Program-made: the position numbers and the translations under genes
Shown: piece by piece, positions 1 to 45,777 of the stretch
Layout of the letters: each line of letters starts with the position of its first letter
Numbering within the stretch: the stretch's first letter is position 1
Origin: a virus
Length of the DNA stretch: 45,777 nt
Direction: 5' to 3' (one strand)
IMG/VR virus record: IMGVR_UViG_3300044898_000025
Span: 1 to 45,777 of that record
Notes under the pieces: generated by a model
The model's database searches: none
Seen by the model: only the letters and a program-made list of their open reading frames with translations
Told to the model about the DNA's origin: nothing

Positions 1-127
1 TCCGTTCGACCTGGCGCAGCCCGTTGATGAGGGTTTTCGGCTTGAGCTTTTTCGTTTTCAGTTCTTTCTTGACCTGAGCGACCGGCTTACCTACGGACGC
101 GGCGTAAGCAGTGATGGCGGCCGGGGT
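1..127. repeat. Terminal direct repeat copy 1 (identical to 45651..45777); circularisation/assembly overlap
   Basis: All 127 nt at the left end recur exactly at the right end. The repeat sits inside one continuous minus-strand reading frame, so it marks a closed circle rather than a biological terminus. Confidence 0.9.
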
Positions 128-3100
128 CGGGGCGCCGGACGAAGTCGTGTAGCTCGGGGCGGAACTTGGAGCCGAGACAGAGCCGCCGCCAACCGTGACC
201 TTGTTCGGCGCGCCTTCCATCAACTGAACGTGATTGTCCTCTGCGCTGGAGCCGCCCTGTGCGGTGCCGAATGGCCGATAGAGGCCGACCGATTCATAGA
301 CCGATTCCGGCACCGCTGCCGCGCTGGCCAAGGTCGGCGCCCCGACCCCAATATCGGAGGCTTTCCCTTCGGTGTGTGGGTCATCAGGAAAGCCTCCGAC
401 TTCTACCGAGTGCTGAGGCGTACGAGCCCCCGAGATGATGTAGACGGGCTTGCCGGTCTTCTTCGAGAGCAGGAGAAGGCGAGCGACGATTTCGGGCTCC
501 TCCCCCTTCTTGACGTTCGCCGGGCCATCGGAGGTCTGGCCGACGACGACGGAGCCGCCCGCGTGGTGGATCGTGCCGGTGGTGCCCTTGCGAACGATTG
601 GCGAGCGAGCCACTCGCTTTGCCAGATGCTCAACGTGGATCGTCTGCGGAGAGGCTTCGACAGATCCGGCTTCCCGAACGGGGATACCGAGCTTCTTGGC
701 GTGAGCTTCGGCTGCCTTCAGTGCTTTACGAACCTGCGCCGGGGCCCCACCGCCCGAGCTGGAGACGCTGATCGTTCCCCCCGTATTAATGGCGCCCGTC
801 CCCCACGCGCTCGGACCTTCGATGTACGAACGAATTTCCTGTTCAGATGCGCCCGACTTTGCCAGATGGGAGATACCGACAATCGAGGACGCGGCCTGGT
901 AGGCATAGTCGCCGCCGATCTTCCCTTCCAGCCATTCAGCCGATGCTTTCGCTGCGGCTTTTGGGGTCGTGTGATTGAAGTAGCTCGACTGGCTAAAGGA
1001 AGTCGGATGCGCGGGGTAGCCGACGCCGAGCCAGTTTTGTTCCCCGGCTTCCCCACCGTTTGAAAATCCACCGCCCTCCTGCTTGACCCATTCGCCCGCG
1101 AGCTTCGGCGGGATTTTCGTGTAGTGGGAGAACCACTCGGCGAATTCTTTTTGATCCTGATGTTCGAAGCCTTCGATGCTCGGGACCGACTTCTTGTCGA
1201 AAAGCGTCTGCGCCGTTTCAAGGCGCTTCTGCACCTGCCGGGTTCGAGGCGTGGTGATCTTGCCTTCGCTGTTGAAGCGGAGCTTCCCGGCTCTCCCGGC
1301 CTGGATGAGTTCTTTGCGCGAAGGCGTGCCGAGCGTCTTCTGATGCAGCGACGCGAGGAGTTTGGGCCGGTGCGCTTCGGCGAGAACTTCGTGATGCTGG
1401 GCCTTGGTCAGCGGCTTCGCCGGACCTTTGTAATCCGCAGCCTGTGCAGGAGCCCCGCCCACGAGAGAGGCAAGAGGGCTAGTGACGGAGCCGAGCACGC
1501 TTCCGACGCCACCCGGGAGGCTGACGCTGGGGAGATGCAGTGATTCGCTCGGCGGCTTGTAGTTCAGCGCTTTCCTGTTACCTGAGCCCCCGAACCCCGA
1601 GGATTCAAACGGGCTCTTGCCGCTGCTTTCGCCGAAGCCCGAGCCTTCAAAGGCGCTTTTGCTCGAGGCCGGTTCTTCGCCCGCTGCCGTATAGCGTTCG
1701 TATTCTTCCTGGCTCTGCTTGGCGAGCGCAGGGCCACCAATCTTGCGGAGCAGCTTTTCCTTTTCCGTCCAGGCTTTCTTGTTGGTCGCCTTGAGCTTGG
1801 CGACGATCTTCTGTCTGTCCTGAATCGTCTTGGTTTCATCACCCTGCGCTTCTGACTGAGCGCTATGCCCGGTGGTGCCGATCCGCTGCTCAATCGTATT
1901 GAGCGCGTTTTCGAGTGCGCCAGCAGACGCGGGACGCGGGGTGTAAGGGTTGACAAATGACGCCCAGTTCTTGTTCGGCTTCAGGATTTCGTAGGCCTTG
2001 GAAGTCGCGCTCTGCGGGTGGGGGCTGAAGCCGTGGAAGCCAACCGAATTCTCAAGCTGCCTGACCGCCGGCGAAAGGGAGGCGGCCTGTTCGGCTGCGT
2101 TCTCCAAGATCCCGAGGAGCCCGTGGCCGGGCAGCTTTTGGTTCGTGAAGGTGTTCGTATTCGTGGCGAGAGAGACGCCGGTGTTGATCCAGGGGTTCGT
2201 CGCGCCGAGGGTTTTCAGCAGGTTGCCTTCGAGGACCGTTTGCCCGACAACGCCGAGTGGAGACATGCGCGAGCCGCTGGGGTTTTCAACGGGTTCATCC
2301 TTGGCATTGCGACGGACCGGGTTGGAGTAGGCCGTGATGCTGTCGAGGGGCGAGCTGTAGGTGACGCCGGTGACGCCCGTTGCTTTCGCCTCGGCCGCCG
2401 CGATTTTCTGGAGTTCGTTGGAGTTGCGCTGGGCGAGGAAGGCCAGCGCCGTGGCGGCGACCGGGTGGTTGACTGGGAAGGTGTGCAGCACCCAGACCGT
2501 CGAGTAGCGAATCCAGGGATAGAAGATGACAAACGGGGCGACGGCTCGCTCAGTTTTGGTGAAGGAGTTCCAGTTACCGCCGATCTTGTTGAGATTGCGC
2601 TGGAGATCGCGAGCGAGGGCGGGGTGTCTGGAGATGTAGTCGAGACGCTGGGCAGCGTTCATGCCTTTGGTGGCGTCGCTGATGACGCGCATTCCCTTGT
2701 CGAGGCCTTTGACCCCGCCGTACCAGTTCTTGAAGCCTTTGCTCGCCCTGACCGTCGCCGCGAACTCGCGCATTTTCGAGGCGTTCCAGCGATCCCATTT
2801 CCCCATCGTCTCGCCGTTGGCGAGTTTCCAAACACCTTGGCCGAAGCCAGAATGCTTGATCGCCCGGGCGGGCGCGTAGGGGTCGGAGTTGGAGAAGGCG
2901 GTGTGCGGGGTGCCCATGACTCCGGCCGAGGAACCGATCATCGCTTTGATGCGAGCCTGGGAGGCCGGGTCCATCTTCTGGATGTCCGACATCGCCTTGA
3001 TCGCCTGCGGGGCGCGGATCAGGGCGCTCGGTCCGAGTGCTGCCGCGATCGGGATGCCGGTGGCGAATAGCTGCGCGAAGACCCAGGCTGGGTCGTTCAG

Positions 3101-6100
3101 CACCAACCGGGAGGGGACGTTGGCGATCGCCCGCAACTTCGAGGGAAGGACACCTTTCAACTGCGAGACCAGCTCGTCCATCCCGGCCGAGCGGATTGCC
3201 GTGTAGGTCAACCCTTTGCCGCCGTTGTGGCCCATGATCTCGTCGCGGAGGTCGGGGTACTTTTCGACCAGCTTGACAATGCCATCCTCGCTCTTGGCCG
3301 AACGGACCTCGTCAATCATTCGCAGGGCATCAGCACTGGAAAGGTCATGGGCGCCGTTCAGCGCGGCCTTCAGGAGCGGGGTCGGGAACCACTCGGTTCC
3401 GGCCGGCATGTGGTGGGTGTCCTCTGCCCACTTGCGCTCGGCCTCGGTGGCGATGTGTTTGTAGGAGCCGTCCGGCATCCGCACCGGGGTCTTCAGGTCG
3501 TTGATGCTCGTATGGATCAGGTCGTTGAGCGCGATCTGAGTTCGGGGGGCGATAGCCGAGGAGTGGAGAACGCTCTCCAGTCGGGCGTCGGCCTCGCCGC
3601 TGCGGGCTATCTCTCCGGTCGAGAAGTGCGTGACGCGGCCAGGGAGGTCGCGCTTGACGCCGCCGCTCGAATGAGAGCCGGGAGCGCGCGGGACCTCGTC
3701 GTGTATGTGGACGGGCTCGAGCAGGCCTAGCTCTTTGTTGGCTGCGCGCTGCTCGTTGACGAAGTCGCGCTTCATCGCCCGGCCTGAACCGGGGAGGCTC
3801 GAGGAGTCGATTTTGCCGGGGTGGCGAGAGAACTTGCTGATCTCCCCGTAGAGCGCCTTGCGCTGCTTCGCCGTGGCGCGCGCCTGTTTGTAGAGGTCGT
3901 CGGCTTGAGCCTGCTCGCCTCGGCCTCTCGCGTCTCTGGCTTCCCGGCGCAGCGTCGACTCACTCGCCTTCAGGTCTTCGTATTTCTGCCAGGCTTCGTC
4001 GCGGTACCACTTGGTGCCATCGGGCTTCTTGCCGAGGATGTCTTCCGCGCGCTTGGTGACCCTCTCGGTGTCCTTGAGAATCGGCGGTTTGCCCTCTTTA
4101 GCCCGCAGATGATTGGCGAAATCGTTCTGGATGCGGAAGGGCTTGGGCTCGTAGTTGCCGGGAAGCTCTTTTGCGAGGCGCTTCTGCCCAGCGCGAAGCT
4201 CATTCGTGAGGTTGTGGTGGCGCTGATCGGCAAGGATCTCGGGCCGCTTCGTTCCCTCGTTGGTGGCGATGCGGTCGTTGATCGTCTTGTCGGGCCGGGT
4301 GATGTCGGCCGGGGCGCCGTGGTAGTCACGCAACTCTTCGAGAAGCTTCACGCCCTTGGGAGAATGCGGGAGGCCGTACTTGGCGAGAACCGGAGCCAGA
4401 GCCTCATAGCTGCGCCCCATGTCCTTGGCGAGCGGCGACATCCCGAAGCCTGCGCCTTCGCCCTTGAGCCGGCCCTTGATCCTGCTGGTAACGCCCGTCG
4501 CGTCAGGCGGCGCGCCGTGGGCGGCCTTGCGGAGGCGGTTCATCTCGATCTGGTTCCAGCCATGCGCGGTCTCTGAAGCACGGGTGGCGTCCAACGCCTG
4601 CTGGGCGCGGTCGTGGTGGGCACCGATGTGTTCGCCGAGGCCACGGAAGACGTAGTGCTCACCCGTCCCCTGGACTGGGACCGGCGGTTTCAGCACGTTC
4701 TTTTCGTGGCGGGAGCCGAGCCTGCCGCGTTCCTTCGGAGCGGTCAGCCCGTCGTTGGCTGCGCCCTCTACTGCGCTAGCGCGTTTGGCAGAGCGGCTGT
4801 TCTCGACCGCGCCTCTGACCTTCCCTCGGGTCGCCGTGTAGAGGTCTGAGCCGTGGAACTGGTGCAGGAGTGCCGGGGCCGGGAGGAGCCAGGAGACCCC
4901 CGATTTCTTCCTGACCGATTCTTCGACCTCTTTGGGATTCCCCGAGAAGAGTTCTTCGCCGAGTTCCTTGGTGCCTCCGGCGAGCGCACCCAGGGTATTG
5001 GTGAGCGGCTTGGTCGAACCCTGCAGCGCCGATTCGATCCCCGCTTCCCCCACTGCCTCTGGGGCGGTGAAGAACGCGGGCAGGGTGCGTCCGGTGGTCT
5101 CGAGCGTTTCGAGGGGGTGATGCCGGAGCGCTTCGCCCGTGCCCACGCCGAGTGCTTCAAGGTTCTTGGCGACCGGGACGTTGCCGCCCCCGGCACGGTT
5201 GACGGTGGCTGCAAGGCTGAGACCCGAGAAGGCTTTCGCCGAGTTCTCGGCGGTGCCGACCGCACCTTTGACTGCCGCTTTCCCGGTCGCCTTCGGGGCG
5301 GCCTTGGCCGCGCCTTTCAGGGCATCGGGGGTGGCTTTCAGGGCATCTTTGATCGCCTGCGGGGTGGCTTTGAGCGCGGCGGGAGCAGCGCGGAGAACGT
5401 CGGCTGCCTCGCTCGGCGCGTGTCGAAGAGCCTTGGCGACCGTGACTCCCGTCTTGCCTGCCTCGATTGCGGCCCTCGTCGCCTCGGGGATTCCCTCGGC
5501 CACCTTGGCCGCCCCCTCTCCCGCCGGGATATTGGAGAGCAACTGAAGTTCCTTGCCGGTTGGCGTGTGGAGGTTGCTGGTCCCTTCGAGATCCCACTTG
5601 AATCGCTGCTTGACCGCTTCAGCGGCGTTCTTGGCTTCCCCCTCGACGAACTTGTCCGCGGCGCCCGCGCCGGGCTGCTGCAAGCGGAGGGTCTTGTAGA
5701 GACCTGCAGCGTCATGGGCGAGCGAATCCAGCGGCGAGGATTCAGAGGCTTCCTGTTCGTGAGCGTGGAGTTTCGCGGCGGCCCGGCCGGCGGACCCCTG
5801 GGGGACGCCAACGTTGTGGGCGAGCTGCCCAGCCTGTTCTGGAGTCAGGCGCAAGCTTCGAGGGGCGGTTCCGAAGAGAGGGGTGTGGCTGAGGCCTTTG
5901 GGACCTTCGAGGGCTTTGGCTCCGGCAGCCGCGTTGCTGATCTTCGCGAGACCCTTGACACCGACGACTTTCCCCTGCGCGTTGGCAGCCTGAACCGCCG
6001 GGTGGTTGAGCAATGACTGTCGGGCTGCTGAGACCTGTTTGGCGGCCTTCGCGACCTTCGCATCTACCGAGGGCGGGGCGAGCGGGGAAGCGCTGGTGGG

Positions 6101-6463
6101 CGCCTTGTAGGCCTTGGTGACGTAGCGGTTGACCAGCTTCGCCTGTCTTGCTTCGGCCTTCTGCTGGCGGACTTCGGCACGAACGGCGGCGGGGTGCGGC
6201 GCGGCAGAGACCGGGACCCCAGCCGTTTGGTAGGCCGTCGCTGGGTATTCGTACCCCGAGGCCGAAGGCTGCTGGATATCGCGGGGACCGATCGGCACAC
6301 CGGGTTGAGGGGTGCGCCCTTCGTGTTCGTGCTGTTCGGCCGCAGACGGCGTGGCCGGTGTGGAGGGATGAGGCGTGTACTCCCCCGGCCCATGCATGAG
6401 CAGCCGGGGATTGAAGGTCGGCTTCGGCCCTTTGACCTTGACTTTGGCTTTCGGGGCGGCCAT
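1..6463 (-). CDS. Giant virion-associated (internal/ejection-type) protein, N-terminal 2154 codons; continues across the junction to the stop at 45532 (total ~2193 aa); C-terminal M15-type zinc peptidase module
   Basis: ATG at 6463..6461 lies 3 nt after the TAG of the upstream gene. Hand translation (MAAPKAKVKVKGPKPTF...) stays open to nt 1. The ORF track has no entry in this minus frame over 6.4 kb because the ORF leaves the window. Nt ~225-460 read KPVYIISGARTPQHSVEVGGFPDDPHTEGKASDIGV...AEDNHVQL (H-x6-D...H). It occupies the T7 gp16-like slot. Confidence 0.85.
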   Translation of the reverse strand, partial: MAAPKAKVKVKGPKPTFNPRLLMHGPGEYTPHPSTPATPSAAEQHEHEGRTPQPGVPIGPRDIQQPSASGYEYPATAYQTAGVPVSAAPHPAAVRAEVRQQKAEARQAKLVNRYVTKAYKAPTSASPLAPPSVDAKVAKAAKQVSAARQSLLNHPAVQAANAQGKVVGVKGLAKISNAAAGAKALEGPKGLSHTPLFGTAPRSLRLTPEQAGQLAHNVGVPQGSAGRAAAKLHAHEQEASESSPLDSLAHDAAGLYKTLRLQQPGAGAADKFVEGEAKNAAEAVKQRFKWDLEGTSNLHTPTGKELQLLSNIPAGEGAAKVAEGIPEATRAAIEAGKTGVTVAKALRHAPSEAADVLRAAPAALKATPQAIKDALKATPDALKGAAKAAPKATGKAAVKGAVGTAENSAKAFSGLSLAATVNRAGGGNVPVAKNLEALGVGTGEALRHHPLETLETTGRTLPAFFTAPEAVGEAGIESALQGSTKPLTNTLGALAGGTKELGEELFSGNPKEVEESVRKKSGVSWLLPAPALLHQFHGSDLYTATRGKVRGAVENSRSAKRASAVEGAANDGLTAPKERGRLGSRHEKNVLKPPVPVQGTGEHYVFRGLGEHIGAHHDRAQQALDATRASETAHGWNQIEMNRLRKAAHGAPPDATGVTSRIKGRLKGEGAGFGMSPLAKDMGRSYEALAPVLAKYGLPHSPKGVKLLEELRDYHGAPADITRPDKTINDRIATNEGTKRPEILADQRHHNLTNELRAGQKRLAKELPGNYEPKPFRIQNDFANHLRAKEGKPPILKDTERVTKRAEDILGKKPDGTKWYRDEAWQKYEDLKASESTLRREARDARGRGEQAQADDLYKQARATAKQRKALYGEISKFSRHPGKIDSSSLPGSGRAMKRDFVNEQRAANKELGLLEPVHIHDEVPRAPGSHSSGGVKRDLPGRVTHFSTGEIARSGEADARLESVLHSSAIAPRTQIALNDLIHTSINDLKTPVRMPDGSYKHIATEAERKWAEDTHHMPAGTEWFPTPLLKAALNGAHDLSSADALRMIDEVRSAKSEDGIVKLVEKYPDLRDEIMGHNGGKGLTYTAIRSAGMDELVSQLKGVLPSKLRAIANVPSRLVLNDPAWVFAQLFATGIPIAAALGPSALIRAPQAIKAMSDIQKMDPASQARIKAMIGSSAGVMGTPHTAFSNSDPYAPARAIKHSGFGQGVWKLANGETMGKWDRWNASKMREFAATVRASKGFKNWYGGVKGLDKGMRVISDATKGMNAAQRLDYISRHPALARDLQRNLNKIGGNWNSFTKTERAVAPFVIFYPWIRYSTVWVLHTFPVNHPVAATALAFLAQRNSNELQKIAAAEAKATGVTGVTYSSPLDSITAYSNPVRRNAKDEPVENPSGSRMSPLGVVGQTVLEGNLLKTLGATNPWINTGVSLATNTNTFTNQKLPGHGLLGILENAAEQAASLSPAVRQLENSVGFHGFSPHPQSATSKAYEILKPNKNWASFVNPYTPRPASAGALENALNTIEQRIGTTGHSAQSEAQGDETKTIQDRQKIVAKLKATNKKAWTEKEKLLRKIGGPALAKQSQEEYERYTAAGEEPASSKSAFEGSGFGESSGKSPFESSGFGGSGNRKALNYKPPSESLHLPSVSLPGGVGSVLGSVTSPLASLVGGAPAQAADYKGPAKPLTKAQHHEVLAEAHRPKLLASLHQKTLGTPSRKELIQAGRAGKLRFNSEGKITTPRTRQVQKRLETAQTLFDKKSVPSIEGFEHQDQKEFAEWFSHYTKIPPKLAGEWVKQEGGGFSNGGEAGEQNWLGVGYPAHPTSFSQSSYFNHTTPKAAAKASAEWLEGKIGGDYAYQAASSIVGISHLAKSGASEQEIRSYIEGPSAWGTGAINTGGTISVSSSGGGAPAQVRKALKAAEAHAKKLGIPVREAGSVEASPQTIHVEHLAKRVARSPIVRKGTTGTIHHAGGSVVVGQTSDGPANVKKGEEPEIVARLLLLSKKTGKPVYIISGARTPQHSVEVGGFPDDPHTEGKASDIGVGAPTLASAAAVPESVYESVGLYRPFGTAQGGSSAEDNHVQLMEGAPNKVTVGGGSVSAPSSAPSYTTSSGAPTPAAITAYAASVGKPVAQVKKELKTKKLKPKTLINGLRQVER

Positions 6464-6466
6464 GAG

Positions 6467-7903
6467 CTACCCGAACGGGTTGACGCCCCCAGAGAGCCTT
6501 TCGCCGTAGCCCTTGTTCCACCAAGCTTTGAGGACTTTGGCGACGACGGTTGGGTTGGCCGAGGCGGTGCTGTTGACTTTGGCGATGTAGGTCTGGAGGA
6601 CTTTGTTGGGCGGGGTGCCCTTCGGAACCTTGCCGAGTTCGGTGACAATCGTCGGGATCAGCGTCTTGACTTCCTTAACTTCTTCGCCGAGCTTTTTCTG
6701 TTGTTTCTGGGCTTCGCCCGACGCCGCGTTGGGGTGTTTGGCTTCCCATTCCGCAAGTCCGAACTTTTTGAGTTCCAGTTCGAACTGACGGTCGGCGTTG
6801 GACTGGTCCTGGGCGTTTTCCCCAGTCTTGGCGGCGGCGGCGGCGTTGGCCTCGGCGGCAGCGGCCTTGGCCGCTTCCTTTTCGGCAGACAGCTTTTCTT
6901 TGTTCCCTGCGACCGCGTCCTTGCCGAGGATGAACTTCTGTTCGTTGCCTCGCAGGCTCAGGAGGTTTTTGGCGAAGTCGGTCCCGAAGGCGGATTTGGC
7001 TTCGCCGAGTTTTTCCCGCAGCCCGTTGATGGACTGGTCGTATCTCTGGTTCGATTCGCCGACTCGGTTGACGGTGTCGCGGTTGATCGCACCGACCGCT
7101 GAGCCACCCTGCATCGCGGCAGAGCCCGCCATCGCCGCTGCCAGCTGATTGCTGTTGGCGGCCTGAGAGGCGGCGAACTGCTGGGCGGCCTGGTTGTCGG
7201 TCGACTGCGCGGCCGTCTGGGCGGCGACCGCCTGCGCTAGGGCTTCTTGGGCTCCGCCCCCGGAGGGTGCGCCGCGCTGGGCAAGCTGGGACTCATAGCT
7301 GCCGAGCGCACCTGACTGCTGGGCTGCCAGTTCGGCGTTGCTGGTCGAGGCGATACCTGCGGCATTGGTCGTCAACTGGGAACCAAGAGCCTGCTGGCGG
7401 GCGATGTTTTCCGCCTCGGATTTGGCGATGTTGCTGTAGACGTCTGAGACGTTCCCCGAGGTCCTGGCCCCCAGTTTCCCGAGACCCGCCGCTTCCTGTT
7501 TTTTTGCTTTTTCGGATTCCCTGACGAGACCCGCGTAGCCGTGGATCTGCGGTTTCGTTTCGGTGACCGCCAGAGCGCGGGCGTATTCGCGCATTTCCTT
7601 CCCCGAGAGGGGTTTGCCGGGTTTGTAGTCTTCAAGGACTTTCCAAGGATGGAAGCCACCCGTGGTCTGGGTCTTGCCCCCTGGAGCCGGAGCAGGCTTC
7701 GGGGGCTTGGTGACCGGCAGACCGGTACCGATGCCCACCTTGGGTTCATTCCCAGTCGCGGGCTGCGGTTTGGTTGCACTGAGAAGCTGGACGCCATCGG
7801 CGGCGGCAGCGCTCAGAGAGCCCTGGCCTCGAGCGGCAATGGCCTGGGCGAGGCGGCCTATGTGGGGGTTGCGGATGCGGTTCCCGCCGAGTCCTTGAGC
7901 CAT
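6467..7903 (-). CDS. Putative internal virion/ejection protein (478 aa)
   Basis: Long ORF that is Ala/Gln/Gly-rich with no TM segment. It lies between the tubular-protein slots and the giant gene. Function is inferred from position only. Confidence 0.6.
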   Translation of the reverse strand: MAQGLGGNRIRNPHIGRLAQAIAARGQGSLSAAAADGVQLLSATKPQPATGNEPKVGIGTGLPVTKPPKPAPAPGGKTQTTGGFHPWKVLEDYKPGKPLSGKEMREYARALAVTETKPQIHGYAGLVRESEKAKKQEAAGLGKLGARTSGNVSDVYSNIAKSEAENIARQQALGSQLTTNAAGIASTSNAELAAQQSGALGSYESQLAQRGAPSGGGAQEALAQAVAAQTAAQSTDNQAAQQFAASQAANSNQLAAAMAGSAAMQGGSAVGAINRDTVNRVGESNQRYDQSINGLREKLGEAKSAFGTDFAKNLLSLRGNEQKFILGKDAVAGNKEKLSAEKEAAKAAAAEANAAAAAKTGENAQDQSNADRQFELELKKFGLAEWEAKHPNAASGEAQKQQKKLGEEVKEVKTLIPTIVTELGKVPKGTPPNKVLQTYIAKVNSTASANPTVVAKVLKAWWNKGYGERLSGGVNPFG

Positions 7904-7906
7904 GCG

Positions 7907-8791
7907 TCACTTCCCCTTCTTGTTCTTTTGGAGGGCTTTCACGAGCGCTTCTTTGGCGGCGGGGCTGAACTTGCTTCCCCAGCCCTTCGGGTTAGCAGCA
8001 GGCTTCGTCGCCCAGGAGGCGGGCGTGTATTCGGGCGAGCCGGTTTCGGCTTCTTTCCCCTGACCTTCGGCGTAGCGCCCGGCGGCGGCGGCGAGCTCGG
8101 CTGCCGCTTCGATGTTGAATCCTTCGACCAGAGCTTTGCGGGCGGTTTCCCGCGCCTGGTCTTCCTGGGACTTCGTCAGGGCTGCGTTGGCGCGTTCCTG
8201 CGTGTAGTCCCTGGTCTGTTCTCCCTCGGTGCGGTCGAGGTAGCCGGAGGAGGAGAGGTTGTGGGAGATCGCGTTTTCGCCGAGGTTCCGTTCCTGAACT
8301 TTGCGGCCCTGAATGGCCTGCTGGAGAGCGGAGCTATAGGACGAGTCCGCAACCGTCTGTTCTTGCAGGTCTTTGGAGTATTCGGTCTGGTCGTTGAAGG
8401 CGAGCTTGGAGAGGTTGGCCCAGTATTCGGCGTCCCTCGGGTCGGGCTGACCATTGGTCGGCGTGTAGGTCGGGATCGCGAAGGGGTTGGTATTGACCGG
8501 AGCGGGAGCCGCCGGCGTTTCGGCTGCTGCTGCCGACGTCGAGCCCGTGACGCCTGAGAAGTTGGTGCTGGCGATTCCAGCGGCGGCCTGTTGGAGAGCC
8601 GCCGAGGGACCGGTTGCAGTCGATTTGGGGGCGGCGGCCCGGATGGCAGTCCCAAACGCCTTGGCCTTGGCTCCTCTCTGCGGGGCGACGATGCGATTAC
8701 CGAGCGCGGCTTTCATCGTCGGGGGCTTCGGGTTCTGGTTGACCTTCGGAATCCCGAGGCGAGGGGTTGACTGTCCGAGCCCGATAGCCAT
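7907..8791 (-). CDS. Putative internal virion protein (294 aa)
   Basis: ORF with a 1-nt start/stop overlap (TGATG) with the upstream gene. Composition is Ala/Gln-rich. Function is inferred from structural-module position only. Confidence 0.55.
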   Translation of the reverse strand: MAIGLGQSTPRLGIPKVNQNPKPPTMKAALGNRIVAPQRGAKAKAFGTAIRAAAPKSTATGPSAALQQAAAGIASTNFSGVTGSTSAAAAETPAAPAPVNTNPFAIPTYTPTNGQPDPRDAEYWANLSKLAFNDQTEYSKDLQEQTVADSSYSSALQQAIQGRKVQERNLGENAISHNLSSSGYLDRTEGEQTRDYTQERANAALTKSQEDQARETARKALVEGFNIEAAAELAAAAGRYAEGQGKEAETGSPEYTPASWATKPAANPKGWGSKFSPAAKEALVKALQKNKKGK

Positions 8792-9180
8792 CAGGCAATC
8801 GCCACCCAGAAGACGTTGATGGTCGCGCTGATCGAAGAGCCGCTGACGGTTCTGGAGACCAATGAGAATTTCGTCGAGCCGGGCGTCGAAGGGGTGACGT
8901 TGTGGTCGGCGTTGAAAGATTCGGCCACCGGAAAGACGACGGTCGGCGTTGCTCCTAGCCCGTGGGTGATTTCTTTGGTGGCGCTCACGTTGCTAGCGGT
9001 GTAGGTGAGCGTCGCGGGTCCCCAGGCGACCTTGTGGGTGCCCGCGATGGCGAGCTTTAGAAACCCCGATTCGTTTTCCTGTTCGGCTCCATGCAGCCGC
9101 AGGTTGAGGGCGTCCACAATCATCTGCGCATCGGGGCGCGTCAGTTCCGCAGGGAGAGCAGGTGGATTTGGGGTCGGCAA
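8791..9180 (-). CDS. Structural-module protein, unknown function (129 aa)
   Basis: ORF in the structural operon with a Ser/Thr/Val-rich, beta-type composition. No motif recognised. Confidence 0.6.
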   Translation of the reverse strand: MPTPNPPALPAELTRPDAQMIVDALNLRLHGAEQENESGFLKLAIAGTHKVAWGPATLTYTASNVSATKEITHGLGATPTVVFPVAESFNADHNVTPSTPGSTKFSLVSRTVSGSSISATINVFWVAIA

Positions 9181-9198
9181 CTCGTTACGCTCCTCTCC

Positions 9199-9534
9199 GT
9201 GGTTAGACGGGTCTTAGTGATCGGGGTTGTTCTTGGTGGGTTGCTGGCGGGGACGGCGCAGGGACAGACGCCCCATCACCGCGTCCGGCTTCCCGCCAAC
9301 TTGCAGGCAGGAACGTGGAGGTCCCCGGCCCCGCTGCCGAAGACCGGGGCACTCAACCTCGCCATCTACCAATCAGGCGTCGAGATTGACGGGCGAGGAA
9401 AGCTGGTCAGCACGTGCAGCTACGAGCTATTTACGAAAGGCATCGCGTTGACGTTTTCTGCCTGCGGGCCAAAGCCGGTGGTCATCCACTACGTGAGCCC
9501 CCAGCCGCTCACCGTGATCTACTGGCTCGCCTAG
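9199..9534 (+). CDS. Plus-strand moron: small secreted protein (about 111 aa; alternative start GTG 9217)
   Basis: This is the only open frame in the 350-bp gap of the minus operon, and its third-position GC is high. From GTG 9199 it reads MVRRVLVIGVVLGGLLAGTAQG/QTP, a signal-peptide-like N-terminus with two Cys downstream. Its TAG shares a CTAG (9531..9534) with the stop of the convergent gene. Confidence 0.6.
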   Translation: MVRRVLVIGVVLGGLLAGTAQGQTPHHRVRLPANLQAGTWRSPAPLPKTGALNLAIYQSGVEIDGRGKLVSTCSYELFTKGIALTFSACGPKPVVIHYVSPQPLTVIYWLA

Positions 9535-10115
9535 CTGTAGCTGTGAACCTCTGCCTTTAAGGTCCGTTCCTTGACAGTGACCGACCCTGAACTGGCCTTG
9601 AATTTCACGCTCAGGTTGTAGGTGCCAGCCGGGATGTTCACGGCGTCAATCGCGCCTCCCCCGATTATGAATCCGGAGAGGCTCGTCACTTCAGTCGTGG
9701 TTGAAGTGACCAAGCTGCTGTTACCGGGGATCGTGACGAGCGCGCGAAAGTTCGTCCATCCGATCAACGGTTCAAGTGAATTGAGAGGCGGAACGCCCGA
9801 GCTATTCAGGAAGAAGCCGAGAGTGCCCGCCGAGGCCGAAGCTTTTACAAGAGCGAGATAGGAGAACCTGACAGTCCCTCCCGCCGGGACAACGATCCCT
9901 GGGATTTCATCCGCTTCGCTCATCGTCCCGAAGGCCGTGTTTTCCCGCGTGTGTTCTGCCGCAATAACTTTGGCCGGGTAGGTCGTGACCTTGGAGGGCG
10001 CTGCGCCTTCCAGCCCGACAACCGCTTCCTTGATTCGAACCAAGGCGGTCCTGATTTTGCCGTCAGAAGAGGCGAGGGCTTCGCCGGGTTCGGGGTTTTC
10101 AAAGCTCAGGGCCAT
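9531..10115 (-). CDS. Structural-module protein, unknown function (194 aa)
   Basis: ORF 2 nt downstream of the 520-aa gene, with beta-rich composition. No motif recognised. Confidence 0.6.
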   Translation of the reverse strand: MALSFENPEPGEALASSDGKIRTALVRIKEAVVGLEGAAPSKVTTYPAKVIAAEHTRENTAFGTMSEADEIPGIVVPAGGTVRFSYLALVKASASAGTLGFFLNSSGVPPLNSLEPLIGWTNFRALVTIPGNSSLVTSTTTEVTSLSGFIIGGGAIDAVNIPAGTYNLSVKFKASSGSVTVKERTLKAEVHSYS

Positions 10116-10117
10116 AT

Positions 10118-11680
10118 CTAGTTTTCCCTCATTTGGATGTTCACGGTCTCGGAGTAGATGCGGAAGTTGTGCGAGTCGTCGTTGTAGAAGCGGAAGCTCA
10201 CCGCGCGCCCGAGAGCGGGGGTCGGGTAGTGGCGATCGACCGTGGCGAGGTTGGCTTCCATGAAGGTGCCGGTCCTGGCTTTTTCGAACTGGCCCGTCGT
10301 CTCTTCCATGAAGAGGCCGCGCCCTTCGTTTGACTGGTCCCAGACTTCACCGTCCATCAGCCCCCATTCGTCGGTGAAGTCGGTCGCCACGTAGGCTTCC
10401 CAGTTGCCGACCCCGTCGATCCGCACTTCCCTCACGCGCTTGACTTTGTGAGGGTCGACGTAGCGCATATAGCGCAGAGAGCCCGAGTTGCCCCAAGCGT
10501 AATAGGGGGTGATGTAGTAGCTCTTCCCGGCGTAGTTGGAGCCGTTGTCCTGGAAGACTTCAGAGGCGAAGGCCTGAGAGACCCGCGTCGCCTTCGAGTC
10601 AGCCGAGTAGAGGGTTGGGGTTCCTCCTGGGTCGAGCAGGGCGAACTCGTTGGTCGCGCAGTCGTGGGGCCACCAAGAGCCGGCGATCATGTCGTACTCA
10701 AGGACGTGGTCGTTCTTGACGCCGAGCGTCGAGACCGAGAGGTAGTAGCGGCGCCCGATCATCGTCCCGGCGGCGAGCTTGGCCGTGGCGGGGCTGTTGG
10801 CAACCGCGTCAGTCGTGGGCTTGATCGAATCTGAGAACGGCGTCACGCCCTTGCCATCGGTCTTGCAGACGCCTTGGTCCTCGGAGAGGAAGAAAACGCC
10901 TAGCGGCGTCTGGACTATCGAGCGGTGAGCGACGCAGCCGATTTCGTTGGAGATCTGCCGGTTGGCCGCCGTGTTCGGGTCGTAGATGACGTAGGTCTTT
11001 CGGCTCTTGAAGACCAGCAGGTAGGAGCCGATGATCCCGATCCCGGTGATCGTCTGGCCATCGGTGGGCTCGAGGTCGACGTAGTTTTCGGCTTCCCAGT
11101 TGGAGAGGTCCGGGGTCGAGCCAGTGATCCCCGAATAGCGGACCCGAGAGCCTTCAGCGCACCAAAGGCGAGAGGAGAAGTAGGTCAGGTACTTGGCTTC
11201 TTTAGGCACCGTGCCTGCGGTCGCGACCCAGTTTTCCGTCGCGGCCGCCGAGCCGTTCCACTTCTGCGGCGTGTCGACGCCGTTCAACCCGTAGATCGGT
11301 CCGGTGCCTCCCGTCGCCACGTCGCCCTGGGCCCAGTACCAGCGGGTGTTCGCGGTCAGGCCCGTCTTGAGGGAGCTTGCGACCCCGGCCGTGGTCATCT
11401 TGAAGATCGTGTCCGTGGTCGCGGTGGTCGCTACCCCGATCAGGCTCTTGGTCGCCGTGTTCACCGGGAAGAGCGTGTGGACGCCGGTGGCGTTGATGGG
11501 CGAGCCGGTGAGCGTCGCACCGGAGACCGTGACGAAGCCGTTGCGCTTCTCGATGTCCCCCGTGGCCGAGGTGTGGACGTTGAGGCAGTCGCGGGCCTGA
11601 TTACCCTGAAGCAGATAGGGGCCGCTCTGGTTGTTCAGACCGCCGCTGAAGTCGCTGTAGGTGATCGGGAATCCCCGCAT
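10118..11680 (-). CDS. Putative tail tubular/nozzle protein (T7 gp12-like slot, 520 aa)
   Basis: N-terminus MRGFPITYSDFSGGLNNQSGPY. It directly follows the 217-aa adaptor-like gene. The assignment rests on size and synteny only. Confidence 0.5.
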   Translation of the reverse strand: MRGFPITYSDFSGGLNNQSGPYLLQGNQARDCLNVHTSATGDIEKRNGFVTVSGATLTGSPINATGVHTLFPVNTATKSLIGVATTATTDTIFKMTTAGVASSLKTGLTANTRWYWAQGDVATGGTGPIYGLNGVDTPQKWNGSAAATENWVATAGTVPKEAKYLTYFSSRLWCAEGSRVRYSGITGSTPDLSNWEAENYVDLEPTDGQTITGIGIIGSYLLVFKSRKTYVIYDPNTAANRQISNEIGCVAHRSIVQTPLGVFFLSEDQGVCKTDGKGVTPFSDSIKPTTDAVANSPATAKLAAGTMIGRRYYLSVSTLGVKNDHVLEYDMIAGSWWPHDCATNEFALLDPGGTPTLYSADSKATRVSQAFASEVFQDNGSNYAGKSYYITPYYAWGNSGSLRYMRYVDPHKVKRVREVRIDGVGNWEAYVATDFTDEWGLMDGEVWDQSNEGRGLFMEETTGQFEKARTGTFMEANLATVDRHYPTPALGRAVSFRFYNDDSHNFRIYSETVNIQMREN

Positions 11681-11683
11681 TCC

Positions 11684-12337
11684 CTACCTCCAGACGTTCA
11701 GGCCGAGAGAGCCATGCGGGTCTGACCACGTCCCACCGACCTGACGAGGCCCATCGAAGGAATCTGCCTGAACCTCGCCGCGTGCTTTGAGCAGCCCTTT
11801 TTCCCAGATCGCTTCCCAGGTCTGCGCGGCCTGGAAGTCGTCCTCGCGCAGGAACGCTTTCCACATCGCGTAGGAGACGAGAAGCTCTTGATACTGGACC
11901 GGGATTTCAGAGATATCCGTGTCATTGACCATGTCGGCCGGGAGCTTGCGATAGCGCAACGTGAAGCTGTAGACGTTGTCGGGGGTCGGATAGAGGAAGA
12001 GTTCCCCGCCGCGCACCGAGTATCCGTAAGGGGCGCCTGAGGACGCCGGGAGGGTGTCGAAATCGCGCAGGTCATATGGGGTCAGGAGTTCGTGGCTATC
12101 GCTCCGGTAGAGGTCGACGAAGCGAGCGTAGTTTTCAGGCAGCGCGTAGCTCGCATCGGCGGCCACGGTCGTAATCGACGATTCCGCCACCTGCGTCCTG
12201 ATTTCGGAGGAGATGGCGAACTTGCGCTGGGCGTCGTTCAGCCACGTCTTGACCAGGGGTCGGTACTTGGTTTCCGAGAACTGGAAGGTCAGGACCTCGT
12301 CTTGGAGCGCCTTAAAGGAACGGCCGGCCAGCGTCAT
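11684..12337 (-). CDS. Putative head-tail adaptor / tail tubular protein A-like (217 aa)
   Basis: Assignment rests on its position after the capsid gene plus one small gene, its size near T7 gp11, and a 4-nt overlap with the upstream gene. Confidence 0.45.
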   Translation of the reverse strand: MTLAGRSFKALQDEVLTFQFSETKYRPLVKTWLNDAQRKFAISSEIRTQVAESSITTVAADASYALPENYARFVDLYRSDSHELLTPYDLRDFDTLPASSGAPYGYSVRGGELFLYPTPDNVYSFTLRYRKLPADMVNDTDISEIPVQYQELLVSYAMWKAFLREDDFQAAQTWEAIWEKGLLKARGEVQADSFDGPRQVGGTWSDPHGSLGLNVWR

Positions 12338-12780
12338 GCGGCCTTCTCGGGGATGAAGGCGCGCCGCTTGTCATGGCCCAAGTCCTTGCGCATCGCGTGG
12401 GCAAGCTGTTCGAGCATCGGGCCGTTCTTCTCGACGGCTTCGTGCTCCTGCTCGGCTTTGGCAATCGCTTCGTTCTTCTCCAACTCATCGCTGAAGGAAT
12501 AGCCCGGCTGCTTGCACTTGGCGTAGATGTCTTCGACCCGCTTGACAATGCGATGGTCGAGGTCCTGAGCGGTGGTGATGACGTAGCCCGAGCCGTCCTC
12601 CCAGCCGTCCGGCTTCCAGTAGGCCACGAAGTAGTTGCCGACCTCTGAGAAGCGCAGCGCAATGTGGTGGTCGATCAGGTTGAGGGCGTTGGCGACCCCC
12701 TGCACGTCGTCGTCGATTTCGAGCATCTGACCATCGCGGCCCTTCTGGATCTGGGCAAGCGAAGCTGGGCGTATCTCCAT
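12334..12780 (-). CDS. Head-associated protein, unknown function (148 aa)
   Basis: ORF immediately downstream of the major capsid gene and its hairpin. Confidence 0.6.
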   Translation of the reverse strand: MEIRPASLAQIQKGRDGQMLEIDDDVQGVANALNLIDHHIALRFSEVGNYFVAYWKPDGWEDGSGYVITTAQDLDHRIVKRVEDIYAKCKQPGYSFSDELEKNEAIAKAEQEHEAVEKNGPMLEQLAHAMRKDLGHDKRRAFIPEKAA

Positions 12781-12799
12781 GAGGCCTTTCCAGGGCGAC

Positions 12800-12825
12800 G
12801 GGGCCGCGCCCGAAGACGCGGCCCC
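12800..12825 (-). terminator. GC-rich hairpin downstream of the major capsid gene (terminator/attenuator or mRNA stabiliser)
   Basis: ggggccgcg (12800..12808) pairs with cgcggcccc (12817..12825). On the minus-strand RNA the loop reads UCUUCGGG and can close to a UUCG tetraloop. It lies 20 nt after the capsid stop codon. No U-tract follows. Confidence 0.45.
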
Positions 12826-12844
12826 TCGTGCCCTATCTCCCGTC

Positions 12845-14086
12845 TCAGCTCGGGAGATCGTCGGTAATAAATTTGATCGCGCCGTTGCGGTTCGGAGCGA
12901 CGTTGCCGAGGTTGAAATACCACTTCATGTTCGCCTGCCAGACCGCGACGCTGGTCCCGGCAGTCGTGCCGTCCTTCAGGCGGAAGATGCTGCCTCCACC
13001 CTGGGGAGCGGTCATCCACTGCGGCGAGGCCTGCTGGAAGAGTCGGAAGGACTCTCTGTTGAGGCCGAACGCCCAGCCACGGGGAGCGTCGTCATCGGCG
13101 ATGACGGGCACCTCGTTGACCATGATGGCGCTGTAGCCACCGTGGATATTGACCGCCTGAGCGTCGTTGAACCGCTTCTGGGACTGGTAGGTGTCCGCGA
13201 GACGGCGACGGATGCCGCGAGAGGTCAGGATGACCTCTACCTCACCGTTGCCCGAGAAACCGACGTCATCGATCAACTGCTCGAAGATCGACTCTCCGGC
13301 AACTGCCGTTGAGGATTCCGAGGTACCGGCTTCGCGAATGTTGCCATTCCAGAAGCCGTTGCCTGCGGTTTCCGAGTTGATTTCGTGCAGGGTCCGGTTT
13401 TTGGCGATGATGTTCCTGAGGCCGTTGACCTCGTTGGAACGATCGCCCGCGATGTAGACACCGAACGTGGTTCCGGCCGTGACCGTCGCCGCGATGGTGA
13501 TTTTCTTTTCGGCAGGGGTCCTTGCCGTGACCGTGGTGGCCAGAGCGCCGGTGCTGGTGGCGCCCGAGGACTTCACGACCACGTCGACCGGATCGCCGAC
13601 CTGGATGTACTGGACGGAGTCCAGGGCCAGCGTGGTACCGGCCGTGGTTTCCGCCGTGAGGGTGGCCAGGAGACCGTCGCCCGTTCCGTAGAGCTGGCGA
13701 TTCATGTCCTTGCGGAAATCATTCGCGGCGCCTTTGGTTTCGGCGTCGAGAATGTTGAGGAATGCGCCCTCGTTGCTCGTCGATGCCTCGATAACTGCGT
13801 CTGAGACCTCGATGGAGATGTACTGGTAGGTCATCTTGACGATGGCGTCCTGCCAGGTCTGCTGACCTGCGACCGGGATGGTCCCGGCGTCGCCTCGCCC
13901 ACCGCGTCCGCGGTTGCGGCCGGTGTGGATCGGGATGATGGCCCTGCGGCCGGTGTGGTCAATCGAAGTCGAGTCGCGCTCGATCTGGTCGATCAGGTAC
14001 GTCTTCTGGTTCAGCTGCTCGACGACGGGACCTACGTAGAGGTCCTTGAGGATCGCGTCGGCGGCAGCAAGGGTCTGCGTTGCCAT
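12845..14086 (-). CDS. Major capsid protein (413 aa)
   Basis: Preceded by an acidic scaffold-like gene and a good SD (AGGAGATTCCTCAA-ATG). Size and position are typical of an HK97-fold capsid protein. Confidence 0.75.
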   Translation of the reverse strand: MATQTLAAADAILKDLYVGPVVEQLNQKTYLIDQIERDSTSIDHTGRRAIIPIHTGRNRGRGGRGDAGTIPVAGQQTWQDAIVKMTYQYISIEVSDAVIEASTSNEGAFLNILDAETKGAANDFRKDMNRQLYGTGDGLLATLTAETTAGTTLALDSVQYIQVGDPVDVVVKSSGATSTGALATTVTARTPAEKKITIAATVTAGTTFGVYIAGDRSNEVNGLRNIIAKNRTLHEINSETAGNGFWNGNIREAGTSESSTAVAGESIFEQLIDDVGFSGNGEVEVILTSRGIRRRLADTYQSQKRFNDAQAVNIHGGYSAIMVNEVPVIADDDAPRGWAFGLNRESFRLFQQASPQWMTAPQGGGSIFRLKDGTTAGTSVAVWQANMKWYFNLGNVAPNRNGAIKFITDDLPS

Positions 14087-14139
14087 TTGAGGAATCTCCT
14101 AGGGGTGCTAGGTGGACAAGGACTTCCTCAGTCGCGGGA

Positions 14140-14949
14140 CTACGCGTTGGCTTTTTTCAACCTCTCGAGCGCGATGGCTCGACGGGTCGGATCGTTCCAA
14201 TCGCTTGACAATTTGTCGGGCGCGGTCGCGGCAGCCCCTGGACCCTCTGGGGTCTGTGGCTGTTCGGCCTTTTTCGCAAACAGGCCTTTCTCGCCTGCTC
14301 CGATTAGCTCCTTGTACTCCTCGAACCCTTTGCCGATTGGGTCTTTGTCCTCATCCGCGTAGGAGTAGGCCAGGCGCACGATGGCGTTCTCGGCACCCTC
14401 GGGGAGGTCAGGGTTGTCTTTCCTGATCTGCTCGAGCTGCGTTGAGATCTCCTGGTTTGCCTCCTGCTCCAGGCGTTCCTGCTCCTGTTTTTGGAAGCGC
14501 TCCTGGATGGGACCGACTTTCTCGGCTACCTGCTCGGCGATGAGTTCCTGGATTTTGTCGGGGGACAGGTCGTCCACGTCATCCAGGCCCAGGTCATCTT
14601 CGACCGGGGAACCGAGAGATAGGCCCCGAGCTTCCGCCGTCTGCGTCAACCACTGGTTGAACTGGTCGGCTTTGTTCGGGTCGTTCGCCAACTGCGCGAA
14701 CGCGAGAAGCTCCTGAAGAGTCTCCGGGGGAACGTCTTTGATCCCGGCCTCTTCGTAAGGCGCCCAGCCCTTGCGGAACTCGGCGGCCTCCTGGAACTTG
14801 CGGGTTGCGTTGCCCTCAATTGCTTTGAGGTGAGGCTCGAGAATCTCCCGAACCTCGGGTGCGACTGAGTCGAGGTCGTATAACCCCGAGTCGGTGGTTG
14901 CGGCGCCCTGGCTCTCGCCGGTATCGGCGGGCTGTACGTCGTCAGCCAT
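14140..14949 (-). CDS. Scaffolding protein (269 aa)
   Basis: Strongly acidic, helical, Glu/Asp/Gln/Ala-rich ORF directly upstream of the capsid gene. SD is GGAAAGGAG. Confidence 0.65.
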   Translation of the reverse strand: MADDVQPADTGESQGAATTDSGLYDLDSVAPEVREILEPHLKAIEGNATRKFQEAAEFRKGWAPYEEAGIKDVPPETLQELLAFAQLANDPNKADQFNQWLTQTAEARGLSLGSPVEDDLGLDDVDDLSPDKIQELIAEQVAEKVGPIQERFQKQEQERLEQEANQEISTQLEQIRKDNPDLPEGAENAIVRLAYSYADEDKDPIGKGFEEYKELIGAGEKGLFAKKAEQPQTPEGPGAAATAPDKLSSDWNDPTRRAIALERLKKANA

Positions 14950-15085
14950 TGGGTACTCCTTTCCGACTGTGACCTTGTCCCTAGCTCGGCTGTACCGGAT
15001 GCCTCCGGCCCTGGCCCCGCTAATGGCGGTCCCTGGTCGTTCGTATGGACCCGTCGAACTCGGACGGGGTGAGTGGTAAGTCCGT

Positions 15086-15424
15086 TTAGGCGGCTTGCTG
15101 GGAGCCGCCGGCGATCTCTGCCGCGGCTGCTGCGATGCGCGCCTGGATGTCCTGCGCCTCGCGCTGACCTGGCGAGGGACGGTCGTTGCCGACCGCTGCG
15201 CTTTTCATAGGGGTGCCGGTCCCGGTTTCGGGAGCGTTGCCCGGAGCCTGCTTGAGCGCCTCGCGGGCGCCGGGGGTGTCACGCCCCGGAGCAGGTTGGC
15301 CTAGGGCTTTCTGGAGCCCTTCGATGGCCTCGGCGGCACCTTTGGGTAGCTCGGCCCCTCGGGAGCGGTTCTGGAAGTGTTGAACAGCCTGGAGGAGCCG
15401 CTGGACCTCTGCGCCTTCGCTCAT
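15086..15424 (-). CDS. Hypothetical head-module protein (112 aa)
   Basis: ORF with a 4-nt overlap with the upstream gene. Composition is Ala/Gly/Pro-rich. Confidence 0.5.
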   Translation of the reverse strand: MSEGAEVQRLLQAVQHFQNRSRGAELPKGAAEAIEGLQKALGQPAPGRDTPGAREALKQAPGNAPETGTGTPMKSAAVGNDRPSPGQREAQDIQARIAAAAAEIAGGSQQAA

Positions 15425-15762
15425 CGACGATTGACGTCCGAGGCGACGAGATCGGCGATTGGGGCGACCTTGCGGACCCCGGCATCCGAGCGCGAGCGCA
15501 CGACGGCATTCTCGCCTTCGGCTTCGACGAAGACCCCGAAGAATCCCTTGTCGTCGCCTTTGGTGATTTCGACGAAGTGGCCGAGAACCGGAGCGCCATC
15601 CTCGCGGCGGTCATTGAGACCCGGAGGGACCGGACTCGAGACCGGAGACGCGGGAGCCTTCTTGTGCTCCTCGACGGCCTTTGGCTTGTCGGCGGCCTTG
15701 GTGGTCGAGGTTGCGGTCGTAGCCTTTTTGGGCTCGGCTTTCTTCTCTTTCGTAGCGGTCAT
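15421..15762 (-). CDS. Protein with a Lys/Ala/Thr/Pro-rich (histone-H1-like) N-terminus and a small C-terminal domain (113 aa)
   Basis: Strong SD (TAAGGAGCCACG-ATG). N-terminus reads KEKKAEPKKATTATSTTKAADKPKAVEEHKKAPA. It lies between portal and scaffold. Confidence 0.65.
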   Translation of the reverse strand: MTATKEKKAEPKKATTATSTTKAADKPKAVEEHKKAPASPVSSPVPPGLNDRREDGAPVLGHFVEITKGDDKGFFGVFVEAEGENAVVRSRSDAGVRKVAPIADLVASDVNRR

Positions 15763-15771
15763 CGTGGCTCC

Positions 15772-15984
15772 TTATTCGGGTAGCGGCGACCATGAGTCGC
15801 ACGTTTCGTTGGGTTCAACTCGGTAGTCGTAGAGCGAGCACATGTTGTGCTGGAAGTGGACGCAGGTCCCGCAGCTCTTGTGCAGGTCTTCGGTGATGTG
15901 AAGGTTGGGAGGAACGTGGCCTGAGTTCGGCTTTTCGGCGTTTCTTTCATCAGCGCCTGCATCGCTGCTTTGATCGCCACCGGG
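15772..15984 (-). CDS. Start-less 70-codon reading frame in phase with the portal gene, encoding a linker plus a 4-Cys domain (possible read-through extension or non-canonical-start gene)
   Basis: Hand translation after the portal TGA gives PGGDQSSDAGADERNAEKPNSGHVPPNLHITEDLHKSCGTCVHFQHNMCSLYDYRVEPNETCDSWSPLPE*. There is no in-frame ATG/GTG/TTG before the Cys motif. The frame ends just before the SD of the next gene. Confidence 0.45.
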   Translation of the reverse strand, partial: PGGDQSSDAGADERNAEKPNSGHVPPNLHITEDLHKSCGTCVHFQHNMCSLYDYRVEPNETCDSWSPLPE

Positions 15985-18033
15985 TCAGCCACGGGGGGCA
16001 GGAGGTTTGGGGGCGGCGTGTTCGGCGGCCACACCCAGCGCGGCTTTGTGGGATTCCTGGCCTAGCTGAAGCTGATGTTCCTGGCCGACCTGGGCCTGCT
16101 GGGATTGCATCTGAGCTTCGAGTTGCATGTCAACCTGCTGTTTCATCCGTTCGCGGTGCGCGTTGACGTGCATTTCGAAGATCTGTTTCGCTTCTTCTGG
16201 AAGCTGGCCATAGCGAGAGGTCCGCTGGAATTCCTCGTGGCCATCGACGTGTTCTTTGTCTTCGTCGAAGGCGTTGACGTTCACCGCCTGACCCTGCGCC
16301 AATAGGCGGTTCTCGCGCTGGATCTGCTGCTCGGTCGCCGAGAGACCCGCGTAGAGCTTGTCGATTCCCCCGACTTCATAGTCCTTGAAGAACTTGCGCA
16401 GATCGCGCGAGTCGGGGACAAGGCCGTACTGCATCATCGTCTGGAGGATCTCCAGCATCCCGGCCTGCTTGGCGGCCTTGGAGCGGGGCATCGCCGAGCC
16501 CGCCTGACACTCGACGGTGGGCTCTTTGCCCATCATCGTGCCCCGGAAGGCAAGGATGTCCCACTGTTCGTCCTCGCCGGCGATCCGCAAAAGGCGCTCG
16601 TCGGTGGTGAATTTCGCCCGCAGTCGGGCAAGCTTGGTCCCGGCGACCCCAAGAGAGAACTCAAGGTCCTGAATCTCAGGGCCTATCCGCGTGTCGTCGG
16701 CCTCTTGTAGGAGGTTGATAGCCGAGGCGGCGGTGATGCCCGCCGGGACGTTTGCGTTGGAGACCTCATGGAGGCCTGAGATCTCCGTCATCGAATCGAC
16801 GTAGCGCTGTTCGCGTTCGCGCACGTACTGAGGGACTTCGGGGGGCGCGAGGTATTGCGGCACGGCGTCGGTGACCGTCGAGTCGTAAAGGATTTCCTCG
16901 CCAGGGACGCCCGAGTAGTGGACGTTGGCCTGGCGGGACTTCATCAGGGCGGGGTTGCCGATCCGGTTGGCGTTCTCCTGGATCTGGGACTTGACTTTGT
17001 TGAGGCCGATCTGCGGGCCTCGAAGCTGGGTCGTGATCGCGGTCGGCCAGAAGCGGTTCGGAACCTTGACGCCCGAGAACATCACGTAGGGCATCGTGTC
17101 GATCGGGTTGTCTTCCTCGGTCAGGATTTTGTCCTGGGCCCAGACGACGCGCTTGCCCTGCGGATAGGTAGACGACGGGTTGGCCCAGAACTCATGGACC
17201 TGCACGCCCTTGTAGTTGCTCTGCGTCCCAGCCAGAAGGGAGGAGAACATCCGCGACTCGACCGGACCTGAGTGAGCTTCGGTGTCGGGCTCGAGTTCTT
17301 TGCCGTAGCGCTGCTTGATGTAGTCGGGGGAGCGCACCTTCGACTCGTAGGCTTTCTCCAGCTCCTCCATCGAAGTGGCGAGGGGGTCGGGGTAGAAGTG
17401 GAAGGGCGAGACCACGTCCACGGCTGGATCGCCGAGGGCGATCTTCTTGACGCTCATTCCTTCCGGCAAGCCTTCTTCGCCGATTTCATCTGCCTTGAGG
17501 ATTCGCCCCTGCAGTTGGACTGGCTGCCCTTGGGCGTCAACGACGACTTCGGTTGATTCGCCAACCGTCGAGTCCCAGTAGAGCTTCCAGAACCCGGCAC
17601 AGACGATGTCCGCGAAAAGCTCAGCCTGGTAGAGCTTCTGCTGGAGGGCGAGGTAGACCCAGTCGAACTCCATCTGCTTTTCGGTGATCTTGGCGGCGTC
17701 CATGTCGGACTCCGAGCCGGTGAACGGGGTTGCTACGAAGGTCGGGCGGTTCTTGACCTTGCGGGCCACGCGCGCGGACACGATTGGCAGGATGCGGTTG
17801 TCGACTTCGGTCTCACGCCACTTGGCGAGGTTCGGTCGATCAAGACGGTTCTGATTCCAGTAGAGCCACTGTTGACCGACGTAGAAGGCCGAGTTCAGGT
17901 ACCAGTCGGGCTCGAATGGAGCGCGGGCCTCCTTGAATTTGCGGAACTCCTCTTTGAGGTCGGCGACGGTCGAGTCGCCTCCCTTGAGCTTGGCGACGGC
18001 GCGCTGACCCGCTGAGTCAGTCATCGTTGCCAT
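15985..18033 (-). CDS. Portal protein (682 aa; start may be the ATG at 18024)
   Basis: Largest head-module ORF, located upstream of scaffold and capsid. ATG 18024 gives the ATGACTGA 8-nt overlap pattern seen at other junctions. Confidence 0.75.
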   Translation of the reverse strand: MATMTDSAGQRAVAKLKGGDSTVADLKEEFRKFKEARAPFEPDWYLNSAFYVGQQWLYWNQNRLDRPNLAKWRETEVDNRILPIVSARVARKVKNRPTFVATPFTGSESDMDAAKITEKQMEFDWVYLALQQKLYQAELFADIVCAGFWKLYWDSTVGESTEVVVDAQGQPVQLQGRILKADEIGEEGLPEGMSVKKIALGDPAVDVVSPFHFYPDPLATSMEELEKAYESKVRSPDYIKQRYGKELEPDTEAHSGPVESRMFSSLLAGTQSNYKGVQVHEFWANPSSTYPQGKRVVWAQDKILTEEDNPIDTMPYVMFSGVKVPNRFWPTAITTQLRGPQIGLNKVKSQIQENANRIGNPALMKSRQANVHYSGVPGEEILYDSTVTDAVPQYLAPPEVPQYVREREQRYVDSMTEISGLHEVSNANVPAGITAASAINLLQEADDTRIGPEIQDLEFSLGVAGTKLARLRAKFTTDERLLRIAGEDEQWDILAFRGTMMGKEPTVECQAGSAMPRSKAAKQAGMLEILQTMMQYGLVPDSRDLRKFFKDYEVGGIDKLYAGLSATEQQIQRENRLLAQGQAVNVNAFDEDKEHVDGHEEFQRTSRYGQLPEEAKQIFEMHVNAHRERMKQQVDMQLEAQMQSQQAQVGQEHQLQLGQESHKAALGVAAEHAAPKPPAPRG

Positions 18034-18262
18034 CGAGCACCACCGCTCCTACGAGGTCGAGGTCGTCGGGTTCAGACGTGAAGAAATCGGAGTTGGGGCG
18101 CGTCGGTGTATCTGGCGTCGCGACGACGTACTCCGGGTGTTGGATGCGGGTGATGAGCAACTGGCGCTCCCGCGACCATTCCGCCCGCTCGAAGTTCTGG
18201 TGACGAAGCAGGTAGATGACGAGGCCGATCAGCGCCGCGCAGACGAGAGCCAGCGCGATCAT
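18017..18262 (-). CDS. Small membrane-anchored protein (81 aa)
   Basis: N-terminal hydrophobic helix MIALALVCAALIGLVIYLL, followed by an acidic C-terminus. Confidence 0.6.
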   Translation of the reverse strand: MIALALVCAALIGLVIYLLRHQNFERAEWSRERQLLITRIQHPEYVVATPDTPTRPNSDFFTSEPDDLDLVGAVVLDGNDD

Positions 18263-18519
18263 GCGGAAGCCAGCCAGTAGAGAACGTCGCCACTGGTCCC
18301 CCGCAGGAACAGGTCCTCCAGGCCACCGGCTTCAGACAGCGAGACACTTTCGCCCGGTTCGAGGGGAAACCCGGTCGTCGAGCCTTCAGAGCCCGCGACC
18401 GTGATCGCCGCCGAATTGTTCGAAGCGGCCGAGAGTGCGAAGGACTTACAGGCGATTGCCCCGGCCACCTTTGCGGGCTGAGTGGAGGAGAGGGTGACTT
18501 TTCCTTGGCTGATCGGCAT
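18259..18519 (-). CDS. Small beta-rich protein, paralog of the 20400..20687 product (86 aa)
   Basis: Aligns by eye with the 95-aa protein (AITV.GS..G.PL.PGESVSL...D..L......V.WLA). It lies immediately downstream of the tailspike gene. Confidence 0.6.
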   Translation of the reverse strand: MPISQGKVTLSSTQPAKVAGAIACKSFALSAASNNSAAITVAGSEGSTTGFPLEPGESVSLSEAGGLEDLFLRGTSGDVLYWLASA

Positions 18520-19815
18520 TTAGTTCGCGCTCCTCGCAACCTCGTAGTAGTTCGTCCCGTCACAGGCAAGGGTCAGCGTGTCTTCTGCCGTGGGTTCGAA
18601 GTTTTCTTTCAGTTTCAGGTTTTCGCCATCAACCACTTTTGGGGTCGAGGCAAACTTCAAAGCGACCACCGGGGGGTAGTTCGCCGGCACCGTGATTTTT
18701 TTGATTTCGGTAGTGCCGGTGACTTCCACCACTGCTTCGGCGGTAACTGCCAGCGTGGCCGCCGAAGCCACCGACCGAAACGGGAGCGTGGCGCTTCCCA
18801 GTCGCCGTAGGCGCGAGAGATCGACGCTCCCCCCAGGGGTGCCGGTATAGAGTGGGTTGGCGCTGGATTCTTCGTAGAACCCGGAGACGGTTGAACCAGA
18901 ACCCGAGCCCGTGAACCTGAGCCCCCCGGCCGTCCCGCCGCCCTTCATGAACACACCTTGGATCGTGGTGTTGAACCCCTTTGACGTGTTCCACTCGAAA
19001 CCCGGGACGTTGACCGGCGTGGTAGCCACGAAAGCGCGCCCCCCAGTCCATCGGCCGCCATCCGCGTTGATGAAGACCTGCGCAGACGACGCGCCCTCCG
19101 CCTCGCAGTTCATCGCATCGTAGGAGGCGTCGAAGCGGAAACCATAGGTAGAGGTTCCCCAAGTATGGACGCCGTAGATGACCGTCGCCGCGCCGCTCGA
19201 GCCAACGAGAAAGTTGGTCGTGGCATTCGCGATGCAAAAGCCGTTCGTGAAGTGGGCGTCGTGGATGTTGTTGACCAGCCCGTTGTTCCCGCAATTCCAG
19301 ATGCGGAAGGTGTCGAACATCGAATCCGACCCACCGGCCGCGGCGGATAGATCAGAAGCAGTCTGCTGGAGGTTCAAGCCATCCGTGTTGCAGTCATGGA
19401 TGCAGAAGTTGCTCATATACAGGCGGCGACCGTCCAGCTTCACCCCGGCTTCGCCCGAAGAATTATTCGCCTTGTTGCCGTCTATCGACAGATCGCGGGC
19501 GGCATAGTCGTCTTGTCCCCCTTCGCCGTATTGGGCGACGGAAAGCACCGAGCAATTGCTGTTGGCTCCCAGCTTCAAGCCCGATACCTGCGGTCCGTGC
19601 CCCGCAAGCGTCACGCCGGTCTTCAGCAGCACCGGTTCGGCCGTTGCAACCATCCACGGCGGGACGACAACTCGGCCTCCACCGTCTTCCCAGACCGAGG
19701 TCAGAGCTTTGTTGACCTTCGCGCCCCTGTCTGCGGTTGAGGAAGTTCGCCCGACCCAGTTGCGGAGATCGTAGAACCCGGCCGACGCCTGGCTCGAGGA
19801 GAAGGTGATCGTCAT
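18520..19815 (-). CDS. Tailspike/tail fibre with pectate-lyase-like right-handed beta-helix (431 aa from ATG 19815)
   Basis: MTITFSSSQ... start lies 4 nt after the upstream stop. Motifs ARDLSIDGNKANN, NFCIHDCNTDGLNL and IWNCGNNGL are typical of beta-helix depolymerase repeats. The track's N-terminal extension is Arg/Pro-rich shadow sequence. Confidence 0.7.
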   Translation of the reverse strand: MTITFSSSQASAGFYDLRNWVGRTSSTADRGAKVNKALTSVWEDGGGRVVVPPWMVATAEPVLLKTGVTLAGHGPQVSGLKLGANSNCSVLSVAQYGEGGQDDYAARDLSIDGNKANNSSGEAGVKLDGRRLYMSNFCIHDCNTDGLNLQQTASDLSAAAGGSDSMFDTFRIWNCGNNGLVNNIHDAHFTNGFCIANATTNFLVGSSGAATVIYGVHTWGTSTYGFRFDASYDAMNCEAEGASSAQVFINADGGRWTGGRAFVATTPVNVPGFEWNTSKGFNTTIQGVFMKGGGTAGGLRFTGSGSGSTVSGFYEESSANPLYTGTPGGSVDLSRLRRLGSATLPFRSVASAATLAVTAEAVVEVTGTTEIKKITVPANYPPVVALKFASTPKVVDGENLKLKENFEPTAEDTLTLACDGTNYYEVARSAN

Positions 19816-19819
19816 CGAC

Positions 19820-20398
19820 TCAGGTGATCCCGTAGAGGATCGGACCCTGCACGGCCGCGAGAGAGCTTGGAGTAAAGGAGGCCGGAGCAGCGGTGAGGCC
19901 CGAGCCGGCCGAACCCGATCGCAGCGTGGCGCCGCTGGTGCCGAGGTTTGCCGAAACACCGCTTGACGCGCCGCATCCGAATTTTCCCGGCGTCGTGCCC
20001 TGCGTACCCATCAAGAGGCCTACCCAGAATTCGGAGCGTTCCGCGATCGACAGGCTTTTTTCGCTATCGACGGTGATTGCGACCGTCTTTTCCCCAGCGC
20101 TCCTGAAGCCCACGCTTTGATCGGCCGAGACTCCAAGCCGGGTCCCGCCGATGCTGTAAACGGAGACGAAGCAGTTGGCGTCCTCGCTTGAGCTTGCCAC
20201 CGCTATCTGGAGCTTCACGTTGGAGATCGTCAGCGCCTTGCCCACTTTGATCCGGGTGTAGTGCTGAACGCCCGCCGTTGGCTGGAAAACCTGATTCGTC
20301 GTCGCCGGGTCGTAGGACCATGCGAGCAGACCCATATCGGTTGGCGTCCAAGCGCCGGTTTCTGGAGCCGGAGGAGCCGAGAAGGAGAATTCAGGCAT
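19820..20398 (-). CDS. Tail-fibre-associated protein (192 aa from ATG 20398)
   Basis: MPEFSFSAPPAP... start lies 1 nt after the upstream stop. Composition is Ser/Gly/Thr-rich. It is adjacent to the tailspike gene. Confidence 0.55.
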   Translation of the reverse strand: MPEFSFSAPPAPETGAWTPTDMGLLAWSYDPATTNQVFQPTAGVQHYTRIKVGKALTISNVKLQIAVASSSEDANCFVSVYSIGGTRLGVSADQSVGFRSAGEKTVAITVDSEKSLSIAERSEFWVGLLMGTQGTTPGKFGCGASSGVSANLGTSGATLRSGSAGSGLTAAPASFTPSSLAAVQGPILYGIT

Positions 20399-20399
20399 G

Positions 20400-20687
20400 T
20401 CAGGCCTCCGTCGCCGCGAGCCAGGAAACGCCCTCGCCATTGACCGTTGCATCGAGGTAGATGTCCCCCACGTCGTCGGTAGGGACTGACGCAGACTGTC
20501 CGGCACTCAGGGCGATTCCCGTACGTTCGGAGGTGGCGGCCTTGACTCCACTCCCACCGACGCAGATGACGCCGGTGTTCGTGCTGAGCGCGGTGATCGC
20601 GACGGATTCGGCTCCGGTCGATGCACCCAACTGGACTGCGGTGCCAGCCGTCGTGACGGTTTTTCGTCCGTTCTGAAGATTCGTCAT
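20400..20687 (-). CDS. Small beta-rich protein, paralog of the 18259..18519 product (95 aa)
   Basis: Sequence similarity to the 86-aa protein is visible by eye. There is a 4-nt overlap with the upstream gene. Confidence 0.6.
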   Translation of the reverse strand: MTNLQNGRKTVTTAGTAVQLGASTGAESVAITALSTNTGVICVGGSGVKAATSERTGIALSAGQSASVPTDDVGDIYLDATVNGEGVSWLAATEA

Positions 20688-21133
20688 GCCGTCACCTTCC
20701 TGTTGCTCGGTTTCTTTGGCGCCGAGGAAGTGCCGCGGCGCGCGTAGAGGTTCTTGGTGATTTGCTTGCGGATCTCCGGCGGGACGCCTTCAAGGCGAGG
20801 TTTGCCCTTGAAGGAAGCGACCGGATGCTCAATTAGCTCAGTGGTGGTGAACTGGTAGCCCCGAATCGCCTTGTCCTTAGCGGCGATCTCTTTGTCGGCG
20901 TCGAGCAGCAGCTGCGCGAGTTCGGCGATCGTGTCCTTGAGGTTCTGGGGGTCGAGGACGTCGAAGGCCTCCTTGAGGCAGTCTTCGCAGATGATCAGGT
21001 CATCGACCGGCGTAGCGACCGCCCCAGGGATCACGGGACCGTCGTAGGCGGCCTCGAAGTCCACGCAGCGGCCCTCCGGCTTGTTGAAGCACGAAGCGCA
21101 ATAAGGAGGCTGGGGGTCGGCGATCTTGGTCAT
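20684..21133 (-). CDS. Zinc-ribbon-containing protein (149 aa)
   Basis: CASC...C and CEDC cysteine pairs at the N-terminus, followed by a helical Lys-rich C-terminus. Confidence 0.55.
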   Translation of the reverse strand: MTKIADPQPPYCASCFNKPEGRCVDFEAAYDGPVIPGAVATPVDDLIICEDCLKEAFDVLDPQNLKDTIAELAQLLLDADKEIAAKDKAIRGYQFTTTELIEHPVASFKGKPRLEGVPPEIRKQITKNLYARRGTSSAPKKPSNRKVTA

Positions 21134-21393
21134 ACCGAGATCAGGAAGTCGTAGGAGCCGTGGGAGACCGTCGAATTCAGGGAGGCCACCGTGCCAAATT
21201 TGGCGTCCAGGGCTTCGTAGAGTTCTTTGGGTTTGAAGGTCTGCCCGGGCGCGAAGGTCAGGTTGATGCAGACGGTCAGGTCTCCAGCCGTCGAGCCTTC
21301 GGTCCCGCCCACGACCGTTTCGGGGTTGAGTGCGGCGTTTTCCATCTGGGCTTTGGTTTCCGCCGCGGAAATTGGCGTGTTGATGTTCGCCAT
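21130..21393 (-). CDS. Hypothetical protein (87 aa)
   Basis: ORF 12 nt downstream of the large terminase gene, with a 4-nt overlap with the next gene. Confidence 0.55.
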   Translation of the reverse strand: MANINTPISAAETKAQMENAALNPETVVGGTEGSTAGDLTVCINLTFAPGQTFKPKELYEALDAKFGTVASLNSTVSHGSYDFLISV

Positions 21394-21405
21394 GTCGTTC
21401 CTCTC

Positions 21406-22908
21406 TCAGGCGGCGATGCCGCCGAATTGGCCAATGTTTTCGATCTCAGGCGAGGCGAAGCGCTCTTGGTCTTCTCGCATCACCCGCTGAAGCGAGGTCT
21501 CGTTGCGGGAGGTTTGCTGTCCGGGGAGGTAGGGACGGCTCATCACCGCGTACCTGAGTGCGTCAACGGCGTGGTCGTCCTTCTTGACCGGCGCCTGCTT
21601 GCCGTCCTCTCCAGTCCTCGGGGGTTGCTTCCAGCGGTACTTCTGAAGCTCGTCGACCAAGGACGTGCAGTTGTTCTGGATGAACAGCCGCTCTTTCTGG
21701 AAGCGCTCGCGGACCCGGTTGATGCCGGCGGTGACGGAGTGCTGGCCGGCGATCGTCACGATTCCGTTGTCGGCGTACTCCATCTGGTCTGAACGGCCGG
21801 TCTGGTGAGCGCGGTTCTGCGCCGCCGGGTCGATGACGTAGTAGAGGGGCGATACGTCATAGCGGGCGTTGACTTTATGGATCTGCTCGCAGACCTGGCG
21901 GACCGTCATCCCTTCATAGGCCCCCTCTTCGAAGACCACCATCTGATCGTCGGGGGTGAGGTAGATCCAGACCACCGCACAGCGGTTACGGATTCCCGGG
22001 TCGATGCCGACGACGATGTTGACGTTCTCGGGGATCGGCCGCTGAGGAACGACATGCCGCTCGCGCGTGAAGTCCGCGTAGATCAGGCCGTGGAGAGCAA
22101 TGAAGCGCCCCTCTTTCCTCGCTGCGCGCTCCTCTTGGGAGAGCCCCAGAAGAGCCATCTCGATCTCTTTCGGACCGAGGGCGGGGTTGTCAGCCATATC
22201 GACCGTCACAACCTCGAGGTCTTTGGACTGAAAGACGTCCTTGCGAACCTGATCCCCGCGCTGCTTCCAGAGCATGTCGTAGGTCCAGGTGAGTCCCTGA
22301 ACAGGGGTCATCGTGAAGAGCAAGTCGCCCTTGCGAGCAATGACCCGCATCCGGTTCTCGTTATAGGCCCGCCAGGGCGGCTCCTCGTCGAAGTGAACCC
22401 GGTCCAAGGTCGCGCCGCCCATCTTCGCGACGTCCATCTCGTAGGTTTGGAAGAAGAACTTCGACCCGTTCTCGAAGTGCAGAACCCGCAGGTCCTTTTC
22501 GTAGGCCGATCTCCAAGAGCCCCCGACAAGTTGATCTAGGGGGAGCAGCTGTTGGAGCTTCTCAATCAGGGTGTTCTCGAGGACCGGAAAGGACTCGGCC
22601 ATGATCCGACAGAGGAACGGAGGCTGGAACTTCTTGAAGGGCTTCAGGTGATCGGGGAGTGCCGATTCATCGACCGCCTGGATCACGTCATCGGCGAGGC
22701 CCCCCGTGGTCTTCCCCGACTGGTTGCCTCCGAAGAAGCATTTCGTCTGGGCGGTGAAGGAATGGAAGGCCCGCTGCTTCTCGTGCGGTTCATAGAACGC
22801 AAGAGGGTCGTTCTGGCGCTTGTACTCCAACTCCTGAAGCGCCTGTTCAGCCTGCTCTCTCTTTGCCGCAGGGAGCCGCTTAAGGGCCTCCGTGTCGATC
22901 TGAAACAA
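21406..22908 (-). CDS. terL: Terminase large subunit (500 aa, TTG start)
   Basis: Walker A motif FFGGNQSGKTTG. Size and nuclease-half composition are typical of a large terminase. SD GGAG lies 7 nt upstream of the TTG start. Confidence 0.85.
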   Translation of the reverse strand: MFQIDTEALKRLPAAKREQAEQALQELEYKRQNDPLAFYEPHEKQRAFHSFTAQTKCFFGGNQSGKTTGGLADDVIQAVDESALPDHLKPFKKFQPPFLCRIMAESFPVLENTLIEKLQQLLPLDQLVGGSWRSAYEKDLRVLHFENGSKFFFQTYEMDVAKMGGATLDRVHFDEEPPWRAYNENRMRVIARKGDLLFTMTPVQGLTWTYDMLWKQRGDQVRKDVFQSKDLEVVTVDMADNPALGPKEIEMALLGLSQEERAARKEGRFIALHGLIYADFTRERHVVPQRPIPENVNIVVGIDPGIRNRCAVVWIYLTPDDQMVVFEEGAYEGMTVRQVCEQIHKVNARYDVSPLYYVIDPAAQNRAHQTGRSDQMEYADNGIVTIAGQHSVTAGINRVRERFQKERLFIQNNCTSLVDELQKYRWKQPPRTGEDGKQAPVKKDDHAVDALRYAVMSRPYLPGQQTSRNETSLQRVMREDQERFASPEIENIGQFGGIAA

Positions 22909-23280
22909 GGGACTCCATTCGGATTAGACCGGGGGGGTCTTCTGAAAGAGGGGGTGCCTTTTCGTGTATAGGCACTGGGAGGACGGAGAGCTGGGGGTAA
23001 ATATCTAGGGACTCCGCGCGCAAATGCCCGCGTTTCCCGCCACCCCCTGGCCTTCTCTGACTCGCCGTTCTGTTCGGCATTCGTTCGGGTCAGAGACAGC
23101 TACGCAGACATACAGCGTGTGTACACCGCTCTAGCAAGCCATATGCAGCTAGTCATTGAGACTGAATGACCACGAGCCCGTCTAGCTGGCGGTCACAGCG
23201 TTTGATGCGTGCGTTATGTGGTGATGTCAGGCACTGACGTGGGCACCCTGACATCCAGCCAGCCGGGCGAGCTGCGCTAC
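22909..23280. promoter_or_regulatory. Non-coding, AT-richer, CTAG-rich region upstream of terL: candidate cos/pac site and/or late promoter
   Basis: No credible ORF on either strand. Contains a 9-bp-stem hairpin, gatgtcagg (23223..23231) pairing with cctgacatc (23247..23255), and the palindrome gtgtacac (23119..23126). Several CTAG occur within ~300 bp. Confidence 0.4.
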
Positions 23281-23457
23281 CTAATGACGCTGCTTGCCCG
23301 CTACGTCTAACAGCGTCTCTAGGTCCCTGATGCTGGGCTCATAGCCGCCCTCTGAGCAGCGCTGGACGTATTGCTCTAGCTCGAACTGAAGGCGTCCTAC
23401 GTGTTCTAGGCGCTGTATTGGGGCTTTCTCAGGGATAACGGCGGTCTGAGAAGGCAT
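23281..23457 (-). CDS. Hypothetical small protein (58 aa)
   Basis: Hand-translated as MPSQTAVIPEKAPIQRLEHVGRLQFELEQYVQRCSEGGYEPSIRDLETLLDVAGKQRH*. Its ATG abuts the TAG of the upstream gene. It is below the track size cutoff. Confidence 0.4.
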   Translation of the reverse strand: MPSQTAVIPEKAPIQRLEHVGRLQFELEQYVQRCSEGGYEPSIRDLETLLDVAGKQRH

Positions 23458-23691
23458 CTAAGGCTTGCTGGGTGGAGCGTCCAGGTCGCGGAGGTGCATC
23501 CGGACCGCGAGGTCCGCACCGTCGTCCAGCGGTAGCACTCGGTACTCGCCCCAGACATCAGGCCGCGGTTGCTCTCCAGGGCGCAAGACGACCGTGCGGA
23601 AAGCCTCGCCGGGCGTGTCGGCGTTGGCACACGCAATCTCTCGCCAAGAACCCTGCGCCAATTCATGCTTCAGGACGACGAAGCTCTTCAT
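23458..23691 (-). CDS. Hypothetical protein (77 aa from ATG 23691)
   Basis: The MKSFVVLKHELAQGSW... start forms an ATGA overlap with the upstream small ORF. Confidence 0.55.
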   Translation of the reverse strand: MKSFVVLKHELAQGSWREIACANADTPGEAFRTVVLRPGEQPRPDVWGEYRVLPLDDGADLAVRMHLRDLDAPPSKP

Positions 23692-23861
23692 GCTTCCTCC
23701 TCGCGCCACTTGTGCAGAACGCCGAGGCCCAGCGCCAGGTCTTCGTCTCGGCGCTTGAAGTCGTGATCGCTCAGATGGTCGGTCTCTACGTCTGCCCAGA
23801 CAATTGCCCGTTCAAGTGCCTCTCGAATGCGGGCTGAGTTCTCGGTTGCGGTCTCAGGCAT
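23688..23861 (-). CDS. Hypothetical small protein (57 aa)
   Basis: Hand-translated as MPETATENSARIREALERAIVWADVETDHLSDHDFKRRDEDLALGLGVLHKWREEEA*. It overlaps both neighbouring genes. Confidence 0.45.
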   Translation of the reverse strand: MPETATENSARIREALERAIVWADVETDHLSDHDFKRRDEDLALGLGVLHKWREEEA

Positions 23862-24093
23862 CGCGCTTCTTCACCACGGCCTTGATCTTCGCCTTGCGGG
23901 CTACCTTCGTCTTGCGGACGATCCGAGGCCTTGCGGCCCCGAGTGCAGCTACGTGAGCGTCCACGGAGCCACGCTCGGCGTCCTCTGGAGTCGCATAGGA
24001 CTCTGAGGCCGCGACGGGCTCTCCATTGGCTGCTAGGAGGTGCCAGCGCCATTCGCCAGCCTTGTCCTCAAAGACCTCGTACTTAGCTGGCAA
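23854..24093 (-). CDS. DUF1508 (YegP-like) domain protein with Lys-rich tail (79 aa)
   Basis: KYEVFEDKAGEWRWHLLAANGEPVAASESYATPEDAERGSVDAH matches the characteristic YegP repeat pattern from memory. Confidence 0.6.
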   Translation of the reverse strand: MPAKYEVFEDKAGEWRWHLLAANGEPVAASESYATPEDAERGSVDAHVAALGAARPRIVRKTKVARKAKIKAVVKKRDA

Positions 24094-24640
24094 CGTCTTC
24101 CTCGCTCTCTACCTCGACGGTGATTGCAGGCTCTTTCTTGACGACTCCGAGCTGTTCCAAGTTCTTGACCAAGACATCCACGGTGCGGACTTCTTTGATC
24201 TCCGTCGGGCGATCCCGGAGCAGCTGGGAGATCTGGACGTTTTTGCTCATCACGTCGGCGAGCGATGCGGCGTTCTTGGCTAGATGGGCGGGAGAGACAC
24301 TGCCGACCTTGGCAAGCGCTTCTTCGACGTAAGCTTGCGTTGCCTCGTCGGCCTGCATAGCGCGCTCGAGGGCTCGGCCGGCGACGTTCTCTCCTACATC
24401 TCGGCCCAATTCTCGGCGCAGTTGGGTGTAACGGCGAGGGAATGCGTTGTCGCGCCAATTGCGGAGCTTCTCGCGGGGGATATCGGTGATTCCCTCTTCC
24501 TCCAGGGCTTCCACGGTCGGTTTGTAGGAGCCGCCATTCGTCGCCAGCAGGGAAAGGGCGAGATCCACTTCGTCCTGGGAATGCCTGATCGTCCTGCCGC
24601 GCTCGGTTTTGACGCGCTGCGCTAGCTGTTCCTCAGACAT
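24083..24640 (-). CDS. Putative terminase small subunit / HTH DNA-binding protein (185 aa)
   Basis: N-terminal HTH-like segment (GGSYKPTVEALEEEGITDIPREKLRNWR) followed by a helical core. It lies just downstream of the HNH gene and upstream of terL. Function is inferred. Confidence 0.4.
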   Translation of the reverse strand: MSEEQLAQRVKTERGRTIRHSQDEVDLALSLLATNGGSYKPTVEALEEEGITDIPREKLRNWRDNAFPRRYTQLRRELGRDVGENVAGRALERAMQADEATQAYVEEALAKVGSVSPAHLAKNAASLADVMSKNVQISQLLRDRPTEIKEVRTVDVLVKNLEQLGVVKKEPAITVEVESEEDVAS

Positions 24641-24721
24641 TCTCTGCCTCGCTATAGCGCTTGTTGATTCTCTTGGTCATTGGTTCTTTGTCTGCGGGGT
24701 AGTGGGTGCGGGAGACGTCGG

Positions 24722-24883
24722 TTAGAAGCTGATCTCGAAGGTGACAGGGCGACGGCGGCCTTTGTGATCGCGGCGGCGCCAGACGTGAACGCCGAAAGGG
24801 CCAGCCCAGACGTGGAGCGCTTGGCCACTGCGTTCGACGTGCCAGAAGCTCTCGAATCCTCGCTGCTCAAGCCATTCGCTCAT
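24722..24883 (-). CDS. Hypothetical small protein (53 aa)
   Basis: Hand-translated as MSEWLEQRGFESFWHVERSGQALHVWAGPFGVHVWRRRDHKGRRRPVTFEISF*. The track ORFs on both strands here look like shadow frames. Confidence 0.4.
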   Translation of the reverse strand: MSEWLEQRGFESFWHVERSGQALHVWAGPFGVHVWRRRDHKGRRRPVTFEISF

Positions 24884-24893
24884 CTGTAGCGCT

Positions 24894-25166
24894 TTACCTC
24901 TCGGTCGCGGAATCAGGGCTTTTGTCGCCCTCGGCCTGGTTGCAAGGGCCGCAGAGGAGGCGCAGGTTGTCCAAGCTGTACCGACCGCCTTTGCTCCGGG
25001 GAATGATGTGCCCGAGCGTCAGATCCTCGGTCGCGCCACACTCCTGGCAGAACGCACCATCGCGGGCCGCGAGGTCTCGCCGCCGCTTCTGACTCTGCGA
25101 AAGCTTCTCTCCCTTGGGCTTATCTGGGTGGGTCATCGGGATACCTTTCCTCCCACGCAGCTTCAA
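24894..25166 (-). CDS. HNH endonuclease (90 aa; start may be ATG 25136)
   Basis: CQECGATEDLTLGHIIPRSKGGRYSLDNLRLLCGPCNQ is the canonical CxxC...H...N...CxxC HNH motif. Confidence 0.85.
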   Translation of the reverse strand: MKLRGRKGIPMTHPDKPKGEKLSQSQKRRRDLAARDGAFCQECGATEDLTLGHIIPRSKGGRYSLDNLRLLCGPCNQAEGDKSPDSATER

Positions 25167-25311
25167 GCGCCTTTACCTGCTCCGAAGCCACGTCGTAGGC
25201 GTTCCGAGCTTCTGCGAGCGCGGCGGCCAAACGCTCCTTTTCCGCCCCTTTGCCGAGGTAGTCGGGCTCGACTGGAGGTTCCATCCAACGCTCGCTCATG
25301 CTCTCTCCCAC
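25120..25311 (-). CDS. Hypothetical acidic helical protein (63 aa; likely start ATG 25299)
   Basis: ORF with SD GGGAGAG ahead of the internal ATG (MSERWMEPP...). Confidence 0.5.
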   Translation of the reverse strand: MGESMSERWMEPPVEPDYLGKGAEKERLAAALAEARNAYDVASEQVKALEAAWEERYPDDPPR

Positions 25312-25414
25312 GGGTCTAGCGGCTCGAAAGAAGACACGCCGCGACCGGTTCCGATAGCTAATCCAGCGCCGTATCTGGCGGGTCGGGCGGGGAACCGAAG
25401 CAAGGATAGAGGCA

Positions 25415-25885
25415 TCATCCGGACACCAAAGTTCGCGAGAGGGCGCGAGAGTGACGTTCCTTGGTGCGCTGGCTGCGGGGAGTGCTCGCCGTAGAGCTTT
25501 CTCGGCTCTCCAGCTTCGCCTGCCGCACGTGTTCAGCTACGACGCAAGCGTTCGGCGCGCTCGCTTCCAGAGCCATCCTGTCCTCGTAGAGTTTGTGGAC
25601 GCGTTCCGGCTCGGACTCATAGCTCCCGTCGTCTCTACGAACGCCTGAGATGCCGATCATGGGCCTGCTGGAGTCGTTGTCGATGCGGACCTTGGCCTTC
25701 TGAACCTTGGCAGCGCGCTTGGAGTGCCATTCGACGCGCACGTGGAAGCTAAGGCGTCCGTCCTTCGAATAGACCGGATAGCGCCGGCCTTTCCACGGCT
25801 CCGGCGCGCTCGCGGGCCAGCTGATCTTGATGACTTCGGTCCCAGCCTCGTACAGGCGCTTCCTAGTCTTCTTGCTCAGCTTCAC
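25415..25885 (-). CDS. Hypothetical protein (156 aa from GTG 25885)
   Basis: GTG overlaps the Fic TGA (GTGA) and SD AGGGAG lies 8 nt upstream. The track's longer version runs antisense-free through the Fic 3' end as an Arg-rich shadow frame. Confidence 0.55.
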   Translation of the reverse strand: MKLSKKTRKRLYEAGTEVIKISWPASAPEPWKGRRYPVYSKDGRLSFHVRVEWHSKRAAKVQKAKVRIDNDSSRPMIGISGVRRDDGSYESEPERVHKLYEDRMALEASAPNACVVAEHVRQAKLESRESSTASTPRSQRTKERHSRALSRTLVSG

Positions 25886-26367
25886 TGCTTCTGCTCCCTT
25901 GTATTGGTTGGGGTCTGCTGGGTGGAGTGAGAACCGTCCAGCGCTTCGTAGTAGGCCGAGTGGAGAAAGCCGAGAGCGAACGGGTCGCGGTCTTCGCGGA
26001 GCCGCATCCAGGCCCAGAGCGCGCGACCAGAGCGACCGTTGCCGTCCATGAAGGGGTGCAAGGTCTCGTAGGCAGCGTGGAGGGTCCACGGAGTGGCGCC
26101 GACCGATCCATTGGCGCGATCAAGGATTTCCTCAAGCCCTACGCGGATGCCCTCGCCGCCAGGCTCAGGACGGTGCGATCCGACGCGCACATTCCGGCCC
26201 TCTCGGTCTCGAAGAGCGGCACCGGCCACGGTCCAGACGAAGCGTTCAAGGTCTCGCACCCGCACCACGAGCAGTTGCATGAACCACTCGTGGACGCTTA
26301 TCTCGTCCTCAGTCGGGGCTCGCAGAATCCCCTCAATGCGATTCGATTCCTCGACGAACTCGTACAT
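25882..26367 (-). CDS. Fic-domain protein (161 aa) with N-terminal inhibitory-helix motif
   Basis: HPFMDGNGRSGR (nt 26023..26058) matches the canonical Fic motif HxFx(D/E)GNGRxxR. N-terminal SNRIEG matches (S/T)xxxE(G/N). The start MYEFVEESNRIEG forms a TGATG overlap with the upstream gene. Confidence 0.85.
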   Translation of the reverse strand: MYEFVEESNRIEGILRAPTEDEISVHEWFMQLLVVRVRDLERFVWTVAGAALRDREGRNVRVGSHRPEPGGEGIRVGLEEILDRANGSVGATPWTLHAAYETLHPFMDGNGRSGRALWAWMRLREDRDPFALGFLHSAYYEALDGSHSTQQTPTNTREQKQ

Positions 26368-26657
26368 CACTGCTCTCCTCCCTTGGTGGTCTCTGGTTGG
26401 TGCTGGGGTTTGACTCCGAGGCTGAGAAGGGCGAGAGCGTCGGACCCGGTCGGAGCGAACGCCTGACCGCGTTTCGTCAAGCGTTCGTTGTGGCCGTGCC
26501 ACAGCCCGAAGCTTTCGAGTCTCGCTTCCGCAGCGGCTAGGTCAGCGAGGGCGAAGTCAGGATCGGAGAGGTCAATCAGCCAAGGCTGGACGGTGGTGTT
26601 CTGCACAGACAGCCCTCGGTCAATCCAACGCAAAACTTCTTCGACATGCCCGCTCAT
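26367..26657 (-). CDS. Hypothetical protein upstream of Fic (96 aa)
   Basis: ORF that is translationally coupled on both sides. Confidence 0.6.
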   Translation of the reverse strand: MSGHVEEVLRWIDRGLSVQNTTVQPWLIDLSDPDFALADLAAAEARLESFGLWHGHNERLTKRGQAFAPTGSDALALLSLGVKPQHQPETTKGGEQ

Positions 26658-26830
26658 TCCTCACCCTCCCCAGCTAGTTCCTTAAGCACTGAAGAGAGGC
26701 CTTGTGCGTCTTCTCGGAGGGCCTGAGCAAGGCGGTGCGGGTCCGGTGGCACAGACCAGAGCAGCGCGTCCGCATAGCCTTCAAGGTGCCCCTGTACTCG
26801 GCTTAGGGTCTCGGTCTGGGTGGGGTTCAC
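26654..26830 (-). CDS. Hypothetical small protein (58 aa from GTG 26830; track start 26884)
   Basis: GTGA overlap with the stop of the upstream gene. Confidence 0.45.
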   Translation of the reverse strand: MNPTQTETLSRVQGHLEGYADALLWSVPPDPHRLAQALREDAQGLSSVLKELAGEGEE

Positions 26831-27057
26831 TGGACTACCTCGGCGACGGGCTGCTTCGCCGCGTACTTCATGCAGCAATCCCACGAGCAGAAGTGGTGCA
26901 TAACCTCGCCACCGTCGTCGACCTCGCGGGTCTCGATAACGCCTCGTGGCAGGTAAGGCGGCGGCGAAGCGGTCGCAACGTGCGCCGGTGCCTCAATACC
27001 TCCCGGCTCCGCTCCGCAGTCCGGTCCCTCGCAGTAGTAGGTCCGTTCGATGCTCAT
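26827..27057 (-). CDS. Cys-rich small protein (76 aa)
   Basis: MSIERTYYCEGPDCG...HHFCSWDCCMKY, with two Cys clusters that look like a zinc-binding site. Confidence 0.6.
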   Translation of the reverse strand: MSIERTYYCEGPDCGAEPGGIEAPAHVATASPPPYLPRGVIETREVDDGGEVMHHFCSWDCCMKYAAKQPVAEVVQ

Positions 27058-27230
27058 AGGGTCTCCTTGGACTGGTTGCTGGATGGGGTGGCTAGTTCGG
27101 CTTCCATGGCTTCACGGTCTTCGCGGGCGCGCCGGAGTTCTTCTAGCTGCTCTTCCTCCCAGGCTCTCGGGAAGAACTCGCGCTTGATCTCAGACAGGGA
27201 GCCGTAGCGTTTCTGAAGCTGCTCGCTCAC
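27054..27230 (-). CDS. Hypothetical small helical protein (58 aa, GTG start)
   Basis: Hand-translated as VSEQLQKRYGSLSEIKREFFPRAWEEEQLEELRRAREDREAMEAELATPSSNQSKETL*. It has a GTGA overlap upstream and an ATGA overlap downstream. Confidence 0.45.
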   Translation of the reverse strand: MSEQLQKRYGSLSEIKREFFPRAWEEEQLEELRRAREDREAMEAELATPSSNQSKETL

Positions 27231-27496
27231 GACGCACCTTCAATCCGCTCCGCTGCTTCGATGAACTCGGCCCCGCGAGGCGTGAGGTTGTAGCTCCACT
27301 CCTCGCCTTCCATCGCGTAATGGTCGTAGGTGCCGTCGATAAGCCCGCGGCTTTCTAGCTGACGCATCGTGAACGTCAAGTTGCCCGTCCACCGCGAGAG
27401 GTCACCGGAGAGGTTGTGCCCGTCTTCGCCGCGCTCTTCCATCTTCGCGATGGCCTCCATCACGCCCCGTTGGCTCTGGGTCAATCGCTCAGCCAT
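27227..27496 (-). CDS. Winged-helix (MarR-like) DNA-binding protein (89 aa from ATG 27496)
   Basis: MAERLTQSQRGVMEAIAKME...LTFTMRQLESRGLIDG has a wHTH-like pattern. There is an 8-nt ATGGCTGA overlap with the upstream gene. Confidence 0.5.
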   Translation of the reverse strand: MAERLTQSQRGVMEAIAKMEERGEDGHNLSGDLSRWTGNLTFTMRQLESRGLIDGTYDHYAMEGEEWSYNLTPRGAEFIEAAERIEGAS

Positions 27497-27962
27497 CGCT
27501 GCGTCCGTCCTCTCGGGATGAGTCGAGTGCCGCACGAAGAGGCTCTGCCATCTCGCCAGCCAGCTTCCCGAGCATCCCGCCTTTCTCTTCGGCGTAGTGC
27601 TCCATGCAGCCGACCTCGAAGTCCACCGCCTCCTGTAGAGCACTGAGCTTCTGCTCTGCCTTCTCGCGAAGCGCCAACTCCTGAGCGCCTTGCTCGTCGT
27701 GGAGGGTGCGCATTTCACGGACCGCCTCGACGGCGTGTTCGGCCAGCATCGAGTCCGGGGCGCCGTCCGGGTCCTCGCCGGTCAGTCGATAGCACTCGGC
27801 CAGTTGGGCTTGGAGCGTCTCCAGTTCGTCAGCCGCAGCTTCGATGTTCGCGGCGTCCGCCAAGACCTCGGTGTGTCCATCGGCCACGGAGCGCGCCCCA
27901 TCCGCCGTATCTCGCAAGCGCTCGATATCTGCGTCCTGCTTTACCTCGTCGCTGCTGTTCAT
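27489..27962 (-). CDS. Coiled-coil protein sharing the LAECY-TG-DP-G domain with the 39700..40047 product (157 aa from ATG 27962)
   Basis: QLAECYRLTGEDPDGAPDSMLAEHAVEAVREMR aligns with ELAECYCATGADPEGMSSATMAKEAVRAVRDLL in the other gene. Confidence 0.6.
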   Translation of the reverse strand: MNSSDEVKQDADIERLRDTADGARSVADGHTEVLADAANIEAAADELETLQAQLAECYRLTGEDPDGAPDSMLAEHAVEAVREMRTLHDEQGAQELALREKAEQKLSALQEAVDFEVGCMEHYAEEKGGMLGKLAGEMAEPLRAALDSSREDGRSDG

Positions 27963-28147
27963 TTCGTTCCTTCCTCTCCCTGTAGTGGCTGGGCTGCGGC
28001 AATATGGTTGTCGGCGTCGTCGCAGGCTTGGTCCCAGTCGGAGCGCAGCGGAGCCTTCCAGCCACATTCGCACGACGCCTGATGCTGCCCTTGGCTGCCC
28101 TCAAGCGACGCTGGTTCGGTCGCGACCTCCGGGAAATGTTCAGCCAC
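27959..28147 (-). CDS. Hypothetical small Cys-containing protein (62 aa from GTG 28147)
   Basis: 8-nt GTGGCTGA overlap with the upstream membrane-protein gene. The C-terminus reads PLQGEEGTK. Confidence 0.45.
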   Translation of the reverse strand: MAEHFPEVATEPASLEGSQGQHQASCECGWKAPLRSDWDQACDDADNHIAAAQPLQGEEGTK

Positions 28148-28337
28148 GGTCGTCCCGCTCCTCAAGCTCAACCTCAATCCGCAGGCACAGCCGAGCAACG
28201 AACCAGCAGGCCGGGACGGTGACCAAACAGACGATGAGGTCCGCGTTGACGCGCGCCAGTTCAACCACGATCCCCGCGAGATTCAGCAAGCCAATCGAGC
28301 CGAAGAAGAGGATCACGCCGATCTGTCGCCGCTTCAT
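28140..28337 (-). CDS. Small two-TM membrane protein (65 aa)
   Basis: Hydrophobic stretches IGVILFFGSIGLLNLAGIVV and LIVCLVTVPACWFVARLCL. Confidence 0.6.
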   Translation of the reverse strand: MKRRQIGVILFFGSIGLLNLAGIVVELARVNADLIVCLVTVPACWFVARLCLRIEVELEERDDRG

Positions 28338-28693
28338 TTCGGGTCCCCTCCCTGTACTGGAGAGGGCTGGGCAAATAGAAGCTCAGGTGGGGGCAGTGGT
28401 TTCTCGGACCCCGGCCAGGTCGTCGCGTCCTCGAGCTCCCCGCTGGCGCTCAGGTGCAGTTCGCGGTGATGGCGAGGGAGGATGCAGGGATCGGCTTCGG
28501 TCGAGTAACCGCACCGAGGTGCGAAGCAGCCGGAGCAGATGACCATGCGCTCGTCGGGATCGCGCGGGTTCTCCAGCACGTCCCCGAGTCGCAGGGTGAT
28601 CCAGTTGTGCGCCGGGTGGTAGTGGCAAGCCTCGACGCTCTCGCGATCGTAGCTACCGTCGAGCCAGAACGGATGCGCCGCTTTCGTGCTCAC
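28334..28693 (-). CDS. Hypothetical Cys/His-rich protein (119 aa from GTG 28693)
   Basis: GTGA overlap with the upstream stop. The motif MVICSGCFAPRCGY is present. Confidence 0.5.
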   Translation of the reverse strand: MSTKAAHPFWLDGSYDRESVEACHYHPAHNWITLRLGDVLENPRDPDERMVICSGCFAPRCGYSTEADPCILPRHHRELHLSASGELEDATTWPGSEKPLPPPELLFAQPSPVQGGDPK

Positions 28694-29025
28694 GTCCCCT
28701 CCTCCCCTACTGGTGAGGTGGTGGGGGCACGGGCGGCGAGTGCTCGACGAGCTATCTCCTGCGGGCTCGCCGAGTTCAAGAACAGCCGCCACTCGTCGTT
28801 CGGCGTATCGGTCCAGTGCGGCTGGCGACCCCGATGTTGGTCGCGGGCGATGGCTTCTAGCGCCTCTTCGAAGACTCCAGGGCGGGCCTCAGGCTCTTCC
28901 AGGGCATCACGCAGCTTCCCAATCACCCCGAGACGAATGTCGCGACCGTAGGGCTCTGAGAACTCCCCTCGAAACGCCTGCTGCTCCGTCTCCGTGAGCG
29001 TGATCACGACCTGACGCTCAGCCAT
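28690..29025 (-). CDS. Hypothetical protein (111 aa)
   Basis: ORF with protein-like composition, coupled to both neighbours. Confidence 0.6.
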   Translation of the reverse strand: MAERQVVITLTETEQQAFRGEFSEPYGRDIRLGVIGKLRDALEEPEARPGVFEEALEAIARDQHRGRQPHWTDTPNDEWRLFLNSASPQEIARRALAARAPTTSPVGEEGT

Positions 29026-29359
29026 CCCGCTCCCCCTCCTTAGAGGTAGTAGTGGTCTGGTCGGGCGGTCCGGGGTCGATGGTCTCCGCCTCCGTAATCT
29101 CCGGTCGCCTATGCAGAATCAGATCCGGCTGGGAAGGTCGAAGAAGGCCCGTGTCGACGGCCTCAATTTCGTAGACCTGCATCGGCAGTGAGTCGGAGCC
29201 TCGGAGCATCAACGCGAGTCCTCGGCGGGTCCGAGAAGCCAACCCCCAGCCACGCCAGGTGCGGGCGATGAATCGAGCCCCGTTCCGGTGGACGGTGCGC
29301 GGTCGTAGCGCCTCTGAACTCTGCGAGTCCGACCGATAGCGATAGCTGGCTTCAGTCAT
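29018..29359 (-). CDS. Hypothetical protein (113 aa from ATG 29359)
   Basis: 8-nt ATGACTGA overlap with the upstream gene. Confidence 0.5.
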   Translation of the reverse strand: MTEASYRYRSDSQSSEALRPRTVHRNGARFIARTWRGWGLASRTRRGLALMLRGSDSLPMQVYEIEAVDTGLLRPSQPDLILHRRPEITEAETIDPGPPDQTTTTSKEGERDG

Positions 29360-30422
29360 CGGACTTCTCCACCAGCCGCTCCAGCGCGTCGCGAACAACG
29401 CTTTGGACTTCCGGCCTCTCGGCCCACTGGCCGAATCCGCCGCCCGCGACTATCTGCTCGGCAACCGCCGCATTCTCGGCCCTAACCTGCACCCGACCAG
29501 TTACACCGACGAGATAGCTCGCGTCAGCCTCCCCCGGACTTGACTGGCCGTCCTGTATGGGCTGGGGCGGGGTAGCAGCGAAGGGATCGGGCTCAGTCAG
29601 ACCGCAGAGGTCGCAGGTCATCGTCCCGTCGCCGTTCAACGTCGTGTCCGGGTGGGTGCAGCGGTCCCTGAATCGCTTTACTTCGGCTCGCAGCTTCTCC
29701 TTCTCCGGGTCGACGAATCGGTCTCGAAGCTCCGCAAACGTCTTTGGCGCCTCCCCCTCTTCCTGTATAGGCTGGGTGGACTCGTCTTCGTCCTCGCTTT
29801 CGATGTACTCAGAGGCATGTCGGACCAGCGCCTCGGCGATGCCAGCGACGAAGTCGGAGTGCACACCTTCCTCTCCTTCGCTGAACTCGTCGGCAACTTC
29901 GTCGATGGTCATGCGGTCGAGGATCAGCCTCTTCAGCCGGTCCGCCTCCCCCTCTTCCTGTATAGGAGCCTGGAGGGCGGCACAGAGAGCCCTTTTGGAT
30001 GCCGTTAGCTCCGTCATCGGCACAAGCCGGTCTCCTAGGCCAGAGATGCATCGCAAGTAAGCGCGCGCTGCCGCCTCGACCGCCTCGTCGCTCAGCAGCG
30101 CCGCCTCTACCTTCGACCGCTCTTCCTGACGGGCGGTGTCGATGGCGGCCTCGGCTTTGTCGGCTCGGCTGCGCTCCTCACGTGCCATTTCTCCCATCCG
30201 AGTCGCCTTCTGATCTGCGGCGTAGAGACGATCCCGTTCTTCGGCCCGTTCAGCCTCCGCCTCCTGACGGGCGTGTTCGGCTATCAGGGGCTCGAACTCG
30301 CGAAGGATGACTCGCATCTCCTCCATGCTGATCTGGAATCCGGGTCCGGTCTCGGCCCGAACTATGCCGATGATCCGACCCCATCTTGCTGGCGTTAGTT
30401 CGCGCTCCACGTAATCGCTCAT
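29352..30422 (-). CDS. Acidic coiled-coil protein with internal PIQEEGEA repeats (356 aa)
   Basis: Long ORF containing two exact 24-bp repeats and a third degenerate copy, each encoding (A/Q)PIQ(E/D)... Confidence 0.7.
   Translation of the reverse strand: MSDYVERELTPARWGRIIGIVRAETGPGFQISMEEMRVILREFEPLIAEHARQEAEAERAEERDRLYAADQKATRMGEMAREERSRADKAEAAIDTARQEERSKVEAALLSDEAVEAAARAYLRCISGLGDRLVPMTELTASKRALCAALQAPIQEEGEADRLKRLILDRMTIDEVADEFSEGEEGVHSDFVAGIAEALVRHASEYIESEDEDESTQPIQEEGEAPKTFAELRDRFVDPEKEKLRAEVKRFRDRCTHPDTTLNGDGTMTCDLCGLTEPDPFAATPPQPIQDGQSSPGEADASYLVGVTGRVQVRAENAAVAEQIVAGGGFGQWAERPEVQSVVRDALERLVEKSDD
29748..29771. repeat. 24-bp exact direct repeat, copy 1 (cgcctccccctcttcctgtatagg)
   Basis: Identical to 29943..29966. 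The 195-bp spacing is in frame. It resembles the gene-junction motif of this operon. Confidence 0.9.
29943..29966. repeat. 24-bp exact direct repeat, copy 2
   Basis: Identical to 29748..29771. Confidence 0.9.
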
Positions 30423-30598
30423 CGCTCGCTCTCCTCTCTAGCCTGGTCTTGGTTAATCCGCCGAAACTCCCAGCCGTTAGCGCGGAGGGCGAGAAGCAGT
30501 TCTGACCACGCGACCACCCCGGCGTCTTCCAGCCAGCGGTTCCCTTCGGCAGCTTCGATCAGCGCGTCCTGCTCGGCGTAGTCAGCCTCGTCGCTCAT
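30419..30598 (-). CDS. Hypothetical small acidic protein (59 aa)
   Basis: Hand-translated as MSDEADYAEQDALIEAAEGNRWLEDAGVVAWSELLLALRANGWEFRRINQDQAREESER*. It has ATGA overlaps at both ends. Confidence 0.5.
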   Translation of the reverse strand: MSDEADYAEQDALIEAAEGNRWLEDAGVVAWSELLLALRANGWEFRRINQDQAREESER

Positions 30599-31758
30599 TC
30601 CGTGCCTTCCTTCCTGTTAGAGGTGGGCGTGAACATGAGTTGGAGGCCGTCCTCATTCAGGGCGGTCGCGAACTCAGCGAAGACGTGCGAGGGCGCGCCG
30701 GAGAACCAACGGCCGCCGCGCACCTTCATGGCCGCCTTCATGAACGCGAGCGTTTCAGCGCCCGGAACGACCGCATCCCCCTCCTCGGAGCCACTAGGTA
30801 GCTCCTGTGGGGCGTAAAAGCGACGTTCGACCTTGTCGAGATCCGTGATCGACACAACAGCGCCTCGCCAGTTCGTGACGACCTTCCCACAGGCTCCGAC
30901 TCGCTTGTAGAGCGGGATTACGTCGGGCCAAACATCAGGGTTCGTCGGTGCGCCATCCCAGTCGCCGCCCTCCGGCTCCTGTTGATCCTGCGCTTGGCTG
31001 CGAGCGTCCCAGAGGGCTTTACGCGCTTCGTCCCGTTCGGCTTCCGGAGCAGCGAGCAAGGGCAGCAGGGCATCAACGAGATTGCCGCCGTGCGCCCTCC
31101 AGTCCTGAACTACCGACTCGACGCGGTCTCTTAGCTCCTCCGGCTCCTGTGGGGCTTTGCCGGTGCAGTCGGTCTTTTCGACTTTCCACTTGCCGGTAGG
31201 GCAGGCGTTGTCGTGGTCCCCCGGGCTACCGTTGTCAGTCTTGCGCTGGGCACCGCAGTGCATGCACCGTTCCGGCTCCGAGGTCAGGGTGAGGTTCCGA
31301 AGAGAGCACTTCAGGCGCGCCACCATCTCGTGGGCCATGTCGATGTTCTGCCCGGTGCGGGCAGTCTTGACGGGCGAGAGTTGGACCTGGATTTGCTCGG
31401 CCGCCTCGACCATCACCAGCACCTCAGCCTTTAGGGCCGACAGCTCGGACTCGGCTTTGTCGAGCGCCGATTTGTTGTTCACAGCGATGGTCCGGTAGCC
31501 GTCCGCCGCTCGGTCCGCCTCTGCGAGGTTCGATTCAGCGTCGTCCCGTTCCTTCAGGGCCTCGTCTCTTTGTGCCTCGGCTGCTTCAGTCTGAGCGCGG
31601 CTTCCAGCCCGTGCCTCCTCTAGAGAGGCCTGATGCTCCTCAAACCTCATCCACTCGCCGTCGTCCTTCACGACCGGCTCCAGTGGATTGTTCAAGACGC
31701 CAAAGGTGAACCGCTCGACCTCTCGCCGCTCGGTGTTCTTAGTCTCTCCTTTGGGCAT
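30595..31758 (-). CDS. Coiled-coil / Cys-cluster protein, unknown function (387 aa)
   Basis: Long ORF with an N-terminal coiled coil and a central CMHCG...C...C cluster. Confidence 0.7.
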   Translation of the reverse strand: MPKGETKNTERREVERFTFGVLNNPLEPVVKDDGEWMRFEEHQASLEEARAGSRAQTEAAEAQRDEALKERDDAESNLAEADRAADGYRTIAVNNKSALDKAESELSALKAEVLVMVEAAEQIQVQLSPVKTARTGQNIDMAHEMVARLKCSLRNLTLTSEPERCMHCGAQRKTDNGSPGDHDNACPTGKWKVEKTDCTGKAPQEPEELRDRVESVVQDWRAHGGNLVDALLPLLAAPEAERDEARKALWDARSQAQDQQEPEGGDWDGAPTNPDVWPDVIPLYKRVGACGKVVTNWRGAVVSITDLDKVERRFYAPQELPSGSEEGDAVVPGAETLAFMKAAMKVRGGRWFSGAPSHVFAEFATALNEDGLQLMFTPTSNRKEGTE

Positions 31759-31910
31759 CAGACAGCGCTCCAGCGGATGACGGGCGGGCGACGCTTGCCG
31801 GTGCGCTCTTCCTCAGCGATCCGCGCCCAGGCTTCCTTCTGGACTCGGACGATGTCTCGCGGCTTGCACCCCTCGCAGCCGCATTCCGGGTAGTGCGTCT
31901 TCTCGGCCAT
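31758..31910 (-). CDS. Hypothetical small Cys-containing protein (50 aa)
   Basis: Hand-translated as MAEKTHYPECGCEGCKPRDIVRVQKEAWARIAEEERTGKRRPPVIRWSAV*. There is a TGATG overlap downstream. Confidence 0.4.
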   Translation of the reverse strand: MAEKTHYPECGCEGCKPRDIVRVQKEAWARIAEEERTGKRRPPVIRWSAV

Positions 31911-31913
31911 CGT

Positions 31914-32117
31914 CTAGCCCTCCTTGCCGTTCGTGCAGAAAGCGAATTCAGGGCGAGCGGCGCCTACGGTCGTCTGCTCGATATCGAGGCCGTCGTCCTC
32001 CCATTCTTTGATCGACTCCGATATCTCGCCAGCGGTACGAGGCGTGACCACGATGAGGCCGTGAAGCTTCCCGCAGTCCTTGCACCGCCCTACAAATGCT
32101 TGGTCGTTATCGGCCAT
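31914..32117 (-). CDS. Hypothetical protein (67 aa)
   Basis: ORF containing a CKDCGK motif, with a 1-nt overlap with the upstream gene. Confidence 0.55.
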   Translation of the reverse strand: MADNDQAFVGRCKDCGKLHGLIVVTPRTAGEISESIKEWEDDGLDIEQTTVGAARPEFAFCTNGKEG

Positions 32118-32431
32118 CAGTCCTTGCCTTTCGGGGTTGACTGGGTGGACTGGTCCTCGGTCGGGCGCGGCCGTTCGACTGCCGGCATGCGAATGACGGG
32201 GTCGAACATGTGCGCGGACTCGGGCACGCCGTTATCCGAGACGGTGAAGCGGTGCGGCTTCTCGCTCAAGAGTGCGACGACGGTGTCTCGGCGGCGGAGG
32301 AACTTCTCCAACGCGTCAGAGCGCCCGAAGCCGGTGACGAAATCCTCGGTCGTCTTGCCGGTAGCTACGGCTTCCATGGAGACGAGGAAGGTCCGCTTTC
32401 CTTCGGCCGCAGGATTGTCCGCTGCCGCCAT
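32117..32431 (-). CDS. Hypothetical protein (104 aa)
   Basis: ORF coupled to its neighbours. Confidence 0.6.
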   Translation of the reverse strand: MAAADNPAAEGKRTFLVSMEAVATGKTTEDFVTGFGRSDALEKFLRRRDTVVALLSEKPHRFTVSDNGVPESAHMFDPVIRMPAVERPRPTEDQSTQSTPKGKD

Positions 32432-32595
32432 TAGGACTCGTCCTGATGGCTAGCTTTATCTCCAGCGGGTTCGTAATGACCGCAGTTGCAATCAGGCGCA
32501 TCGCAGATAATCGCGCCGTCATGGCCGTGCTGATCTTCGGCGTGGCCGCATACGCAACTCGGCCGGTCGGCAGTACCCTTCGCGGTGCTGGTCAT
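32431..32595 (-). CDS. Cys/His-rich small protein, first gene of the early small-gene operon (54 aa)
   Basis: Hand-translated as MTSTAKGTADRPSCVCGHAEDQHGHDGAIICDAPDCNCGHYEPAGDKASHQDES*. SD AAGGGAG lies upstream. Confidence 0.5.
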   Translation of the reverse strand: MTSTAKGTADRPSCVCGHAEDQHGHDGAIICDAPDCNCGHYEPAGDKASHQDES

Positions 32596-32654
32596 GGGCT
32601 GACTCCCTTGACTAGGGCGGCTGGGTGGTGAGACACCGCGAGCCGCGTTTTCGG

Positions 32655-32683
32655 TCTAGTCATAGTATCAGATGCGTTACTAT
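32655..32683 (+). promoter_or_regulatory. Candidate promoter for a leaderless RHH transcript (TCTAGT-N17-TACTAT)
   Basis: AT-rich island in a GC-rich genome. The -10-like TACTAT ends 7 nt before ATG 32691, and there is no SD. Confidence 0.35.
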
Positions 32684-32690
32684 CCCGCCC

Positions 32691-32840
32691 ATGACTAAAC
32701 CCAGCGGCAAGACCCAAATCCGAATCCTCCCGGCCCTTCACGCGCACCTGATCCGCATCGCCGAGTCGGAAGGGAAGTCGCTCAACTCCCTGATTGAGAA
32801 CCTTCTCGCTGGCGGCTCCAACTTCAAGCTCCCCAAGTAG
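32691..32840 (+). CDS. Ribbon-helix-helix (Arc/CopG/HicB-C-terminal-like) DNA-binding protein (49 aa)
   Basis: MTKPSGKTQIRILPALHAHLIRIAESEGKSLNSLIENLLAGGSNFKLPK shows the beta-strand/helix/helix RHH pattern. Third-position GC is ~80% in this frame, versus ~55% for the antisense track ORF. Confidence 0.7.
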   Translation: MTKPSGKTQIRILPALHAHLIRIAESEGKSLNSLIENLLAGGSNFKLPK

Positions 32841-32869
32841 CTCGCTACTCATTGCACTGCTCCCTTCGT

Positions 32870-32885
32870 TGCTCCATCTAGGTCC
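32870..32885. repeat. 16-bp direct repeat flanking the methyltransferase gene, copy 1 (tgctccatctaggtcc)
   Basis: Identical to 34168..34183. It lies 5 nt beyond the MTase stop codon. Confidence 0.8.
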
Positions 32886-32890
32886 GGGGT

Positions 32891-34159
32891 TCATGTGGCT
32901 GCTCCGAGGTCGAAGTCGAAAGCGCCCTGGCCGTCGAGGACCGGTGCCTTGTTGGAGAGGTGCCCGGCCGGGTTTGCTTCCCAGCGGCGGATGCGGTCTT
33001 CCCCGAGAGCGACGTACTCCGGGTTCAACTCGATGCCGATGAAGTCCCGGCCGAGCTGGGTGGCGACGAGGCCGGTGGTCGCGGCGCCTGCGAAGGGGTC
33101 GAGAATGGACGCTGAAATCGGCGGGGTGCCGTGAGCGCAGCCTGGCTCAAAGCCGAGCGTCGTGACCTGTTTGTTCAGCCTCGGCATACCGGCGCCGTCG
33201 AAGTTGTTCTGACCTGACGCCTCTTTTCGGCCTACGACGCTCCCGGCGCCGTGCTTGGGGGACTTGACGTACTCGGTCGACGTCAGCCGCCGCCACGGCG
33301 CTCTGCACTCGGCGCAGGCGCCTACCGGCGTCCCAGCCCTGACGCAAGGCTCGACGAGGTCCGGCGGGAAGGTCGCAAAGTGAGCGTCGGGGTAGGGCCG
33401 AGTGGCGATCGTCCAGACGGAGCGTTTGTTGCGACCGAGCGCCATCTGCTCGTTCTTCGACATCGCTTCCCAACGGTCGTTGAAGCCGTCGTGGCGGCGG
33501 CCGTGGCCGCGCTGCTTGTCCTGACGCTCGCGCTCTTGCTCGGGCGAGCGGCGACTGAAGCCCTGAGCGTGGGGCGACTTCTGGGCGCCGTTCAGGCCCA
33601 CCCACGTCGCCTTCTCCCGGATCGCCTCCGCGTCGTAGAAGTACTTCGGGGACTTCGTCAGCAGGAACAGGTACTCATGCGAGCTGGTCGGTCGGTCGGT
33701 GACCGACTCCGGCATCGGGTTCGGCTTCGCCCAAATGATGTCTCGGCGCAGGTACCAGCCGTCAGCCCGGAGGGCGAAGGCGAGCATCCACGGGATGCCG
33801 ACGAGGTCCTTGTGCTTGAGACCCGGCGCGACTTTCCGCGAGTCGCTTTTCTCGGGGATGCCAACGCCCTTTGCGGCGCGACCGAAGTTGCCGTTGCGCC
33901 CGCTCGCGAACCGAGCGTAGGAGTCACCGATGTTCAGCCAGAGCGTCCCGTCCGAGCGCAGCACCCGCCACACCTCGGCGAAGACCTCGACCATCGCCGC
34001 GACGAACTGCTCCGGCGTCTTCTCGAGCCCCAACTGACCATCGACGCCGTAGTCCCGCAAGCCCCAGTAAGGAGGACTCGTCACGCAGCACTGAACCGAT
34101 TCGTCCTTAAGAGTCCGCATCTGCTCTACGCAGTCGCCGGTGAGGATTGACCAGGTCAT
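32891..34159 (-). CDS. DNA methyltransferase, beta-class amino-MTase (N4-C or N6-A), orphan (422 aa from ATG 34159)
   Basis: Motif IV is CVTSPPYWG near the N-terminus and motif I is ILDPFAGAATTG near the C-terminus. ATGA overlap with the upstream gene. No restriction-endonuclease partner is recognised. Confidence 0.85.
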   Translation of the reverse strand: MTWSILTGDCVEQMRTLKDESVQCCVTSPPYWGLRDYGVDGQLGLEKTPEQFVAAMVEVFAEVWRVLRSDGTLWLNIGDSYARFASGRNGNFGRAAKGVGIPEKSDSRKVAPGLKHKDLVGIPWMLAFALRADGWYLRRDIIWAKPNPMPESVTDRPTSSHEYLFLLTKSPKYFYDAEAIREKATWVGLNGAQKSPHAQGFSRRSPEQERERQDKQRGHGRRHDGFNDRWEAMSKNEQMALGRNKRSVWTIATRPYPDAHFATFPPDLVEPCVRAGTPVGACAECRAPWRRLTSTEYVKSPKHGAGSVVGRKEASGQNNFDGAGMPRLNKQVTTLGFEPGCAHGTPPISASILDPFAGAATTGLVATQLGRDFIGIELNPEYVALGEDRIRRWEANPAGHLSNKAPVLDGQGAFDFDLGAAT

Positions 34160-34800
34160 ACCGCCCCTGCTCCATCTAGGTCCAGATGGCGGTGTTTCGG
34201 GCACTCAAGTTCCAGCCGCATCAGCACGAAGTCAGGGAGAGAGCCGACGTACTCGATTAGCTCGGGCTCAAGCTCGTCCCAGTAGATGAACTCGGTCCTC
34301 GCCTCGATTTCTTCATGGCCTCGGCGGCAGAGCGGAGCACCCAAGAGCGGGTTGAAGATGATCGCCAGCAAGTCCTTTTCGGGCAGGTAGGAGAGGCGCT
34401 GTCGAAGCACCGACTTGGGCACGAGGTGATGGGCGTCGCGCTGACCTTCGCAGCGGTGCCCCGGCCGCTCCTGCCATGAGAGGAAACAGGCCCGAGTCCG
34501 GCACATCTCGTTGAAGTGAAAGCGGGCCGTCCGTTCCGCCGCACTCTCTCGACGCTGGCTCCGCTTCAGTCCCTTGTGTTTCGGGGTGCTCGAAGCAGCG
34601 CTGGGGCGAGATTGGCGAGTCTCTCCCTGGGACGGCGCCGAACTCATCTCCGCCTCTTCAGGTTTGCCAGCGCTGCTTCCAACCTCCCGAGATTTCAGAG
34701 GCTTGGAATAGGACCAAGGCGCTCCGTGGAGGTCACAGGTCCTCGGTGGGTTCTTCCAGCCGAAGTCGTGGGAGCAGCCGGACGGGCAGGTGAAGATCAC
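34156..34800 (-). CDS. Cys/His-rich protein, possible HNH-like nuclease (214 aa)
   Basis: CEGQRDAHHLVPKS ... CRRGHEE pattern, with additional N-terminal Cys/His residues. The functional assignment is weak. Confidence 0.35.
   Translation of the reverse strand: MIFTCPSGCSHDFGWKNPPRTCDLHGAPWSYSKPLKSREVGSSAGKPEEAEMSSAPSQGETRQSRPSAASSTPKHKGLKRSQRRESAAERTARFHFNEMCRTRACFLSWQERPGHRCEGQRDAHHLVPKSVLRQRLSYLPEKDLLAIIFNPLLGAPLCRRGHEEIEARTEFIYWDELEPELIEYVGSLPDFVLMRLELECPKHRHLDLDGAGAV
34168..34183. repeat. 16-bp direct repeat flanking the methyltransferase gene, copy 2
   Basis: Identical to 32870..32885. It lies 9 nt upstream of the MTase ATG, inside the 3' end of the preceding gene. Confidence 0.8.
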
Positions 34801-35189
34801 GACTGACCCGCCTTTGCGTGGACCGCAGCGGTCTTATGGCAGATGTGGAGGCGACGCCCGATCTCGGCGTAGGAGACGCCTTCCGAGGCGAGTTGCCTGA
34901 TGCGCCGGGCCTTTTGCGGCGTGATTCGCTTGCCGCGACCGCGCTTCGGTGGCTCACAGTAGAGGTCGTCCGGAAGCTCTCCCAGGCAGACACCGATTGA
35001 GCAAAGGAACTGGTCGACGACGTAGACCTGAGCGGGACGGTTACGCCAGCGGCGGACCGTGGACTCCCAGCGATCACCTACCTGTCCTCGCAAGGTCTCG
35101 ACGGGGTTGATGAGACGCCGGTCCTCCAGCCATTCGACGAAACGCGCGCCATCGAGGTAGGTGGCGGTCTCGGGGCTCACGGGGCTCAT
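34797..35189 (-). CDS. DNA-binding protein with C-terminal HTH (130 aa)
   Basis: ITPQKARRIRQLASEGVSYAEIGRRLHICHKTAAVHAK is a typical three-helix HTH of the sigma-region-4 or resolvase type. Confidence 0.6.
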   Translation of the reverse strand: MSPVSPETATYLDGARFVEWLEDRRLINPVETLRGQVGDRWESTVRRWRNRPAQVYVVDQFLCSIGVCLGELPDDLYCEPPKRGRGKRITPQKARRIRQLASEGVSYAEIGRRLHICHKTAAVHAKAGQS

Positions 35190-35914
35190 CGCGGACCGCC
35201 CAGCGACTCCGCGATTACTTCGCGGACGTTCTCCCGCTTTGCCTCGGTGAATTTCTGCTCGTAGAGGCCGGTGATGTTCGGAGCGCGGTCCTGCGCTTGG
35301 ACGATGCGCCGGACCTCCTCGGCAACCTCAATCGCAAACTCGGGATCGACGTCGGCAACGAGGGAAGCGATGGTGCCGAGCTTTGGCGTCGGCCATTCCC
35401 TGCCGAAGTCGTTTTCGTCGAGGGTGTTCAGCCCGCCTTGCAGGATTGAACAAATTCGGTTTGGGAGGTCACCCTTAGGATTTCCATTCCCTTCCCTGTT
35501 CCCTTCCATTCCCTTCCCTTCCTGGGCGGAGGGCTCCGGGAGCGTTCCTGGAGGCTTCGCGGAGGGCGCGGAATCGGCTTGCTCAAGCGGTGGGAGGTCG
35601 CTTTTCCTCGGGTGGCTGATGGCCTGGTGGTCATTGAAGTCGTGGCACTGGATGTAGCGCTCCCCGGAGACTTCATAGCGGTGAATCAGACCCGCGTTGG
35701 AGAGTTCCTGGAGCCACTCCCGTAACGTTCCGGGAGACACGTCCTCGTCGTCTGGGTAGACCTCGCCGATGATCCACTGAGGAAGCTCCTGAAGGCGTCC
35801 CTCGTCGTCTGCGAGGTTCCACAGGTGGATGTTCAGCAGGCGGGCGTCACGGCAGACTGAGCGCGTCTTACGGTGCCTCGGGTACTCCGGCTTGACGGTC
35901 CTGATCCGAGGCAT
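35186..35914 (-). CDS. Putative replication initiator / replisome organiser-like protein (242 aa)
   Basis: N-terminal IRTVKPEYPRHRKTRSV..ARLLNIHLWNLADDEGRL pattern resembles phage wHTH replication proteins, recalled from memory. The position in the early operon fits. Confidence 0.4.
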   Translation of the reverse strand: MPRIRTVKPEYPRHRKTRSVCRDARLLNIHLWNLADDEGRLQELPQWIIGEVYPDDEDVSPGTLREWLQELSNAGLIHRYEVSGERYIQCHDFNDHQAISHPRKSDLPPLEQADSAPSAKPPGTLPEPSAQEGKGMEGNREGNGNPKGDLPNRICSILQGGLNTLDENDFGREWPTPKLGTIASLVADVDPEFAIEVAEEVRRIVQAQDRAPNITGLYEQKFTEAKRENVREVIAESLGGPR

Positions 35915-36286
35915 CTAGGCCACCCAGTCCGCGTCGTAGTCGAACATCGAGGGCACGAGGCGTTCTTCAGGGGCAGCGACAGGGAGTACCGATTCGTCAC
36001 CCTGTTCCTCTCGCAGCCCCGGCCCGCTATATCCGGGGGTTACGGGTTCGCTTTCCAGACGAGCGTGCGTCTTATTGATCGTCTCTACACCACGCCGCTC
36101 CTGAAGCTTGTAGATCACGTAGCGCGGGTCGTCCTCGCAGCGCTCGCTCGTTATTGGGTAGCCCTCGTCTCGAAGCTCCTGAATGCGCGCTGCGACTCTG
36201 GGCATGAAGTCTTGGATGAAGGCCTTGCTGCTGACTCCATCGGGAGCCCCTTGGAGCTTCTGGAGGACTCGCTGTTTCTGGGTCAC
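35915..36286 (-). CDS. Winged-helix DNA-binding protein (123 aa)
   Basis: QRVLQKLQGAPDGVSSKAFIQDFMPRVAARIQELRDEGYPI has a wHTH-like pattern. Confidence 0.45.
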   Translation of the reverse strand: MTQKQRVLQKLQGAPDGVSSKAFIQDFMPRVAARIQELRDEGYPITSERCEDDPRYVIYKLQERRGVETINKTHARLESEPVTPGYSGPGLREEQGDESVLPVAAPEERLVPSMFDYDADWVA

Positions 36287-36510
36287 GACGATGCCTCAAT
36301 CCACTCGCCGTCCATGTAGTTCGGGTGGTCGCGCTCCGGGTCGTACTGGCGTTGGGGGAACCGGCCGTGCCACTTTTCGGTCTCCGGGTCGCAGGCTGAA
36401 CAGAGCGCACGGCCCTCGGTTCCCTTACCTAGCGAGGTCTTACGCAGCCAGAACCGGGACAGCGCCGTGTTCTCGATGCAACCGCACTCTTCGCAGACGA
36501 ACAGGCTCAT
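36283..36510 (-). CDS. Zinc-ribbon protein (75 aa)
   Basis: CEECGC ... CSAC cysteine pairs. Confidence 0.6.
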   Translation of the reverse strand: MSLFVCEECGCIENTALSRFWLRKTSLGKGTEGRALCSACDPETEKWHGRFPQRQYDPERDHPNYMDGEWIEASS

Positions 36511-36737
36511 TAGTACACCCGCCCCTCGTTATCCATGAGCCAGCGGTCCTCGGCCTTTTCCATCTCGTCGCGCTCGGTTTCCCACCGCTCAGGCTCACGG
36601 TCCGTCAACTCCTCAGCAGAAGAGACAGAGGCACCGAAGCAAGCAGGGTCCTCGTAGAGACGCACCATGCGCTCCTCCTCCCAAGTGGACTGGATGCCCT
36701 TGGGAGCGTCATCGAGGTATGAGCGAGGGCGGAACAT
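36510..36737 (-). CDS. Hypothetical acidic protein (75 aa from ATG 36737; track start 36785)
   Basis: The MFRPRSYLDD... start forms a TGATG overlap with the hand-found 47-aa ORF. The alternative is the longer 91-aa version. Confidence 0.5.
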   Translation of the reverse strand: MFRPRSYLDDAPKGIQSTWEEERMVRLYEDPACFGASVSSAEELTDREPERWETERDEMEKAEDRWLMDNEGRVY

Positions 36738-36880
36738 CAGCGCTTTTGCCGTTCCCAACAGGGGACCAACATGCCCTCTCGGCATCGACGGCGGACCTCG
36801 CGCGTGGCAGAGCGCTTCTCCCTCGCGTTGCCGGACGCTGCCAGTTCGCGAAGCTCTTTCATGGTCATGTGCGGCGCCAT
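36737..36880 (-). CDS. Hypothetical small basic protein (47 aa)
   Basis: Hand-translated as MAPHMTMKELRELAASGNAREKRSATREVRRRCREGMLVPCWERQKR*. It has a TGATG overlap with the SSB-like gene. It competes with the longer form of the next gene. Confidence 0.3.
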   Translation of the reverse strand: MAPHMTMKELRELAASGNAREKRSATREVRRRCREGMLVPCWERQKR

Positions 36881-37740
36881 CAGAACGGAATTTCTTCGTC
36901 GGTCGAGTCAGCCTTCGGAAGCGGACCGCCGAGGTGCTTTTCCGTATTCGACTTCAGCGCCTCGAGCGTCTTCGCTTGAAGGCCCGCTCCTGGGTCGGTG
37001 AGATTGCGAATCGCCTTCAGCACCCGCTCCTCTGGAAGCTCCGTAGCCATCCAGAGAGCCACTGAGGACCGTGCTCCGGCGTTCACCAGCCCAGCGGTGT
37101 CGAGGGCCTTTTCGATCTCTCCCTCGTCGATGACGGCTGAGGGCTGCTCAGGACGCGGGGCCACTATGTCAGGCGGCGATGGGGGAGTAGCCGCACCCTT
37201 CGCGGTGGCCGCGCCCTGAGCAGCCTTCTCACCTGCTTCGTTTACGTCTCTCTCGAAGAAGTCGGTCCAGTCGATGACGACGGCCTTGAGGGAGGCCTTG
37301 TCGAGGGAGGCGCTGTCAGAGCACGGGAGCCCCAGGAGAGCGATCGCCATGTCCTGCGCGTGCGCTCGACCGATGCGGGCGGTTTTCTCCGGGTCGTACT
37401 GGCTCTCGGGCTTCCAGCCTCCGCCGCTGCTGGCCTTGGATTCAGCCGAGCTCCCCGATGGGCGTGACGAGGACCCGCTGCCGTTCTCCTTCATGGCGGT
37501 GTAATCCATCTTCAGTTTCTCCCCCCCGCGACCGTCCGGAAGGATGTCCCCCCAGATCGCTTCACCCTCCTTCGGTTCGTTGTGGGAGCCGTCGTCCTTG
37601 AGCTTGCGGTTGGACGTGACGCCCATCTCCAAGGTGCCGTCAGCGAGCTTAAGGTCGAGCGAGTACGCCTGGTTCTTGCCGAATTTGCCCTCCCACTCGT
37701 TTTCCTTCGTGACGCGGGCGATCGTCATTGGCTGGCTCAC
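36880..37740 (-). CDS. SSB-like protein with acidic C-terminal tip DEEIPF (286 aa)
   Basis: The C-terminus ...STDEEIPF* mimics the bacterial SSB tip (DDDIPF). A Gly/Ser-rich linker is present, and the N-terminal ~100 aa are compatible with an OB fold. Confidence 0.6.
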   Translation of the reverse strand: MSQPMTIARVTKENEWEGKFGKNQAYSLDLKLADGTLEMGVTSNRKLKDDGSHNEPKEGEAIWGDILPDGRGGEKLKMDYTAMKENGSGSSSRPSGSSAESKASSGGGWKPESQYDPEKTARIGRAHAQDMAIALLGLPCSDSASLDKASLKAVVIDWTDFFERDVNEAGEKAAQGAATAKGAATPPSPPDIVAPRPEQPSAVIDEGEIEKALDTAGLVNAGARSSVALWMATELPEERVLKAIRNLTDPGAGLQAKTLEALKSNTEKHLGGPLPKADSTDEEIPF

Positions 37741-38123
37741 GACAGGCCCCTCTCTCCTAGGTCTTCACGGATGCAGTCCAGTTCTGAGAGCAGGAGCAGG
37801 TAGCGGACGCCCATGCGGCTCCTGCCACTGCGGCGGGCGATTTTCTCGGCGTGGGAGATCGCCGACCGGGCGTCTCTCACAAGCTCCAGTTCGTCGGCAG
37901 GGCGAGCCTGTACGGCGCTCTCAAGCTCCTTGATGAGGATCGTGGCGCGACGCTCCTTTGACTCAGCGACGGCCATTGCGGCGGCGGGGTGAACGTTGCG
38001 AAGGAGTTCCATCGCGCTTCGCAAGTAGTCGGCGTCCCGTTCAGCGACGGCGCGCCCCTGCCGCTGCCGGTCGAGTTCGCGTTCCAAATATTCCCGCGAG
38101 ACAAGCTGCTCCTGCGCCCTCAC
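37737..38123 (-). CDS. First gene of the early/replication operon, helical protein (128 aa, GTG start)
   Basis: ORF directly downstream of the non-coding attP-candidate region. Confidence 0.6.
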   Translation of the reverse strand: MRAQEQLVSREYLERELDRQRQGRAVAERDADYLRSAMELLRNVHPAAAMAVAESKERRATILIKELESAVQARPADELELVRDARSAISHAEKIARRSGRSRMGVRYLLLLSELDCIREDLGERGLS

Positions 38124-38486
38124 GACCGCTCACCCCGCTCCGGATACCAGCGAACCTCACCGCTCCGATAGAGGTCGTGGAGACGACGGACGCGACGCTT
38201 ACGCAGTCCCTCAGTCCCAGCCTTGGAGGCCATAGGAGGACCCGCGTAGGGCTTCGGGCGCGGGCCACTCACGACGCGCCGCCTATGTGTCTATGGGAAC
38301 CCTCGGCCTTGTGTCGCGTTTGTGTCGCAACGGCTGCGGAACCTTGCGGTTTCGTGCGGCTGTAGGCGACGGCCCGTTTGAGATTTGGCCTTGCAGAGCC
38401 AGAACCGGAAAGTCGGGGAGACAGGCTCAACTCGGCGCCACAAGCGCGATTCCTCTGTTTCTGTGTCGCCAAGGTGTCTCGCTTTC
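38124..38486. other. Non-coding region downstream of int: candidate attP with repeated TGTGTCGC motifs
   Basis: No credible long ORF. TGTGTCGC occurs at 38310, 38321 and 38462, and TGTGTC at 38286, all in the same orientation. The region is adjacent to the integrase stop codon. Confidence 0.45.
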
Positions 38487-39512
38487 CTAGTCGTTGACTG
38501 CTCGTAGGTGCCGAACGTTGTTGCCGTAGCCCTGCTCAAGCTCGTCCAGCGCGCCGACATCTCCGTGCCCGTAGACCATCTCGACAAGCCTTGGACTGGA
38601 GTGCCCGAGCTGCGCTGCCACCACGCGCGACGGGAAGCCCATTCGCACGTAGAGATGGTGAGCGCAGAAGTGGCGAAGCTCATGGGGCGTCACGTCGGTG
38701 CCGTAGGCCGAGACGATCTTCTGCCAGTAGTAGGTGAGGACGGTCTGGGTGATCTGGCCGCCGCGTTTGGCCGTAAAGATCCAGTCGCTTGAGCGGTCCA
38801 GCCCGAGCAGCGCATCGCGCGCCTCGGGCAGCAGGACAATCTCCCGTTTCTTGTTCGCCTTCGGGAGGTCCATCTGGCCCCGGTAGAGCCGCCGGCGGAC
38901 CATCACCCTGTTGCGGTTGAAGTCCACGTCGCCCCACTTAAGAGCGAAGACCTCCCCAACTCGCATCCCGGTGTAAGCGGTGAAGATGACGAAGGCCCGC
39001 ATTCCGGCGCCGTGCTTTTCCTCGGCGGCGCTCGCCAGCCTCTCCAGGTCCTCGACGGTCAACGGGTCCTTGTCGGCGCGACCTCGGGACTTGCGGCTCT
39101 GCCCGCGCATCTCGTTTCGGTCGACCAAGCCCTCATCAAGAGCGGCGTTCAGCATCGTCACCACGGGCGGGACGGCCCAACGGTTAGCCGAGGCCCAGTC
39201 GGTTGACTCCTCGCGGCCAATGCTCTGAAGCGAGCGAGAGCCGAAGGTCTTCAACCAGTGGTCGATTCCCGCCTCGGCGTGGTCGTAGCTGGAAATCTTG
39301 CGCGTTTCCGCATACCCAGCGAGGTAGCGCTTGGCGAAGGTCTTGGCCTGCACCTTCTCCGGCGCACGACGCGAGAGGCGGAACTGCGCCTCGTCGTCCT
39401 TGGCCTCTTTGCGCGTATCGCGCGAGGCCAGCAGCTTGTACTTGCCGTCGCCCAAGTGGACCCTGGCGGCGTAGCGTTTGCCCTTCTTGGTCTGCGTGAC
39501 TCGGATGCTCAT
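38487..39512 (-). CDS. int: Tyrosine recombinase / phage integrase (341 aa from ATG 39512)
   Basis: C-terminal HELRHFCAHHLY...LGHSSPRLVEMVYGH carries the R..HxxR..Y catalytic pattern. The MSIRVTQTKKGKRYAARV start forms an ATGA overlap with the excisionase gene. Confidence 0.9.
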   Translation of the reverse strand: MSIRVTQTKKGKRYAARVHLGDGKYKLLASRDTRKEAKDDEAQFRLSRRAPEKVQAKTFAKRYLAGYAETRKISSYDHAEAGIDHWLKTFGSRSLQSIGREESTDWASANRWAVPPVVTMLNAALDEGLVDRNEMRGQSRKSRGRADKDPLTVEDLERLASAAEEKHGAGMRAFVIFTAYTGMRVGEVFALKWGDVDFNRNRVMVRRRLYRGQMDLPKANKKREIVLLPEARDALLGLDRSSDWIFTAKRGGQITQTVLTYYWQKIVSAYGTDVTPHELRHFCAHHLYVRMGFPSRVVAAQLGHSSPRLVEMVYGHGDVGALDELEQGYGNNVRHLRAVND

Positions 39513-39703
39513 CCGTCCTCCTCGATGTGGCCCTCGCGAATCAGCCAATCCTCGCATTGAGAAATCTGAAAACGGCGGGCTCGCCCGAAGCGCTTGGAAG
39601 GCATCCCGTCTCGCAGCCGGTATTCGACCCAGCGTCGCGACATTCGGAAGTGCGCCGCGAACTCGTCTATCGAGACGTAGGGCTCGAGGGTCGTAACGCT
39701 CAC
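39509..39703 (-). CDS. xis: Excisionase / AlpA-like HTH protein (64 aa)
   Basis: VSIDEFAAHFRMSRRWVEYRLRDGMPSKRFGRARRF is a typical MerR-type excisionase HTH. It lies immediately upstream of int. Confidence 0.7.
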   Translation of the reverse strand: MSVTTLEPYVSIDEFAAHFRMSRRWVEYRLRDGMPSKRFGRARRFQISQCEDWLIREGHIEEDG

Positions 39704-40047
39704 GGCCCCTCCTTGAGCGCCTGCTGGGCACGGGAGATCATTCCCTCGCTCAGCCCCACGCTCAACATCTCTCGTAGCGTCAGGCGCGCGGCAGCGTCGG
39801 CCACCGGAGTCAGGGCCTTTTTCAGCCGCGCGACTTCGTCGCCGCGGTCATCGCTGCGGAGGAGGTCACGAACCGCCCGCACGGCCTCTTTAGCCATCGT
39901 CGCCGAGGACATGCCTTCTGGATCTGCACCGGTAGCGCAGTAGCACTCGGCAAGCTCTCCAAGTAGACGCTTGACCTCAGCCTCCGCTTTCTCCGCCCGA
40001 GTGATGGGGCCTTCGACCATGCGCGAGGTGTATTCCTGCGAAGGCAT
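39700..40047 (-). CDS. Helical protein sharing the LAECY-TG-DP-G domain with the 27489..27962 product (115 aa)
   Basis: Alignment by eye with the paralog. There is a 4-nt overlap with xis. Confidence 0.6.
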   Translation of the reverse strand: MPSQEYTSRMVEGPITRAEKAEAEVKRLLGELAECYCATGADPEGMSSATMAKEAVRAVRDLLRSDDRGDEVARLKKALTPVADAAARLTLREMLSVGLSEGMISRAQQALKEGP

Positions 40048-40872
40048 TTAGGCGGCGAGGTCCTCAAGCTCGGCGATGAGACGGTCTGCCTCACGTTCAA
40101 ACCCGGCGGACTCGGCGGACCACGCGGCGGACCACGCGGCGGACTCGGCGGACCTCGCGGCGGACTCGGCGGACCTCGCGGCGGACCACGCGGCGGACTC
40201 GGCGGACCTCGCGGCGGACTCGGCGGACCTCGCGGCGGACCACGCGGCGGACTCGGCGGACCACGCGGCGGACCTCGCGGCGGACTCGGCGGACCACGCG
40301 GCGGACCACGCGGCGGACCACGCGGCGGACCTCGCGGCGGACCTCGCGGCGGACCTCGCGGCGGACCTCGCGGCGGACTCGGCGGACCTCGCGGCGGACC
40401 TCTCCTCCTCCTTGCCGCTTTCCAGTGCCGCGATCACCTGCTCGATCGCGGCGACGACCTGTGCTCGGACCGAATCGGGCCAGTCGCCGCTGAGCGGCAG
40501 GCATTCCTCCTTCAGCCGTCGAATCGCGAGGCGGTCGGCGAGACCGTCGAACTCGACGCCGACTGGGATCGCGTCGATGAACCGCTCCGGCCAGAGCTTC
40601 GCCTTCTCCTTCGGCAGGCCCTCGAAGATCCCGTCCTCAAGGTGGGCGAGCCACTCCGGGATTCCCCAGCGCTCGGGGTAGAGGTGGTGGCCGCCTTCAG
40701 GGTCGTGGGTGAGGCAGCCGACCGCGCAGTAACGGCCGCCCTCCTTGTCGGCGTAGACGCCCTGGACCAACTCGTCGGCCTCACGGTGCAGCTGCACCTG
40801 CGCCAGCGTTTTCTCCTTCAGTCCCTCGTCGCTGTGGTAGGCGCGAAGGTCGTCCCGATCGTCGGTGGTCAT
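40048..40872 (-). CDS. Protein with globular N-terminal domain and ~100-aa C-terminal Ser/Ala repeat array (274 aa)
   Basis: The ORF is in the only frame that gives a normal N-terminal domain. The C-terminus is built from ESA / ARSA / AWSA modules. ATGA overlap with the RHH gene. Confidence 0.75.
   Translation of the reverse strand: MTTDDRDDLRAYHSDEGLKEKTLAQVQLHREADELVQGVYADKEGGRYCAVGCLTHDPEGGHHLYPERWGIPEWLAHLEDGIFEGLPKEKAKLWPERFIDAIPVGVEFDGLADRLAIRRLKEECLPLSGDWPDSVRAQVVAAIEQVIAALESGKEEERSAARSAESAARSAARSAARSAARSAAWSAAWSAAWSAESAARSAAWSAESAAWSAARSAESAARSAESAAWSAARSAESAARSAESAAWSAAWSAESAGFEREADRLIAELEDLAA
40105..40402. repeat. Tandem array of 27 modules of three types sharing the core ggcggac (9-nt ggcggactc x8, 12-nt ggcggaccacgc x8, 12-nt ggcggacctcgc x10 plus one partial)
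   Basis: Counted module by module from the sequence. The array lies inside the 40048..40872 CDS. Confidence 0.95.
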
Positions 40873-41039
40873 GCAGGTATCTCCTTCTCTGACTCGCGGA
40901 TCTGAAGGTGCCTCTGAAGCGCCTCGCCAAGGACGAAGGAACGCGACCTCCGTTCCTGCTCACACCGCTCGTCGAGGCGCCTCAGAATGTCGTCATCGAC
41001 GCGGGTGCTGATCTGGGTGAGGTCTGCCGTCTGGGCCAT
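40869..41039 (-). CDS. Ribbon-helix-helix (CopG/Arc-type) regulator, first gene of the int-proximal operon (56 aa)
   Basis: Hand-translated as MAQTADLTQISTRVDDDILRRLDERCEQERRSRSFVLGEALQRHLQIRESEKEIPA*, which shows the RHH pattern. It is below the track size cutoff and divergent from the XRE gene. Confidence 0.65.
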   Translation of the reverse strand: MAQTADLTQISTRVDDDILRRLDERCEQERRSRSFVLGEALQRHLQIRESEKEIPA

Positions 41040-41091
41040 CGCCTGACCGACGGTACCAGATTGGTAGAAGTTCTGTCAACCCGGTATAACT
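41040..41091. promoter_or_regulatory. Divergent regulatory region (genetic-switch candidate) between the RHH and XRE genes
   Basis: Palindrome taccaGATtggta (41054..41066) overlaps a -35-like TTGGTA. TTGGTA-N18-TATAAC faces the XRE gene. A perfect TTGACA (complement of 41074..41079) faces the RHH gene. CCCGGTAT is repeated at 41080 and 41125. Confidence 0.4.
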
Positions 41092-41535
41092 TTGGCCGAA
41101 TTGGCACGCATGTTCGGAACTTTTCCCGGTATTGTCGCCGCCTCAATGGCGGGAGAACTCAGCGATGACGAGTTGGGCAAGCGCCTAAGCGCGGGCCGTG
41201 GTTACCGGCGGGAAACGCTGACGGCCTTCGCCGAACGCATCGACGTGGAGCGTCACGACCTGAGCAAATGGGAGCGCGGCGAGTTCGGCAGCGAGAACCG
41301 TTTGCGAACTAGCAACCGCAAGCGCGACGATGCGGTCAAGCGAGTGATCCAGGGCTCGGGTCTGCCTCCCGAGTTCTTTTCTATCGACCTTCAGCGGCTT
41401 CCGGACATGGTCACTGCATGGCAGCAAGTTCAGGCCGAGACTCCGGCCCAGCGGGACGCGGCACTAGAGAGAGATGAGAGCATGACTCTGCCGCCCTCGC
41501 CCAGCGCGAAGCCGAGCGGAGAGCAAGCGCCCTGA
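41092..41535 (+). CDS. XRE-family HTH regulator (CI/Cro-like); start uncertain (TTG 41092, ATG 41110 or ATG 41146)
   Basis: LGKRLSAGRGYRRETLTAFAERIDVERHDLSKWERGE is the classic HTH_3 pattern. It is on the plus strand, divergent from the RHH-xis-int operon. Confidence 0.75.
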   Translation: MAELARMFGTFPGIVAASMAGELSDDELGKRLSAGRGYRRETLTAFAERIDVERHDLSKWERGEFGSENRLRTSNRKRDDAVKRVIQGSGLPPEFFSIDLQRLPDMVTAWQQVQAETPAQRDAALERDESMTLPPSPSAKPSGEQAP

Positions 41536-41662
41536 GCGGGGACGCGAGCGGCATTTCGGCCGCCTGCTCGCGCAAGGTCTCAGCAATGTTGGCCGCCGCC
41601 CTAGCCTCGTCCAACGTCGTCTGGTAACCGTCTGGGTATCTTTCTGCCCCTACGCTCTCCAC
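41411..41662 (-). CDS. Possible small gene downstream of the ArsR-like gene, overlapping the XRE 3' end in antisense (83 aa from GTG 41662)
   Basis: Strong SD (GGGGAGGG) lies 4 nt before the GTG. Third-position GC is ~77% in the non-overlapping part but drops in the part antisense to the XRE gene. Confidence 0.3.
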   Translation of the reverse strand: MESVGAERYPDGYQTTLDEARAAANIAETLREQAAEMPLASPLRALALRSASRWARAAESCSHLSLVPRPAGPESRPELAAMQ

Positions 41663-41732
41663 GCGCCCTCCCCTATCGCTTGATTCCGCTGCACCGTTCG
41701 GAGTCAACCACGGGAGTGGTTAGTTTGGGACT

Positions 41733-42362
41733 TTAATCCGCTAGAGAATCTTCAGGCAAAGCGCAGCGAGTCGGACCAGGCAATTCGAAGAAGGTCAAGA
41801 GGTTGGAGACGGCGATTCGCTTCGTCGTCGGGTCATCGGCGAAGCGGTTGGCGCTCTGTTCGATGACCGCGAAGACCTCCTCGTAGGTCCTCTTGTAGAT
41901 CGCGTTGAGTCGCTCCCAACCCTCCTCGTCTACCTCGCCGGGGATTCGTGCGATGCAGTGGTCAGCGCGGGCCGTCATGGTCCCGGCGTCGAGCGCCGCC
42001 CCGGCCTCTGCGACCGCGAACTGAAGTGCGCCGAGGTCGAAGTCCTGACGGGACTCGGGCGACATTGCCGCGTACTCCTCGTCGGTGACCTCGTTGCGCT
42101 GGGTCGCTCGGTAGAAGTGCTCGACCGCGCCCCGAACCGGACGGCTGTCAACTTCCTCGATCGCCTTGGCCGCGACGAGGACCGAGGTGTGATAGCTGAC
42201 ATCGCTGATCGGCTTCCGAAGCGCTAGTGCCATTTCGGTCGGACTTCCGGTCCGCGCAGATAGGAAGGACGCGATTCGGCACCGCAGTGGGTGGGACAGC
42301 ACTGCGGCGAGGCGGGCGCTCGGGGATGGCTTCAGTTTGGGCTCGACGACTTGCGCGCTCAT
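41733..42362 (-). CDS. ArsR-type winged-helix transcriptional regulator with C-terminal domain (209 aa from ATG 42362)
   Basis: AAVLSHPLRCRIASFLSARTGSPTEMALALRKPISDVSYHTSVLVAAKAIE matches the ArsR/SmtB wHTH pattern. SD GGAGGA lies 6 nt upstream of ATG 42362. Confidence 0.65.
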   Translation of the reverse strand: MSAQVVEPKLKPSPSARLAAVLSHPLRCRIASFLSARTGSPTEMALALRKPISDVSYHTSVLVAAKAIEEVDSRPVRGAVEHFYRATQRNEVTDEEYAAMSPESRQDFDLGALQFAVAEAGAALDAGTMTARADHCIARIPGEVDEEGWERLNAIYKRTYEEVFAVIEQSANRFADDPTTKRIAVSNLLTFFELPGPTRCALPEDSLAD

Positions 42363-42685
42363 ACGACTCCTCCGGAATTCTCGACCTTTATAAGGCGGCA
42401 GATCGTAGGGCATTCCCTGAGCGATTCAACCGTTTATTGCTAGAAGGTCTGGAAGCGGTCCGGTCCGTCTGGTCGTCTGGAGGCACGACAACCGACAGGC
42501 GAGGGGGTGAGAAATGATCATCCACAAGACCCCGACGACGATCCCGGCCGTCCAGATCGGCAAGCAGGGCTAGCGCCCTCTGCCGCTGCGGGCCGACCAC
42601 CGCCTAGGAGGTCGGCCCGTTCCTCAACCACATCAATCCATTTGGAGCGCTTAGGATCGCGTCGTCCATCAAGTCGGGAGGCTCC

Positions 42686-43015
42686 ATGAAGTTCAAGGTT
42701 CTCGTGGTCTCGCTGCTGGCGTTCTTCGCGATCTCGGCGTCGGCCCTGGCATTCACCTATCACCTGCCGTTCTACAAAGCCGAAAACGGATCGCGGGAGA
42801 TCGCCCAGGAAAGCTGCGCACGGGAAGCGCAGTGTGTCTCATCGGGGGTCCAGTGTCGGCGGCTGACCGAAGCTCGGATCGACTGCCTCGAAGCCCTCCT
42901 TTTTGAAACGCAGTACGGCGAATTGATCTGCGAAAACATCACCCACTGGGGCGTTGGCCCGGGTGGCTACATCGTCCATCACTTCGGGAAGATTCACTGC
43001 GCCTACCTCGAATAA
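42686..43015 (+). CDS. Plus-strand moron: secreted Cys-rich small protein (109 aa)
   Basis: Signal peptide MKFKVLVVSLLAFFAISASALA/FT, with 7 Cys in the mature part. SD is GGGAGG. Confidence 0.7.
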   Translation: MKFKVLVVSLLAFFAISASALAFTYHLPFYKAENGSREIAQESCAREAQCVSSGVQCRRLTEARIDCLEALLFETQYGELICENITHWGVGPGGYIVHHFGKIHCAYLE

Positions 43016-43084
43016 GCCCGCGAAAAAGCCCCGCCTACTCAGCGAGAGCAGACGGGGCTAGGGGGCGAGGGGGGCGGGGCGAGA

Positions 43085-43417
43085 CTACTTCGGCGGGGAG
43101 AAGTTAGGCCAGTAGGCCCAGTTGATCCACGTGGCTTCCTTGCGTGGGGGGTGCCAGACGAGGAACGGTTCGAGCCCCGCTTTCTTGGCGGCTCGGTAAA
43201 GGTCTTCGCGGTCGCTGGGGCCAAAGTGCTCGTACGGTCCCTTGGCGGTCGACTTGACCTCAATCATTCTCCCGCGCTCGCCAGCTTTCAGGGCGACGAG
43301 ATCAGCGTCTCCGAGCGAGCCACCGGCTTTGATGACGAACCATTCGCCACCCTCCTTGGATTCGAGGTGCTTGCGAAGGTCAACCTCTCGCTGGCGTCCT
43401 CTTCGGCTACCGGGCAC
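43085..43417 (-). CDS. PD-(D/E)xK nuclease, Hjc-like Holliday-junction resolvase (110 aa)
   Basis: E..GDADLVALK...MIEVKST arrangement matches the E-D-ExK catalytic pattern, and the size is typical of Hjc-type resolvases. Confidence 0.55.
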   Translation of the reverse strand: MPGSRRGRQREVDLRKHLESKEGGEWFVIKAGGSLGDADLVALKAGERGRMIEVKSTAKGPYEHFGPSDREDLYRAAKKAGLEPFLVWHPPRKEATWINWAYWPNFSPPK

Positions 43418-43589
43418 CCGTCGAGTATCAGCCCTTGCTCGGATGCGACCGCCTACGTGAGGTAGGCTTGGCGGGCGATTCGAGGCTCCAGATGCTCCAG
43501 TACGTAGCAGCGTGATGTTCCTCGATAGCCATCTAGATGCTGGGTCCCGGCGGTGACGATCAAGCCGTCGGGATACCCAGACCGCCTGC

Positions 43590-43661
43590 TCAGACGCGGC
43601 GCGCCAGGAACAAGACCAAGAGCACGATCAGGATGACGAGAAGCACTCCGACGATGGTCAT
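43590..43661 (-). CDS. Tiny hydrophobic peptide (23 aa), last gene of the lysis cassette
   Basis: Hand-translated as MTIVGVLLVILIVLLVLFLARRV*. It has an ATGA overlap with the 66-aa membrane-protein gene. Confidence 0.35.
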   Translation of the reverse strand: MTIVGVLLVILIVLLVLFLARRV

Positions 43662-43858
43662 CGGCCCTTCCCCGCGTCGTTGCGGACTTTCCCCAGCGTG
43701 GCTGAACCGGCAGTGACTACGCCGAGCCCGATGAGGAATTCCTGGTAGTCGATATGCCCGGTCACAAGCGCGTAGACGCCACCGAGGGCAGCGAGCACGG
43801 TGATGACCGAGGCGAGGGGGATCGCGTCGAGGAACGAGTAGATGGGGTTGGTGCTCAC
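43658..43858 (-). CDS. Holin-like small two-TM protein (66 aa)
   Basis: Two hydrophobic helices (LASVITVLAALGGVYALV and FLIGLGVVTAGSATL) followed by a charged C-terminus. It lies in the lysis cassette. Confidence 0.5.
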   Translation of the reverse strand: MSTNPIYSFLDAIPLASVITVLAALGGVYALVTGHIDYQEFLIGLGVVTAGSATLGKVRNDAGKGR

Positions 43859-44280
43859 TGGGCTATCTCCTTCTTTTCGAGTTGCGCGAGCGTGTTGGGA
43901 GCTCGGTTGTGTTTGATGTCGTCGAGGACCTCGAGGGCGAGCGTGGCGCTGGTTCCCCAGTCAGAGGCCCCGATGGCCGTAACCGTCTCCGTCGCCGGAG
44001 CGTTGGTGCGGAGGGCGCGCAGGATCGCCTCGTAGCCGTGGCCCTTCCCCTGCAACGTCTTGGCGGTGGCTTCGACTCCCTGTTTGCCGGAGACGTAGTT
44101 CTTGACCCCGACTGAGTTGAAGGTCGTGGCGCCCGGCATGTCCTGCGTCGTGTTGAACGGATTGAAATGCGCGCTGCCGCCCTCGGCCTGCATCTGGGCC
44201 TGAAGGGCGCGACGGTTGTGGAGGCTGATGGGCGCGTCCAGACTCAGCAAAAGCAGCCGAGCGAATTGCTCGCGAGTCAT
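43855..44280 (-). CDS. Hypothetical soluble protein in the lysis cassette (141 aa)
   Basis: ORF with ATGA overlaps with the endolysin gene and the holin-like gene. Confidence 0.6.
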   Translation of the reverse strand: MTREQFARLLLLSLDAPISLHNRRALQAQMQAEGGSAHFNPFNTTQDMPGATTFNSVGVKNYVSGKQGVEATAKTLQGKGHGYEAILRALRTNAPATETVTAIGASDWGTSATLALEVLDDIKHNRAPNTLAQLEKKEIAQ

Positions 44281-44906
44281 TTTGAGCCCCGCTTTTCGCG
44301 TTGCTGATGGAAGACGGCGTTGATCTTGGCCGCGGTTTTCGGGCCGATCTCCCCGTCCACTTTGAGGCGATAGGACTTCTGGAACGCCTTGACGGAGTCG
44401 ACCACTTCATCCACGAACTTCCAGCGCCAGTGCTTCAGGTAGGCCGGGCCCTTGCGTTTGTGGATATAGGCCAGCCGTTTCGTGAACTTGACGACGCGAG
44501 GGCCTTTGGAGCCGTGCTGGAGGGTCTTGAACGGAGGCGTTCCCTTGTAGATGCCTGCGACGTAGTTGAAGTGCCACGCCTCTGAGAACGCTTCGGTCTT
44601 CTTCCAGCCGTAGGCGCCGCCGTGCTCATAGATCCACGACTGTTCCCAACTCGCGTCGATGTCTACGGCCGTTCCGTTGCCGTGGTTCGAGGTCCCCGGC
44701 GCCGCGGCGAGGTTCCCTTGCCCGGACTGGTAGAGGTCCCAGAAGTAGACCTGTTCGTCATAGGTCCGGTAGGCCGAGACGGGGCGCAGGCCAGCGTCGG
44801 CCGGACCGCCAGGGGCCAGCCACGCAGTAGCAGCTTCGTTTGAGAGTTCCTTGCCAACCGGGATCGGGGTCAGGTCGGCAGAGGTCAAATGACCGTTAGA
44901 GGCCAT
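44277..44906 (-). CDS. Endolysin: VanY-type peptidase M15 domain plus C-terminal peptidoglycan-binding domain (209 aa)
   Basis: SAYRTYDEQ...APGTSNHGNGTAVDI...EAWHFNY is the zinc D,D-/L,D-peptidase pattern. C-terminal VKAFQKSYRLKVDGEIGPKTAAKI matches the PG_binding_1 pattern. Confidence 0.85.
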   Translation of the reverse strand: MASNGHLTSADLTPIPVGKELSNEAATAWLAPGGPADAGLRPVSAYRTYDEQVYFWDLYQSGQGNLAAAPGTSNHGNGTAVDIDASWEQSWIYEHGGAYGWKKTEAFSEAWHFNYVAGIYKGTPPFKTLQHGSKGPRVVKFTKRLAYIHKRKGPAYLKHWRWKFVDEVVDSVKAFQKSYRLKVDGEIGPKTAAKINAVFHQQREKRGSK

Positions 44907-44941
44907 GACCGTCCTTTCTATGTAGGCCCTCTACGGGCGGG

Positions 44942-45322
44942 TTAGGGACTAAGCGGCACGACGTAGAAGCGAGGGCAGAGCGCGCCTTTCTGGCCGGTGA
45001 CGCGCTGGTAGAGGACACAAGGTCCTTCGACGCCTTCGGCCTTCGCGATTGCTACGCGGAGAGCTTCACATTCGTGGGCGGCTTTGGGGTCCGGCTTGAC
45101 GCCTTCTCCCAAGTGCGAGTAAGCCTTCGAGCAGGCGGAGTTGGTGATCGTGTTGATCGTCGTGCCCTGGTCGCTGTTGACGATGGTGGTCTGGATGCCG
45201 ATGAAAAGGGCGACGGCGAGGCCGATCCCGAAGACCCAGGAGGCGATCCGCAGACGCTTGACGGAGCGCGCGTAGGCGGGGTCTGACTCGGCGACGTGGG
45301 CGATCTTCTCGGCGAAGGTCAT
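44942..45322 (-). CDS. Type-II membrane protein with Cys-containing external domain (spanin-like or holin-accessory, 126 aa)
   Basis: Single TM segment IASWVFGIGLAVALFIGIQTTIV, with 4 Cys in the C-terminal domain. It lies upstream of the endolysin gene. Confidence 0.5.
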   Translation of the reverse strand: MTFAEKIAHVAESDPAYARSVKRLRIASWVFGIGLAVALFIGIQTTIVNSDQGTTINTITNSACSKAYSHLGEGVKPDPKAAHECEALRVAIAKAEGVEGPCVLYQRVTGQKGALCPRFYVVPLSP

Positions 45323-45501
45323 CAGTTGCCCGCCAATAGAAAGGCGATAACGGAACCGAGGATCGCCAAGCCCGCCCCACCCACAAGGACGGAGAGGCGG
45401 TTCAGCGCCTCGGTGGCTACTTCGACTTTCACGTCCCTCGCCGCCTCGCGGTTTTCGACTGCCCGCAGTCTGCCGTCGAGATCTCGGTATGCATCATCCA
45501 T
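45322..45501 (-). CDS. Tail-anchored small membrane protein (59 aa)
   Basis: Hand-translated as MDDAYRDLDGRLRAVENREAARDVKVEVATEALNRLSVLVGGAGLAILGSVIAFLLAGN*. SD GGGGAGGGG lies upstream. There is a TGATG overlap downstream. Confidence 0.5.
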   Translation of the reverse strand: MDDAYRDLDGRLRAVENREAARDVKVEVATEALNRLSVLVGGAGLAILGSVIAFLLAGN

Positions 45502-45531
45502 CGCCCCTCCCCGTCGTCATCCGTTGTCCGA

Positions 45532-45777
45532 TCACAGCTTCCCCAGCGCCTGACGATCGCTGGACAAGGTCGCAAGAGAAGGGCCTGAGCTAGTCGTGCG
45601 GCCAGTGCTGAAGCCAGGGATGCCGTAAGCGCCGAGGTTCCCCGCGTAGATCCGTTCGACCTGGCGCAGCCCGTTGATGAGGGTTTTCGGCTTGAGCTTT
45701 TTCGTTTTCAGTTCTTTCTTGACCTGAGCGACCGGCTTACCTACGGACGCGGCGTAAGCAGTGATGGCGGCCGGGGT
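45532..45777 (-). CDS. C-terminal segment of the giant virion protein (same gene as 1..6463; 45651..45777 duplicates 1..127)
   Basis: The frame continues ...LINGLRQVERIYAGNLGAYGIPGFSTGRTTSSGPSLATLSSDRQALGKL* to the TGA at 45534..45532. The phase is consistent across the junction (total 6582 nt). Confidence 0.85.
   Translation of the reverse strand, partial: TPAAITAYAASVGKPVAQVKKELKTKKLKPKTLINGLRQVERIYAGNLGAYGIPGFSTGRTTSSGPSLATLSSDRQALGKL
45651..45777. repeat. Terminal direct repeat copy 2 (identical to 1..127)
   Basis: Exact 127-nt identity read directly from the sequence. Confidence 0.9.

Follow-up and report, generated by a model that had tools for sequence, protein, structure and literature searches.

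The window analysed here, a 45,777-nucleotide stretch of viral DNA, begins and ends with the same 127 bases in exact self-comparison. Because of this identity the contig is a circular assembly with a true length of 45,650 bp, and positions 45651..45777 are an assembly overlap that copies nucleotides 1-127 exactly and is not present twice in the molecule. On the minus strand, a stop-free frame starts at an ATG (6463-6461) and extends to nucleotide 1 (1..6463; codons 1-2154 and the first base of codon 2155), then continues over the circular junction for its final 39 codons and a TGA stop at 45534-45532 (45532..45650). Joined in this way, the frame comprises 2193 codons without an internal stop and is the largest gene of the window. 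If the overlap is retained when the ends are joined, a spurious stop appears at codon 2168, which shows that a preliminary description, in which the gene already crossed the junction, had handled the joint correctly.

Several observations bear out this giant gene. Base composition gives a chance of about 10^-26 for a stop-free run of 2193 codons, and GC content at codon positions 1/2/3 (0.64/0.51/0.78) is like that of the window's other genes. In the four largest plus-strand ORFs within the gene, GC1 exceeds GC3 and the products are Arg/Gly-rich; these ORFs are shadow frames, as had been proposed. The ATG at 6463 agrees with homolog N-termini (MAPKPKVKGGKK...) and lies 3 nt past the stop codon of the upstream gene. 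An identical 2193-aa protein is already on record (P0001), encoded on an independent, linear 28,444-bp contig (Logan SRR24887494_63953, L013) that aligns to the circularised window over 13,968 bp without a single mismatch, crossing the junction directly into the lysis genes.

Virion genes around the giant gene

The window is the circular 45.65-kb genome of a temperate short-tailed phage whose host is probably a soil member of the Solirubrobacterales, a Gram-positive actinobacterium. Its portal is P22-like, and relatives of its capsid protein were found only in podovirus Jasmine-group Arthrobacter phages, Microbacterium phage Shocker and a few others; electron microscopy shows Jasmine to be a podovirus (PMC5513430). 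The genes leading to the giant lie on the same minus strand: a 217-aa SU10-type adaptor (11684-12337; PF24175 SU10_adaptor, 100.5 bits), a 520-aa protein in the nozzle position (10118-11680; phrog_511 match), and four genes encoding proteins of 478, 294, 129 and 194 aa (6467..10115). All four of these proteins are Cys-free and two are Ala/Gln-rich; searches returned no family matches for them, and their order is the same and their sizes similar in four relatives (L002, L005, L006 and L013). We regard them as candidate partner internal or ejection proteins.

Directly downstream, also on the minus strand, is a lysis block (43658..45501) of 59-aa and 126-aa single-TM proteins, a 141-aa protein (43855-44280), an endolysin (44277-44906) and a holin-like 66-aa protein. 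The endolysin carries VanY and PG_binding_1 domains, in agreement with its earlier reading as a separate VanY-type enzyme. The giant is thus the last structural gene, with lysis genes next, in the window as in L005 and L013; L002 and L006 share the upstream order from adaptor to giant, and the layout recurs in the cultured phages Brad and Shocker.

Domain architecture of the giant protein

The body of the protein falls into three regions, all encoded on the minus strand. The N-terminal region (aa 1-440; 5144..6463) is Ala/Lys/Pro-rich with conserved islands LV..YVT.AY and RLL.HPAV..AN..GKVV, and is followed by a middle body (aa 441-1094; 3182..5143) that is conserved in the family alignment and matched nothing in Pfam, PHROG, NCBIfam or the PDB. 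The most conserved part is a family-defining core (aa 1095-1600; 1664..3181); the confident AF2 model of aa 1095-1640 is all-alpha (pLDDT 81.8, pTM 0.80), found no fold match in the PDB, and in BFVD matched only viral LPD-containing proteins and gp37 of Shocker. Hydropathy marks two hydrophobic segments in the core, at aa 1125-1151 (3011-3091) and aa 1308-1345 (2429-2542). These are modest (Kyte-Doolittle 1.2-1.6) and lie inside a soluble-looking helical domain of the model, so membrane insertion is speculative.

Beyond the core are short Gly/aromatic tandem repeats (SAFEGSGFGESSGKSPFESSGFGGSG; aa 1600-1630, 1574..1666), which mark the ancestral C-terminus because short-form relatives end in similar repeats. 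A moderately hydrophobic, signal-peptide-like junction motif follows (LHLP..PG.G...SPL.SLVGG..AQAA; aa 1640-1676, 1436..1546) and is present in 21 of 26 long forms, with near variants in 3 more, versus 1 of 116 short forms.

By sequence and structural model, the C-terminal region is an M15/LAS-fold zinc peptidase, as first suspected. The domain (aa 1985-2085; 209..511) matches PF08291 (Peptidase_M15_3) at 25.7-27.2 bits against a Pfam cutoff of 23.2, and the H-x6-D...E-x-x-H signature, read here as SGARTPQHSVEVGGFPDDPH(2030)TEGKASD(2037)...AE(2075)DNH(2078)VQL with motif residues His2030, Asp2037, Glu2075 and His2078, is conserved in a 58-sequence alignment. Block-mean pLDDT of the AF2 model is mostly above 90, and Foldseek matched the model to VanY, LdcB, ChiX, Ply500 and LysB4 with probabilities of 0.92-1.0. 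While the motif itself stands as originally noted, its placement in the last ~150 residues does not, as 108 residues follow the domain. These form a C-terminal tail (aa 2086-2154 at 1..208, resuming at 45535-45650) whose final ~45 aa are kept among long forms irrespective of the preceding enzymes.

We also identified a putative second wall enzyme upstream of the peptidase, a GH73-like (glucosaminidase/lysozyme-like) glycosidase at aa 1770-1892 (788..1156). The window's own glycosidase sequence had no direct Pfam or PDB match, and the assignment is transitive: its subtype aligns by hhalign to the subtype containing P0013 (99.3% probability, E 2.3e-20), and the P0013 domain matches PF01832 (Glucosaminidase) at 35 bits, above the Pfam cutoff of 30.2. 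Glu1796 is invariant across 15 sequences of the domain. The suggestion that the remaining ~2,000 residues might hide further enzymes is therefore borne out for this predicted glycosidase (aa ~1770-1892); apart from it and the peptidase, the searches revealed neither a polymerase nor any other enzyme in the protein.

Enzyme cassettes and cysteine content across the family

With clustering at 50% identity, a profile of the core retrieved at least 606 clusters, an uncharacterised family whose only genomic (prophage) matches are in Solirubrobacterales. Among the best 150 family members, about three quarters are ~1400 aa long and lack enzymes, with 116 of the 150 stopping within 200 aa of the core, a tail too short for a cassette. 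The remaining members of the 150 carry a swappable cassette in which an SLT or GH73-like glycosidase is followed, on the same body, by an M15_3, VanY, M23 or NlpC/P60 peptidase. The closest relative of the window's cassette is a free-standing 504-aa protein. The enzyme cassette is thus exchanged modularly within the family. Each phage compared also encodes, as a gene of its own, an endolysin of another type, indicating that lysis is not the task of the cassette.

The giant protein contains no cysteine, and we counted 0 Cys in 202,530 body residues from 141 family members. Cys makes up 0.74% of residues in the window's other genes, versus 0 in the giant bodies and the four upstream proteins. 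This absence is consistent with proteins that pass through a narrow channel and act outside the cytoplasm.

Proposed role and alternatives

We consider it reasonably probable that the giant serves as the large internal (ejection) protein of this temperate short-tailed phage, whose Gram-positive actinobacterial host probably belongs to the Solirubrobacterales; most likely the protein is carried in the virion and breaches the wall at infection. A few copies would be packaged in the head alongside the four small Cys-free products of the upstream genes, and at infection giant and partners would exit unfolded via the portal-adaptor-nozzle channel. The GH73-like glycosidase (Glu1796) could then cleave the glycan strand of the thick peptidoglycan and the LAS/M15 peptidase (His2030, Asp2037, His2078) the peptide stem or cross-link. 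The helical body of ~1,650 residues, hydrophobic segments included, may lengthen a 10-nm-class tail across wall and membrane, the body forming part of the DNA conduit.

The placement in an ejection block, proposed in the preliminary description, holds on synteny (P22-like portal, capsid protein related to the Jasmine group, SU10-type adaptor) rather than homology. We detected no sequence or structural similarity of the giant to T7 gp14/15/16, P22 ejection proteins or any solved structure; a BFVD 'Internal protein D' model met the core only at E=1 (prob 0.41). Like T7 gp16, the giant is the largest and last member of an internal/ejection block in a short-tailed phage, has smaller partner proteins adjacent and contains hydrophobic segments. 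The hydrolase domain of gp16 is dispensable and mobile among ejection proteins (PMC8954989), and in the giant family too the wall-cutting part is a dispensable, mobile add-on to a structural scaffold. In contrast, gp16 (internal virion protein D) has 1318 aa rather than 2193, shares no detectable sequence or fold homology with the giant, and bears one lytic transglycosylase at its N-terminus where the giant has two enzymes at its C-terminus. The window's phage, unlike T7, has a Gram-positive host, so that neither an outer membrane nor a periplasm has to be crossed.

SU10, a Kuravirus, offers a second parallel through its homologous adaptor and a block of five proteins after the tail genes. The excerpted SU10 report (PMC9509320) describes five proteins, gp20-24, that leave the virion upon genome release, among them the transglycosylase gp20; no 2000-aa protein appears in that excerpt. 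The adaptor alone is demonstrably homologous, and host and envelope differ. The cultured actinobacterial podoviruses Shocker (Microbacterium; gp37, 1743 aa) and Brad (Arthrobacter, Jasminevirus; gp26, 1803 aa) encode giant hypothetical proteins preceded by an adaptor/'tail tube', a ~520-680 aa protein, small proteins and a ~420 aa protein, and followed by wall hydrolase genes. Their capsid proteins are distantly related to the window's (29% identity), and Foldseek pairs the core model with the second fragment of Shocker gp37 (E 4.9e-3, prob 1.0). These giants have no sequence-level similarity to the window's, profiles included, and their peptidase and glycosidase are encoded further downstream by genes of their own, which bear endolysin annotations. 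In the window a glycosidase-peptidase pair forms part of the giant itself, and the phage encodes another endolysin besides.

The absence of homology to known internal core proteins also suits an external tail-tip or tail-knob lysin that digests the wall from outside the virion without forming a conduit, which we judge unlikely. In phi29-type podoviruses of Gram-positive bacteria the wall hydrolase sits at the tail tip, not in the head, and phi29 gp13 (~365 aa) combines a glycosidase and a peptidase there. The cassette follows the same logic of two complementary wall enzymes in one protein, although the giant's virion location is predicted and its pair is appended to a ~1,650-aa scaffold. However, the 116 cassette-free members among the best 150 are still 1300-1500 aa long, which places the conserved function in the body and not in lysis. 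Moreover, the virion module is SU10/P22/T7-like rather than phi29-like, a run of small low-complexity Cys-free proteins precedes the gene as for ejection proteins, and a 228-kDa protein is hard to fit onto a stubby tail.

Less probable still is a head-packaged, injected polyvalent effector whose body acts on host defence or physiology, the wall enzymes only aiding entry. Polyvalent/LPD proteins (Iyer, Burroughs, Anand, de Souza, Aravind 2017) resemble the giant in being very large, predicted to be packaged and injected, and equipped with peptidoglycan-attacking domains, often lysozyme and DD-peptidase (PMC5512222). Among viral models, those closest in fold to the core are annotated 'Large polyvalent protein associated domain-containing' (prob 0.96-1.0, E 2.9e-4 to 4e-2), but their TM-scores are modest (TMq 0.26-0.40) and the matched proteins are themselves uncharacterised. 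Furthermore, no Pfam LPD, MuF, ART, methylase, helicase, nuclease or other effector domain was found in the giant or its relatives, and domain diversity is confined to the appended wall enzymes.

Some mycobacteriophage tape measures carry wall-hydrolase motifs, and actinophage tape measures share the giant's size, helical content and embedded peptidoglycan hydrolases; the window's endolysin also weakly matches the tape-measure-annotated phrog_16823. We nevertheless find a tape measure of a long-tailed phage highly improbable and already contradicted by gene order: major tail, tail-tube and chaperone-frameshift genes are missing upstream of the giant, as are distal-tail and tip genes downstream of it, BFVD tape-measure models met the core only at E>0.4 and prob<0.1 (homology to tape measures having been named at the outset as a possible objection), an SU10-type adaptor is present, and the capsid relatives are EM-verified podoviruses. 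The order of adaptor, ~520-aa protein, four small Cys-free proteins, giant and directly adjoining lysis genes argues instead for a podovirus ejection protein.

A giant gene across the contig junction and its C-terminal enzymes

The window carries an exact 127-bp repeat at its two ends (1-127 = 45651-45777). As identical 127-base ends indicate a circular contig, this repeat is a k-mer overlap and not a biological terminal repeat, and the molecule has a true length of 45,650 bp. Once the overlap is taken out, a minus-strand frame runs open from the ATG at 6463 to nucleotide 1 and on from 45650 to the TGA at 45534-45532, giving 2193 codons, a stop-free run with a probability of about 10^-26 by base composition; with the overlap retained, the frame breaks at codon 2168. 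The preliminary description had joined the ends in this way to obtain a gene of ~2193 aa, and both the join and the gene are borne out by an independent linear contig of 28.4 kb (run SRR24887494), which shares 13,968 bp with the circularized window, colinear and with 0 mismatches, across the junction and into the lysis genes. Its giant protein in the public collection, P0001 (2193 aa), is identical to ours, and we conclude that the gene is real and uninterrupted. Its codon-position GC contents (0.64/0.51/0.78) resemble those of the remaining window genes. Of the ORFs lying over it, the four largest on the plus strand are shadow frames, as had been suggested: in each, GC1 exceeds GC3 and the translation is Arg/Gly-rich. 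Annotation pipelines and ORF listings thus overlook the largest gene when the junction of a circular contig falls within it and the overlap is ignored.

At the C-terminus of the giant protein, where an M15 peptidase had been expected, Peptidase_M15_3 (PF08291) scored above its curated cutoff of 23.2 bits, both with the complete protein (25.7 bits) and with its C-terminal fragment alone (27.2 bits); the match covers aa 1989-2042 and profile positions 25-78 of 108. With aa 1756-2097 as the query, 57 relatives were recovered and hence a 58-sequence alignment, in which the peptidase motif reads ISG.RTPQHSVEVGG...DPH.xG.ASD ... E..H.QL. The H-x6-D...H zinc triad consists of His2030, Asp2037 and His2078, with an acidic residue, Glu2075, three positions ahead of the last histidine; His2078 is invariant in the alignment and the other three residues are at least 90% conserved. 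An AlphaFold2 model of this region built from the 58 sequences had a mean pLDDT of 81.8, with peptidase block means of 82-97, mostly >90, and Foldseek matched the modeled peptidase to VanY, LdcB, ChiX, LysECD7, Ply500, LysB4 and Hedgehog N-domains (probability up to 1.0, best E 2.4e-3). The domain is therefore a predicted M15/LAS zinc peptidase, with the LAS (Hedgehog/DD-peptidase) fold in the model.

The ~2,000 residues originally left unassigned had been thought capable of hiding further enzymes. This held for one stretch, a second enzyme domain at aa ~1770-1892, upstream of the peptidase. For aa 1-1750, searches of Pfam, PHROGs, NCBIfam and PDB sequences gave no match. The second domain itself had no direct Pfam match, nor any match in a PDB sequence-profile search. 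Glucosaminidase (PF01832, cutoff 30.2) matches the homologous domain of two relatives, P0013 at 35 bits and P0025 at 28 bits, and a profile of the window subtype aligned with that of the P0013/P0025/P0006/P0011 subtype at 99.3% probability (E 2.3e-20). Because the P0013 domain passes the cutoff and the subtypes match, we call the giant's domain GH73-like, on transitive evidence. Glu1796 (QEGGG) is invariant in the 15 aligned domains of both subtypes and lies after the first helices, as expected of the GH73 catalytic glutamate. All Foldseek matches of the two-domain model fell on the peptidase half.

We consider it fairly probable that the giant is an ejection protein. By analogy with T7 and SU10, we infer that it would be packaged in the head and ejected at infection, that its C-terminal glycosidase-peptidase pair would open the thick host wall, and that its helical body and four small partner proteins would prolong the short tail as a conduit that reaches the membrane and crosses it.

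A family with an exchangeable enzyme cassette

An initial search for relatives of the giant returned 18 proteins of 1383-2178 aa with precomputed M23, SLT, NlpC/P60, VanY and Glucosaminidase domains, many on contigs of ~40-48 kb and some within far larger bacterial contigs. A Pfam scan of their last 520 residues revealed a two-slot plan: a glycosidase slot holding SLT, SLT_2 or a GH73-like domain is followed ~150 residues later by a peptidase slot holding M15_3 (window), M23 (P0002, P0004, P0008), NlpC/P60 (P0003, P0005-7) or VanY (P0009). The nearest body relative of the giant, P0002 (63% overall, 75% in the conserved core), carries M23, and the nearest relative of its cassette is P0020, a protein of 504 aa that stands alone in another phage contig (61% over 95%). 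This pairing provides direct evidence for exchange of enzyme modules.

In an exhaustive HMM search, the core profile retrieved 606 clusters (50% identity) at E<=1e-3, of which 203 reached E<=1e-30. Among the best 150 of the 606 clusters, 116 end no more than 200 residues past the core (modal length 1400-1500 aa) and are too short for a cassette; the other 34 have tails of 390-830 aa. A Pfam census of 21 further tails recovered SLT (6), NlpC/P60 (5), SLT_2 (4), M23 (3), SLT_3 (2), Phage_lysozyme2 (2) and M15_3 (1). Since most of these best 150 members lack the cassette and the rest carry various enzymes, the enzymes are optional extras on a conserved scaffold. The hydrolase domain of T7 gp16 is in the same situation among ejection proteins (PMC8954989). 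That the giant is an external lysin at the tail tip, like phi29 gp13, is unlikely: most family members would be lysins without enzymes, and the virion module of the window is unlike that of phi29.

Between body and cassette lies a junction motif, (Y)KPP..LHLP..PGLG...SPL.SLVGG..AQAA (aa 1634-1676; window 1436-1564, minus strand), which is present in 21 of 26 long forms, those with the enzyme tail, and as near variants in three more, compared to 1 of 116 short forms, and which occurs independently of the enzymes that follow. With its hydrophobic part and A-x-A it resembles a signal peptide, and its candidate roles are cleavage, a hinge or a membrane element. A C-terminal extension follows the peptidase (aa 2086-2193; window 45535-45650 plus 1-208, minus strand), and its last ~45 residues (…QVERIYAGNLGAYGIPGF…GPSLATL…R.ALGKL) are conserved in long forms whichever enzymes they carry. 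Short forms finish in Gly/aromatic tandem repeats, and such repeats are kept in the window at aa 1600-1630.

By eye, we also noted an SDH…A.DL…GHYDHVHVG motif of LAS type (H-x-D…H-x-H) in the tails of P0211, P0198, P0185, P0104, P0097 and others. Pfam at E<=1e-3 did not recognize it, and the same slot may here hold one more peptidase subfamily, as yet undescribed.

Virion proteins carrying wall hydrolases, giants in actinobacterial podoviruses, and polyvalent or ejection proteins with exchangeable hydrolase domains were already known. New here is the two-slot cassette, in which at least four peptidase and two glycosidase families are exchanged behind a conserved junction motif. One scaffold with this range of enzymes offers a natural, ready-made series of modules that degrade walls and are matched to actinobacterial peptidoglycan, and it lends itself well to studies of domain exchange in virion proteins.

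Core fold and cysteine avoidance of the body

Conservation in the family is highest at giant aa 1100-1350, and hydrophobic stretches lie at 1125-1151 and 1308-1345. Megablast and tblastn of the giant and its core against 50,697 GenBank phages gave no match, for the core even at E=1, and NCBIfam had none for the giant, one short-form relative or the neighboring proteins. A whole-family profile produced only a marginal NlpC/P60 match in PDB, attributable to the relatives' cassettes contained in the profile. AlphaFold2 confidently predicted an all-alpha structure for the core, modeled as aa 1095-1640 (79 sequences; pLDDT 81.8, pTM 0.80), and Foldseek found no solved structure like it (best E 0.24, TM ~0.1) in a PDB copy that is current to April 2026 and should for that reason contain those T7 ejection-protein structures that have been published.

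In BFVD, a set of predicted viral structures, the core matched several uncultured-phage models that bear the annotation 'Large polyvalent protein associated domain-containing' (best E 2.9e-4, probability 1.0, TMq 0.38), as well as one Cellulophaga phage protein and one cyanophage protein. These annotations speak for a polyvalent intracellular effector, but effector domains were not found, and a Pfam search for an LPD domain in the giant was negative up to E of 1; we regard this explanation as improbable. The core also matched the second fragment of an uncharacterized protein of Microbacterium phage Shocker (E 4.9e-3, probability 1.0), which we take to be the 1743-aa gp37. At the level of predicted fold only, this would tie the family to the same-position giants of cultured actinobacterial podoviruses; hhalign of family profiles of 19 and 79 sequences against Shocker gp37 and gp26 of the related podovirus Brad found nothing.

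The giant contains no cysteine, the bodies of 141 family members have 0 in 202,530 residues, and the four proteins encoded directly upstream (window 6467-10115) have none either; the other window genes average 0.74%. Such avoidance would fit the proposed role in ejection, with unfolded passage through a narrow channel and action outside the cytoplasm.

Late-region layout, host and implications

Nearly all window genes lie on the minus strand, including all those named in this paragraph. In transcription order, the late region opens with the large terminase (22908-21406) and continues with a tail-fibre-like protein (19959-18520; C-terminal match to phrog_33904, 9 Cys), a P22-like portal (18033-15985), a protein in scaffold position, the major capsid protein (14086-12845), a 148-aa protein, an SU10-type adaptor (12337-11684; PF24175, 100.5 bits), a 520-aa protein in nozzle position and the four proteins of 194, 129, 294 and 478 aa (6467-10115) directly ahead of the giant gene. 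The tail-fibre-like gene, placed between terminase and portal, stands apart from the other tail genes. Directly after the giant gene come two small single-TM proteins; the lysis genes comprise a VanY + PG_binding_1 endolysin (44906-44277), which the preliminary description had correctly set apart from the giant's own peptidase, a 141-aa protein (43855-44280) whose gene shares 4 nt with the end of the endolysin gene, and a holin-like protein. A tyrosine integrase (38487-39731; PF00589, 97 bits) and an N6/N4 DNA methylase (32891-34204; 138 bits) indicate a temperate phage.

Neither the adaptor nor the 520-aa protein had a PDB match by phmmer. Capsid relatives among the 50,697 GenBank phages (~29% identity) were confined to Jasmine-group Arthrobacter phages, Shocker, a Cellulosimicrobium phage and two uncultured viruses. 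Brad (Jasminevirus) and Shocker share the layout of the window, with an adaptor-like 'tail tube', a 514-684-aa protein, small proteins, a ~420-aa protein and a 1743-1803-aa hypothetical protein, and a giant after adaptor/nozzle and small internal proteins is a podovirus order common to the window, the relatives' loci L002, L005 and L006, Brad and Shocker. The ejection-protein position first assigned to the giant is thus supported by synteny; PDB profile and Foldseek searches detected no homology to T7 gp16 or solved ejection proteins, and the BFVD model 'Internal protein D' of a Bordetella T7-like phage scored E 1.0 (probability 0.41). We reject a tape measure protein as very improbable, and the podovirus-type reading stands, given the gene order (SU10 adaptor, 520-aa and four small proteins upstream, lysis genes downstream, with no tail tube, sheath, chaperone pair or distal-tail gene in the late region and no tip genes flanking the giant) and the fold matches, in which BFVD tape-measure models were at noise level.

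A scan of 185,579 species genomes found five core relatives (L007-L011), all in Solirubrobacterales/Solirubrobacteraceae MAGs. An Actinobacteria MAG carries P0003 beside genes for an integrase and a LexA-like repressor, the 244-kb contig of P0010 also encodes an integrase, and the giant's M15_3 domain is ~50% identical to cellular CwlO-like hydrolases, one of them from a Solirubrobacteraceae MAG. Together these matches suggest that the host is probably a member of the Solirubrobacterales, a soil actinobacterial order for which a literature search found no described or cultured phage. Relatives occur as prophages beside integrases in actinobacterial contigs.

Detailed knowledge of how the DNA of short-tailed phages crosses a thick Gram-positive wall comes mainly from the phi29 type. 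To our knowledge, ejection machinery of the T7/P22/SU10 kind has been studied only in Gram-negative hosts. A recent review describes such ejection proteins as absent from the Gram-positive phi29-like group (PMC8954989). As an ejection protein, the giant would be a concrete candidate for this machinery of T7/P22/SU10-like virions in Gram-positive hosts. It belongs to a large unannotated family, new in its Cys-free body without Pfam, PHROG or NCBIfam match, its confidently predicted, PDB-unmatched fold and its link to the Solirubrobacterales, an abundant soil order. A more far-reaching version, which we hold as doubtful, is that the Cys-free family of ~600 clusters constitutes a Gram-positive (Thermoleophilia/Solirubrobacterales) counterpart of the ejectosome, a trans-wall DNA conduit of new fold. 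Glycosidase/peptidase pairs would be exchanged by recombination at a plug-and-play C-terminal socket, and the SLVGG..AQAA element would be cleaved or membrane-inserted on ejection, freeing or positioning the enzymes.

In Brad (L001, 20517-27238) and Shocker (L012, 14450-20826), a peptidase gene and a glycosidase gene, separate and both with an endolysin annotation, come directly after the giant gene. As the enzymes are fused to the giant in the window, these might by analogy be virion-associated instead of, or besides, acting in lysis. In the 141-aa protein of the window, an ..AEGG...N...SDWGT pattern recurs that is also present in the giant's GH73-like domain; that it is a copy of that domain is no more than a lead (hhalign only 28.6% probability), and it has no similarity to Shocker gp39, a glycosidase. 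Like part of the split endolysin of Shocker, it may serve as a second endolysin subunit of glycosidase type. Finally, an opposite-strand ORF (9091-9534, plus strand) occupies the gap between the 194-aa and 129-aa genes and could be a moron or a spurious call. The identical SRR24887494 contig has a public call of a 105-aa gene on that opposite strand (2930-3247, minus strand there), and the relatives' loci L002, L003 and L005 have a small opposite-strand gene in the corresponding position.

Follow-up and report, generated by a model that had tools for sequence, protein, structure and literature searches.

The open frame that continues for 70 codons behind the portal stop codon of this viral DNA (IMG/VR record IMGVR_UViG_3300044898_000025, the whole stretch of 45,777 nucleotides being referred to as the window) is very probably most of a separate small gene for a protein of about 73 aa that has been broken by a one-base indel, and not a case of recoding. 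The stop codon read-through that had been proposed for this position is not a real feature but an ordinary frameshifted gene, and the missing base probably reflects either a mistake in the assembly or a mutation of recent date. The case calls for caution, as in GC-rich phages, where start codons may overlap the preceding stop, the gain or loss of a single base can mimic recoding, a plausible "linker" included. The small gene itself belongs to a widespread family (180 representatives) that is not covered by Pfam at threshold and the four-Cys domain of which resembles high-potential iron-sulfur proteins (HiPIPs) in sequence profiles and in the predicted structure.

The open frame behind the portal stop codon

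All genes of the region lie on the minus strand. The portal gene aligns with the portals of related phages from end to end and in one frame (71-85% identity), and it terminates at a TGA (15987..15985) that is followed by a C, in agreement with the stop context that had been given for it. UGA-C is a weak and leaky terminator context in E. coli, and the leaky stop that a read-through would need is thus present; at the equivalent site, the relatives carry TAG-C or TGA-C. Also the description of what follows was accurate. In phase with the portal there are 70 sense codons (15984..15775), translated PGGDQSSDAGADERNAEKPNSGHVPPNLHITEDLHKSCGTCVHFQHNMCSLYDYRVEPNETCDSWSPLPE, and then a TAA (15774..15772), with the cysteines spaced C-x2-C-x7-C-x12-C-x2-W. 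A codon scan of this frame detects no ATG, GTG or TTG before the first Cys, where only an ATC (codon 30) and a CTG (codon 34) occur, and the sole ATG is codon 48, downstream of the second Cys. The frame ends just in front of the Shine-Dalgarno sequence of the next gene (AAGGAG-N5-ATG), the ORF of which itself spans 15421..15762(-).

An open run of 70 codons behind a stop codon is nothing exceptional in a window with 63% GC, as such runs make up 17-20% of the stop-to-stop intervals and their expected probability is 0.22, and a chance level of about 20% speaks against taking the open frame as such for a sign of read-through. The conserved domain that the last 56 codons encode, however, exceeds what chance would give; these codons are 55-77% identical to the homologues P0001-P0005 (tblastn E 1e-17 to 1e-32); with all 70 aa as query, homologues score at E 1e-11 to 1e-26. 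The preceding part of the frame, PGGDQSSDAGADER, which had been regarded as a low-complexity linker, is noncoding in the portal frame and is the out-of-frame translation of a conserved N-terminus, AIKAAMQALMKE. Read as this N-terminus, the 17 codons have a coding-like GC content by codon position (0.71/0.38/0.75), whereas these bases have values of 0.79/0.62/0.38 when read in the portal frame. In six relatives the continuation of the portal frame produces the same "..GDQS.DAGADE..." string and then junk until it meets a stop 14-72 codons on, and the Cys domain is encoded in a different frame.

A separate small gene with one missing base

When the 70 aa are used to search for homologues, only separate proteins of 63-75 aa are found, which begin with M/V-A-(D/S)..IKAAMQ..MKENAEKPN, and eight related phage contigs (L001-L008) have a separate and normally initiated gene for 63-76 aa at this locus, which is intact in all of them. 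The original prediction itself had named a separate gene in homologous phages as the observation that would speak against a portal extension, and because exactly this is found, the read-through is not supported. In L001, L002 and L005-L008 the small gene comes directly after the portal, with an (A/G)TGGCT(GA or AG) start that overlaps the portal stop; L003 and L004 have the same start motif at an intervening small gene, the Cys gene being slightly farther from the portal. In L002 and L005, gene callers place the start at this very codon. The start codon of the relatives (ATG or GTG) is situated about 37 codons before the first Cys. Common to the window and its relatives, which form a group of phages whose portal is P22-like and whose adaptor is SU10-like, is the order of a P22_portal gene, the small gene, genes for about 105-115 aa, a scaffold-like gene, and the gene of the major capsid protein. 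The small gene thus sits between the portal and the scaffold/capsid genes, and the syntenic homologue of the gene that is next in the window lies after the small gene in the relatives.

The same gene can be traced in the window (Table 1). The conserved GTG at 15992..15990 is present, so that the region does not lack an initiation site of its own, as it should in case of a read-through. The codons that follow match the N-termini of the homologues, for example VADAAIKAAMQALMKA in P0002. At the indel, the coding-like pattern of GC by codon position changes frame, with 0.54/0.41/0.77 in the 56-codon C-terminal part, and the tblastn matches of all homologues to the window begin at 15942/15939, which corresponds to residue 16-19 of the homologues. 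In a DNA alignment (MAFFT), the window shows exactly one 1-nt gap, at GAAAG-AAAC, where L001 reads GGAAAAC; the exact place of the missing base within the A-run is ambiguous. All eight relatives cross this point in a single frame, and if one A is inserted at the site, a 73-aa ORF results that aligns over its full length with the homologues. The start of the gene overlaps the portal stop, and it is the loss of this one base that shifts the other 56 codons into the portal frame; an indel, which had been mentioned as one of the alternatives to read-through, is thus the explanation that is borne out.

Table 1. Features of the region between the portal gene and the gene that follows it in the window.
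Feature	Coordinates	Strand	Description and basis
Portal gene	15985..18033	(-)	682 aa; ORF list, Pfam P22_portal 4.3e-10, phrog_156 portal 2.7e-25
GTG start of the small gene	15990..15992	(-)	within GTGGCTGA, 8-nt overlap with portal stop; motif conserved in relatives
First 17 codons of the small gene, VADPVAIKAAMQALMKE	15942..15992	(-)	frame one base off that of the portal; matches homologue N-termini
Supposed linker, PGGDQSSDAGADER	15943..15984	(-)	out-of-frame reading of the small-gene N-terminus; GC by codon position non-coding-like
Indel site, AAAGAAAC	15940..15947	(-)	1 base fewer than relatives, A-run 15943..15941
Last 56 codons of the small gene and TAA	15772..15942	(-)	NAEKPNSGHVPPNL...CDSWSPLPE and stop, in portal frame; translation, GC, homology
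HiPIP-fold four-Cys domain (predicted)	15790..15912	(-)	PPNL..C-x2-C-x-H-F..C-x-L-Y-x-Y-R..C-D-S-W; profile, model, fold search
Cys codons of the domain	15873..15871, 15864..15862, 15840..15838, 15801..15799	(-)	
Next gene, 113 aa	15421..15771	(-)	including Shine-Dalgarno GGAG 15771..15768 and ATG 15762..15760; sequence, ORF list

The base was most likely lost by a sequencing or assembly error, which we consider probable but by no means certain, as the site lies in a homopolymer and thus is typical for such errors. A very recent real mutation can be considered tentatively. It would be a sub-case of the same gene structure, with the small gene being inactivated or dispensable in the window phage, and the GTG product would then consist of 17 native and 60 out-of-frame residues (VADPVAIKAAMQALMKETPKSR...) and end at a TGA that overlaps the ATG of the next gene. 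The genes of portal, scaffold, capsid, adaptor, terminase and others (about 10 kb) each align with the relatives in one frame, and no other frame break is found in the roughly 10 kb that can be covered by tblastn with the ORFs of the relatives, which indicates that the assembly is not generally noisy and in this respect agrees with a real deletion; a scan of GC by codon position for further frame breaks is too noisy for calls in the early-gene half of the window. The locus also is somewhat flexible, considering the greater distance of the gene from the portal in L003 and L004. On the other hand, the small gene is intact in 8/8 relatives, and downstream of the deletion all family-invariant residues and the coding-like GC pattern are kept and there are no further defects, which is why any real deletion must be very recent. 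Exact look-ups with the portal, capsid and 113-aa proteins of the window gave no independent copy of the genome in the collections searched, and the DNA pattern around the site, with either three or four A's, has no match in viral, metagenome or genome collections. Protein-pattern scans of genome and metagenome collections found no relatives, and in 50,697 GenBank phages, which include no close relative, tblastn with the 70 aa gave only chance-level matches (E>=2) and blastn with the portal region gave none.

Recoding and non-canonical initiation

A programmed read-through of the portal UGA-C, which would equip a fraction of the portal subunits with a C-terminal four-Cys domain, is very improbable. 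In its favour, the domain shares the frame of the portal in the window and has no canonical start in that frame, a little product may form at a stop of this kind, and as a genuine fusion of a portal with the domain exists in another lineage (P0140), such a product could function. However, the in-phase position is the automatic consequence of one lost nucleotide in a gene that overlaps the portal stop in the +1 register, the arrangement is not conserved, with the domain being out of phase with the portal in all relatives, and the linker of the extended portal would be nothing but a conserved N-terminus read out of frame, with its own GTG present. The A1 protein of phage Qbeta, which is generated by read-through of a UGA, is comparable in that an in-phase frame without a start encodes a folded domain, but the arrangement of the window occurs in no relative, there is a start in another frame, and a single inserted base restores the gene.

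Even less credible is a programmed -1 frameshift or a transcriptional slippage at AAAGAAAC that would join the 17 codons to the Cys domain via the trans-frame peptide MKENAEKPNSGH. A shift at this A-rich site would recreate the full-length homologue exactly, but the zero frame, with its codons ATG AAA GAA ACG, contains no X-XXY-YYZ heptamer, and after a slip the tRNAs would have to re-pair with GAA/AGA or AGA/AAC. Also polymerase slippage would require an A-run longer than the 3 bases present, no stimulatory RNA structure lies downstream (fold z = -0.13), and 0/8 relatives need the shift. The -1 frameshift of the lambda G/GT genes likewise joins two frames to one full-length product, as would be required for the full-length homologue here, but the slippery heptamer, the stimulatory structure and the conservation of the shift are all missing in the window. 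Finally, translation of the Cys domain alone from a CUG or AUC start in the portal frame, as had been offered as another alternative, can practically be dismissed: the two codons do lie upstream of the first Cys, but neither is preceded by a Shine-Dalgarno sequence, the product would lack the conserved N-terminus as well as the PPNL motif that is invariant in the family, the relatives use canonical ATG or GTG codons, and such a start is unnecessary because of the authentic GTG in the other frame.

The four-Cys domain and its resemblance to HiPIPs

The frameshifted small gene belongs to an unnamed family that is defined here by a profile (A3/A4) as a HiPIP-like mini-domain of phage head modules, and the profile recovers 180 cluster representatives at E<=1e-3. 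In a 36-member alignment, the PP and three of the cysteines are invariant, while the fourth is a Cys in about 90% and a Ser in 3/36 of the sequences, and residues of the window fill every invariant column. With the pattern PPNL(R)-x5-8-C-x2-C-x-H-F ... C-x-L-Y-x-Y-x-V ... V-C-D-S-W, a significant match to the profile and its location in a head module, the window gene has all characteristics of a family member.

HiPIPs are periplasmic electron carriers with a Tat signal and a [4Fe-4S] cluster of high redox potential. The resemblance of the Cys domain to these proteins, which had been noticed already from the cysteine spacing, holds up on the level of profiles and of the predicted fold. When the family profile is compared with PDB sequences, it matches only HiPIPs (1hlq at E 0.046, PioC at E 0.67), and hhalign aligns all four cysteines with the cluster ligands of the C. 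vinosum HiPIP at a probability of 66%. An AlphaFold model that was calculated from the 36-sequence alignment has a pLDDT of 87.3, whereas an earlier model from a 6-sequence alignment was unusable (pLDDT 44). In a Foldseek search of the PDB with the model, HiPIPs account for 11/13 matches and occupy ranks 1-11, with probabilities up to 0.96, TM scores of 0.41-0.62 and E values of 0.045-2.9, although no match reaches E<=0.001, and individually the HiPIP matches are marginal in all searches (E 0.045 to 3). The order of the four cysteines, the flanking aromatic residue and the predicted fold thus correspond to HiPIPs, but the thresholds of the curated Pfam and NCBIfam families are not reached. The window protein has no match to Pfam HIPIP at E<=1, and the best that was obtained for this Pfam family is a match of 1/36 family members at E ~0.08-0.09, which is below threshold. 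Also Pfam HPIP_like gives no match above threshold, and with the window sequence alone nothing significant is found in Pfam, PHROGs and NCBIfam.

In comparison with HiPIPs (Pfam PF01355; PDB 1ISU, 3H31, 1HLQ, 1HIP; PioC 6XYV), the phage domain shares the arrangement C-x2-C ... C ... C-x2-(W/F) and the aromatic residues after the second and the fourth Cys, but the loop between the second and the third Cys comprises 7-10 residues, in contrast to 13-16 in HiPIPs. The phage family is furthermore distinguished by an invariant PPNL(R) motif that precedes the cysteines and by the Ser that replaces the fourth Cys in some members. The phage protein also has no Tat signal peptide, the N-terminus of the 73-aa protein is by inspection not signal-peptide-like, and its gene lies beside that of the portal in a phage head module. 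Among the weak Pfam matches, DUF7140 (PF23601) is the most frequent and is hit by the four-Cys region of 7/36 family members (profile positions 4-41 of 42), but all these matches are far under the gathering score (~14 bits vs 27, best E 0.038), and membership is not established.

Natural fusions and a possible role at the portal

Overlapping start and stop codons are typical of translational coupling, and the small late gene, starting at the GTG inside GTGGCTGA, would probably be translated by termination-reinitiation coupling with the portal gene. After the loss of one base from the A-run of AAAGAAAC, the sequence would encode the 17 correct codons of VADPVAIKAAMQALMKE and then continue with 56 codons in the portal frame. 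The intact protein is predicted to consist of a short N-terminal helix and a domain of about 45 aa with the HiPIP fold and the four-Cys ligand pattern, and it most likely would bind a [4Fe-4S] cluster, with zinc as the second choice. By analogy with natural fusions in other phages, and in view of the conserved synteny, the small protein probably has its function in association with the portal or in the procapsid interior. If Fe-S binding can be confirmed, this would mean that a metal cofactor is associated with the portal or the capsid interior, and to our knowledge the role of such a cofactor has not been studied; searches of the literature on HiPIP-like proteins of phages, portals or proteases gave no relevant result.

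The natural fusions contain the same module of about 45 aa (PP.LR..C..C..F..C..Y..V..VCD.W) and are encoded in the same head-morphogenesis neighbourhood as the window gene. In P0140, a portal of the Phage_portal type (PF04860) carries two copies of the domain at its C-terminus and is encoded in a TerL-portal-ClpP-capsid module, and P0057 is a fusion of portal, domain, MuF and ADP-ribosyltransferase. Portals with a fused Cys domain thus exist in another lineage, but homologous portals of the window's own lineage do not have it, and there the domain is always encoded as a separate gene. Unlike the arrangement in the window, these are true in-frame fusions without a stop codon, and the portal fusion belongs to the Phage_portal and not to the P22_portal family. 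The fusions show that a portal bearing the domain is viable. Should the deletion be real, it would have placed a putative Fe-S head protein behind a leaky UGA-C, so that a few portal subunits would gain the domain by read-through, but it is highly unlikely that the window represents such an intermediate on the way to P0140-type fusions. In P0027, P0033, P0063 and P0080, the domain is fused to S78 prohead proteases, and in general, the domain modules travel with phage head genes and have repeatedly been fused to portals, MuF, prohead proteases, and toxin/effector domains.

An apparent one-base deletion in a small gene next to the portal

The portal gene ends with a TGA at 15987..15985, followed by a C on the minus strand, and its frame then continues through 70 sense codons to a TAA at 15774..15772, just upstream of the AAGGAG-N5-ATG of the next gene. 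The original prediction, which proposed this frame as a possible read-through extension of the portal with a four-cysteine domain, described the sequence correctly: the translation is identical to the one given there, the cysteine spacing is C-x2-C-x7-C-x12-C-x2-W, and the portal frame has no ATG, GTG or TTG ahead of the first cysteine. The open frame alone means little, since in this GC-rich DNA stop-to-stop intervals of at least 70 codons make up 17-20% of all.

When a large protein collection was searched with the 70 residues, five proteins were found (E 1e-11 to 2e-26), all of them free-standing, 63-75 aa long, and beginning with M/V-A-(D/S)-..-IKAAMQ..MKENAEKPNSGH.PPNL before the Cys motif. 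Three further independent loci came from IMG/VR, and the small gene is intact in eight of eight relatives. The homologue contigs share with the window the order terminase, several genes, P22-type portal and small gene; downstream come one or two genes encoding ~105-115 aa, a scaffold-like one (~260 aa) and a capsid gene of ~414 aa. In the six relatives that have the small gene directly after the portal, its start codon lies within (A/G)TGGCT(GA|AG) and the overlap with the portal stop is 8 nt. The window also carries GTGGCTGA at this stop, and translation from the GTG at 15992..15990 yields the conserved N-terminus, VADPVAIKAAMQALMKE, in a frame one base off that of the portal.

The DNA alignment with two relatives (L001 and L002) contains one single gap of 1 nt in the window, at GAAAG-AAAC, and in tblastn every homologue begins to align only at 15942/15939, with its residue 16-19. 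With one A inserted in the run 15943..15941, the ORF becomes 73 aa long and matches the homologues from end to end at 57-78% identity. Codon-position GC changes frame at the same site: upstream it is coding-like in the small-gene frame (0.71/0.38/0.75) and not in the portal frame (0.79/0.62/0.38), downstream it is coding-like in the portal frame (0.54/0.41/0.77). The low-complexity linker PGGDQSSDAGADER between portal stop and Cys domain is the out-of-frame reading of AIKAAMQALMKE, and the portal frame of the relatives has the same "GDQS.DAGADE" string, then junk and stops instead of the Cys domain. Its overlap with the portal stop places the small gene in the +1 register, so that loss of any one base within the gene brings what follows into portal phase. 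The feature is an ordinary small phage gene with a one-base deletion, and the indel, which the original prediction had kept as a fallback, is supported by the relatives.

Origin of the frame break

The missing base is probably an error, as the site is a homopolymer, the gene is uniformly intact in the eight relatives, and all invariant residues and the coding composition are untouched downstream. A recent real mutation is the less favoured but still quite conceivable origin: comparison with relatives over ~10 kb of other genes brought up no second frame break, so that the assembly is not generally indel-prone. The window's own proteins have no record in the contig collection, and a DNA pattern with either three or four A's matched no near-identical sequence in viral, metagenome and genome collections. 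Translated out of frame from the small-gene GTG, the sequence is open for 77 codons and its TGA overlaps the next ATG (ATGA; 15759..15762, minus strand), so a 77-aa aberrant product would be made if the deletion is real.

Recoding in any form is very improbable: read-through is refuted by the separate, normally initiated gene of homologous phages, a refuting condition named in the original prediction itself, is not a conserved arrangement and is needed to explain nothing; a -1 frameshift would restore the small protein, but no slippery heptamer is formed by the zero-frame codons AAA GAA ACG, a run of three A's is too short for the polymerase to slip, folding of the 100 nt downstream is no more stable than that of shuffled sequences (z = -0.13) and no relative requires it; and a product started at CUG or AUC would lose the invariant PPNL motif.

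A HiPIP-like domain family

Among 1.84 billion cluster representatives, a family profile built from six sequences matched 180 proteins at E<=1e-3, most of them 50-130 aa long and about a quarter larger, with the ~45-aa module internal or C-terminal. Its consensus is PPNL(R)-x5-8-C-x2-C-x-H-(F/Y)-x6-10-C-x-L-Y-x-Y-x-V-x3-(Q/E)-V-C-D-S-(W/F), in which PP and three Cys are invariant and the fourth Cys is found in ~90% of members. No curated family matched at threshold; the commonest weak match was DUF7140, and HIPIP and HPIP_like were hit by single members only (E about 0.08-0.09).

The resemblance to HiPIPs suggested in the original prediction is supported: it agrees across three tests, each match being marginal individually. 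Among PDB sequences at E<=10 the profile found only two matches, both HiPIPs with aligned Cys (1HLQ, E 0.046; PioC, E 0.67), and hhalign against C. vinosum HiPIP gave a probability of 66% with 4/4 Cys on ligand positions. An AlphaFold model from 36 sequences (pLDDT 87.3) retrieved 13 PDB entries, of which the first 11 are HiPIPs and the twelfth is the benzylsuccinate synthase complex (chain 4pkf_B), and its matches among predicted viral structures include prohead proteases, zeta-toxin proteins and XkdF-like proteins. By its predicted structure the domain is thus of the HiPIP fold. It was not filed in the Pfam HIPIP family because the score is below threshold, the Cys2-Cys3 loop is much shorter than in HiPIPs, a signal peptide is absent from the small protein, and any cluster binding is putative.

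Natural fusions and genomic setting

Other phages carry the module as part of head-morphogenesis proteins, in one polypeptide chain. Larger proteins with the module among the profile hits include P0057, P0027, P0033, P0063, P0080, P0060, P0083 and P0010. A true gene fusion has given another lineage, that of P0140, a portal with this domain, encoded in a TerL-portal-ClpP-capsid module; the window's lineage keeps the domain as a separate gene. The fusions, the conserved place beside the portal and the overlap of start codon and portal stop suggest that the small protein may work with the portal or be delivered into the procapsid.

Features of the window, of related contigs and of module-bearing proteins
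Feature	Location	Strand
Large terminase	21406..22908	minus
P22-like portal	15985..18033	minus
SU10-type adaptor	11684..12337	minus
Long frame, open over at least 2155 codons and running off the window end	1..6466	minus
ORF pair (within 18520..20506)	19820..20506 / 18520..19959	minus
ORF pair (within 25415..26541)	25882..26502 / 25415..26089	minus
Additional small genes, one or two per contig (37, 50, 68 aa), between portal and HiPIP-like gene	L003:3750-4008 and L004:3802-4008	
Large terminase called as 841-aa product	L004:1-465	
P0140, 654-aa Phage_portal-family portal, two tandem module copies at C-terminal end	L017:2360-4324	
P0057, 1498-aa polyprotein: portal, module, MuF domain, ADP-ribosyltransferase		
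P0027, P0033, P0063, P0080, S78 prohead proteases bearing the module		
Further module carriers: 2H-phosphoesterase/Acb1-like proteins, AAA ATPases		

All genes of the 45.8-kb window are on the minus strand, its GC is 62-66%, and the genes are those expected of a podovirus-like phage. Two ORF pairs overlap by about 140-200 nt, which may reflect either ordinary nested starts or additional frame breaks; no alignment of relatives to either pair was obtained. The long frame at the window end has a Peptidase_M15_3 match at residues 1990-2043 of the translated stretch, near the C-terminal part, and probably encodes a giant protein of the virion or of DNA ejection that includes a cell-wall hydrolase domain. 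Among the relatives, the small genes intervening in L003 and L004 show that direct coupling of the HiPIP-like gene to the portal stop is not universal, and a weak LAGLIDADG_3 match in the L004 terminase suggests an intein or homing-endonuclease insertion.
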